Of a DNA stretch of 64,000 bases, positions 1-64,000 are shown piece by piece; position 1 is the stretch's first letter, and the number at the start of each line of letters is the position of its first letter. Both the position numbers and the translations under genes were made by a program. This DNA comes from Eledone cirrhosa. Its lineage: Eukaryota. The notes below the pieces were generated by a model that was not told the DNA's origin, made no database searches, and saw only the letters and a list, made by a program, of their open reading frames with translations. The DNA is taken from contig OZ024741.1 of assembly GCA_964016885.1 (NCBI GenBank), forward strand, positions 395,808,001-395,872,000, in the 5' to 3' direction.

Positions 1-3000
1 AAGCTTACTCCATTACAGTTTACTTTACAAATAGTCCCTCTTTCAAGAAGGTGAGTATTTTAAAAAGAGATTTAAAGCATCTTTCTATTTGCTTACTTGT
101 AGACAAATGTTTTGTCTATTTATTTTAAATACATTATTAAATATATATATTGTTGTTATTTATCTATGTCTAGGGAATAATATAGTTATTATTTCCTACA
201 GAAATACTTTCAAATATCCCAGTGATATATAATTTAATTTAAATAAAACTGTCCATAAATCATAGATTAATAAATAATTTTCCATTGTCTCTATTCTATT
301 ACTAGTGATGAATCACTAAATATTTGATTCATATTATATTTTCACACCATATAATATATTTTGTAATGGAGCTACATTATTCTTATGTAATCATCAATTT
401 TATCTGTAGATGATAAAACCTGATGCCGTTGCTAATATTCCGGTTGGTAATGATACAGTCGAGACCATCATTGTCGGGCTTATCAAAGCAGATAGGCAAC
501 TATCCGTACAAGCCGAAATGAATGTTTACGAATGTGAAAGTGTAAAAACGACCACAGTTGAAAAGACAACAACAATGTCGACAGTAGCAACATCAGCGAA
601 AATCACGTCTGCCACTCCAACAATTACTACGAAACCTATTGTGTCTACAACGATGCCACCAACAACACAAAAAAGCACATATTCCATTGCTACAACTACA
701 CCTATTTTATCTACATCTATACCACCATCTGTAGGTACGTACATATCATGTTATCTTTCTTTTGTTCATTTTACACCTTCTTCCCAATATATTCTTTGAA
801 AAACGACAGTTTACAATTTCTCATTCACTGAATCAGAAACATCTCTATATAGGCAGATACTCATGTTTTCTCTCATGGTTTTCTTTAAACATGGGACATT
901 AGAATTCATACTACACCTCAATAATATCATAATGTTAAACTATATTACATGTCACAAAGTAATAGAATAATGTCAATGATTGCATATATTACATTATGAA
1001 TTCCATATCAACTAGGAAACCTGATTCCGTAACCACTTAGTATTACGTGATATTGTTAATTTCATTACTGATTGCAAGATTTCTTTTTCTTTTAAACACA
1101 GTAACAACGACCTCACCACAATGTGTCATGGCTGATATAATGAGTTATATAGATGCTGCAGATATTCAAGTATCAAGTTCGAAATCTGGTCGTCCTACCA
1201 GTGATGTACTTCCGGGAGATGAAATATGGACGTCGACAAAAACTGACACATTTCCAAAGATTACATTATCTTTTATATCCAACCCTCGTCAAATACAACA
1301 ACTGAAACTCAGTAAATTAAACAACGTCAAAGCTTACTCCATTACAGTTTACTTTACAAATAGTCCCTCTTTCAAGAAGGTGAGTATTTTAAAAGAGATT
1401 TAAAGCATCTTTCTATTTGCTTACTTGTAGACAAATGTTTTGTCTATTTATTTTAAATACATTATTAAATATATATATTGTTGTTATTTATCTATGTCTA
1501 GGGAATAATATAGTTATTATTTCCTACAGAAATACTTTCAAATATCCCAGTGATATATAATTTAATTTAAATAAAACTGTCCATAAATCATAGATTAATA
1601 AATAATTTTCCATTGTCTCTATTCTATTACTAGTGATGAATCAGTAAATATTTGATTCATATTATATTTTCACACCATATAATATATTTTGTAATGGAGC
1701 TACATTATTCTTATGTAATCATCAATTTTATCTGTAGATGATAAAACCTGATGCCGTTGCTAATATTCCGGTTGGTAATGATACAGTCGAGACCATCATT
1801 GTCGGGCTTATCAAAGCAGATAGGCAACTATCCGTACAAGCCGAAATGAATGTTTACGAATGTGAAAGTGTAAAAACGACCACAGTTGAAAAGACAACAA
1901 CAATGTCGACAGTAGCAACATCAGCGAAAATCACGTCTACCACTCCAACAATTACTACGAAACCTATTGTGTCTACAACGATGCCACCAACAACACAAAA
2001 AAGCACATATTCCATTGCTACAACTACACCTATTTTATCTACATCTATACCACCATCTGTAGGTACGTACATATCATGTTATCTTTCTTTTGTTCATTTT
2101 ACACCTTCTTCCCAATATATTCTTTGAAAAACGACAGTTTACAATTTCTCATTCACTGAATCAGAAACATCTCTATATAGGCAGATACTCATGTTTTCTC
2201 TCATGGTTTTCTTTAAACATGGGACATTAGAATTCATACTACACCTCAATAATATCATAATGTTAAACTATATTATATGTCACAAAGTAATAGAATAATG
2301 TCAATGATTGCATATATTACATTATGAATTCCATAACAACTAGGAAACCTGATTCCGTAACCACTTAGTATTACGTGATATTGTTAATTTCATTACTGAT
2401 TGCAAGATTTCTTTTTCTTTTAAACACAGTAACAACGACCTCACCACAATGTGTCATGGCTGATATAATGAGTTATATAGATGCTGCAGATATTCAAGTA
2501 TCAAGTTCGAAATCTGGTCGTCCTACCAGTGATGTACTTCCGGGAGATGAAATATGGACGTCGACAAAAACTGACACATTTCCAAAGATTACATTATCTT
2601 TTATATCCAACCCTCGTCAAATACAACAACTGAAACTCAGTAAATTAAACAACGTCAAAGCTTACTCCATTACAGTTTACTTTACAAATAGTCCCTCTTT
2701 CAAGAAGGTGAGTATTTTAAAAAGAGATTTAAAGCATCTTTCTATTTGCTTACTTGTAGACAAATGTTTTGTCTATTTATTTTAAATACATTATTAAATA
2801 TATATATTGTTGTTATTTATCTATGTCTAGGGAATAATATAGTTATTATTTCCTACAGAAATACTTTCAAATATCCCAGTGATATATAATTTAATTTAAA
2901 TAAAACTGTCCATAAATCATAGATTAATAAATAATTTTCCATTGTCTCTATTCTATTACTAGTGATGAATCAGTAAATATTTGATTCATATTATATTTTC

Positions 3001-6000
3001 ACACCATATAATATATTTTGTAATGGAGCTACATTATTCTTATGTAATCATCAATTTTATCTGTAGATGATAAAACCTGATGCCGTTGCTAATATTCCGG
3101 TTGGTAATGATACAGTCGAGACCATCATTGTCGGGCTTATCAAAGCAGATAGGCAACTATCCGTACAAGCCGAAATGAATGTTTACGAATGTGAAAGTGT
3201 AAAAACGACCACAGTTGAAAAGACAACAACAATGTCGACAGTAGCAACATCAGCGAAAATCACGTCTGCCACTCCAACAATTACTACGAAACCTATTGTG
3301 TCTACAACGATGCCACCAACAACACAAAAAAGCACATATTCCATTGCTACAACTACACCTATTTTATCTACATCTATACCACCATCTGTAGGTACGTACA
3401 TATCATGTTATCTTTCTTTTGTTCATTTTACACCTTCTTCCCAATATATTCTTTGAAAAACGACAGTTTACAATTTCTCATTCACTGAATCAGAAACATC
3501 TCTATATAGGCAGATACTCATGTTTTCTCTCATGGTTTTCTTTAAACATGGGACATTAGAATTCATACTACACCTCAATAATATCATAATGTTAAACTAT
3601 ATTACATGTCACAAAGTAATAGAATAATGTCAATGATTGCATATATTACATTATGAATTCCATATCAACTAGGAAACCTGATTCCGTAACCACTTAGTAT
3701 TACGTGATATTGTTAATTTCATTACTGATTGCAAGATTTCTTTTTCTTTTAAACACAGTAACAACGACCTCACCACAATGTGTCATGGCTGATATAATGA
3801 GTTATATAGATGCTGCAGATATTCAAGTATCAAGTTCGAAATCTGGTCGTCCTACCAGTGATGTACTTCCGGGAGATGAAATATGGACGTCGACAAAAAC
3901 TGACACATTTCCAAAGATTACATTATCTTTTATATCCAACCCTCGTCAAATACAACAACTGAAACTCAGTAAATTAAACAACGTCAAAGCTTACTCCATT
4001 ACAGTTTACTTTACAAATAGTCCCTCTTTCAAGAAGGTGAGTATTTTAAAAAGAGATTTAAAGCATCTTTCTATTTGCTTACTTGTAGACAAATGTTTTG
4101 TCTATTTATTTTAAATACATTATTAAATATATATATTGTTGTTATTTATCTATGTCTAGGGAATAATATAGTTATTATTTCCTACAGAAATACTTTCAAA
4201 TATCCCAGTGATATATAATTTAATTTAAATAAAACTGTCCATAAATCATAGATTAATAAATAATTTTCCATTGTCTCTATTCTATTACTAGTGATGAATC
4301 AGTAAATATTTGATTCATATTATATTTTCACACCATATAATATATTTTGTAATGGAGCTACATTATTCTTATGTAATCATCAATTTTATCTGTAGATGAT
4401 AAAACCTGATGCCGTTGCTAATATTCCGGTTGGTAATGATACAGTCGAGACCATCATTGTCGGGCTTATCAAAGCAGATAGGCAACTATCCGTACAAGCC
4501 GAAATGAATGTTTACGAATGTGAAAGTGTAAAAACGACCACAGTTGAAAAGACAACAACAATGTCGACAGTAGCAACATCAGCGAAAATCACGTCTACCA
4601 CTCCAACAATTACTACGAAACCTATTGTGTCTACAACGATGCCACCAACAACACAAAAAAGCACATATTCCATTGCTACAACTACACCTATTTTATCTAC
4701 ATCTATACCACCATCTGTAGGTACGTACATATCATGTTATCTTTCTTTTGTTCATTTTACACCTTCTTCCCAATATATTCTTTGAAAAACGACAGTTTAC
4801 AATTTCTCATTCACTGAATCAGAAACATCTCTATATAGGCAGATACTCATGTTTTCTCTCATGGTTTTCTTTAAACATGGGACATTAGAATTCATACTAC
4901 ACCTCAATAATATCATAATGTTAAACTATATTACATGTCACAAAGTAATAGAATAATGTCAATGATTGCATATATTACATTATGAATTCCATATCAACTA
5001 GGAAACCTGATTCCGTAACCACTTAGTATTACGTGATATTGTTAATTTCATTACTGATTGCAAGATTTCTTTTTCTTTTAAACACAGTAACAACGACCTC
5101 ACCACAATGTGTCATGGCTGATATAATGAGTTATATAGATGCTGCAGATATTCAAGTATCAAGTTCGAAATCTGGTCGTCCTACCAGTGATGTACTTCCG
5201 GGAGATGAAATATGGACGTCGACAAAAACTGACACATTTCCAAAGATTACATTATCTTTTATATCCAACCCTCGTCAAATACAACAACTGAAACTCAGTA
5301 AATTAAACAACGTCAAAGCTTACTCCATTACAGTTTACTTTACAAATAGTCCCTCTTTCAAGAAGGTGAGTATTTTAAAAAGAGATTTAAAGCATCTTTC
5401 TATTTGCTTACTTGTAGACAAATGTTTTGTCTATTTATTTTAAATACATTATTAAATATATATATTGTTGTTATTTATCTATGTCTAGGGAATAATATAG
5501 TTATTATTTCCTACAGAAATACTTTCAAATATCCCAGTGATATATAATTTAATTTAAATAAAACTGTCCATAAATCATAGATTAATAAATAATTTTCCAT
5601 TGTCTCTATTCTATTACTAGTGATGAATCAGTAAATATTTGATTCATATTATATTTTCACACCATATAATATATTTTGTAATGGAGCTACATTATTCTTA
5701 TGTAATCATCAATTTTATCTGTAGATGATAAAACCTGATGCCGTTGCTAATATTCCGGTTGGTAATGATACAGTCGAGACCATCATTGTCGGGCTTATCA
5801 AAGCAGATAGGCAACTATCCGTACAAGCCGAAATGAATGTTTACGAATGTGAAAGTGTAAAAACGACCACAGTTGAAAAGACAACAACAATGTCGACAGT
5901 AGCAACATCAGCGAAAATCACGTCTGCCACTCCAACAATTACTACGAAACCTATTGTGTCTACAACGATGCCACCAACAACACAAAAAAGCACATATTCC

Positions 6001-9000
6001 ATTGCTACAACTACACCTATTTTATCTACATCTATACCACCATCTGTAGGTACGTACATATCATGTTATCTTTCTTTTGTTCATTTTACACCTTCTTCCC
6101 AATATATTCTTTGAAAAACGACAGTTTACTATTTCTCATTCACTGAATCAGAAACATCTCTATATAGGCAGATACTCATGTTTTCTCTCATGGTTTTCTT
6201 TAAACATGGGACATTAGAATTCATACTACACCTCAATAATATCATAATGTTAAACTATATTATATGTCACAAAGTAATAGAATAATGTCAATGATTGCAT
6301 ATATTACATTATGAATTCCATAACAACTAGGAAACCTGATTCCGTAACCACTTAGTATTACGTGATATTGTTAATTTCATTACTGATTGCAAGATTTCTT
6401 TTTCTTTTAAACACAGTAACAACGACCTCACCACAATGTGTCATGGCTGATATAATGAGTTATATAGATGCTGCAGATATTCAAGTATCAAGTTCGAAAT
6501 CTGGTCGTCCTACCAGTGATGTACTTCCGGGAGATGAAATATGGACGTCGACAAAAACTGACACATTTCCAAAGATTACATTATCTTTTATATCCAACCC
6601 TCGTCAAATACAACAACTGAAACTCAGTAAATTAAACAACGTCAAAGCTTACTCCATTACAGTTTACTTTACAAATAGTCCCTCTTTCAAGAAGGTGAGT
6701 ATTTTAAAAAGAGATTTAAAGCATCTTTCTATTTGCTTACTTGTAGACAAATGTTTTGTCTATTTATTTTAAATACATTATTAAATATATATATTGTTGT
6801 TATTTATCTATGTCTAGGGAATAATATAGTTATTATTTCCTACAGAAATACTTTCAAATATCCCAGTGATATATAATTTAATTTAAATAAAACTGTCCAT
6901 AAATCATAGATTAATAAATAATTTTCCATTGTCTCTATTCTATTACTAGTGATGAATCACTAAATATTTGATTCATATTATATTTTCACACCATATAATA
7001 TATTTTGTAATGGAGCTACATTATTCTTATGTAATCATCAATTTTATCTGTAGATGATAAAACCTGATGCCGTTGCTAATATTCCGGTTGGTAATGATAC
7101 AGTCGAGACCATCATTGTCGGGCTTATCAAAGCAGATAGGCAACTATCCGTACAAGCCGAAATGAATGTTTACGAATGTGAAAGTGTAAAAACGACCACA
7201 GTTGAAAAGACAACAACAATGTCGACAGTAGCAACATCAGCGAAAATCACGTCTACCACTCCAACAATTACTACGAAACCTATTGTGTCTACAACGATGC
7301 CACCAACAACACAAAAAAGCACATATTCCATTGCTACAACTACACCTATTTTATCTACATCTATACCACCATCTGTAGGTACGTACATATCATGTTATCT
7401 TTCTTTTGTTCATTTTACACCTTCTTCCCAATATATTCTTTGAAAAACGACAGTTTACAATTTCTCATTCACTGAATCAGAAACATCTCTATATAGGCAG
7501 ATACTCATGTTTTCTCTCATGGTTTTCTTTAAACATGGGACATTAGAATTCATACTACACCTCAATAATATCATAATGTTAAACTATATTACATGTCACA
7601 AAGTAATAGAATAATGTCAATGATTGCATATATTACATTATGAATTCCATATCAACTAGGAAACCTGATTCCGTAACCACTTAGTATTACGTGATATTGT
7701 TAATTTCATTACTGATTGCAAGATTTCTTTTTCTTTTAAACACAGTAACAACGACCTCACCACAATGTGTCATGGCTGATATAATGAGTTATATAGATGC
7801 TGCAGATATTCAAGTATCAAGTTCGAAATCTGGTCGTCCTACCAGTGATGTACTTCCGGGAGATGAAATATGGACGTCGACAAAAACTGACACATTTCCA
7901 AAGATTACATTATCTTTTATATCCAACCCTCGTCAAATACAACAACTGAAACTCAGTAAATTAAACAACGTCAAAGCTTACTCCATTACAGTTTACTTTA
8001 CAAATAGTCCCTCTTTCAAGAAGGTGAGTATTTTAAAAAGAGATTTAAAGCATCTTTCTATTTGCTTACTTGTAGACAAATGTTTTGTCTATTTATTTTA
8101 AATACATTATTAAATATATATATTGTTGTTATTTATCTATGTCTATGGAATAATATAGTTATTATTTCCTACAGAAATACTTTCAAATATCCCAGTGATA
8201 TATAATTTAATTTAAATAAAACTGTCCATAAATCATAGATTAATAAATAATTTTCCATTGTCTCTATTCTATTACTAGTGATGAATCAGTAAATATTTGA
8301 TTCATATTATATTTTCACACCATATAATATATTTTGTAATGGAGCTACATTATTCTTATGTAATCATCAATTTTATCTGTAGATGATAAAACCTGATGCC
8401 GTTGCTAATATTCCGGTTGGTAATGATACAGTCGAGACCATCATTGTCGGGCTTATCAAAGCAGATAGGCAACTATCCGTACAAGCCGAAATGAATGTTT
8501 ACGAATGTGAAAGTGTAAAAACGACCACAGTTGAAAAGACAACAACAATGTCGACAGTAGCAACATCAGCGAAAATCACGTCTACCACTCCAACAATTAC
8601 TACGAAACCTATTGTGTCTACAACGATGCCACCAACAACACAAAAAAGCACATATTCCATTGCTACAACTACACCTATTTTATCTACATCTATACCACCA
8701 TCTGTAGGTACGTACATATCATGTTATCTTTCTTTTGTTCATTTTACACCTTCTTCCCAATATATTCTTTGAAAAACGACAGTTTACAATTTCTCATTCA
8801 CTGAATCAGAAACATCTCTATATAGGCAGATACTCATGTTTTCTCTCATGGTTTTCTTTAAACATGGGACATTAGAATTCATACTACACCTCAATAATAT
8901 CATAATGTTAAACTATATTACATGTCACAAAGTAATAGAATAATGTCAATGATTGCATATATTACATTATGAATTCCATATCAACTAGGAAACCTGATTC

Positions 9001-12000
9001 CGTAACCACTTAGTATTACGTGATATTGTTAATTTCATTACTGATTGCAAGATTTCTTTTTCTTTTAAACACAGTAACAACGACCTCACCACAATGTGTC
9101 ATGGCTGATATAATGAGTTATATAGATGCTGCAGATATTCAAGTATCAAGTTCGAAATCTGGTCGTCCTACCAGTGATGTACTTCCGGGAGATGAAATAT
9201 GGACGTCGACAAAAACTGACACATTTCCAAAGATTACATTATCTTTTATATCCAACCCTCGTCAAATACAACAACTGAAACTCAGTAAATTAAACAACGT
9301 CAAAGCTTACTCCATTACAGTTTACTTTACAAATAGTCCCTCTTTCAAGAAGGTGAGTATTTTAAAAGAGATTTAAAGCATCTTTCTATTTGCTTACTTG
9401 TAGACAAATGTTTTGTCTATTTATTTTAAATACATTATTAAATATATATATTGTTGTTATTTATCTATGTCTAGGGAATAATATAGTTATTATTTCCTAC
9501 AGAAATACTTTCAAATATCCCAGTGATATATAATTTAATTTAAATAAAACTGTCCATAAATCATAGATTAATAAATAATTTTCCATTGTCTCTATTCTAT
9601 TACTAGTGATGAATCAGTAAATATTTGATTCATATTATATTTTCACACCATATAATATATTTTGTAATGGAGCTACATTATTCTTATGTAATCATCAATT
9701 TTATCTGTAGATGATAAAACCTGATGCCGTTGCTAATATTCCGGTTGGTAATGATACAGTCGAGACCATCATTGTCGGGCTTATCAAAGCAGATAGGCAA
9801 CTATCCGTACAAGCCGAAATGAATGTTTACGAATGTGAAAGTGTAAAAACGACCACAGTTGAAAAGACAACAACAATGTCGACAGTAGCAACATCAGCGA
9901 AAATCACGTCTGCCACTCCAACAATTACTACGAAACCTATTGTGTCTACAACGATGCCACCAACAACACAAAAAAGCACATATTCCATTGCTACAACTAC
10001 ACCTATTTTATCTACATCTATACCACCATCTGTAGGTACGTACATATCATGTTATCTTTCTTTTGTTCATTTTACACCTTCTTCCCAATATATTCTTTGA
10101 AAAACGACAGTTTACAATTTCTCATTCACTGAATCAGAAACATCTCTATATAGGCAGATACTCATGTTTTCTCTCATGGTTTTCTTTAAACATGGGACAT
10201 TAGAATTCATACTACACCTCAATAATATCATAATGTTAAACTATATTACATGTCACAAAGTAATAGAATAATGTCAATGATTGCATATATTACATTATGA
10301 ATTCCATATCAACTAGGAAACCTGATTCCGTAACCACTTAGTATTACGTGATATTGTTAATTTCATTACTGATTGCAAGATTTCTTTTTCTTTTAAACAC
10401 AGTAACAACGACCTCACCACAATGTGTCATGGCTGATATAATGAGTTATATAGATGCTGCAGATATTCAAGTATCAAGTTCGAAATCTGGTCGTCCTACC
10501 AGTGATGTACTTCCGGGAGATGAAATATGGACGTCGACAAAAACTGACACATTTCCAAAGATTACATTATCTTTTATATCCAACCCTCGTCAAATACAAC
10601 AACTGAAACTCAGTAAATTAAACAACGTCAAAGCTTACTCCATTACAGTTTACTTTACAAATAGTCCCTCTTTCAAGAAGGTGAGTATTTTAAAAAGAGA
10701 TTTAAAGCATCTTTCTATTTGCTTACTTGTAGACAAATGTTTTGTCTATTTATTTTAAATACATTATTAAATATATATATTGTTGTTATTTATCTATGTC
10801 TAGGGAATAATATAGTTATTATTTCCTACAGAAATACTTTCAAATATCCCAGTGATATATAATTTAATTTAAATAAAACTGTCCATAAATCATAGATTAA
10901 TAAATAATTTTCCATTGTCTCTATTCTATTACTAGTGATGAATCAGTAAATATTTGATTCATATTATATTTTCACACCATATAATATATTTTGTAATGGA
11001 GCTACATTATTCTTATGTAATCATCAATTTTATCTGTAGATGATAAAACCTGATGCCGTTGCTAATATTCCGGTTGGTAATGATACAGTCGAGACCATCA
11101 TTGTCGGGCTTATCAAAGCAGATAGGCAACTATCCGTACAAGCCGAAATGAATGTTTACGAATGTGAAAGTGTAAAAACGACCACAGTTGAAAAGACAAC
11201 AACAATGTCGACAGCAGCAACATCAGCGAAAATCACGTCTACCACTCCAACAATTACTACGAAACCTATTGTGTCTACAACGATGCCACCAACAACACAA
11301 AAAAGCACATATTCCATTGCTACAACTACACCTATTTTATCTACATCTATACCACCATCTGTAGGTACGTACATATCATGTTATCTTTCTTTTGTTCATT
11401 TTACACCTTCTTCCCAATATATTCTTTGAAAAACGACAGTTTACAATTTCTCATTCACTGAATCAGAAACATCTCTATATAGGCAGATACTCATGTTTTC
11501 TCTCATGGTCTTCTTTAAACATGGGACATTAGAATTCATAATTGTTTCTACTTTAGGCACAAGGCCACCAATTACTCAGTGCATTACTGGTACTTTATTT
11601 TATCGACCCCGTAAGGATGAAAGGCAAAGTCAACCGCGGCGGGATTTGAACTCAGATCGTAAAGGGACGTAACTATGCTGGAAAGCATGGCGTCCGACCC
11701 TCTACCGATACTGCCAATCCACCACACCTCAATAATATCATAATGTTAAACTATATGTCACAAAGTAATAGAATAATGTCAATGATTGCATATATTACAT
11801 TATGAATTCCATAACAACTAGGAAACCATGGCTGATATAATGTATTATAAAGATGCTGCAGATATTAGTTCTATTCGTGGTGTTAGCCATGCCCGTAGTT
11901 TTTGTTGTCGTTACATATTGGTTATATATTTGCGGAGCAAAATAAGAATTGTGTTTACCTTACCGCAGTTCACGCGCAAAGAGGATTATTTTAGTAAAAG

Positions 12001-15000
12001 AAGCGGGGAAAGTGTCGGTTTGGGCGGAAGTTGAAAATAAATATCCGTACACGGATCACACTTGACTTTACTTAGCCAAATCACGAATGGACAGGGTATA
12101 AATGTGCCAAAGGAAAGTAACTTTCTACACATTCTAAAACAAATATAAATAGATGATACATGAAGAGAAGCATCGGTGCTTGACGCCTCATCAATGGGGT
12201 TCATTTATTATGGAATGTAAGGAGAACGCTTGCAGAAGTTTCTGTGGCAGAGGACGAAGATTTATTGCCGAAAATATGATTATAAATGCAGATGAAATTT
12301 TAGGAAAGATAGAGTTAACTACAGAGTTGAAAAGAAGATAACATATCTGTTAGGAATGAGAATACATGGTCAATTTGAATGAGATACACAAGATCCCAGA
12401 TATGAAACAAATACTGTGGGCTTTACAAAGCGATGTGAATGATGTCACAGAAAGCATTACAATTTCAGTGTAAAATCAAGATCTTGCTACCAATTCGGTG
12501 AAGTATAACATCTACAAATCTTCTGACACTCATAAATAATGTTGAAAATGTGAAAATAATGTTGAAAATAATGTTGAAAATGTAACTCACTTGGTAAGTG
12601 GATATGACAGCCTTATGCAAATAGAATACAAGTTGTATCTTCACTGGCTTTTGTATCGTAAATACCAATACAAAGTAATAGAGAATTGGTATGAGCATGT
12701 GCGATGTAAAGTAGTGCAAGAGTGTAGGAAAGCAATGATATTCATGTATTGTGGTTTTCAGACTGATAGATGAATTGAGCATCGCCGACCGGATATTGTC
12801 GTATTGAACAAGGAAAACAAATAGTCAGATCATTGATGTAGCCATACCAAATAACACGAAGAGTAAATCGCTAAGTATTCCTAAATGAAAATAGAGATGG
12901 CAAGATTGTTTGGAATGCAAGAAGGTATTGTGAAAGTGATCCCAGTTAAGAATAAGATATTAAGGTCAATCACATTGAAACTTCAAGACTTCTTAAAGGT
13001 GTTGGAAATATTATGCAAGTGAGAATTGCAACAACTGTGTCAACAGCAATAACACTAACCATGTTAGGGCTGCGCACGGTAGTGGGGTGGCTGGTGCGGC
13101 CATGTGCGAGAAAGTGCTAAGAAATGCCAGTTGAAGGAAGACATAGGAGAGGAAGACCACGAAAAACATGGGCAGAGGTAGTGAGAGAAGACCTCCGATC
13201 GCTGAAGCTCACGGTGGAGAGGACGAAGGACCGTGACAAGTGGAGAGATGCTGAATAGGACCCGTCTCATACTTGCAAGCAGGGAAAAGCGGATGTAAAA
13301 TGATGATGATGATGGTGTCATTCAAGCATCAGCTTTTCTAGGTGCTGCATACATTTTAAGGAAAATACTATCTGTTTGAAGTCCTGTTCGTGACTTGACA
13401 AATGACTAAATACAATGACAGTGTAGCAAAGTTATGATGATGTTGATGTTGATGTTGATAATTTCTTTATTTACGGCACAGGGTGATACAATGTAGAGAT
13501 TTTGTCGTGAAGAAAATGTTTAACAAAAGCAACAAACGTAAAAAAAACGTAAGAAAAGAAAATTCCCCAATGGAGGGAAACTTCCATGGGTCACTTGTGG
13601 AGAAAGCCCACAAAATGCCACGATCACCCTGACCGCTTGGGCATGTCTCCCTTCTCAGCTGTCCTCCCTCATCTACATGCATATAATTAGAGCAGGCCCA
13701 TTCACTCGGTTATTTTTGTTTTTGTTTCTGTAATAGTCCTCGCCGCCGCGGTCGTCGTCATGGTGACAGTGTATTTGTTCGGTTTGCTTTATTTAGTTGT
13801 TCTTGTGAATTTGGTGTTAATTTTTTAAAGGCTGGAAGTTCGCCTCGTAATTTTCCTTTGCAGAGAAGGAGGAGTTGTTGTTGTTGCTGTTGCTGTTGCT
13901 GCTGTTACAACAGTGGTGGCGTTGGTGAACAGCCAGCCATTCTGTCTTTCGGAACGGAAAGACCACTTGTGATGAATACAGCAGAGGAATGTTTGTCTGT
14001 CGTCCACCATCTTATTTTTAAAAGCATTGAGGTGCGTGTTTGGTAAACAAACACAGGTTTATCCCCTATTGGCTACAGGTTGAAAACATTAACCAGCTTC
14101 CGAGAATAGTTCAACTATGAAACAATATCAAATTTTCAACAAAATAGATTGGAATAACAACAATCTTACAAGAGTGATATGCAATATGTGTCGACAAACG
14201 AACGAAGCAGTCTGCACAAATATGTGTTTGAGACTAGGGAGCCGATGCTCAAAGTTGTACTGAAGGAGAAGACAATAGACCAGGGGATGTCCAAGGAGGA
14301 AGTAACAACAAAGAGGAAAAGCAGCCTTCCTGAAAAATCCCTTCATAGCACCTTTTTTAAGACAACGGAATTCAGAGGTCCACAGACATGGAGTTAGTTA
14401 AAAAGAGGAGACCTTAAAAATGCTACAGAAGGAATGCTAATGGCTGCACAAGAACAAGCTCTCAGAACGAAGTGGGTGGGTAAAACACCATATCGACAAG
14501 ATGGAGGCTAGCTCCCTCTGTAGGATCTGGGAAGAGAGAGGAGACTGTGGCTCATATCGTATCCGAATGTAAACACTTAACTTAGTCCAGACTCACTATA
14601 AAGGATGGAGGCACGATATAATAGGAAAGATGATTCACTGGCATTTATGCAAACTAAATAATTTACCACATTCTGAGAAGTGGTATGAACATAAGCCAGA
14701 GTCGGTGATAGAAAACGATCAAGTGAAGGTGCTATGGAATTTTAGGATAGAGACGGATAAGAAACTGGAACACAATAGGCCTGACCTGGTGGTTTTGGAC
14801 AAGGAAAAAAGATCGTGTCTGATTGTAGATGTAGCCTGTCCATTTGACACGAGAGTGCAAGAAAAGGAGAAAATTACCCGATACTAGGATTTAAAGTGGG
14901 AATTTAAAAAGGATTTGGAACTGTCATACTATCTCGGAGAGTTTTCAAGGATGGTTAAAGAACATTAGTCCAGCCCCGTTATTTGGAACACTTCAAAAGG

Positions 15001-15124
15001 CATGCTTGCTAGGAACAGCAAGAACCCTCCGATACGTCCTGAATATATGAGGCTGCAGGTAGTGGCTTGATATTCATTTGAACAAATTTTCTAGTGAAAT
15101 AACATCAATGACTGAGACTGCAAA

Positions 15125-15165
<41 letters not shown>

Positions 15166-18100
15166 TTTCTTTATTGGCCACAAGGGCTGACATCAAGAAA
15201 ACATTACAGGCGGAACAGGACGGTACAGGACGGTACGATGTGGGTTTTGTGCGTGTAAATATTTTTATTATTTATATGAGAAAATAATAATAAGGACCTG
15301 GAGATAGTAATTGGAAAAATGTGGAAATTGAGAACTAAAACGATACCAGTGGTTGTAGGCGCTCTAGGAATGATACCTAAGGGGTCTAATGATTACTTAT
15401 CGCAAATCCCAGGAAACCCGCGTATAGGAGAAATACAAAAGATAGTACTAATGGGAACTGCCCATATACTAAGGAAGATTCTGTCAATATAAGTACATCA
15501 CAAGTGTAAACACCTAAAGATGCATGTGTGTGTATGTATGTTCTTTCTTGAACATGGCGGACCTTGTTGTCTCTTGAGGTCACTGGTTGTGACTTGGTGA
15601 TAACTCGTATGAATATAAAACAAGATAAATGCAACTGTAATAATAATAATAATAATAATAATAATACGCACATAGTGGATAGGGTGTTATGGAATCGCTC
15701 CCGTAAGTTTTTGATTTTTTACATATTTAAAACAATTATGATAGAATAATTCTTATTACAAATGGGACATAAGACACCAGTCTTAACTCTCAGGAAGTGG
15801 CAACGCATAAAATTATGGCATAGGTCTCCAATATTTAATATTTAATTTTGTATCAGAAATTTTGTAGTCAAAAAAGAAAATGGTTACAAATGGTCACAAA
15901 TGGAAAAAAACAACAGCCAAATAATTTCACCACCAATACCACCACCGCCGTCGCCACCACCACTATCACAAAAATGTAGCTAGATACAAACCAACAGCTA
16001 CAACAACACCATCACTACAGTATTACTATCCCATCACCACCTTCACCACTGCATCATCGCTACCACCATTATTCCCCCACTACCCCCTGTTAAGAGAGGG
16101 ATGGTAGTAGTGCCACTACACATGACTAGAAGCGAGGAAATCACCAAAAGATATAAATAGACTGATTTAGTGACCCGGTCAAACAGTAACAACAACACCA
16201 AAAAAATAATTATAATTATTGTTGTATCTCTAAACTCTCTCAAAATGTTTCTACTTTTGGCACAAGGCCAGCAATTACCCAGTGCATTACTGGTACTTTA
16301 TGTTATCGACCCCCGTAAGGATGAAACGCAAAGTTCACCTCGGCGGGATTTGAACTCAGTCCGTAAAGGGGCGTAACTATGCTGCAAAGCATAGCGTCCG
16401 ACCCTCTACCGATACTGCCAATCCACCGCCCTTTAATAATTTAATAATAATAATGATAAGCAACAAGTCGAAAAATTACAGAACAGAACACAGACAAAAA
16501 TAAATGCAACAACAAAAGAAAAACAAATTTCAAAAGTTTTGAACGCAACAACCCCTACGTCCTCGTAGCTAAAATCAAATGCAGCAGCAACAACAACACT
16601 AGTAACCGATGTTACTGGTCTTGAAAAACAAAAAGAAAAAAAAAAAACTAAGTCAGACATTACAACATTACAATGAAACTTATGTTTATTTTTTTTTATT
16701 TTTATCTATTTGATTGTTTATTTATTTATATTCGTCTACAACGTGATGGTGCCACGCTAAAATCACCGGGGGTGATGAAATCACTAGGGGTGATGAAATC
16801 ACCAGTGGTTATGTAACCATACATTCACCAATCCTCGATATAAGTGTTTAAATGTCGAACCTAAACAATTCGAATAACGGTGAAGAGGAACGTCATGTGA
16901 AAGACTCACCCAGCAAGTGCTCCCTGGCCCAGCAGCAGGGACCTGGCTGTCATCCAAATACTGCTGGTGATAGAGGAAGAAGAAGAATGAAAGAGACAAG
17001 AACCAACTGGACGAAAGAATTGAATAGAACTGTCATGGAATGTTACCTGAAGAGTAACCCCATGGGAAAAGGCTATAGGAAACGGATGCACAACATCTGG
17101 AACGAGATTGGTCTATTTAAATTAGATGAACAAAAATTGGCCGCACAAGCTCGGGTAATAAGAACTAATGGATGGAGTATGTCAAGCAAGCGAGCCAGTG
17201 GGAAATGAAGGTGAAGAGGTTGAGAGACCTGAGAAAGCATCCAAAGCAGACAATGATCTGAATGCTGAAATAAATAACACCTAGAACAAAGATACGGCCA
17301 TTGAGGAAATGAATGCTGACGGGCTAGGACAAGATTTGGTTGATATCCTGAACTTAGTGGTAGATGAAATGAACAATGATAGTGGAAAACCTATGAACCT
17401 AAGATTTGTAGACAGGAAAAAGTTAAAAGAAACAACAGCTAAGGTAAACACAGTCATCCCATACCTTGAGGCGAGGAACCTTCACCAATGCAACAATATC
17501 CTCAAAGCAACAGCAAATGCGGTGAGGAAATTATTTGACATAAAAACGAGAGGAAACAACAAACAAGAAAGATCAGAACCTTGGTGGAAGAAACGACTGA
17601 ATGGTCAAATCAAGGAAATGAGAAAAGACATTGGAAAGCTTGAGTCCCTACTGAATGGGGCATTACAAAACATAGACACTAAAAGTAGATTGGAAATAAA
17701 GTACAAAACTAGGGGGAAAAGCTAAATATTATCATAGAGGAACTGAAGCAACGCATTGTAGCAAAAAGTGCAAAGATTAGGCGGTATGAGAGCAGAGTCA
17801 GTCAGTATAGACAGAACCGCGTGTTTGACAACAACCAGAAGATGTTGTTCGGACAGCTTGAAGGGAAAGAAAGAGGCAACGACTTGATCCCTGAGGCGAA
17901 ACAGACTAAGACATTCTGGAGAGTAAAATGGGAGCAGTATGTTGAATATAATGGTCAGGCAGTGTGGATTGAGACGGTACAAAAGGAGATTAGTGAACGA
18001 GCACACCAACAAACTGATTTGAGTATCACAGTTAAAACTCTTAAAGGCCAGATGGTGTGCAGGGGTATTGGATTAAAAATATAACATCCCTCCACCCGAA

Positions 18101-21100
18101 ACTGACGACCATGTTCAATGACTGCTTGATGTCGGGTGGGGTACCAGAGTGGTTGACAAAAGGTATCACAGTTCTGGTAATGAAAGACCGAATCAAGGGT
18201 AATGATGTTACCAACTATAGATCTATCACATGTCTGTCCGTAATGTGGAAACTGTTAACAAGCATTGTGTCTGAGGAAATCTACCATCACCTCCACATAA
18301 ACAACTTGTTACCAGACCAGCAGAAAGGATGCCGAAAGAAGTCCCGTGGTACAAAAGACCAGTTACTTATTGATAAGATGTAATGAGGAATTGCAAGAGG
18401 AGACACACTGGTCTTGCCATGTGATGGATATATTACAAAAAGCATTCGACATGGTACCTCATTCTTGGATAACCAAAAGCCTAAAGATCTTCAAGGTGGC
18501 AGATAACATCAAACAGTTGTTGAGCAAAAGTATGAAGTCCTGGTAAACAGAGTTAACATCGGGTGGAGACTCCTTGGGAGGCATGAAGATCAAGAGAGGT
18601 ATCTTCCAGGGAGATATTTTGTCCCCTCTGCTGTTTGTCCTTTCCCTGATACCCCTGACCGTTATATTGCGAAAAGTGAGAGCAGGATACAAGTTGGGAA
18701 AAGGAGAGCTTACCATCAACCACCTCCTCTTCATGGACGATCTTAAACTCTTTGGGAAGAGTGAGAAGGAGTTGGATGTGCTTGTTGTCACTGTCCGTAT
18801 TTTCAGCAATGATATATGTATGGAATTTGGTGTTAAATAAGTGTGGCGTCCTAGTGATGAAGAGGGGTAAATTGAGCAGAAGCAACGGAATCCAGGTACC
18901 AACAGGTGACATGTTAAAGGAAATTGACACTGAAGAAGGATACAAATATTTAGATGTTCTGGAGGCAGATGACATCAAGAACAAAAAAATGAAGGAATTG
19001 ATAAGATCTGAGTACATAATGAGAGTAAGGAGCGTATTAAAATCACATCTAAATAGTAGTAATGTCATAAGTGCAGTGAATTCCAGAGCTGTGTCTATTA
19101 TTAGGTACAGTGCGGAAATTCTGAAATGGAATGTTGCTGAACAAAAAGAAATGGATAGGAAGACTAGGAAGCTATTGACTATCTACAACATGTTCCATAA
19201 GAGGAGTGATGTCGATAGACTCTACTTAAAGAGATCTAAAGGTGGAAGAGGTCTTATCAGCATAGAGGACTGTGTTCAGATGGAGAAAAACAACCTGCAC
19301 CAATACGTGACTGACAGTAGGGAGCCAATGCTCAAACTTGTACTGAAGGAGAAGACAATAGACCAGGGGATGTCCAAGAAGGAAATAACAACAAGGAGGA
19401 AGAGCAACCTTCATGAAAAATCCCTTCATAGTACCTTCTTTAAGAAAACTGGATTTAGAGATCCACAGACATGGAACTGGTTAAAAAGAGGAGACCTTAA
19501 AAAGACTACAGAAGGAATGCTAATGGCTGCGCAAGAGCAGGCCCTCAAAACAAAGTGGGTGAAACACCATATTTACAAGGAGGAAGCTAGCCCACTGTGT
19601 AGGATCTGTGGATAGATAGAGGAGACTGTGGCTCACATTGTATCCGAGTGTAAACACATAGCCCAGACTCACTATAAAGGCTGGAGACATGATGTGATGG
19701 GCAGGGTGATCCACTGGCACCTATGCAAAGTAAACAATTTACCACATTCTGAGAAGTGGTATGAGCATAAGCCAGAGTCGGTGATAGAAAACGATCAGGT
19801 GAAGGTGCTGTGGGATTTTAGGATACAGACGGACAAGAAATTAGAACACAATAGGCTTGACCTGGTGTTTTCGACAAGGAAAAAAGATCATGCCTGATTG
19901 TAGATGTAGCCTGCCCATTTGACACGAGAGTGCAAGAAAAGGAGAGGGAGAAAATTAACCGATACCAGGACTTAAAGTGGGAGGTAAAAAGGATTTGGAA
20001 CTGCCATGAAGTCAAGGTCGTCCCGATTGTCATAGGCGTACTAGGTACTATCTCAAAGAGTTTCCAAGGATGGTTAAAGAAGATTAGTCCAGCCCCGAAT
20101 TTTGGAACACTTCAAAAGGCATGCTTGCTGGGAACAGCAAGAACCCTCCGATACGTCCTGAACATCTGAGGCTGCAGGTAGTCGCTTGAGATTCATTTCA
20201 ACAAACTTTCCAGTTAATGACTGAGACTCAAAGTATAATAATAATAATAATTTATTTATTGGCTACAAGGGCTGACATCAAGAAAAACATTACAGACGGC
20301 ACAGGACGGTACGGTGTGGGTTTTGTGCGTGTAAAGATTTTTATTATTTATATAAGAAACGAAAAAGAAAAAAGACATAGAAACATATATATATATATAG
20401 AGAGAGCAGTTTGAAATATGTATATATACATATATATAAACAATCAAAATGAAAATTCAAACAATGAAAAATTCCCCAATAGAGGGTAAACCTCCGAGGG
20501 TTACTCGTGGCGAAAACCACACAAAAGACCACGGCCATCCTGACCACCAGGGCAAGCGCCCTCTCTCAATTTTTTCCCATTCCTCAAACTACAAGCGTAT
20601 ATTCAGAGCGGTCCCGTTCTCTCGGACCATTCTCGCTACATTCACCCACCTTTCAACAAACTTGCTAGAAGACAGCACTTGCCTCTCCACCCTGATTTTC
20701 CTCTTCAAGTGAAACTTAAAAAAGTTAATCAGGGATTCGCCGAAGAGGATAGTGCTTGGAAGCTGGAATGTCTCCAAGCGCTCACCGCCCTCTACCAGCT
20801 GGGTACTAGTATCGGTGGAACATCCACCTCGGCGTTATATAGAGGACTAGTGGAGAGGAAGAGTGACGACGTTCTCGGGGAGACCCTGGGCGTCGAAGAC
20901 GATCAGCTGTTCGATCTCTTCAAGAGAACTTTCAGCCCGGCGCCTATGGACAACTTCCAGAAATCCCTGGCCTGGCAGTGTTACCGGGAAGCGTTCCCAG
21001 TTCGGGATAAACTCTACAGGCACGGAAGTGCTGTCAGCCGAACCTGTCCGAGATGCGCACAGAGCGACGAAACCGTTATGCACGCATTCGTTCAGTGTCC

Positions 21101-21716
21101 GAGCATTGCTGACTTGTGGAGTTATGTTGAACATTTGCTGTAATGTGTAGGACGGATCCGGTTATCGACTGAGTCCATTGTGCAGATAACCCCGCCGTCC
21201 TCCTTTAAGGAGGAGGAAGGGCAGGCAGTTTTCATCTGCCTGGTAGCCATGGCGAAAGAGATTGTATGGTGGACAAGGTTGAAAGGATTGAAGACAGACA
21301 CTTTCCTCTTCGGCGAATCCCTGATTAACTTTTTCAAATTTCACTTGAAGAGGAAAATCAGGGTGGAGAGACAAGTGCTGTCTTCTAGTAAGTTTGTTGA
21401 AAGGTGGGTAAAAGTGGTGAGTCTGATCCGAGTGAACGGGCCCGCTCTGGGTATGCGCCTGTAGACTGAGGAGTGGAAAACTGAGAGAGGGCGCTTGTCC
21501 TGGTGGTCAGGGTGGCTGTGGTATTTTGTGTGGTTTTCGCCACGAGTGACCATAGGAAGTTTCCCCCCTACTGGGGAATTTTATGTTGTTTGAATTTTTT
21601 TGATATTTCTATCTTCTTGTTATAACCAGCCAAAACACACTTTGTATCGTCCTGTACCATTCTGTGCCGTCTGTAATGTTTTTCTTCATGTTAGCCCTTG
21701 TGGCCAATAAAGAAAC

Positions 21717-21752
<36 letters not shown>

Positions 21753-23191
21753 GGGCGGTGGATTGGCAGTATCGGTAGAGAGACGGATGCCATACTTTGA
21801 CGCCTAGAGTTATGGCCCTTTCCATTCTGAGTTCAAATCCCGTTGAGGTCAACTTTGCCTTTAATCCTTACGGGGTCGATAAAATAAAGTACCAGTAATG
21901 CAATGGGATAATTGCTGACCTTGTGCCAAAAGTAGAAACAATTATTATTATTATAAGTTGGAACGGCTCCTCTTCAAATTCTTGTGGGAAGGACAAGTTC
22001 CGTTGGTGAGGCAGTAATCTGCTGCCAGCACCTCCTACGCGGAGGGCTGGGCATGCCGTGGCTAATGATGCGCAGACATGCGCTGAGGCTGCGACATCTC
22101 CAGATATTCTGCCTAAACGGTGAACAGGTGTGGTCGCCGTTTATCAGACGGGCCTTTCCGCAGCTCGTTTCTTTGACTGAGCTGCAGTCCTGGGTCAAGA
22201 AGAGACCGAGACTGGGTGACTGCCACCTGGAATGTTGCCAGGCACTCACTGCCCTCTACCAAGCGGGCAATGCGATCAGTGGAACTTCCACTCTCGAGTT
22301 CTATAGAGAATTAGTGGTGGGCAAGTGCAATGATGCACTCGGAGAAGTTTTGGGCCTCGACGAAGTCGAACTGACCAGTTTGTACCGGAGGACTTTTGAG
22401 CCGGGGACGATGGAAAATTTCCAGAAATCCCTCGTTTGGCAGTGCTACCGGGGTGCACTGCCGGTTCGGGATAAACTCTACAGGCACGGAAGTGCTGTCA
22501 GACGGACCTGCCCAAGATACGCACAGAGCGACAAAACCGTTCTGCACGCACTTGTCCAATGACCGTGCATTACTGACTTGTGGAGTTATGTCGAACAGCT
22601 ACTGTCGCGTGTGGAACGAATCCGGCTATCGGCTGAGTCCATAGTGAAGATCGACCCACGGCCTTCCTTAGGTCAGGAAGAGCAGGCAATTTTCCTCTGT
22701 CTGGTGGCCGTTGCGAAAGAGGTTATATGGTGGACCAGATTAAAAGGACTGAAGACAGACACTTTTCTCTTCGGCCAATCCCTCATCAACTTCTACAAGT
22801 TTCACCTGGAAAAGAAGGTGAGGGTGGAGAGAGAAGTGCTGCCCCCCAGTACATTTGCTAAAAGGTGGATGAATGTGGCGAGAATGGCCCGTGTAAATAG
22901 GCCTACTCTGACCATGCATCTATAGGCTAGCTAACTTGAGGAGATGGGTGCTCTCCCTGGGTGCCCTAGAAGCGCAGGGTGGTTCAGGATTGGTGGGGTC
23001 CCGAGTCACCCCTGGGTCGTCCACCCCCTATAGGGGAATTTATTTTGTTATATTTATGCATAGTTTATTTTATATTTTTTATATCTTCATTGTTAAATTA
23101 GTCTTGCCATTGTGCACTTTTACTCGATCTTTTACTGACCCTGTCTTTGTATTGTCCCCTACATGTCGGCCCTTGTGGCTAATAAATGAAA

Positions 23192-23241
<50 letters not shown>

Positions 23242-25972
23242 TCTAACCTAAACAGATGTTTGTACGGATCGACTCCATATAAAGGCCGGACAATTTGACG
23301 CGAATTCTGGTTTTTCTCGATATGCCGTCCTGAATAATTCATCTCCGGGTTGGTCTCCAGACACTGATAAAGAAGGCCTCGTTATTAATCTGGGTAGAAT
23401 GACTGACGTCACTGGATTAGTTACTGAAGGAAAATTGACCAGGGTTAAAATTCTATACGAAACTGGAGACATATGGAAAACATACACTGAAACAAGTAGT
23501 GCTATTGCTTCGGTAAGAGTAACAAACGTTTTTCAATTGATACTGTATTTATTTTTCACATAAAAAATGTGTTTTTATTCTATTATATTATAAGGGCGGT
23601 GAATTGGCAGTATCGGTAGAGGGTTGGACGTCATGCTTTCTAGCATAGTTACGTCCCTTTACAGTCTGAGTTCAAATCCTGGCGAGGTTAACTTTGCCTT
23701 TCATCCTTACGGGGTCGATAAAATAAAGTACCAGTAATATACTGAGTAACTGCTGGCCTTGTGCCAAAAGTAGAAACAATTATGTTAGACACAAAGCTGA
23801 CTTTAAAAACCATTGATGATTACATAAATATGAAAAAGAAAGATAAAAACAAAATTAAATAATGAGAAAATGGGAAAGGGGTAAAGAGGGGCAGATCTGG
23901 CTGTATGGGAAGGACTATAAAAGCCATAAATGAGAGGAAAGGGAGAGGAAAAGCAATGACTCTAGGGCCACAGAAGAAAAAGGGGAAGGAGAGAGGGTGA
24001 TGGGCCTAGGGTGCGGTGGTGTTTGGGCTGTGCCCTTCAGACAAAACTGCGATGTATTTACATGTAACATCGTTGTGGTAAAAATCATTGATATTGTGTG
24101 CGACAGCTCACTCCTATGTGTGTGTGTGACAGCTCACACCTATGTAGGTTTAGCTGGCCTCCTCCAAGGTATATCTCGTTGGAGGTGTCTTGGGTGATTT
24201 AATAACAGAGACCCCAGTCCTATCATCTCATTTCTACAGCTGAGTAAACTGGAGCAACGTGAAATAAAGTGTCTTGCTCAAGGAAACAACACATCACCCG
24301 GTCCGAGAATTGAACTCACAACCTTCCGATTGCAAGCCCAATGCTCTAACCACTAAGCCATGCGCCTTCACGCATTGATTTATTGATTTTATGTTATTTC
24401 TATTATTGACAAAAGACCATACATTTTGGTAGCGGAGACACAATAAGAAGGTAAAGTGAAGTAGCTAGATAACAGAAACAGACCTGTATTTGTGGTGTTT
24501 GATGTAGTGATTGCTGTGTAGGCTAGCCTTAGTTCAGCAAACATTATCAAATCATTTCAATCATGACTTCCTCATCATTTTTCGCGGGCACAGTGCACTG
24601 TATACCTAGAAACATATCATCTAATATGTCCTTATTTTTAAAATGCTAGAGAAATTTAAAAGAGATTTGTTTGCTATTTCTAGCAGGACGTTTGATCACA
24701 TATAGAACCCTTCTTTGAGTAAACTTAATTTGAAATGGTAAAATTAAGCTTCAGTGAAATACTTAATTTTGAGTGATGTTTTATAATTTTGAGTGACAGT
24801 TTTAATATTTTGAATGACAGTTTTAATATTTTGAGTGATAGTTTTATAATTTTGAGTGATAGTTTTAATATTTTGAGTGAGAGTTTTAATATTTTGAGTG
24901 ATAATTTTAAATTTTGAGTGATAGTTTTAATATGTGACAGTTTTATCATTTTGAGTGATAGTTTTATAATTGTGAGCGATAGTTTTAATATTTTGAATGA
25001 TAGTTTTACAATTTTGAGTGATAGTTTTATAATTTTGAGTGACAGTTTTATAATTTTGAGTGACAGTTTTAAATTTTGAGTGATAGTTTTAAATTCTGAG
25101 TTATACTTATAATTATAAGTACTAATATAATCATTTGATCTGTTGGTCCTTGAAGTACAGTGTGTTGCTAGTATTTGGTCAAAAGTCCCAGCATAAGGAT
25201 AACTTTCTCCCATCAGTCACAGAACTCTGTAAAGGGTCATGTGCACTGTCTCCTTTCATTAAGCTATAAAAGGATCGATCAACCTTTGTCAAATTGGACC
25301 GAGAAAACAATGTTTCCGTTGGTCTTTTCAGTTGCTATTACTATCTATCGGTCGCAACTCCAGGTAGAAGGAGCAACGTGAAATAAAGTGTCTTGCTCAA
25401 GGACATAACACATTGCCCGGTCCAAGAATTGAAATCACAACCTCATTAAGCTATTAAGCTATTAGAAACTCTTACAACATCAGTCAGGAGTCCAATCTTT
25501 GCTACCTGTGTTTCATTGTTTTCAACAACTAACTATAGGACACCGAATTCTACATTGATTCAGTTGACAAAGGAGGAAGCACGTGATGTTTGTTTCTTTT
25601 TTTGTCATTTCCTTTATTATTATTTTTTTCTTTACACGCAGAAATGCCCATTTGTACCGTCCTGTACCGTCCTGTGCTGTCCTTAATGTTATACTTTATG
25701 TCAACCCTTGTGGTTACTAAAGAAAACGAGGGTCACCGTGGCTTTTTTAATGGGCTTTCTCCAATGGCCCTCGGACGTCTCCCCTCTATTGGGGAATTTT
25801 TCATTGTTCTTTATTTGTTACATCCTCTGTTTTTTTTTTTTTGGGGGGGGGGGGGGGTTACACGCAGAAATGCCCATTTGTACCGTCCTGTATTGTCCTG
25901 TATTGTCCTGTATTGTCCTGTATTGTCCTTAATGTCTACTTTGTGTAAACCCTTGTGGTTAATAAAGAAAGC

Positions 25973-26043
<71 letters not shown>

Positions 26044-28233
26044 TATTAAGGGCGGTCGATTGGCAGTATCAGTAGAGGGTCGGATGTCATGCTTTGACGC
26101 ATAGAGTTGCGACCATTGCTATTCTGAGTTCAAATCCCGCCGAGGTTCATTTTGCCCTTCATCCTTACATGGTCGATAAAATAAAGTACCAGTAATGCCC
26201 TGGATAATTGCTGGCCTTGTGCCAAAAGTAGAAACAATTATTATTATTATTATTATTTGCTTCTTGCTGCCCACCATGTGTTTTCATCGCGTCAGAAAGT
26301 TTCGAGCAAATTGTTGCTTGCGTGGCCATTTAGAGTTTCGTTGAACTATATTGCTCATTTTAATGTGCAGCCATTTATAACTGCAACAAGCCTGTCACTC
26401 AAATAAATTTAGCTTGTGGGGCCTTGGGGAATAGATATGTCTGGTGTATTTAGTCACGTTCTAAGCTTCAACAATGCTAAAGTCAAATTTGTATTTCTAT
26501 TTGTGTTCCAGTTGAAAAAGACACCCGGTTTAATTTCTCTAACACCTGCCATTCGAACTAAAAAATTGAAAATTGTTCCCCAAGACTGGGAAAAAGTTTC
26601 TCTGAAAATTGACGTAATTGGATGTAGTAAGTAGAGATTTAAATAATGTCAAATATACTAGGTACACATTTGAATAGTGTCATATATAGTAAATACAATT
26701 TATTATAATGATATATGAAGTTAATATACATTTAAATAATGCCACATATAATATATAAACATTTATATAATGTAATATATAAATAAACATTTAAATAATG
26801 TCAAATATACTTAGTATACGTTTGAATGTTGTCAAATAGAGTAAATACAAAGTATGATAATGAAATATGAAGTTAGTATACATTATAATAATGTCAAATA
26901 TAATACATAAACATTTATATAATGTAAGATAGAATAAATAAACATTTATATAATGTGAGATAGAATAAACATTTATCTAATGTGAGTTAGAATATGTAAA
27001 CATTTATATAATGTAAGATAGAATAAATAAACATTTATGTAATGTGAGATATAATAAACATTTATATAATGTGAGATATAATAAGTAAACATTTATATAA
27101 TGTGAGATATAATAAATAAACATTTATATAATTAAGATAGAATAAATAATCATTTATGTAATGTAAGATATAATAAATAAACATTTATATAATGTAAGAT
27201 ATAATAAGTAAACATTTATATAATGTAAGATATAATAAGTAAACATTTATATAATGTGAGATATAATAAACATTTCCATAGTGTGAGATAGAATAAATAA
27301 ACATTTCTATAATGTGAGATATAATAAATAAACATTTCTATAATGTGAGATATAATAAGTAAACATTTATTAATGTGAGATAGAATAAATAAACATTTAT
27401 ATAATAAGTAAACATTTATATAATGTGAGATATAATAAATAAACATTTATATAATGTAAGATAGAATAAATAAACATTTATATAATGTGAGATGGGATAA
27501 GTAAACATTTATATAATGTAAGATATAATAAACATTTATATAATATGAGATAGAATAAGTAAACATTTATATAATGTGAGATAGAATAAATAAACATTTA
27601 TATAATGTAAGATAGAATAATTAAACATGTATATAATGTGAGATATAATAAGTAAACATTTATGTAATGTGAGATAGAATAAGTTAACATCTGTATAATA
27701 TCAGATATAGTAAGCAAACATTTACATAATGTGTTATATATATTGTAGTCAGAACACATTAGTGTCGAATGTATTAAGTAAAGATTTACATGTCATTTTC
27801 TCAGTACACATTGAGAAAATGTCAAAGGGTGTAAAGAAGGAAAATTGTTGTTACTTGTGTCTGCGTTTATCCGTTAAATCGTATGTATGTATGTATATCG
27901 ATCGCGGTTAAATCACTGGGGGTGAAGGACTCCTAGCCGTTGTCAGGGCATTCTTCTAGGAGAAGGCACCTCAGGAAAAACTGGGATAACTCCAACATAA
28001 AGCCTATGGCTCAGTAGTTACCAATGATGTTCATCTTTTCTTCTTTTCGGGTTATAGCTACTGTCGCTCAGAGAGTGGGATTGGCTCAGTGCACAGTTTT
28101 TCCTCACTTTAAAAAAAATCTTCATGCACAGGCATTGCTCGATAGCATTAATTGATAATTATTAATAATGCAATGGCCATACTCAATAACGATGGGGCAG
28201 CCATTATCATATATGTATATATGTGCGTGTGTG

Positions 28234-28264
<31 letters not shown>

Positions 28265-31200
28265 GTGGGAGGAGTGTATATATATATGTGGGGGTATAAA
28301 TATATATATATGTGTGTGTGTGTATGTGTGTATGTATACATATGTGTGTGTGTATGTGTGTGTATGTGTGTGTGCGTGCACATACAGATTTCTTAGTATT
28401 TGTTTTGAACTATATTTAAACGAAATAATTTTCCAGATGCTTCTTACTGGGGAGAGTGGCGAAGCTGGAGCAACTGCTCATCAAACTGTCAAAACCAGAC
28501 GAGAAATAGAATTAGGTAAATTTTATTCTAATTCCATATCTGTGTCCATGCTTTTCTCACACTCTCTCTCGCTCTCTCTCTCACAGACTCTCTCTCTCTC
28601 TCTCACTCTCTCTCTCTCTCTCACTGACTCTCTCTCTCTCACTCTCACTCTCTCTCTCACTCTCTCACTCTCTCTCTCACTCTCTCTCTCACTCTCTCTC
28701 CTTCTCTCTCACACACACAGACTCTTTCTCACTCTCTCTCTCTCTCTCTCTCAAAATCTCTCTCACTTTCTGTCCTCTCTCTCTCTCACTCACTCACTCT
28801 CTCAATCTCAATCTCTATATATTTATCTCCCTCTCTCTCCCTCTTACTCCAACCTACTCTCCCCCCTCTCTCTATCTCTCCTTCACTCACTCTCGTTCTC
28901 TATCACTCTTTCAACAAGCTTGACTCCCGTGGCAATGGTTTAGTTTGTAGTGGTTCATAATACATTCACAAACCACCATAACCTTCTAGAATAGAAATTA
29001 GGAAATAAGTTTTAACCCTTTAGCATTTAAACCGGCCATATCCGGCTGGAATTCTCTCACGTCTTTCTATTCAAACCAGCTGTCACTGACCACTCATACT
29101 GATGTTAAGGTATTGTTCTCAAAATGAATAATATGAACATCTCATGAATTCGATATTTTATGAGATAATTATGTGAGGCAAAGTCTTTACCATGAAAATA
29201 CAATAGTATATATAGAGTAATGTAAATGTTATGTGAGATATTATGTGAGGTAAAGCCTTAACTGTGACAATACAATAGTATATATAGAGTAATGTAAATA
29301 TTATGTGAGGTAAAGCCTTAACTGTGACAATACAATAGTATATATAGAGTAATGTAAATGTTATGTGAGATATTATGTGAGGTAAAGCCTTAACTGTGAC
29401 AATACAATAGTATATATAGAGTAATGTAAATATTATGTGAGGTAAAGCCTTAACTGTGACAATACAATAGTATATATAGAGTAATGTAAATGTTATGTGA
29501 GATATTATGTGAGGTAAAGCCTTAACTGTGACAATACAATAGTATATATAGAGTAATGTAAATATTATGTGAGGTAAAGCCTTAACTGTGACAATACAAT
29601 AGTATATATAGAGTAATGTAAATGTTATGTGAGATATTATGTGAGGTAAAGCCTTTACTGTGAAAATACAATAGTATATATAGAGTAATGTAAATGTTAT
29701 GTGAGATATTATGTGAGGTAAAGCCTTAACTGTGACAATACAATAGTATATATAGAGTAATGTAAATATTATGTGAGGTAAAGCCTTAACTGTGACAATA
29801 CAATAGTATATATAGAGTAATGTAAATGTTATGTGAGATATTATGTGAGGTAAAGCCTTTACTGTGAAAATACAATAGTATATATAGAGTAATGTAAATG
29901 TTATGTGAGATATTATGTGAGGTAAAGCCTTAACTGTGACAATACAATAGTATATATAGAGTAATGTAAATGTTATGTGAGATATTATGTGAGGTAAAGC
30001 CTTTACTGTGAAAATACAATAGTATATATAGAGTAATGTAAATGTTATGTGAGATATTATGTGAGGCAAAGTCTTTACCATGAAAATACAATAGTATATA
30101 GAGAGTAATGTAAATGTTATGTGAGATATTATGTGAGGTAAAGCCTTTACGGTGACAATACAATAGTATATATAGAGTAATGTAAATGTTATGTGAGATA
30201 TTATGTGAGGTAAAGCCTTTACGGTGAAAATACAATAGTATATATAGAGTGGTTTCTTTATTTGCCACTAGGGCACAAAAGGTAGGGACAGATACAAGGG
30301 GGGAAGTTTACATATAATTAACGAGTACAAAAATATAACAATGAAATAACAACAACAAACGAAGTCCTCAATAGGGAGGGGGCATTAACATGGGTCGCAC
30401 ACACCCCGGAAAAAATGTGTAACCCTTCTCCTCAGGAGCACAAAGAGTAGGTGCTTCCCTCGTCTCCTCTTTTTCCTCTTCTTTCACCTACAGGCTGATA
30501 TAGAGAGAAGACCCATTCACTCTGGCCATTCTCCCTACTTTCACCCACCTTTCATAAAACTTGCTGGGGTAGAGCACCTCTCTCTCCATTCTGATCCTTC
30601 TTTTAAAATGGTATTTGAAAAAGGGGACCAGTTGTTGGCCGGAGAGAAAGGTGTCTGACCTCAGCCCTTTCAGCCTCGTCCACCATACAACTTCTTTAGC
30701 CATGGCTACCACACAGAGAAAAACCGCCTCTCCTTCGTTTTTGAAAGGGGGAGGCGGTTTGATCGTGACAATGGACTCGGTGGTCAACCGGATTGGTCCC
30801 ACCCTCGACAGTAGTCGTTCCACATAGCCCCACAGGTCAGCAATGCCTGGGCAGTGTACGAATGCGTGCGCAACGGTTTCGTCATCATGCACGCATCTCG
30901 GACAGATCTTATTCAAAAGATCTCTACCCAGGCTCCCATGCCTGTGGAGCTTGTCTCGAACGGGTAGAGCCCCTCGGTAGCACTGCCAAGCCAGGGACTT
31001 TTGGAAGTTGTCCATCGGTCCAGGGCCAAACGTCCTACCGAACAGACTGGCCAGTTCATCTTCCTCCATGCCTAGAGCTTCTCCGAGAGCATCGTCGCAC
31101 CTGCTGCGTACCAACCCTCTATAGAATGTCGACGTGGAGTCTCCACTGATTGCCGGGTCCGCTTTCCAGAGGGCCGTGAGCGCCTGGGCACATTCAATGT

Positions 31201-34200
31201 GCCAGTCGCCCACTTTTCTCGGTCTTTGCTTGACCCAGGATTGCAGCTCGGTGAGCGAGACGAGTCTGGGAAAGGCTCGCCTCACAAACGGGGCCCACAC
31301 CGGTTGACCGGTGAGGAATACCTGGAGGTGCCGTAGCCTTAATGCGTGTTTACGCATCTGTAGCCACGGCATCCCCAGCCCTCCTTTCGAAGGGTGTTGA
31401 CAGCAGATGGATCTCTTCACCAAAGGGGTCCGCTTGTTCCAAAGAAATTGGAACAGCGCGCACTCCATTTTGGCGAGTCTTTTCACTGGGCAAGGCACGA
31501 CGGTCAAGCGGTAGTAGATGACGGATGCTATATAAGTATTCGCCACCTCCGCTCGACCTTTCAGGGATAGTTTGCACTGGGCCCACTTCTGGGTGAGTGC
31601 AAACGCCCTGGCCGTTACCTCGTTCCAGTTTTTCTCCACCTGGAGGTCTGGTCCGAACCAGACCCCAAGCAGCTTCACCGGGCCCTCCGTCCAGCGTCCG
31701 ACGACGTCGTTGGAGGGCATCGGTTTGCCTCTCCATGTTCCGAGTTGCAAACCGACGGACTTGTCCCGGTTCAGCTTGGCTCCTGTAAACCTTTCATATT
31801 CCTCCAGTAAGGTGCCGATCTCACCGATTTGCGAGGTTTTCGACACCATTACTGTCACGTCATCGGCGTAGGCCGACGCCGCTTTCTGCAATCCCGGTTC
31901 CAAAGGGATGCCCTGCAACCGCTCCAACTTCCGCAGTAGTGGCTCAAGAGCCAGCACATACAGTAGGGAGGAGAGAGGGCATCCCTGTCGGATGGATCGC
32001 ATGATTTGGAACGGCTCCGAGAGGTGGCCGTTCACCTTGACCCTTGAGCAGACGTTGCTGCTGTGCATCGCAGCAATCCAACCCCTGAAAACGGGTCCGA
32101 AGCCTGCCGCCGCAAGCACCGCATCCAGGTAACGATGGTCAACCCTATCGAAAGCTTTAGATTGATCCAAGTTGATCAGGGCCCCACCAAAGCCGGGTTC
32201 ATTCCCTACCCTCTCTATGATGTATCGCATAAGGTGGAGATTGTCGTGAATGGACCTGGACGGGATTGCGCATGTCTGCGCTTCTCCCACCAGGTTTCCA
32301 ACGACAAGCGCCAACCTCTTCGCTAACACCTTGGCCAAAATCTTTAACTCTGTATTTAGCAGAGTTATGGGCCTGAAGTTACTTATGTCATCCCCCTTGT
32401 TCTCATCCTTCCTCACCAGGGAGCTACGCCCTTGGTCACAGAACTGGGAATTCTCCCGTTCTGCTGCCAGTTGCAGTAGACCGCTTCGAGGATATCGGAG
32501 AACAAGTCCGGCATCGCTACATATAGCTCGTATGGTAGACCATCGAGACCCGGGGATTTGCGTTTGCCGCATTGGTTCAGCGCCGCCCCTATCTCAGCAG
32601 CTGAAATCGTCCTTTCGCAGGACTTCGCCTCCGCGTCCGAGAGGCGCGGCAGACCGTCGAGGTATGGATTGAAATCCATAGTCTCACCCGGCGCGCCGCC
32701 CCTCTCGAACAGTCGTGCAAAGTGCCGCTGAAAGGCCGCACACATCTGCCCAGGTTCAAGGATCACACGCCCATCCTGGTCCTTCAAAGACCGAATCGTG
32801 GACTTCTTCCCACTTTTTGCCTCTGTCACTCGGGCCCAGCTCACAGCTTTGGCTCCCTCATTACCCAGAGCACGTATTTTACTCCTGACAACGCAGCCTT
32901 CATGCTTCACCTCAAAGAACTGGTCTAAGGCCATTCTTGATGCCAGCACGCCGGCTACATTGCCACTCCTAATCGCCTCTTCTACTCTATCTACTAATTC
33001 CCTTTCCGTCTTGTTCCTATCCCTTGCTAATTCCTGACTAAAACCTATCGATTCTATTCTAATTGCTCTCTTAAGAGAGCTCCACCACCTGTTGTTGACA
33101 ATTGCCCCTGTCAAACTCTGCTTAACTAACGTGCTAATCCGTTTACTGTAAGCTTTGCTTCTCGGTAAGGACAAGTTCAGCTTCCAGTAACCGGGTCCCT
33201 GTCTATGGGTTCTATCAAGGTTGGCTATGCAGGTCACTAACTTGTGATCCGAATAGTCAACCATGAACATTTTTGGACAGCTAAATGTGTCCCTATCGTT
33301 CTCTCTAACTAGGACCCTATCTAGGTACGACCTAGATGTTCCACTGCGATTGGTCCACGTCCATAGTGGTACAGTCGGAAAATCTAGTCGATATCTATCG
33401 GCCAGGTCAAATCGGCCGATTAACCTTTTGAGGCTTTTACACCCCCCTCTATTGGCACATGCCCCTACATAGTCCCAACGTGCATCCAGGATACCATTCC
33501 AGTCCCCCACTAAAAGCAAGGAGCGGGACGTTCCCAGAAAAGTTTCCAGACGTTGGAAGTATTCCGGCCGCGCTGCCCAAAAAGGGGCGTACACAGCTAT
33601 TAGTCTAAGGGCTCCACTTTCACTACTGCCGACGTCTAAAACCACCAGTCGACCCTCCGGGTCCAGGTGCACCTTCTGTATGGCGAGGCCCAGGTGTTTT
33701 CGCAGCAGAACAACAACTCCACCCCCACCCCCGGTTGACAGAGAGATGCGAAGATCTCAAAGTCGTCGAAGAGGGGCGCCAGTTGGTGCTCGCTGCTGAT
33801 CCTGGACTCGCAAATAGCCATTACATCCATTCTATGCGACCTGAGATCGTTTAAAAGTTTGCCTTGTTTCCAAGACAGTCCCAGGCCACGTACATTCAGA
33901 CACCCAACTCTTATATCAGCCATGTTGGTTAAAAGAGGAAGGACCTACCTGTTCGGCTCCTGGGGAGCAGGTTGCACAATATCCATGGGCGTATTGGAGG
34001 GGTTGTTTGGTGGGGTGTTGTTCTGTGGTGGAGTGGGGGTGTTTGGTGAGGTGTGGGTGGGGAAACGTTTCAAGAGGACGCGGTTATAGGGTCGAGTACA
34101 TGTTTTCCCCACGTCCTCAGGAAAGTTCCCTCTTAGTTTTGCATAGGTGTCCATTGGGAGTCTTATCATTTTTAAATGCGGTTTGTTGGCCGCGCTTGCA

Positions 34201-36463
34201 AAGAATTGCCCTTCAGTTTCCACCGAAGGGTCTTTGTGTATTGTTTTTACTAGTTCTTTGTTCTTTGTGTTAATGTATGTATACTGTTTTATTTGTGTTG
34301 TGTTTGTTTGTTGTTCTTGTGTGTGCTTACGTTTTGTTGTATGTGTTATGTTTTGGGGTGGGGCGGATTTTGTTTGTTCTGTTTGTTTTGTTTTTGTTGG
34401 TGGTTGTGTGTTTGTTTCGTTTATGTTCGAGTGGTGCTTTCTTTTTTTCCTTTTTACAGGTTGGAAGGGTTCCCTCTCTTCGTCACTAGGTGCCGTTTCC
34501 GCTGGGTCCTCGTCCGTGCTGTCGGGTAGTGGTGTGTTTTGGGGTTTTGTTGTATTTGTGTGTGTTTTGGGAGTTGTTTTGGGTGGGGCCGTGTCTTGTG
34601 TTATTTTTCCCTGTTGTTTTTGTTGTTGTTGTGGTGGTGGAGGTGGTGGTGGTGGTGGTGGTGGCGGTGGTGGTGTGTGGGGTGTAGGCAAAAGAGCCTT
34701 TTTTTTTGTCAATTGAGGACAAGCAGCCCTTAGATGACCCCTGCTTGAACAGTAGTAACATATGGGCCTCCTACCCTCGGCTGAAATATATATAAATGTT
34801 TCTCCATCGAGGGACACCCTCTGTGGTATTCTAGCTATTCGTTCTGGTCTCATTTGGACCAGAACCTCCATGCTCAAACCGCCGAAAACGTCTGTGGTGA
34901 CTTCTCCTACTGAGAGGATTCCGTCCTCGTCTTCTAAAAATCCTGTTAGTACCCAGGAAATGCATGCATTTGGCCGGATTCCGGAGACCCTTATCTTCTG
35001 CGTTCTTTTCCCTAAATATGTGGGGAAAAATGTATGTAGCTTGGAAACAATTGGTGCCACAGAGTATTTCCTGGCCGTCAATTGATCCTTCATTAGGACC
35101 GTTATATTCCCATAGAGTGGCCCTTTTTGTATGAACGATATATCACTCCACACATTTTTTAGGACCAGCTCAATCTCTTTTTGGGATAATTGAGTTGGTT
35201 TCCTTGTTATGTTGGAAATTGTTCTGAAAGATATCGTTCTTAGCGTCGTGTCTCTTTTGATTTCTTGTGGGGAGGTGATTGTGAAGTCTCCTCCTTCTTT
35301 GAAAGTTACATACTGTTTCGCTTCCTTCATCTTTTCTCTCAGAGTTGTAATGTCCAGTTGCTTGCAGGTTTGTGTTTTCCGGACCGCCTGTGCAAAGGAG
35401 GCACCAGTAGTGGGTTCGCTTTGTTTGGTGTTATCGTTATTTTTTCCTTGGTTGGTGTTGTGACTATTGCTGTTATTGTCGTTGTTGTTTTTGTCTGCGT
35501 TTATGTGACTTTCTGGGTTTTCACCCATTTTTACAAATTTTTCTTTTAATTCCGTGTTCCATGTTTCTTTTGCAGAAGTCAGGAGGGAAGACTTAGAGCC
35601 TTGTGCTTCTAGCTTCTCTGTATCACCTTTCTTAGGGGGCGTGGCTTTCACGTTAGGATGAGATGTGAAAATTCCGTCCATTTCTATTAGTTTGCCGTAA
35701 TAAGTTTTTAACTGGAAAATTCGCCCCAAAAAGGGGCGAAAATAAATAAACTCAAAGTTTGACGACCAAGGCAAGGGGTTAACGTATATTACAGTATAAA
35801 AAAATTAATCAAAACTCACTTTTTGAGTAAGTAAATCCGACTCGGTAGCCGAGCTTGTTCACACACGTCAACACACGTCTCTCGTATACGAGATGTTATG
35901 TGAGATATTATGTGAGGTAAAGCCTTTACTGTGAAAATACAATAGTATATATAGAGTAATGTAAATGTTATGTGAGATATTATGTGAGGTAAAGCCTTAA
36001 CTGTGATAATACAATAGTATATATAGAGTAATGTAAATGTTATGTGAGATATTATGTGAGGTAAAGCCTTAACTGTGACAATACAATAGTATATATAGAG
36101 TAATGTAAATGTTATGTGAGATATTATGTGAGGTAAAGCCTTAACTGTGACAATACAATAGTATATATAGAGTAATGTAAATGTTATGTGAGATATTATG
36201 TGAGGAAAAGCCTTTACTGTGAAAATACAATAGTATATATAGAGTAATGTAAATGTTATGTGAGATATTATGTGAGGCAAAGTCTTTACCATGAAAATAC
36301 AATAGTATATATAGAGTAATGTAAATGTTATGTGAGATATTATGTGAGGTAAAGCCTTTACGGTGACAATACAATAGTATATATAGAGTAATGTAAATGT
36401 TAAAGGGTTAAACTGTTAATGACAGCAATAGTTGACTAGTACTACTATACTACTACTACTACT

Positions 36464-36510
<47 letters not shown>

Positions 36511-36570
36511 CTCTACTACTACTACTACTACTTCCACTACTATTACTACTTCCACTACTACTACTACTAC

Positions 36571-36619
<49 letters not shown>

Positions 36620-38657
36620 TGTTTCTACTTTTGGCACAAGGCCAGCAATTACGCAATGCATTACTGGTACTTTATTTTATCGACCCCGGAAGGATGAAAG
36701 GCAAAGTTAAATAATAATAATAATAATAATAATACTAGTAAAGTATAAATAGTACGAGAACAGTGACTACCAACATCAATTACCATAACAACACAACAGT
36801 AACTTTATCCCACTGGCTAATACTGTCATATCTCAGTTGTTAAAGTTGATAATATTCCACATATATCTTTGGTAAACTTTCTTATAATTGAATTATTTTA
36901 ATAGTTTCCATTGTGTGGGTGTCAAATACAGACTAAATACATTGAGTGTCTGTCAAATACAGACTAAATACATTGAGTGTCTGTCAAATAGAGACTAAAT
37001 AACATTGAGTGTCTGTCAAATACAGACTAAATACATTGAGTGTCTGTCAAATAGAGACTAAATAACATTGAGTGTCTGTCAAATACAGACTAAATACATT
37101 GAGTGTCTGTCAAATACAGATTAAATAACATTGAGTGTCTGTCAAATACAGACTAAATACATTGAGTGAGTGTCAAATACAGATTAAATAACATTGAGTG
37201 TCTGTCAAATACAGACTAAATAACATTGAGTGTCTGTCAAATACAGATTAAATAACATTGAGTGTCTGTCAAATACAGACTAAATACATTGAGTGAGTGT
37301 CAAATACAGACTAAATACATTGAGTGTCTGTCAAATACAGACTAAATACATTGAGTGAGTGTCAAATACAGATTAAATAACATTGAGTGTCTGTCAAATA
37401 GAGACTAAATAACATTGAGTGTCTGTCAAATACAGACTAAATAACATTGAGTGTCTGTCAAATACAGACTAAATACATTGAGTGAGTGTCAAATACAGAC
37501 TAAATACATTGAGTGTCTGTCAAATACAGACTAAATAACATTGAGTGTCTGTCAAATGCAGATTAAATAACACTGAGTGTCTGTCAAATACAGACTAAAT
37601 AACACTGAGTGTCAGTCAAATACAGACTAAATAACATTGAGTGTCTGTCAATTACAGACTAGATAACATTGAGTGTCTGTCAAATACAGACTAAATAACA
37701 TTGAGTGAGTGTCAAATACAGACTAAATAACATTGAGTGTCTGTCAAATACAGACTAGATAACATTGAGTGTCTGTCAAATACAGACTAGATAACATTGA
37801 GTGTCTGTCAAATACAGACTAAATAACATTGAGTGTCTGTCAAATACAGACTAGATAACATTGAGTGTCTGTCAATTACAGACTAGATAACATTGAGTGT
37901 CTGTCAAATACAGACTAAATAACATTGAGTGTCTGTCAAATACAGACTAAATAACATTGAGTGAGTGTCAAATACAGACTAAATAACATTGAGTGTCTGT
38001 CAAATACAGACTAAATAACATTGAGTGTCTGTCAAATACAGACTAAATAACATTGAGTGTCTGTCAAATACAGACTAAATAACATTGAGTGTCTGTGATA
38101 CAAGGGCGAAAGTAAATTCATGCTAAGTACCGAAAATACAAAATTATATAAACCTTTATATGTGAAGAGATGTGTAAGATGTTTGTAAGATCGAGAAAAC
38201 CAAACGAGTATCAACGTTCATCTATAGATACCTCGTTGTCTAACGACAGCAACAGTTGACTGATAAAATGACAAGTCAGTCAATCATTGGTGGCCTCCCC
38301 CACAGCCCCGGCAGACAGAATGGAGAAGGTGTTTCCTCGGGGGACGGCAAGAGAGACGATGGAAAAGCCATTCCAATTCGCGAGGCTCACACCTGAGGCT
38401 GGCCAACTCAGCGCCTTTGGTGGTGAGTAGGGAGGTAACCCTAGGGCCGAGGACACCGGAAGTCTCCACTGCTTGCTTGACTGTGGAACCAAATAAAACA
38501 ATGTTCTGGTGATCTAAATTGATGCCTCAAAATAAAAATACTACTACTACTACTACAACTACTACTACTGCTACTACTACTATTGCTACTACTACTACTG
38601 TTACTACTACAACTACTACTACTACCACTACTACTACTACTACCACTACTACTACCA

Positions 38658-38730
<73 letters not shown>

Positions 38731-39109
38731 ATTCATCCATTTCTTGGTAGTGCCATAATAAAACCTTATCCCACCCAACCCAACAACTACTTCAGTTCTT
38801 CACCAGACAATTCTCTCTATCTTCCTCAATGTCTCTCTTTAATGTCTTCAGAGGTCTTCCATGTTTGTTTCACATTAGTGGGCTTCCATAGTTATATAAC
38901 TGATTCCTTGTCTCCCCTGACAAGTTGAAGACACCTGACATGGATGGTATGGTTAATGGGTATAGCAAGTTTGTTGCCTCTCCTGACATGACCTACAAGC
39001 TGAAGACACCTGACATGGATGGTAGATGGTATGGTTAATAGGTGCAACAGGATTGTTGCCTCTCCTGACATGACCTTCAAGTTGAAAATACCTGACATGG
39101 ATGGTATGG

Positions 39110-39165
<56 letters not shown>

Positions 39166-39293
39166 CAGGTTTATTGCCTCTCCTGGCATGACCTACAAGC
39201 TGAAGACACCTGACACAGATGGTATGATTAATGGGTATAGCAGGTTTGTTGCCTCTCCTGACATGACCTGCAAGTTGAGGATGGATGGTATGG

Positions 39294-39328
<35 letters not shown>

Positions 39329-39389
39329 AAGTTTGTTGCCTCTCCTGCCGTGACCTTCAAGTTTAAGACACCTGACACGGATGGTATAG

Positions 39390-39433
<44 letters not shown>

Positions 39434-40704
39434 AATGAGTTAAGAATAACGTGGTACAATAGGGTTTATTCAAAGTATTAACAATTGTTTCATTAGTCCG
39501 GTGTCTAAAAATTGCTGATAGCAAGATACTACGTCACTTGATTTTAATTACAGTCGATACCCGACCAAATCATCAGAATACTGATAATCTCTGAGTACTC
39601 ATAAACTCTACTTGGATTACCTTAAACGAATAGTAATATACACGAATGGCAAAACATAAATGAACTAGGTGAGAAATTAGGAATAAGAGGAATCAAATGC
39701 TGTTTACTCGAGAGAAGACTATGTTGGTATGGTCACGTGATTCTCATGAAAGACGACAGCTGTATAAAAAAGTGCAGGGCGATCAAAATTGAGGGAAGTT
39801 ACAGAGTAGGTAGACCCAGAAAAACCTGGGACGACTTGATAAATTCCAACCTTGCACACTTACACCTCTCTAAGGCAATGTCACAGGATCGAGATCTTTG
39901 GCGTCACGCAGTAATACAGAAGACCCGCCTTGCCTACGTGCAAAGTTTACCTACAGTCAGTAGGTACCTCCAAACCAAACACACTGCAACTCACTAACCC
40001 ACTCCATCCTCCCACTCCCACCAACACCATCCTTTCTCTGTAAAGTTATGTTGGTACCACAAAATCCAGTCCAAACTAATGAGGTCGTGTAGGTGTCACG
40101 ACAAAAAACACACAGTCCACGCTGTAATGTGGCCGTGTAGATAACACGGTAAAAACCTCCCAATCCGCACTGTAAACGTGGTTGGTGTTAGGAAGGGCAT
40201 CCAGCCGTAGAAAAGGTGCCAGATAGTCCTATATGAGCGAGACACGGTCACCAGACCAATATTGCCTCAAGTGGGACAACTCCCGCCTAACCCATGCTAG
40301 CGTGGAAGATACACATTAAACGATGATGATGATGATGATGATATCTTGTTAACTTATATCATCATTTCATTCATCATTTCATTTTACGTCCGCTTTTTCC
40401 CTGCTTGCAAGGGTGGGACGGGAACTGATACTGGCTTAATTTCTATAGCTGGATGCCCTTCCTAACACCAACCTCATTTACAGTGAGTGCTGGGTGCTTT
40501 TTTTTGCCGTGGCACCTCCACGACCACTTTGCAGTGGAATGATAAGGACCCTAGTCCTATCATCTCATTTCTACAGCTGAGTAAACTGGAGCAATGTGAA
40601 ATAAAGTGTCTTGCTCAAGGAAACAACACATCACCCGGTCTGAGAATTAAACTCACAACCTTTCGATTGCAAGGCCAATGCTCTAACCACTAAGCCTTGT
40701 GCCT

Positions 40705-40773
<69 letters not shown>

Positions 40774-41537
40774 TACATTCATACATACATACATACATAC
40801 ATACATACATACATACATACATACATACATACATACATACATACATACATACATACATACATACATACATACATGGTGGCTGCCAACTCGTTTTCGAGTA
40901 CGGCCACTACTTTATATCCATGTAGGAGAACTCCTACCGATGCGCTGAACGAGTGTGACTTTTTAGTCCACCCAGCGACTTGAAAACTCTGGTACAAACA
41001 CTACACTTGTGACAATTATTGACACATAGTGCTGGGCCCATGGTACCATGTGACGACAAGTGCAGAGACATCTCCAGATATGAAGCAATGCCTGTGCCGT
41101 GAAGCTTTTATAGTGAGCAAAGGCACTGCACAAAGCCAGTCCCACTCTCTTAACCAAGATGATATTTACCAAAAAGAAGAACAAGTCAACATCATTGGAT
41201 ACCATCAGAGTTGCAGGTGTTATATCAGAGTTTTCATTCTCCTAGAATTCTGCCTTGACAAAGGCTAAGGGGTCATCTCTCCCGGTGATTTTGGATGGCC
41301 ATTGACTCTTAAGAGCTCCTTTGCCCTTTGACAGGTTTTGTTTTTAGTCCTGCAGGATGTCCAAAGTCACCCTCCTCACCAAGAAACCTTGGTGGGGTTG
41401 CCAGTTTAGTCGCCAACGACCCGACCATGAGACAGGTTGTACTGGGATACATGTTACCAGTAGCACCAACTGGTGACCTGACATACATACATACATACTT
41501 ACATACATACATACATACATACATACTTACATAGATA

Positions 41538-41568
<31 letters not shown>

Positions 41569-44500
41569 CATACATACATACATACATACATACATACATA
41601 CAATGGCGACCGTTGTGGTCAATGTCCGATAATGGGACGTGTGTAATTACGGCTTACATGAAGGCAACATACCATATATTGGAAAAAGTTGAGCTACATT
41701 ACGCGGTAAGATTACATACAATAATTCTACATAAGTGTTTGAACTGTAAGTGTGTTGTAAAACACCTATTTATATGAACGATACATACACTTATGATATA
41801 TGAACGATCCATACACATATGTTATATGAACGATACATACACTTATGTTATATGAACGATACATACACTTTAACATATAAATGCAACGTTGTTATATTAC
41901 ATTTATAAAGAAATATACAAGTAACGTTTTCGATTCAGAAACAAAAACATAAGTGTTTGAACTGTGAATATGTTGTGAATAAGTTGTAGAACACCTATTT
42001 ATATTAATGATACATAAACTTTAACATATAAATACAGCGTTGTTATATTATATGACATTCATAAAGAAATATACTAAGTAACGGTTCTTTTGATTCTCGA
42101 TTCAAACGATTCAAGAACAACGTTTAAAACACAGTTGTAGAATTAATAACTAACTGAAAAGAAATATTACCCAACTTTAAATTTGATTCTGACAGAACTT
42201 TGTCGAAACTTTTAAAGAAGATCATCGACTATTTTGAAAAATAAATACGAAATATTAGCGAATAGACGAACTCATCATGGCAAAACGTACAAGTCTGCTT
42301 CGACCAAATCGCAACTACAACAGTGGAGCTACGAGCTTAACAAAGAATTATATGAAGCATACAAACAATCTGAACCCCAAAAGTTCGGTTTTATGCAAAG
42401 GCTAAAAACTTTATGGAACTCCAAACACCCAGAATTAAACTTTTCTCCAAAGCATTTAAATGAATAGGCAAAACGTATCATTAGATGTAAATTGATACAT
42501 CTAACGGAATTAAGTGATACTACAAATACAGCCCTTGTAGACAACCACCCCACCTCCACTGACAGACAAAGAGAATGGCCAGCTAAATCTAACAGTGAAC
42601 AGCTCACCAACAATTTTGCTGAAATCGATCCCACTTCCACTGAAGAACAGCGAGAATGGTCAGCTAACTCTAGTAGTAATTGTCACCACATCAACAACGA
42701 GGCTGAAATTCATGACTCTACTGTACAAACAGAACACCAAAAACTTGTGGGCACCTTACAAGTGATATGGGACGATATGTTTCAAGAGATACACAGCCTT
42801 AATGTGAGTGACAGACCATACAACACCAGAATCAGTAAAGAACCCACTAAATTGGAATTGGAAGCGGTGAACGAAATAGCTGGCAATTATCTGAAGGCTA
42901 TACGATCTAAAGGTGTAGAAACGACATTTGAAACGCTTAATGTTTTGTTATATGTTTCAGCTGTCACATTGCTATCATATAACACACATCTAAAACCACG
43001 CAATCAAGATACAAACAAAAAGCCTGAACCAGCGTGGATGCGAAATTTAAAAAGCAAAATTTTGTCCCTGAGACGAAGTATTTCACACATCGCAGTCGTT
43101 ATGAAATGCAACATAGAGAGCAACTTCACACGACACCAGGAAGACCTAAAAAAAGTTAGAGAGACGATTTGGAAATACAAAATTTAAAACTTTGAACTCC
43201 AAATTACACCAGTTGAAACAACAACTCACAACTACAACAGAAAGACTCAAATATAAGTCAACAGCACATAAACGACAAGTGCTAAATAGATTGTTTGCCA
43301 GAGATCCTAAATCAGTTTATCGCAGCTTCGGTGGCAAAAGCTCAATCCCTGTAAATGACACCCCTTCAAAAGAACAGGTTGAGAGCTACTGGAGATCTGT
43401 ATAGGAAACGGATGACGGATTCAACAGACAAACTAATTGGCTAAAAAACTGGAACAGGACTACTGCCAACATGTCCAGACAAAACAATATGACATAGATG
43501 GGTCAATACTGGAAACAGCTCTACAGAAAATGTCGAATAGGAAATCACCAGGCCCAGACCTCATTACAGGATACTCGTTGAAAAATTTCACTTTCTATCG
43601 GCAAGATCTCATACGGCTGTTTACAGAAACCATTAAAGGCACATAAGAACTGCCCAGATGGTTATCAACTGCCACTACTCTCCTCATTCCCAAAAATAGC
43701 CAAACCACCCTTGCTAAAAATGACCGCCCAATAGCCTGCCAAAACATCATGTATAAATTATATACTGTGTGCCTTAACCTGTTCTTACAGGATCACTGTG
43801 CTACCAACAACATCATAACACCTGAACAAGCTGGTGGAAAGAGGGAGGTGTGGGGTTTCATAGATCACCTACTAACTAATAAAATGATTCAGGAAAAAAC
43901 AACAAAGAATCGCAGAAACATAACTGTGGTGTGGCGGGACTATCAAAAAGCATTTGATAGTGTACCTCATGGGTGGATTATTAAGGCTTTACAGTTAGCC
44001 AAAGTCCCACAACCATTGGTAGCTGCTGTTGAACGCCTGACCAAGAACTGGTACACCAATTTGATCCTTAGAGGTGAGAAGGAGCAAGTTAAGACTGATA
44101 AGATACATTACCAGAAGGGCATCTTTCAGGGTGATAGCTTGTCAGTGCTACTCTTCGTTCTCTCACTAAATCCACTATCTTACCTACTCAGGAAACAAGG
44201 TGGACAAAGAAGTGGGTCCAGAAGTATCTCCCATCTTTTCTTTGTTGATGACCTGAAGCTGTATGGGCCAAATATCAATGACATCAAGAAACAATTGGAC
44301 CTCATTACACAATTTTCAACAGACATCAAAATGAAATTTGGTGAGTCCAAGTTTGCATATTTGGCAGTAAAACGTGGAAGAGCTGTGCCCTCCTCTAGAA
44401 ATCTAGAGATGAACGACCTGACAATACAACCTCTACAGTCAGGTGACAACTACAGATATCTTGGACAGGATGAGAATGTCAGATATGATGGACCCATAAA

Positions 44501-45697
44501 TAAGGAGAGAACCAGAACTGAATACCTCAGAAGAGTAAAGAAAATATGGTGATGTGGATAGGCTATACTTCTCACGCAGGGAAGGTGGCCGGGGTCTAAA
44601 ATCCATATTAACAACATATGAGACCCGGATAGTAACACTGAAGCAACACCTTCAACAGAGGAAAAAGGTTGGCAACCATCTTGCCCAGGTTTATGAGCAT
44701 GAAAAGAAAAATATCATTAGAATAGCAACTGATCTGGAGGAGAGATATGGAATAAAGCCTGATATAAATATCTCACCCAGAGAAATCGGAAGATCCTATT
44801 CAATGTTCAAACAAGATGAAAAAATTGACCAATTTACAGAAAAAGTTGTGCATGGATACTTGAGACGTAAAACACAGACCATAGAGGGGATAAACCACTC
44901 AAAAGGCCTGGCATGGAGTTCCGACAAGTTTATGACATCACACCTTGAGGGATATCTCTATGCAATACAGGAACAAGAACTCCCTACCAAATATCTGCTG
45001 CACAAAAGGGGAGGGCCAGCAGCTGACAATAAATGTAGGCTATGTAAAACAAAGATCGAGGATGTAAGTCACATTGTTGTCAGCTGCGAAAGAATGTCAT
45101 CTCGCTACTACCTCCACATGAGACACGATGGGATAGCTAGAACCATCTGGAATGCACTTTGGAAAACAAAATTAACAACAAACGAGGAAGAATATATTGA
45201 AACAGATGGCACTAAGGAATACTGGTGGAACCTGAAAATAAAAACTGTCACCAAATTAAGCACAACGGCCTGGTATTGTTGTTTGGGACCACACATTGAA
45301 AACGTGTTCTGTTGTGGAGATCAGTTGCCCACTTGATGTAAACGTTGTCAGAAAAATACAGAAGGAGGACATCTACGGACCATTGATGAGGAGTTTACAA
45401 ATCCAGTATCCAAGATACACCTTTAGCTTCATACCCATCATTATTGGAGCTACGGGTTATATACCAACCCGCTTGGACCAAAGTATGACTGAACTTGGAT
45501 TTGCGGACAAAAAGCGCAGCTCCCTAATTCATAGTCTACAAATGGCTGCATAGCTGGCACCTTCAAAATTTGCAAAACATTCTTGCGATTCAAGGGATGA
45601 CAATTTCTTTTCTTTTATGGCCTTGCCACCAGGAGGGTGGCCGGTCAAAAAAATATACTCGAAATTAAGAGAAAGAGATAACACATACATACATACA

Positions 45698-45786
<89 letters not shown>

Positions 45787-48700
45787 GTGAGGTTTTTTTA
45801 CAAAATGAAAAATAACCGAGGTGTCCTACACGAGTGAAAATATAAAGAAAAAGAGATGAAATCGAAAATGCAACTGGAGTCTTATTTTTAAAAAAATATA
45901 TATATTTATTTGGTTCCTTTACCGGTTTCGCAGTTCTTCTGCTTTTCAAAAGTAGAGTTGAGATGGAGGGTCTGTGGTTTTTCTCACATCTGGTTGGTCT
46001 CTGAATGTTACTTGTTTTATATGGAAAAAAGTGGCTCGAAGTGCCAGGTTTTTAGAGAAGTAATTTGATTGGTTGGTCAATAATTATAATACATTTCGCG
46101 CCAGTTCGCGTTACAAATTCTTCAAACAGGGGAGGGGCGACAGGTTGTTTTTTCATATATGAGTGTTTGAATTTCTTTTTACTTAAAAAAAAGGGGCTCA
46201 CGAAGGCTTTTTTTTATAAAAGTAATTTGATTAGTTATAAATGAAATTATGGCTCTCACGTGAACAAGTTTTCATTAAATTTTTGCGCCCTTATTTGGAA
46301 ATCTATTCTGTAGCCTTTTTAGAGAATTTTATTTATAAATAAAAACAAAATAAAAATATGCATTTGTGAGTTTTATATCAAATAATAATAATATTCGGTT
46401 CGTTTGCAAGCTAACAGCCTCCTAAGACTATGGGTTTTTATGTGACCATCACCATCCTTTTGTTTTAGCGGTGACAGAAAGACTAAATTCTAATTTTGCT
46501 TTTAAAATAAAAAAAATCATTTGAAAAATGTGGAATTTAATCTTAATAATTTAGATAAATTTTATTAATTAAACTTCATATTTTATAAAATAATATTAAA
46601 TAAACTCATATTTATTTTATATTTGGGGAGGGTCGTGTTGTTATAATATTACCAGAAATATATAGTAAAACACACTCACTGTTTGGTTTGGGTTAGTTTT
46701 CCCTTCAGTATATTTCATATTTCTATAATTAATTCAGCTGGCAATCAATGTTTATCAGTTAAAAATATAGATATAAATATAGTCTCTCAGAGTTCTTTCG
46801 TCACACACCTGTGACATCCTCTGTGATGTTATTATGTTTCTTCCGTTGTATATATTTATTTTTTAATATCTTCTAGAATTTGCAATACGGTACCTTCCTC
46901 TTTAAATGTGAATTGTGAAGGACTCGATAAAGAAATAGAAAACTGTACAAGTAACCTTTGTCAATGCAAGTACTTAGTCGAAAATATTACTGATGGAATT
47001 GCATGGGTTGAAAAAGATGGCGACATAGGATATACAGACAGTAGTGAAAAACTTTCATTGGGTGACATATTGGAAGATGGCATTACATTCTATACTGAGT
47101 GTAAGAAATGGTATGTTTTAAGTATTTTCACACATTTATTTCATTTTCAGTTTGTATGAAATAGATTGTTTTGTGTCTTATGTGCTGGGTTCAAGTTGCA
47201 TAGCGTGAAATGAATGAAAAATACGTATATCTCCCCCAAACAATCACCAGCTTGGTGAACTGAAGCATAAATGTCTTCTGCCTTGAGGCAAAATGAAAGA
47301 TATGCAGAAGATTTGATATAACGACAGATAAACAAGTAATTAAATGTTCTAAACAGTCGGTAATCAATTTAGCTGCTTGATTATTATTACTATTAAATCA
47401 GCAGCACTTTAAAACCATTACGTGGCCACTTGACTTGCTTGAAATAGCTGCCAAATCACCTTTAAATTACCTTTAAATTACGCCCTACCTGTTGAAGATC
47501 GTAAAGAAAATAGTCTTCTATGATCATGGTCCCTGACTCTCCATGCAGTGGGGAATTGTTCATGACTCTCCATGGAGTGGTGAATTATCCCTGACTCTCC
47601 ATAGAGTGGTGAATTATCCCTGACTCTCCATAAAGTGGTGAATTGTCCCTGACGCTCCATAAAGTGATGAATTGTCCTTGACTCTCCATGGAGTGGTGAA
47701 TTATCCCTGACATTCCATGAAGTGGTGAATTGTCCCTGACTCTCTATGAAGTGGTGAATTATCCCTGACACTCCATGAAGTGGTGAATTGTCCCTGACTC
47801 TCCATAAAGCGGTGAATTGTCTCTGACTCTTCATAAAGTGGTAAATTGCAGACATTGCTCTTGTACTTCAGCAGGAAATTAGTATCCATGTAATCCCAAA
47901 CAACAAAACTGGTGTGAGGCAAAAGCTGGAGGACAATTAGAACTCCCACCTCCACCCACACCATAGGCAGAAGCTGGAGGACAATTAGAACCCCTACTCC
48001 CCCCCCCCATAGGCAGAAGCTGGAGGACAATTACAGACCACACGCCACCCAATTTTGCTTTGCCTTTTATATACATAATCTCCTTTTAAATTGTTCCCAT
48101 GATAATGTCATTATAGTTTATACCTAGTACAGTTTGAGGGGTTCTGGGATTTAGGGGTCGCATGTCCTTGTGATAAGGACTTACGATCATAATGTTGTGG
48201 CGTCTATTCCTAGGTCGGGTTGTGTGTTGTGTTCTTGGGCAAAACACTTCATTTCGCGTTATTCCAGCATACTCAACTGAAAATGAGTACCAGTAATAGC
48301 TGGGGGTTTAACTCTGTGATGGACTGGCTTCCTGTCCAGGGGGGAAACATCTACTTTTATTCACATAATGGCAAGAAAACTGGAATAAGCACCGACCTGA
48401 TGAGTCTCAGACTTTAAACTTTAGACAGTATACTGAGCTGAACATGAGTACCAGTAATAGTTGGGGTTTAACCCTGCAATAGGTGATAGACTGGCGTCAT
48501 TTCCAGGGCAGAGTCAATGTGTTCTAAGTAGCTTAATACCAAAAAAAAAACCAGGATGAGCACCAAACTGATAAACTTCTGGGCTTGAAATAGACTTTAG
48601 ACTTTTAGTTAAAGAAGACTTGCCTTTCCTACGTGCAAAGTTAACCTACAGTCAGTAGGCCCCTCCAAACCAAACACACCGCAACCTACTACCCCACTCC

Positions 48701-50258
48701 ATCCTCCCACTCCCGCCAACACCACCCTTTCTCTATAAAGTTATGTTGGTACACAACATCCAGTCCAAAGTAATGAGGCCGTGTAGGTGTCACGACAAAA
48801 AAAAACACAGTCCACGCTGTAATGTGGCCGTGTAGGTAACATGGTAAGAATTTTCCAGTCCACACTGAAAATGTGGTTGGTGTTAGGAAAGGCATCCAGC
48901 TGTAGAAAACCTGCCAGATAGTCCTATACGAGCGAGACACGGTTACCCGAACAATCTTGCCTCAAGTGGGACAACTCCCGTCTAATCCATGCTAGCATGG
49001 AAGATAGACATTAAACGATGATGATGAAAACATGAAGAAAATAATCTTAAACTCACTATATCTAAAACAATGACTCGATGTCTATGGTTTTTATCTATAG
49101 ACATCTTGTTACGCTTGCATATATTCTTTATATCGTAAAATGTAATTTCCATCCATTAATTTATTTTTTAGTGAATGTAATGGTGGAGCAATAACCTGCG
49201 AGAAAATACCCTGCAATAGTAAGTAATGGCTGATTTGAAATAATTCAATAACAACTGTAAATAATTTCCATGTTGCAAATTTCATAGGAATTGAACAAGT
49301 TCACTGTAGTTTGGAATGTTTCGATCCGTGATATAATAGAGATGTTATCTCTGTCTGACAACCGATCCAGACGTATATTATTATTGTCTGGGATCCAGAA
49401 ACCTTTGGTGATGGAGTAGTTATATTTTGTGTTGTTCACTTTCTAATTAAATAGCTCTGTTGTACACATAGAGCACTCTTTTTTCCTTTGCTTTTTCTTC
49501 GGAATTACCTAACATATATATATATATATAGGAGAAGTTTAACCCCGTCGTCGAAACGGCTTGAGCTCCGCCGTCGGGGCTAAACTTTTCCTGTTACCCA
49601 CTCTACTACCCTAAGTATTGAGTACTCTGGTGCATTATGGTCCATCTGGTTCCTTACCACAATTCCTTTGTTATATATATATATACGTAATCTGAGTTTT
49701 CAAATATTAATAATAACATTCGATTCGTTCGCAATTATGCAAACAAGCCTCATTTTTAAAGCCATGTCAGTAGAATGAACCCTTCATTCTGGCTCTTGTG
49801 TTGGCATGTAAACAGAACTGCAGACACTAATGTTTCTGGGTATCACCCATCATCAGTACTGTTCACCTGCTGTTTTTTTTTTTTGTTATTATATATATAT
49901 ATATGAAGGCAGCCAACTGGACTGGAAACTGCGAAATGTTTGGCCGCCTTCTCGTCTCTCTGCCTTTTCAGCCCCATGGATTTTGTCTATTATATACCTT
50001 TGTTAAATTTCGAATACCTGATGATGTCACCAAATTCATACTGAACCTGGTCATTGAAATGGTCATAGTATAATAAACCTTTTAAGGAATTACACCAGTC
50101 CAACCTCCTGTTTTTTTATAATAATTAACTCTGTACTCGCACCACCAACACAAAGATGGGTGAGTTGCATTACGTCGAGTGCTCTCCCTAATATTACATC
50201 AAGGTTGACCATACGGAATGACCAGTTCTATCCAGTGGTGAACCAACAAACCTCCTAA

Positions 50259-50298
<40 letters not shown>

Positions 50299-53200
50299 AT
50301 ACTTGGGGAGGGTCATATTGTTGTAATAAGTGTTTCTACTTTTGCCACAAGGCCAGCAAATACTCAGTGTATTACTGGTACTTTATTTTATCGACCCCGT
50401 AAGGATGTAAGTCAACACACCATGTCATCAGACCTTTGTATTAGAATGATATGAAAATATTTTATACACTAGATAAAAGATAAAGAAGGAGGTAGGAAGA
50501 GAAGGGGAAGAGGGAAGTGAGTAAGGTGGAGGGAGTCTTAGGGTTTAAGACTGTCAGACTAGTAGAGATTGTGAAGAGAGAATGTTTTGGCAGCAGTTAG
50601 CTTAATGAGGCGTGCTAAGGTTGGCTGGGAAGTAGATTCTTCTAGTGGTGCTGTTCGGACAAAATTTAGTTAGAGGGGTCAAAGTGGTACAGTGTCACAG
50701 ACAAGTTATTAGGGCTATTATAGTAGCAGGTTATTTCTAAAGGGGTCCAGAAAAACAGTGTTTAGTACTATTATTATAGAAAGCCATACCTAGTGTATAA
50801 ACATATAAGACAGAAATTTGCAAACGTTGGTGTAAAAAGGTAACATTATATGCATTTAAAAAAAGAAAAAGTCGTTTTCAAACGATGGTTACAGTATAGA
50901 GAACGTTCAATTTTGCTGTTCAAAAGTTTGTTTACCGACGTTAAAATGCAGTATATCTCTAAATTGCATAACTTGCAGAATCGATGATTTTGCTGATATG
51001 CAGGCGCAGCTGCAATAATTTGCCAATCAAGGGAGAACGCTTGATTGTTCCTCCGAAGCTGCCAGGCTTTATCGGCGAGGGTTGTTACGGAGCGCATTTT
51101 CTAGTGCCTGATCGAAGATCGATGTTGGTATAGGCGAGCCTTGAAAGAAGTTGCGGTACATCCGACGTAATACCATTTGTTGGTCCCGGAATTTATTGTA
51201 CACCGGTAGACAATATTGCGTGCTAGGCACTGGTTATTCAGTGGGTACGTACCTGGTTTGGTGCAGTTACAACTATTTTTATGTTTTGCAGTAGAATCCT
51301 GGATAGTTTGGTGGGGTTGTGGTTGCGTGTTAGTGCGTTGTATGTTGCTATGCTGGTGCGCTGAGTCATTAGGGATGTACTTATTCAGTATTGCTGAGTT
51401 GAGTTTTCTAATTAGTTGTTCTATGTTAGGTGCAGTGGAGTATGAGAGTCTAATGGTGCGCGAGTTAAAGATTTTATAGTATTTATGTGAAGTTGTAAAG
51501 TGTTTATTGATTAGTGTATAGAATTGTGAGATAATCTTAGTGCTAATAGAAGAATTGTACACGGGGTTATACCATATGTACTCTCTACGTCTGACTCTAT
51601 TTGCTGGTTTGCACCTGTTAGTATGCCTATTGATGTGTGTGTGTGGTGCAATACTAGTTCGACTAAGATGTGTTTTATTAATAGTACTTATGTGGTTATC
51701 GTCTAGATATTCAATTTTCTCGCAGTAACCAGCTTTTCTAAGTGCGTCATTATAATATTCAGCATGCTCGTTGAAGGTCTGCAAATTAGACGACAGTCGG
51801 GAGATCCTTATGGATATATTTTTAGGGATAGATTTAATAATGGAATGAGGATGGTTCGATTTTACATTAACGTACTTAAGATTTTCATTAAGTTTGTGAA
51901 ATGGCTCTATATTACCGTTATTAAGGTTGAAGGTGACATCCAAGAAGTTGACCACCTTAAGATTGTGTTCGAAGGTAATATTAAGCCCTAGTTCTAAGAA
52001 AAGTTTCCTAATGTTTTTACGTCGCCTTTCTAGGTTTTGTTTGTTCATATTCTTGACTAATAGAAGTGTATCGTCGCGGTATATTCCGCCGTGGAGGTCC
52101 GTAAATTCGCTCTGGAGTCTATGGGCTATATAGATCCCAACCAAATCCATGACCTCCGCCGAATCATTAGAACCCATCGTAATGTCGAATTCCGAGGGTC
52201 TATCCCTGCGGACCCAATAACTATTTTCAAAGTGCACTACTGTGCGTCTAGCTTCAAGTATAATATTCTACTGCAAAACATAAAAATAGTTGTAACTGCA
52301 CCAAACCAGGTACGTACCCACTGAATAACCAGTGCCTAGCACGCAATATTGTCTACCGGTGTACAATAAATTCCGGGACCAACAAATGGTATTACGTCGG
52401 ATGTACCGCAACTTCTTTCAAGGCTCGCCTATACCAACATCGATCTTCGATCAGGCACGAGAAAATGCGCTCCGTAACAACCCTCGCCGATAAAGCCTGG
52501 CAGCTTCGGAGGAACAATCAAGCGTTCTCCCTTGATTGGCAAATTATTGCAGCTGCGCCTGCATATCAGCAAAATCATCGATTCTGCAAGTTATGCAATT
52601 TAGAGATATACTGCATTTTAACGTCGGTAAACAAACTTTTGAACAGCAAAATTGAACGTTCTCTATACTGTAACCATCGTTTGAAAACGACTTTTTCTTT
52701 TTTTAAATGCATATAATGTTACCTTTTTACACCAACGTTTGCAAATTTCTGTCTTATATGTTTATACACTAGGTATGGCTTTCTATAATAATAGTACTAA
52801 ACACTGTTTTTCTGGACCCCTTTAGAAATAACCTGCTACTATAATAGCCCTAATAACTTGTCTGTGACACTGTACCACTTTGACCCCTCTAACTAAATTT
52901 TGTCCGAACAGCACCACTAGAAGAATCTACTTCCCAGCCAACCTTAGCACGCCTCATTAAGCTAACTGCTGCCAAAACATTCTCTCTTCACAATCTCTAC
53001 TAGTCTGACAGTCTTAAACCCTAAGACTCCCTCCACCTTACTCACTTCCCTCTTCCCCTTCTCTTCCTACCTCCTTCTTTATCTTTTATCTAGTGTATAA
53101 AATATTTTCATATCATTCTAATACAAAGGTCTGATGACATGGTGTGTTGTCTTACAGTGTACTTTCGGTTTATGATAATATTTGTGTATTATTCAAATAG

Positions 53201-54815
53201 CGAAGTATAGGTAACTCATACACTATAGAAACAATTGTTACCTAATAAATCCTTTATACCCGCATTTCCATTTCGTAAATTTTTTCTCCATATTTTCTCC
53301 GAATTTTAAAACACACTTTATTATACGTTGAGCAATCTCTGACGTCAGTTGACTCCATCCTATGCAACTACTTAGTAACATTGGAATACAAATTAACTAA
53401 TTATATATATATATATATATAGGAAAAAGTATGACCCATAGTTTTTCCTAATTCCCACTCTACTACTCTAAGTATTGAGTACTCTGGTGCGTTATGGTCC
53501 ATCTGGTTCCTTACTACAATTCCTTTGTTATATATATTAACGTTATTGACGTTGATATATTTTCTCTCTGTCAGCGTGTGCTTACACTGTGTGGAGTGAA
53601 TGGTCAGGGTGCAGTGAATCCTGTAATGGCGGCATACAAACCAAAAGACGAGTGAAATTACAAGACAGAGGAAAGGAGAATTGTGATGAGACACTTAAGG
53701 AAACTCAAACTTGTAATAATTTGTCTTGTGATGGTAAGAAAAGCATAAAACTCTTTCTCTTCAAATATTTTATCACCACCACCACCATCACCCTCACAAC
53801 CACCACCACCATCATCACCACCACCAACACCACCACCGCCATCATCACCACAACAACAACAACCTCCACCACCACCACCTCCACCACCACCACCGCCATC
53901 ACCCTCACAACCACCACCACCAACAACAACAACAACAGCATGCCTACCACCACCCACCACCATCATCACCACCACCATCATCCTCCCAACCAGCACCACC
54001 ACCACCACCCAAAACAACCATCATCACCACCACCATCACCACACCACCACCACCGCCACCACACTACCACCACCACCACCACCACCACCACCATCACCAC
54101 ACCACCATCACCACCACCACCACCACCACACTACCACCACCATCACCACACCACCATCACCACCACCATCACCACCACCACCACCATCACCACACCACCA
54201 TCATCACCACCATCACCACACCACCACCACCACCACCACCACCACCACCACCATCACCGCCACCACCACCACCACCACCACCACCACCACCACCACACTA
54301 CCACCACCACCACCACCACCACCACCACCATCACCACACCACCATCATCACCACCATCACCACCATCACCACCACCACCACACTACCACCACCATCACCA
54401 CACCACCACCACCACTACCACCACCACCACCACCACCATCACCACCACCACCACCACCACCACCACCATTCTTATACCTACTGCCACTATTCCCCAATTA
54501 TGTCCATCTTATCTTTGTGTAGCTGTGTGCCGTGTTATCAAGAGGACTGGTTACATCAGTGATAAGGCTGGTTGTGTATCTGACAATGAGACTGACATAT
54601 CCTACTGCAGCGGTTCTTGTGGCCCAAGTACTTCAATGCCAACACTTATGGCCAATATGTCCGAGCTTCCTGTTGTGGCCAACTGTAAGTGTTGTACTGG
54701 TGTAACTGGACCAGGTCTTAAAGTACCAATGACCTGCTTCAATGGTTTGAAGAAGACAGTATATGTATCTCCCATGATATCCTGTAGTTGTAATAAATGT
54801 GATGTCACTACTTGA
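1..54815 (+). CDS. 3' portion of a multi-exon gel-forming mucin / SCO-spondin-like gene (repeated discoidin-like + PTS units, F5/8C, TSP1, VWC-like, TSP1, C-terminal cystine knot); 5' end lies upstream of the window
   Basis: Exons joined by hand with GT-AG sites and consistent phases: array exons, then 23256-23512 (1/0), 26512-26626 (0/1), 28437-28515 (1/2), 46877-47110 (2/2), 49172-49218 (2/1), 53575-53733 (1/1), 54523-54815 (stop). The F5/8C and TSP1 domains split across introns re-join correctly. Confidence 0.85.
410..734 (+). CDS. Repeat exon A (representative): end of discoidin-like domain (..[11 protein letters not shown]) plus Thr/Ser/Pro-rich mucin segment
   Basis: Acceptor ttttatctgtAG|ATG, donor CCATCTGTAG|GTACGT, 325 nt, phase 0 to 1. 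The ORF-track extension to 799 is intron read-through. Confidence 0.85.
1102..1379 (+). CDS. Repeat exon B (representative): N-terminal part of degenerate discoidin/F5-8C-like domain ([21 protein letters not shown]..)
   Basis: Acceptor ttcttttaaacacAG|TAACA, donor AAGAAG|GTGAGT, 278 nt, phase 1 to 0. A plus B is 603 nt = 201 aa with no stop. Confidence 0.85.
11541..11723 (-). mobile_element. tRNA-derived SINE with Meta-like central domain, inserted in the last array intron
   Basis: Interrupts the intron sequence agaattcata/acacctcaat. Reverse strand has B-box gagttcaaatcc and ctttgcctttcatcct..ggggtcgataaaataaagtaccag. Confidence 0.8.
11826..11866 (+). pseudogene. Decayed remnant of exon B ending the array
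   Basis: caactaggaaacc joins directly to atggctgatataatgtattataaagatgctgcagatatt; the acceptor and exon start are deleted and the rest is lost. Confidence 0.7.
12340..13460 (+). mobile_element. Highly decayed R4/Dong-like LINE 3' fragments, interrupted by an RTE-like 3' end with (GAT)n tail (~13062-13316)
   Basis: Residual LHW..WYEH and RPDIVVL..IDVAIP motifs; RTE-like tail ending gatgatgatgat. Confidence 0.55.
14200..15163 (+). mobile_element. R4/Dong-clade non-LTR retrotransposon 3' fragment (RLE endonuclease) with (AAT)n tail
   Basis: ORF 14630-14887 [22 protein letters not shown]; near-copy of 19300-20250. Confidence 0.8.
15164..15285 (-). mobile_element. Tx1-clade LINE 3' UTR fragment, tail-to-tail with the Dong fragment
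   Basis: Reverse strand ends gcccttgtggccaataaagaaatc followed by (ATT)n, like the Tx1 end at 21690-21750. Confidence 0.65.
15293..15666 (+). mobile_element. Short R4/Dong-like 3' end with (AAT)n tail
   Basis: [29 protein letters not shown]-like coding relic, then 3' UTR and (AAT)n. Confidence 0.6.
16246..16432 (-). mobile_element. tRNA-derived Meta-like SINE
   Basis: Same sequence family as 11541-11723 and 21752-21954. Confidence 0.8.
16740..20250 (+). mobile_element. Near full-length, inactivated R4/Dong-clade non-LTR retrotransposon (RT, CCHC, restriction-like endonuclease)
   Basis: N-terminal WTKELN..MECY..GYRKRM..W; RT motifs [13 protein letters not shown] and [10 protein letters not shown]; CRIC..HIVSEC, RHD and K..RY; several stops and frameshifts; (AAT)n tail. 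5' boundary approximate. Confidence 0.88.
20251..20745 (-). mobile_element. Tx1-clade LINE 3' fragment
   Basis: Encodes [22 protein letters not shown], homologous to the C-terminus of ORF2 of the intact element. Confidence 0.75.
20750..21750 (+). mobile_element. 5'-truncated Tx1-clade LINE with (ATT)n tail
   Basis: [26 protein letters not shown] zinc finger; ends aataaagaaact followed by (ATT)n. Confidence 0.85.
21752..21954 (+). mobile_element. tRNA-derived Meta-like SINE with (ATT)n tail
   Basis: A-box tggcagtatcggtag, B-box gagttcaaatcc, tail ccttgtgccaaaagtagaaacaattattatt. Confidence 0.82.
21955..23241 (+). mobile_element. 5'-truncated Tx1-clade LINE with long (ATT)n tail
   Basis: ORFs 21984-22562 and 22578-22925 are homologous to intact ORF2 (GGLGMPWL..). 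Confidence 0.85.
23256..23512 (+). CDS. Mucin gene exon: F5/8 type C (discoidin) domain, first part
   Basis: ctaacctaaacAG|AT..TCG|GTAAGA; translates [86 protein letters not shown]. Not in the ORF track. Confidence 0.85.
23593..23783 (+). mobile_element. tRNA-derived Meta-like SINE
   Basis: Same family as 21752-21954. Confidence 0.8.
24208..24372 (-). mobile_element. Second tRNA-derived SINE family (CORE-like domain); other copies ~25370-25445, 40547-40706 (-) and 48150-48420 (+)
   Basis: Reverse strand tggcttagtggttagagca..gagttcaattc..ccttgagcaagacactttatttcac. Confidence 0.7.
24770..25100. repeat. 21-bp minisatellite (gagtgatagttttaatatttt)
   Basis: About 15 visible tandem units; explains spurious ORF 24725-25213. 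Confidence 0.9.
25590..26048 (+). mobile_element. Tx1-type 3' UTR fragments (two) ending in (ATT)n
   Basis: cccctctattggggaattt motif and cccttgtggttaataaagaaagc followed by (ATT)n. Confidence 0.55.
26049..26257 (+). mobile_element. tRNA-derived Meta-like SINE
   Basis: Same family; lies between (ATT)n tracts. Confidence 0.8.
26512..26626 (+). CDS. Mucin gene exon: F5/8 type C domain, second part
   Basis: ttgtgttccAG|TTG..TGTA|GTAAGT; [38 protein letters not shown] fits the discoidin C-terminal pattern. Confidence 0.85.
26640..27735. repeat. AT-rich ~25-29 bp minisatellite (aaacatttatataatgtgagatataataaat)
   Basis: Tandem degenerate units visible. Confidence 0.88.
28437..28515 (+). CDS. Mucin gene exon: first half of TSP1 repeat
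   Basis: ttttccAG|AT..AG|GTAAAT; [27 protein letters not shown] (WxxWxxWxxCSxxC..RxR). Confidence 0.85.
28555..28910. repeat. (CT)n microsatellite; (TG/TA)n at 28210-28385
   Basis: Seen directly; source of spurious ORF 28152-28943. Confidence 0.9.
29160..30250. repeat. 62/51-bp minisatellite inside the MITE; continues at 35893-36400
   Basis: Unit tatgtgagatattatgtgaggtaaagccttaactgtgacaatacaatagtatatatagagtaatgtaaatgt. Confidence 0.95.
30488..33923 (-). pseudogene. Tx1 ORF2 (APE endonuclease + reverse transcriptase + zinc finger) with two frameshifts
   Basis: LNVRGL, GDWN, YLDR, SDH; [31 protein letters not shown]. Frameshifts in a G-run at ~33725 and at ~32425. Confidence 0.88.
33945..35681 (-). 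CDS. Tx1 ORF1 (CCHC zinc-knuckle, gag-like protein), intact
   Basis: First ATG at 35681; [14 protein letters not shown]; Pro/Thr-rich tail. Confidence 0.8.
   Translation of the reverse strand: MDGIFTSHPNVKATPPKKGDTEKLEAQGSKSSLLTSAKETWNTELKEKFVKMGENPESHINADKNNNDNNSNSHNTNQGKNNDNTKQSEPTTGASFAQAVRKTQTCKQLDITTLREKMKEAKQYVTFKEGGDFTITSPQEIKRDTTLRTISFRTISNITRKPTQLSQKEIELVLKNVWSDISFIQKGPLYGNITVLMKDQLTARKYSVAPIVSKLHTFFPTYLGKRTQKIRVSGIRPNACISWVLTGFLEDEDGILSVGEVTTDVFGGLSMEVLVQMRPERIARIPQRVSLDGETFIYISAEGRRPICYYCSSRGHLRAACPQLTKKKALLPTPHTPPPPPPPPPPPPPPQQQQKQQGKITQDTAPPKTTPKTHTNTTKPQNTPLPDSTDEDPAETAPSDEEREPFQPVKRKKRKHHSNINETNTQPPTKTKQTEQTKSAPPQNITHTTKRKHTQEQQTNTTQIKQYTYINTKNKELVKTIHKDPSVETEGQFFASAANKPHLKMIRLPMDTYAKLRGNFPEDVGKTCTRPYNRVLLKRFPTHTSPNTPTPPQNNTPPNNPSNTPMDIVQPAPQEPNR
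36440..36708. repeat. (TAC)n/(TAA)n microsatellite followed by a partial Meta-like SINE (36618-36708, -)
   Basis: Seen directly. Confidence 0.8.
36920..38096. repeat. 28/29-bp minisatellite (gagtgtctgtcaaatacagactaaataacatt)
   Basis: About 40 tandem units. Confidence 0.95.
38540..39430. repeat. (TAC)n tract, then ~67-bp degenerate tandem repeat interspersed with (TA)n
   Basis: Unit core ttgcctctcctgacatgacctacaagctgaagacacctgacatggatggtatg. Confidence 0.8.
39474..39582 (-). ncRNA. Type I hammerhead ribozyme (Penelope-type, long stem II)
   Basis: agtatt CTGATGA [tttggtcgggtatc..gacaccggactaat] GAAA caattg TT aatact; 6-bp stem I, palindromic stem III, AATAAA just downstream. Confidence 0.7.
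39660..40342 (+). mobile_element. RTE-clade LINE 3' fragment plus RTE-tailed repeat ending (GAT)n; the 3' part recurs at ~48620-49027
   Basis: [22 protein letters not shown] relic and (GAT)n tail. Confidence 0.7.
41602..45680 (+). mobile_element. Second, divergent R4/Dong-like element (RT, CCHC, RLE), inactivated, flanked by (CATA)n
   Basis: WSYELN..YEAY..P..GFMQRL..W; [33 protein letters not shown]; stops and an internal deletion near 44550. 5' boundary inferred from the microsatellite edge. Confidence 0.82.
46877..47110 (+). CDS. Mucin gene exon: second half of TSP1 plus start of VWC-like segment
   Basis: atcttctAG|A ATT TGC..TG|GTATGT; [37 protein letters not shown]. Confidence 0.85.
47530..47850. 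repeat. 29-bp minisatellite (ccctgactctccatgaagtggtgaattgt)
   Basis: About 11 units. Confidence 0.9.
49172..49218 (+). CDS. Mucin gene 47-nt exon completing a VWC-like motif ([16 protein letters not shown])
   Basis: ttattttttAG|T GAA TGT..AAT A|GTAAGT; phases 2/1 fit both neighbours. Confidence 0.8.
49815..49864 (-). ncRNA. Minimal type I hammerhead ribozyme
   Basis: gaacagta CTGATGA tgggt-gat-accca GAAA ca-ttag-t GTC tgcagttc; all core nucleotides and three stems present. Confidence 0.75.
50406..53260 (-). mobile_element. 5'-truncated Penelope-like element (RT + GIY-YIG) with an ~890-bp inverted copy of its 3' end
   Basis: ORF 51101-52237: [33 protein letters not shown]. Arms 50406-51297 and 52265-53156 are reverse complements. 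Confidence 0.9.
53127..53243 (+). ncRNA. Type I hammerhead ribozyme at the Penelope terminal repeat (long stem II)
   Basis: aggt CTGATGA catggtgtg..tacactata GAAA caattg TT acct AATAAA. Confidence 0.7.
53575..53733 (+). CDS. Mucin gene exon: TSP1 repeat
   Basis: ttctctctgtcAG|CG..GATG|GTAAGA; [36 protein letters not shown]. Confidence 0.9.
53772..54468. repeat. (CAC)n-rich microsatellite in the last coding intron
   Basis: Seen directly. Confidence 0.9.
54523..54815 (+). CDS. Mucin gene last coding exon: C-terminal cystine knot (CTCK)
   Basis: ctttgtgtAG|CT; C..GCVS..YCSGSC..CKCC..MTC..SCSC..C then stop. Confidence 0.9.
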
Positions 54816-57255
54816 TGTGAGTATTTCTTATTTTATTGTCATACATTATGAAAGTTGAGCATCAGAAACATTTAGAGAGCGCTTAACTCTCAAACATTTA
54901 CATTACTCTCTATATACTATTGTATTTTCACAGTAAAGGCTTTACCTCACATAATATCTCATAACATTTACATTACTCTATATATACTATTGTATTTTCA
55001 CAGTAAAGGCTTTACCTCACATAATATCTCATAACATTTACATTACTCTATATATACTATTGTATTTTCACAGTAAAGGCTTTACCTCACATAATATCTC
55101 ATAACATTTACATTACTCTATATATACTATTGTATTTTCACAGTAAAGGCTTTACCTCACATAATATCTCATAACATTTACATTACTCTATATATACTAT
55201 TGTATTTTCACAGTAAAGGCTTTACCTCACATAATATCTCATAACATTTACATTACTCTATATATACTATTGTATTTTCACAGTAAAGGCTTTACCTCAC
55301 ATAATATCTCATAACATTTACATTACTCTATATATACTATTGTTTTTTCACAGTAAAGGCTTTACCTCACATATTATCTCATAACATTTACATTACTCTA
55401 TATATACTATTGTATTTTCACAGTAAAGGCTTTACCTCACTTAATATCTCATAACATTTACATTACTCTATATATACTATTGTATTTTCACAGTAAAGGC
55501 TTTACCTCACATAATATCTCATAACATTTACATTACTCTATATATACTATTGTATTTTCACAGTAAAGGCTTTACCTCACATAATATCTCATAACATTAA
55601 CATTACTCTATATATACTATTGTATTTTCACAGTAAAGGCTTTACCTCACATAATATCTCACATAACATTTACATTACTCTATATATACTATTGTATTTT
55701 CACAGTAAAGGCTTTACCTCACATAATATCTCATAACATTTACATTACTCTATATATACTATTGTATTTTCACAGTAAAGGCTTTACCTCACATAATATC
55801 TCATAACATTTACATTACTCTATATATACTATTGTATTTTCACAGTAAAGGCTTTACCTCACATAATATCTCATAACATTTACATTACTCTATATATACT
55901 ATTGTATTTTCACAGTAAAGGCTTTACCTCACATAATATCTCATAATATTTGCATTACTCTATATATACTATTGTATTTTCACAGTAAAGGCTTTACCTC
56001 ACATAATATCTCACATAACATTTACATTACTCTATATATACTATTGTATTTTCACAGTAAAGGCTTTACCTCACATAATATCTCATGACATTTACATTAC
56101 TCTATATATACTATTGTATTTTCACAGTAAAGGCTTTACCTCACATAATATCTCATAACATTTACATTACTCTATATATACTATTGTATTTTCACAGTAA
56201 AGGCTTTACCTCACATAATATCTCATAACATTTACATTACTCTATATATACTATTGTATTTTCACAGTAAAGGCTTTACCTCACATAATATCTCATAACA
56301 TTTACATTACTCTATATATACTATTGTATTTTCACAGTAAAGGCTTTACCTCACATAATATCTCATAACATTTACATTACTCTATATATACTATTGTATT
56401 TTCACAGTAAAGGTTTTACCTCACATAATTTCTCATAACATTTACATTACTCTATATATACTATTGTATTTTCACAGTTAAGGCTTTACCTCACATAATA
56501 CCTCACATAACATTTACATTACTCTATATATACTATTGTATTTTCACAGTAAAGGCTTTACCTCACATAATATCTCACATAACATTTACATTACTCTATA
56601 TATACTATTGTATTTTCACAGTAAAGGCTTTACCTCACATAATATCTCACATACCATTTACATTACTCTATATATACTATTGTATTTTCACAGTAAAGAC
56701 TTTACCTCACATAAAATCTCACATAACATTTACATGACTCTATATATACTATTGTATTTTCACAGTAAAGGCTTTACCTCACATAATATCTCACATACCA
56801 TTTACATTACTCTATATATACTATTGTATTTTCACAGTAAAGGCTTTACCTCACATAATATCTCACATACCATTTACATTACTCTATATATGCTATTGTA
56901 TTTTCACAGTAAAGGCTTTACCTCACATAATATCTCGCATCACATTTACATTACTCTATACATACTATTGTATTTTCACAGTAAAGGCTTTACCTCACAT
57001 AATATCTCACATAACATTTACATTACTCTATATATACTATTGTATTTTCACAGTAAAGGCTTTAACTCACATAATATCTCACATACCATTTACATTACTC
57101 TATATATACTATTGTATTTTCACAGTAAAGGCTTTACCTCACATAATATCTCACATAACATTTACATTACTCTATATATACTATTGTATTTTCAGAGTAA
57201 AGGCTTTACCTCACAAAATATTTCACATAACATTTACATTACTCTATATATACTA

Positions 57256-57723
57256 CTAACAGTGGTACCCGGCGTTGCACGGGATAAGGTATTTTGGAAC
57301 GCGGGCCGCCAACAGACCTAATCGTGGAATAACTGCATGCCTGGACAATATGTAAAGAAAATAAACCGAAAAAAGCCCCAAAAAGCTGAAAAAAAGAAGT
57401 TTTTCACCTAATGCGGGCCCTAGGCCATAAAGAGGTGGATTTTCTTTGCTCACGGTATGAAGAAGAGACTGACTAATACATAGTTTCAATTTCAAGGAAA
57501 TTGGTCTGAGGTAACGCCTCAAAGAAACCCTAAAAAACTTTTAAAACGCAGTTTTTCGCCTAATGCAGGTACTAGGGGATCAAAAAGTTGAATTTTTTAT
57601 GTGCATAACTTTCCCTAAGTAATACACATGTAAAGTTTGACAAAAATCGGTTGGGTACTTCTCGAGTTTTAGGGATTCAAACTCACACACGCACACAGAC
57701 ATCCTCAGTTTTATATATATAGA
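57256..57723 (-). mobile_element. Non-autonomous Helitron-like element (468 bp)
   Basis: Minus strand starts TC, ends with hairpin CCCGTGCAACGCCGGG then TTAG; inserted between A and T of the repeat (tatatactA|Ttgtattt) with no TSD. Confidence 0.75.
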
Positions 57724-57845
57724 TTGTATTTTCACAGTAAAGGCTTTACCTCACATAATATCTCACATAACATTTATATTACTCTATATATACTATTGTA
57801 TTTTCACAGTAAAGGTTTTACCTCACATAATATCTCACATAACAT

Positions 57846-60800
57846 CTCGTATACGAGAGATGTGTGTTGACGTGTGTGAACAAGCTCGGCTACCGAGTCG
57901 GATTTACTTACTCAAAAGTGAGTTTTGATTAATTTTTTATACTGTAGTATACGTTAACCCCTTGCCTTGGTCGTCAAACTTTGAGTTTATTTATCTTCGC
58001 CCCTTTTTGGGGCGAATTTTCCAGTTAAAAACTTATTACGGCAAACTAATAGAAATGGACAGAATTTTCACATCTCATCCTAACGTGAAAGCCACGCCCC
58101 CTAAGAAAGGTGATACAGAGAAGCTAGAAGCACAAGGCTCTAAGTCTTCCCTCCTCACTTCTGCAAAAGAAACATGGAACACGGAATTAAAAGAAAAATT
58201 TGTAAAAATGGGTGAAAACCCAGAAAGTCACATAAACGCAGACAAAAACAACAACGACAATAACAACAATAGTCACAACACCAACCAAGGAAAAAATAAC
58301 GATAACACCAAACAAAGCGAACCCACTACTGGTGCCTCCTTTGCACAGGCGGTCCGGAAAACACAAACCTGCAAGCAACTGGACATTACAACTCTGAGAG
58401 AAAAGATGAAGGAAGTGAAACAGTATGTAACTTTCAAAGAAGGAGGAGACTTCACAATCACCTCCCCACAAGAAATCAAAAGAGACACGACGCTAAGAAC
58501 GATATCTTTCAGAACAATTTCCAACATAACAAGGAAACCAACTCAATTATCCCAAAAAGAGATTGAGCTGGTCCTAAAAAATGTGTGGAGTGATATATCG
58601 TTCATACAAAAAGGGCCACTCTATGGGAATATAACGGTCCTAATGAAGGATCAATTGACGGCCAGGAAATACTCTGTGGCGCCAATTGTTTCTAAGCTAC
58701 ATACATTTTTCCCCACATATTTAGGGAAAAAGAACGCAGAAAATAAGGGTCTCCGGAATCCGTCCAAATGCATGCATTTCCTGGGTACTAACAGGATTTT
58801 TAGAAGACGAGGACGGAATCCTCTCAGTAGGAGAAGTCACCACAGACGTTTTCGGCGGTTTGAGCGTGGAGGTTCTGGTCCAAATGATACCAGAACGAAT
58901 AGCTAGAATACCACAGAGGGTGTCCCTCGATGGAGAAACATTTATATATATTTCAGCCGAGGGTAGGAGGCCCATATGTTACTACTGTTCAAGCAGGGGT
59001 CATCTAAGGGCTGCTTGTCCTCAATTGACAAAAAAAAGGCTCTTTTGCCTACACCCCACACACCACCACCGCCACCACCACCACCACCACCTCCACGACC
59101 ACCACCACAACAACAACAAAAACAACACGGAAAAATAACACAAGACACGGCCCCACCCAAAACAACTCCCAAAACACACACAAATACAACAAAACCCCAA
59201 AATACACCACTACCCGACAGCACGGACGAGGACCCAGCGGAAACGGCACCTAGTGACGAAGAGGGGGAACCCTTCCAACCTGTAAAAAGGAAAAAAAGAA
59301 AGCACCACTCGAACATAAACGAAACAAACACACAACCACCAACAAAAACAAAACAAACAGAACAAACAAAATCCGCCCCACCCCAAAACATAACACATAC
59401 AACAAAACGTAAGCACACACAAGAACAACAAACAAACACAACACAAATAAAACAGTATACATACATTAACACAAAGAACAAAGAACTAGTAAAAACAATA
59501 CACAAAGACCCTTCGGTGGAAACTGAAGGGCAATTCTTTGCAAGCGCGGCCAACAAACCGCATTTAAAAATGATAAGACTCCCAATGGACACCTATGCAA
59601 AACTAAGAGGGAACTTTCCTGAGGACGTGGGGAAAACATGTACTCGACCCTATAACCGCGTCCTCTTGAAACGTTTCCCCACCCACACCTCACCAAACAC
59701 CCCCACTCCACCACAGAACAACACCCCACCAAACAACCCCTCCAATACGCCCATGGATATTGTGCAACCTGCTCCTCAGGAGCCGAACAGGTAGGTCCTT
59801 CCTCTTTTAACCAACATGGCTGATATAAGAGTTGGGTGTCTGAATGTACGTGGCCTGGGACTGTCTTGGAAACAAGGCAAACTTTTAAACGATCTCAGGT
59901 CGCATAGAATGGATGTAATGGCTATTTGCGAGTCCAGGATCAGCAGCGAGCACCAACTGGCGCCCCTCTTCGACGACTTTGAGATCTTCGCATCTCTCTG
60001 TCAACCGGGGGTGGGGTGGAGTTGTCGTTCTGCTGCGAAAACACCTGGGCCTCGCCATACAGAAGGTGCACCTGGACCCGGAGGGTCGACTGGTGGTTTT
60101 AGACGTCGGCAGTAGTGAAAGTGGAGCCCTTAGACTAATAGCTGTGTACGCCCCTTTTTGGGCAGCGCGGCCGGAATACTTCCAACGTCTGGAAACTTTT
60201 CTGGGAACGTCCCGCTCCTTGCTTTTAGTGGGGGACTGGAATGGTATCCTGGATGCACGTTGGGACTATGTAGGGGCATGTGCCAATAGAGGGGGGTGTA
60301 AAAGCCTCAAAAGGTTAATCGGCCGATTTGACCTGGCCCATAGATATCGACTAGATTTTCCGACTGTACCACTATGGACGTGGACCAATCGCAGTGGAAC
60401 ATCTAGGTCGTACCTAGATAGGGTCCTAGTTAGAGAGAACGATAGGGACACATTTAGCTGTCCAAAAATGTTCATGGTTGACTATTCGGATCACAAGTTA
60501 GTGACTTGCATAGCCAACCTTGATAGAACCCATAGACAGGGACCCGGTTACTGGAAGCTGAACTTGTCCTTACCGAGAAGCAAAGCTTACAGTAAACGGA
60601 TTAGCACGTTAGTTAAGCAGAGTTTAACAGTGGCAATTGTCAACAACAGGTGGTGGAGCTCTCTTAAGAGAGCAATTAGAATAGAATCGATAGGTTTTAG
60701 TCAGGAATTAGCAAGGGATAGGAACAAGACGGAAAGGGAATTAGTAGATAGAGTAGAAGAGGCGATTAGGAGTGGCAATGTAGCCGGCGTGCTGGCATCA

Positions 60801-63487
60801 AGAATGGCCTTAGACCAGTTCTTTGAGGTGAAGCATGAAGGCTGCGTTGTCAGGAGTAAAATACGTGCTCTGGGTAATGAGGGAGCCAAAGCTGTGAGCT
60901 GGGCCCGAGTGACAGAGGCAAAAAGTGGGAAGAAGTCCACGATTCGGTCTTTGAAGGACCAGGATGGGCGTGTGATCCTTGAACCTGGGCAGATGTGTGC
61001 GGCCTTTCAGCGGCACTTTGCACGACTGTTCGAGAGGGGCGGCGCGCCGGGTGAGACTATGGATTTCAATCCATACCTCGACGGTCTGCCGCGCCTCTCG
61101 GACGCGGAGGCGAAGTCCTGCGAAAGGACGATTTCAGCTGCTGAGATAGGGGCGGCGCTGAACCAATGCGGCAAACGCAAATCCCCGGGTCTCGATGGTC
61201 TACCATACGAGCTATATGTAGCGATGCCGGACTTGTTCTCCGATATCCTCGAAGCGGTCTACTGCAACTGGCAGCAGAACGGGAGAATTCCCAGTTCTGT
61301 GACCAAGGGCGTAGCTCCCTGGTGAGGAAGGATGAGAACAAGGGGGATGACATAAGTAACTTCAGGCCCATAACTCTGCTAAATACAGAGTTAAAGATTT
61401 TGGCCAAGGTGTTAGCGAAGAGGTTGGCGCTTGTCGTTGGAAACCTGGTGGGAGAAGCGCAGACATGCGCAATCCCGTCCAGGTCCATTCACGACAATCT
61501 CCACCTTATGCGATACATCATAGAGAGGGTAGGGAATGAACCCGGCTTTGGTGGGGCCCTGATCAACTTGGATCAATCTAAAGCTTTCGATAGGGTTGAC
61601 CATCGTTACCTGGATGCTGTGCTCGCGGCGGCAGGCTTCGGACCCGTTTTCAGGGGTTGGATTGCTGCGATGCACAGCAGCAACGTCTGCTCAAGGGTCA
61701 AGGTGAACGGCCACCTCTCGGAGCCGTTCCAAATCATGCGATCCATCCGACAGGGATGCCCTCTCTCCTCCCTACTGTATGTGCTGGCTCTTGAGCCACT
61801 ACTGCGGAAGTTGGAGCGGTTGCAGGGCATCCCTTTGGAACCGGGATTGCAGAAAGCGGCGTCGGCCTACGCCGATGACGTGACAGTAATGGTGTCGAAA
61901 ACCTCGCAAATCGGTGAGATCGGCACCTTACTGGAGGAATATGAAAGGTTTACAGGAGCCAAGCTGAACCGGGACAAGTCCGTCGGTTTGCAACTCGGAA
62001 CATGGAGAGGCAAACCGATGCCCTCCAACGACGTCGTCGGACGCTGGACGGAGGGCCCGGTGAAGCTGCTTGGGGTCTGGTTCGGACCAGACCTCCAGGT
62101 GGAGAAAAACTGGAACGAGGTAACGGCCAGGGTGTTTGCACTCACCCAGAAGTGGGCCCAGTGCAAACTATCCCTGAAAGGTCGAGCGGAGGTGGCGAAT
62201 ACTTATATAGCATCCGTCATCTACTACCGCTTGACCGTCGTGCCTTGCCCAGTGAAAAGACTCGCCAAAATGGAGTGGGCGCTGTTCCAATTTCTTTGGA
62301 ACAAGCGGACCCCTTTGGTGAGGAGATCCATCTGCTGTCAACACCCTTCGAAAGGAGGGCTGGGGACGCCATGGCTACAGATGCGTAAACACGCATTAAG
62401 GCTACGGCACCTCCAGGTATTCCTCACCGGTCAACCGGTGTGGGCCCCGTTTGTGAGGCGAGCCTTTCCCAGACTCGTCTCGCTCACCGAGCTGCAATCC
62501 TGGGTCAAGCAAAGACCGAGAAAAGTGGGCGACTGGCACATTGAATGTGCCCAGGCGCTCACGGCCCTCTGGAAAGCGGACCCGGCAATCAGTGGAGACT
62601 CCACCTCGACATTCTATAGAGGGTTAGTACGCAGCAGGTGCGACGATGCTCTCGGAGAAGCTCTAGGCATGGAGGAAGATGAACTGGCCAGTCTGTTCGG
62701 TAGAACGTTTGGCCCTGGACCGATGGACAACTTCCAAAAGTCCCTGGCTTGGCAGTGCTACCGAGGGGCTCTACCCGTTCGAGACAAGCTCCACAGGCAT
62801 GGGAGCCTGGGTAGAGATCCTTTGAATAAGATCTGTCCGAGATGCGTGCATGATGACTAAACCGTTGCGCACGCATTCGTACACTGCCCAGGCATTGCTG
62901 ACCTGTGGGGCTATGTGGAACGACTACTGTCGAGGGTGGGACCAATCCGGTTGACCACCGAGTCCATTGTCACGATCAAACCGCCTCCCCCTTTCAAAAA
63001 CGAAGGAGAGGCGGTTTTTCTGTGTGTGATAGCCATGGCTAAAGAAGTTGTATGGTGGACGAGGCTGAAAGGGCTGAGGTCAGACACCTTTCTCTCCGGC
63101 CAACAACTGGTCCCCTTTTTCAAATACCATTTTAAAAGAAGGATCAGAATGGAGAGAGAGGTGCTCTACCCCAGCAAGTTTTATGAAAGGTGGGTGAAAG
63201 TAGGGAGAATGGCCAGAGTGAATGGGTCTTCTCTCTATATCAGCCTGTAGGTGAAAGAAGAGGAAAAAGAGGAGACGAGGGAAGCACCTACTCTTTGTGC
63301 TCCTGAGGAGAAAGGTTGCACATTTTTTCCGGGGTGTGTGCGACCCATGTTAATGCCCCCTCCCTATTGAGGACTTCGTTTGTTGTTGTTATTTCATTGT
63401 TATATTTTTGTACTCGTTAATTATATGTAAACTTCCCCCCTTGTATCTGTCCCTACCTTTTGTGCCCTAGTGGCAAATAAAGAAACC
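57846..63487 (+). mobile_element. Full-length Tx1-clade non-LTR retrotransposon, copy 2 (5642 bp)
   Basis: Near-identical to copy 1. ORF1 ~58055-59794 with A-run frameshifts; ORF2 59816-63250 with frameshifts at ~60010 and ~61315 and a stop at 62858-62860. Confidence 0.93.
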
Positions 63488-63502
63488 ACTCTATATATAC
63501 TA

Positions 63503-63867
63503 CTAACAGTGGTACCCGGCGTTGCACGGATTAAGGTATTTTGGAACGCGGGCCGCCAACAGTCCTAATCGTGGGAAAACTGCATGCCTGGACAATATGT
63601 AAAGAAAATAAACCGAAAAAAGCCCAAAAAAGCTGAAAAAAGGAAGTTTTTCACCTAATGCGCGCCCTAGGCCATAAAAAGGTGGATTTTCTTTGCTCAC
63701 GGTATGAAGAAGAGACTGACTAATACATAGTTTCAATTTCAAGGAAATTGGTCTGAGGTAACGCCTCAAAAAACCCCTAAAAAACTGAAAAAACGCAGTT
63801 TTTCGCCTAATGCAGGTCCTAGGGGATCAAAAAGTTGAATTTTTTATGTGCATAACTTTCCCTAAGT
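63503..63867 (-). mobile_element. Second, 5'-truncated copy of the Helitron-like element
   Basis: Same ctaacagtggtacccggcgttgcacgg end at the same repeat position; several substitutions relative to 57256-57723. Confidence 0.75.
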
Positions 63868-64000
63868 TTTGTGGTATTTATTCCGGCTCTCTGATCTCTG
63901 AGTCTTTACCTCACATATCTCACATAACATTTACATGACTCTATATATACTATTGTATTTTCACAGTAAAGGCTTTACCTCACATAATATCTCACATAAC

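Follow-up and report, generated by a model that had tools for sequence, protein, structure and literature searches.

Two full-length LINE copies in the window, the 64-kb stretch of Eledone cirrhosa DNA analysed here, interrupt a 72-bp repeat unit at exactly the same base, which raises the question of whether the element selects this site or was multiplied together with its surroundings. Copy A (30251..35892, minus strand) and copy B (57846..63487, plus strand) are each 5,642 bp long and differ by 40 substitutions and 8 gap columns, a divergence of 0.7%. A 24-nt string across the 5' junction and a 25-nt string across the 3' junction each occurred exactly twice in the 64-kb window, once at each copy, which confirms the identical junctions described in an earlier note on this DNA. 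The note's observation that seven target bases are missing was also borne out: the LINE-bearing unit lacked its final 7 nt at locus 1 and locus 2 alike, and empty sites in public contigs had seven letters where LINE-filled units have none. Likewise, neither A nor B carried an (ATT)n tail at its 3' end, unlike two related 5'-truncated LINE fragments in the window, which terminate in (ATT)n. The suggested equivalence of the 7-bp loss to a duplication of one unit minus 7 is formally correct, but a 65-bp duplication is disfavoured, as the two 65-mers of A differ at one variant position and the downstream one of B is interrupted after 15 nt.

At locus 1 the host element begins with TTAA and a 14-bp terminal inverted repeat (TIR) starting with CCC (29012..29029), followed by a non-repeated body (29030..29160) and an array of 15.8 copies of a 72/60-bp unit on the 3' side of copy A (29161..30250, minus strand). 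On the 5' side of copy A lies a seven-unit array (35893..36393, minus strand), its junction unit lacking the 7 nt, and then the opposite end (36394..36411), where the TIR overlaps the first repeat unit. The flanking TTAA motifs lie at 29012 and 36408-36411, and the TIRs match at 13 of 14 positions. TTAA on both sides and short TIRs beginning with CCC are the hallmarks of piggyBac-type MITEs, and by these features the locus-1 host is such a MITE; no transposase was found among the ORFs scanned (nine translated stretches of the window). Locus 2 begins with TTAA and a degenerate TIR at 54883, where 3 of 14 bases are unlike the same-side TIR of locus 1, and its other end lies beyond the window, so the earlier description of an array bounded by TTAA and 14-bp TIRs holds for locus 1, the one complete TIR-bounded structure, and not for locus 2. 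Its array (54883..57255, plus strand) contains 33.5 units, mostly of a 70-bp variant, and is followed by an insert within a unit (57256..57723, minus strand; set between A and T without duplication, with termini TC...TTAG), the units 5' of copy B (57724..57845, plus strand; final unit without the 7 nt), copy B itself, a 15-nt unit remnant on its 3' side (63488..63502, plus strand) and a second, truncated insert (63503..63869, minus strand) at the same base of the unit, with 15 of 366 bases different from the first. We take both inserts to be Helitron-like from their terminal features. Public contigs and reads also joined the repeat unit to the TIR end seen at locus 1.

The ORF2 translation matched PF03372, PF00078 and PF13966 (an N-terminal APE endonuclease, a reverse transcriptase (RT) and a C-terminal zinc finger) and contained the full set of APE catalytic motifs. 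It scored 110 bits against human L1 ORF2p versus 48-62 bits against R2, and no LTRs were found; the element is an APE-type non-LTR retrotransposon of the L1 group. In copy A, ORF1 (33945..35681, minus strand) is open over 578 aa, with a CCHC knuckle and a proline-rich C-terminal half, and ORF2 (30488..33923, minus strand) has frameshifts near 33727, in a G run, and near 32421. In copy B both ORFs are broken, ORF2 with an extra stop. ORF2 is thus disrupted in both copies, and one frameshift (32419..32423 in copy A, minus strand), missing in most copies of the public runs, is common to them. Tx1-clade ORF1 proteins combine an RRM-like region with a CCHC knuckle. The ORF1 translation contained a CX2CX4HX4C motif (zf-CCHC E 0.007, below the Pfam cut-off), and its Atlas neighbours were zf-CCHC (0.92) and ZCCHC3 RNA-binding domains (0.89), which serve as a lead only. 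Sequence search returned no ORF1 homologues, and the endonuclease had no match among PDB sequences. An RT tree, built without Tx1L and L1, placed the element in a separate cephalopod clade (support 100/99) with an unresolved base; the closest named proteins were from Argonauta hians (64%) and Acanthosepion pharaonis. Identity of the RT to three pol-like proteins of fish (BAC82605, BAC82609 and BAC82613), which we take to be members of the Kibi, Koshi, Keno and Mutsu families, was only 34-36%. The LINE likely belongs to the Tx1 clade.

Public sequencing runs placed the two copies within a larger family, with family-specific contig depths of about 2,000-2,500 in X4, 37-57 in X5 and 6-12 in X1; X2, X3 and X8 (0.23-0.31 of words) were left out of the family evidence. 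At the site of the shared frameshift the extra base was present at 2,648 of 2,697 depth in X4, 53 of 53 in X5 and 468 of 531 reads in X10, the other 63 X10 reads being without it, and ORF2 was open in most family copies (the dominant form). The 3' junction was spanned by an X5 contig (depth 36.9) that continued through 12 nt of repeat unit. A contig from X1, a run with another organism label, had a depth of 12.2 and extended 22 nt past the 3' junction, breaking off at the base just ahead of the unit's first common variant column; such a stop would be expected with this junction present at several loci. A second X1 contig (depth 10.2) spanned the 5' junction. The LINE 3' end thus ran into the same 72-bp repeat in two organisms, with both window copies and three junction-spanning contigs in agreement, adding support to the earlier proposal of a target-specific Tx1 LINE in a TTAA-MITE repeat, which remains the best reading. 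What fits it less well is that depth was flat from 5' to 3' along the LINE in all three contig sets (X4, X5 and X1), suggesting that 5'-truncated copies are few; copying at the DNA level predicts equal flatness. Since contigs drop rare variants, copies flanked by unique sequence may have escaped notice, and the loose ends considered are those listed among more than 1,571. One X10 joint, with 117 reads and a single start, resembles a truncated copy behind the 3' end of another copy. In metagenome, viral and prokaryote contigs, exact patterns for the 3' terminus of the LINE or for the repeat unit gave no matches, and a protein-profile scan of these collections found no relative in any.

We found that the coding differences between A and B, 35 sites in total, were biased towards synonymous changes: 18 of the 35 were synonymous against 10 expected (fraction 0.29; p 0.004, or 0.024 if all changes were transitions). 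The excess was seen among transitions alone (12 of 22, p 0.037) and transversions alone (6 of 13, p 0.017). Its limits are the 35 sites on which it rests and the weaker values for single ORFs, p 0.02-0.07 for ORF2 (10 of 19) and p 0.06-0.14 for ORF1. A duplicated dead copy would not show such a bias, which suggests that coding function stayed under selection once the lineages had separated; simple copying of a dead element at the DNA level lost ground on this basis. The differences were also unevenly spread over the quarters of the LINE (16, 7, 2 and 14; p 0.005), with a 987-bp identical run (p 0.02) that contains the shared frameshift. Purifying selection may lie partly behind the middle dip, which at synonymous sites alone gave p 0.054.

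The surroundings of the two copies are far more dissimilar than the LINEs. From MITE end to LINE there are 7 units at locus 1 versus about 35 at locus 2, and the host arrays diverge well beyond 0.7% in unit number, 70-bp variants, the degenerate TIR and the Helitron-like inserts; simple transposition of one composite MITE was rejected because arrays and TIRs are too dissimilar. The Helitron-like sequence 15 bp from the 3' end of copy B differs from its twin by about 4%, and we read it as an older insert; a 605-bp duplication around copy B was rejected on the same figures (4% versus 0.7%). The 15 nt of target on this side leave little room for homology-based copying, yet suffice for an endonuclease site. 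The copies lie 22 kb apart with no unique flank in common; both carry the same frameshift and two or more substitutions that the dominant form lacks, and four of the five shared substitutions tested are non-synonymous. The rare frameshift and the proximity mean that the pair is not clean independent evidence, and the earlier note's 'seen twice' is weakened to that extent, both copies also having a broken ORF2, while the identity of the junctions stands. Given the synonymous bias, the dissimilar arrays and the older insert beside copy B, we favour separate insertions from active lineages, followed by partial homogenisation through gene conversion.

Taken together, the element is probably a Tx1-type APE LINE specific for one base of the 72-bp unit in a TTAA MITE, with A and B inserted separately and later converted. 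Insertion would likely proceed by target-primed reverse transcription at this base. In this scheme, the ORF2 endonuclease would nick the bottom strand at the boundary of ...CATT and ACTC..., the 3' end of the LINE RNA would prime at the nick, and the top strand would be opened 7 nt upstream, giving the target-site truncation. Equally compatible would be an RNA with repeat-derived flanks that anneals to the target and recreates a founder junction. Two active source lineages that differed slightly from each other likely gave rise to A and B, which inserted into two unlike arrays of greater age and decayed; later ectopic gene conversion of the middle tract may have exchanged sequence between them, which would explain the shared frameshift. 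As landing sites, the MITE arrays would be abundant, would renew themselves and would be close to neutral.

The main competitor, which we consider unlikely but to be taken seriously, is that one or a few founder insertions were multiplied at the DNA level, by transposition of LINE-bearing MITEs, gene conversion or unequal exchange, without a strict LINE target. This would account for the flat depth, with almost all copies full length, for a 5' junction that is identical, a 12-bp palindrome included, in A, B and an X1 contig, and for the frameshift, the mostly non-synonymous shared substitutions and the closeness of A and B; it sits poorly with the synonymous bias, two MITE copies far more divergent than the LINEs, the short 3' homology at copy B and a dominant form with open ORF2. 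Quite improbable is a target-specific family in which A and B were retrotransposed in trans from one frameshifted source with no later conversion. The common frameshift and the X10 reads lacking the extra base fit such a source, and passages of PMC4494074 describe Tx1 machinery working in trans on SINEU. A dead source, however, gives no reason for synonymous-biased ORF2 differences or their uneven spread, and leaves the proximity unexplained. Least credible is that one insertion was assembled twice or that random insertions coincided: the window is repeat-rich and several A/B indels lie in homopolymers, but 40 substitutions, unlike flanking arrays and the lack of a common unique flank argue against an artefact, as do junction-spanning contigs from runs of two other organisms or samples, and the chance that a second copy placed at random lands in an array with matching phase and orientation is about 5.5e-4.

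Insertion of the Xenopus Tx1L element produces a target duplication. Its APE endonuclease has been shown to be sequence-specific; specificity of the Eledone LINE is predicted, and its endonuclease specificity loop has 9 residues, as in human L1, versus 11 in Tx1L. In Xenopus laevis, Tx1L occupies a specific site in the non-autonomous piggyBac-type transposon Tx1D, according to passages of PMC4494074 and PMC1950540, and the earlier comparison with this pair was apt (PMC4494074). The apparent likeness is one of arrangement, a LINE at a fixed site inside a TTAA DNA transposon; the cephalopod host, the 72-bp minisatellite target and the 7-nt truncation differ. In crocodilians, Tx1-Mar, Tx1-9_AMi, Tx1-8_Crp and Tx1-4_AMi prefer DNA transposons (Mariner-N4_AMi, Harbinger) or LTR elements, and Mariner, Harbinger, LTR elements and satellites are targets of other Tx1 families, in the sections of PMC4494074 consulted; the Eledone LINE differs in target class and phylum. 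The same sections call a family target-specific when one sequence type flanks over 20% of its copies, give 5'-truncated copies as the usual proof of independent insertion, used there for the crocodilian families, and report both target duplications and truncations for SINEU, likely mobilised by crocodilian Tx1. Kibi and Koshi (microsatellites), Keno (U2 snRNA) and Mutsu (5S rDNA) are sequence-specific two-ORF LINEs on multicopy targets (passages of PMC4494074 and PMC5340908). They share the two ORFs and a multicopy target with the Eledone element and differ in using microsatellites or RNA genes; related fragments in the Eledone window end or sit in (ATT)n. In Octopus vulgaris, L1-Tx1 elements are expanded and recently active, with 13 families and 421 young near-full-length insertions (PMC13282606, Table 1), and the passages and supplement consulted contained no mention of target specificity or nesting. 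A 'PiggyBac 3,666,023 bp' entry in that table, which would imply 7.7-kb composite-like elements, exceeds the table's TIR total, is probably a typographical error and was left aside.

The LINE is likely a site-specific element that shelters in harmless multicopy sequence, a strategy with precedents in frogs and crocodiles; a Tx1L/Tx1D-like arrangement is a kind of system already described, which limits the surprise. The literature searched contained no report of Tx1 specificity for DNA-transposon repeats in cephalopods, to which such specificity would be extended if confirmed. A young family with open ORFs would then form, with its close relatives that end in (ATT)n in that genome, a natural pair for asking how APE targets change, and a site-specific LINE that enters a neutral repeat of great abundance mostly at full length would make a candidate tool for octopus transgenesis. 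More tentatively, a cephalopod Tx1 lineage may have given up (ATT)n microsatellites as its target for the minisatellite of a piggyBac MITE, convergently with Tx1L/Tx1D, and may integrate precisely and almost exclusively at full length, owing to flanks of target sequence on its RNA that anneal at either end. If so, it would represent a young gene writer of a hundred copies, specific for one site and biased towards full length, whose landing pad amplifies itself.

The 5' end of the LINE was also examined. The idea that it derives from the target in inverted form did not stand up to shuffling, with 849 and 420 of 2,000 shuffles equally good, and an Rfam scan of 57700-58200 for a self-cleaving ribozyme gave nothing near threshold (best E 0.18). 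The 5' end together with its upstream flank has a strong predicted fold (z -2.7).

The LINE, a 5,642-bp non-LTR retrotransposon of probable Tx1 type, sits at a fixed base of the repeat of a TTAA piggyBac-type MITE. Copy A lies on the minus strand (35892..30251, 5,642 bp) and copy B on the plus strand (57846..63487, 5,642 bp); aligned with each other, they show 40 substitutions and 8 gap columns. The earlier note had described the same junctions at both copies, and we found that the 5′ and the 3′ junction strings were each present exactly twice in the window. When the arrays were split into their units, the last 7 nt of a 72-bp unit were replaced by the LINE at both loci in identical orientation, in agreement with the seven missing target bases and the common orientation noted earlier. 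Arrays account for 8% of the window once the LINEs are excluded, so the probability that a second copy placed at random agrees in array, phase and orientation is ~5.5e-4. The LINE opens with a perfect 12-bp palindrome (57846-57857 and 35881-35892) followed by two more hairpins, a region with no match in Rfam.

The two host arrays were then compared. Locus 1, which hosts copy A, spans from a TTAA at 29012 to a TTAA at 36408-36411, its 14-bp TIRs match at 13/14 positions, and it carries 7 units on the 5′ side of the LINE and ~16 on the 3′ side. Locus 2, which hosts copy B, begins with a TTAA and a degenerate TIR at 54883, and its array of 33.5 mostly 70-bp units has its far end beyond the window. 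Locus 2 also holds a Helitron-like insert twice (57256-57723 and 63503-63869), each time interrupting the unit at one shared base, 15 nt from the LINE's site; as a unit offers 11 AT steps, two separate hits are less likely than an old duplication. On the 3′ side of copy B only 15 nt of repeat precede this insert, which is 4% diverged from its twin and which also favours a target truncated by 7 nt over one duplicated by 65 bp.

Neither copy is intact, a point that the earlier note missed. Both carry a G-run frameshift in the endonuclease region (near 33727 in A) and a second, non-homopolymer frameshift near 32421. Plain duplication of a dead copy would leave neutral and evenly spread differences. 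However, 18 of 35 coding differences were synonymous against an expected fraction of 0.29 (p 0.004; 0.024 under the most conservative model), with 10/19 in ORF2 alone (p 0.02-0.07) and 8/16 in ORF1 alone (p 0.06-0.14), and the differences per quarter were uneven (16, 7, 2, 14; p 0.005). A 987-bp run identical between A and B (p 0.02) includes the ~32421 frameshift and position 32806; in 1,000-2,000 bp windows the unevenness was not significant (p 0.07-0.44), and the middle dip at synonymous sites alone gave p 0.054. Most simply, A and B would derive from separate insertions by two different active lineages and, lying 22 kb from each other, would later have undergone gene conversion. This is supported by the 15 nt of repeat 3′ of B and by the host arrays, whose divergence in unit type, unit number and TIR far exceeds that of the LINEs.

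In public sequencing runs we found a multicopy family, with ORF2 mostly open, linked to the 72-bp unit. The window stretch was present in 8 runs from 4 studies, with at least half of its words in 5; three of these 5 (X1, X4 and X5) and one RAD run (X10) were compared with copy A. Family-specific contigs in X4 had depths of 1,959-2,481 (8-20 in the thinnest contigs listed), and 36,954 molecules among 12.5 million records in X10 started at one GCATGC site; these values suggest something like a hundred copies in order of magnitude, and only roughly, since depth is not copy number. The 3′ junction was crossed by 12 nt in an X5 contig (depth 36.9) and by 22 nt in an X1 contig (depth 12.2, other organism label), the latter stopping just before unit column 23, the first common variant (40 T, 13 G and 1 A in 54 window units). 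Another X1 contig crossed the 5′ junction. Among the rows listed, none had a loose end at the LINE 3′ end, but rare flanks are dropped from contigs. Empty sites had 7 letters at the junction position, and the unit was joined straight to the TIR in many contigs and reads, so that the LINE is greatly outnumbered by its target MITE.

One extra base at ~32421 was found in most of the family (2,648/2,697 of depth in X4, 53/53 in X5, 468/531 reads in X10). X1 also had it at 102/102, but at ten times family depth, so that this signal probably comes from relatives. Among the substitution rows listed (n=40), 7 were private to A, 32 set A and B together apart from the reads and 1 was neither; most of the 32 lay at 10-100x family depth, representing related families, and were set aside. 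At family or near-unanimous depth, both copies carry 34129, 32806 and 32423, which the dominant form lacks. Positions 34788, 34263 and 33298 seem polymorphic within the family; 4 of 5 tested shared sites were non-synonymous. With the shared frameshift and these substitutions, the two copies do not count as clean replicates.

ORF1 of copy A encodes 578 aa with a CCHC knuckle and had no homologue by sequence search; its Atlas neighbours were CCHC proteins, with ZCCHC3-type RNA-binding domains as a lead only. ORF2 contains APE endonuclease, RT and zf-RVT domains and scored 110 bits against human L1 ORF2p, above R2 at 48-62 bits. The closest named proteins were from Argonauta hians (64%) and Acanthosepion pharaonis. 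In a tree of 30 author-selected proteins of 243 plus two window sequences, the LINE fell in a cephalopod clade (support 100/99); the base lacked resolution and the set held no Tx1L or L1 row, so Tx1 membership is put no higher than likely. These relatives, together with the types of repeat present, point to an octopod host. A LINE of a distant clade is represented by RT and zf-RVT fragments at 43749-45336.

Target-primed reverse transcription is the established route of LINE integration. Here the bottom strand would be nicked at the 3′ junction, priming reverse transcription, and the top strand opened 7 nt upstream. Alternatively, the RNA may bear repeat flanks that pair with the target, and this would account as well for the missing tail and for truncated copies being scarce; according to PMC4494074, target-specific integration can be reinforced when an element is co-transcribed with its target. 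Two 5′-truncated relatives run into (ATT)n (20757-21749 and ~21958-23241), with 62-64% amino-acid identity to the LINE and a common conserved 3′ end. The second starts in the ATT run ending a SINE-like repeat, suggesting microsatellite targeting. The target junction, CATT then ACT, is similar to TATT then ATT, so that a past shift of target from (ATT)n would be plausible. Target choice is shaped by a loop of the endonuclease (PMC1950540) that is 9 residues long in this LINE and 9-13 residues long in those members of the cephalopod clade that were checked.

In PMC4494074, Tx1D is a non-autonomous piggyBac family and the insertion target of Xenopus Tx1, crocodilian Tx1 families show a preference for Mariner, Harbinger, LTR elements or microsatellites, known targets include satellites, and target duplications and truncations are both noted; PMC1950540 confirms the Tx1L endonuclease specificity. 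Mutsu, Kibi and Koshi are treated in PMC5340908 and PMC2684134, and the accessible portions of PMC13282606 and PMC8967140 list L1-Tx1 in octopus with no mention of targets. No cephalopod target-specific Tx1 was found in the literature searched, with subscription journals, Repbase and Dfam outside its scope and an earlier entry possible. The LINE and its MITE probably work like Tx1L and Tx1D, as the earlier note proposed, and a little more probably when a variant with one frameshifted source acting in trans is counted in. DNA-level amplification of a LINE-bearing repeat is an unlikely origin of the family. One result speaks against target-specific insertion: depth along the LINE was flat from 5′ to 3′ in X4, X5 and X1, which suggests that few copies are truncated, and such amplification predicts the same flatness. 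A joint in X10 from 31007 to 30253, seen in 117 reads with a single start, gives a weak hint of a truncated copy placed immediately behind the 3′ end of another.

Three further minisatellites (32-bp x37 at 36909-38096, 31-bp x36 at 26637-27733 and 29-bp x11 at 47529-47848) show how common tandem repeats are in this region. A 1,329-bp unit is repeated head to tail in ~8.7 copies of >99.5% identity at 1-11540. At 53774-54815, ~700 bp of (CAC)n pass into a cysteine-rich coding stretch that ends just before the locus 2 array and is possibly, at a guess, the last exon of a mucin-like gene. An 892-bp inverted repeat (50406-51297 and 52265-53156, 99.8% identity) overlaps a 358-aa ORF (51101-52177, minus) with no Pfam match and is possibly a young fold-back or DNA transposon.
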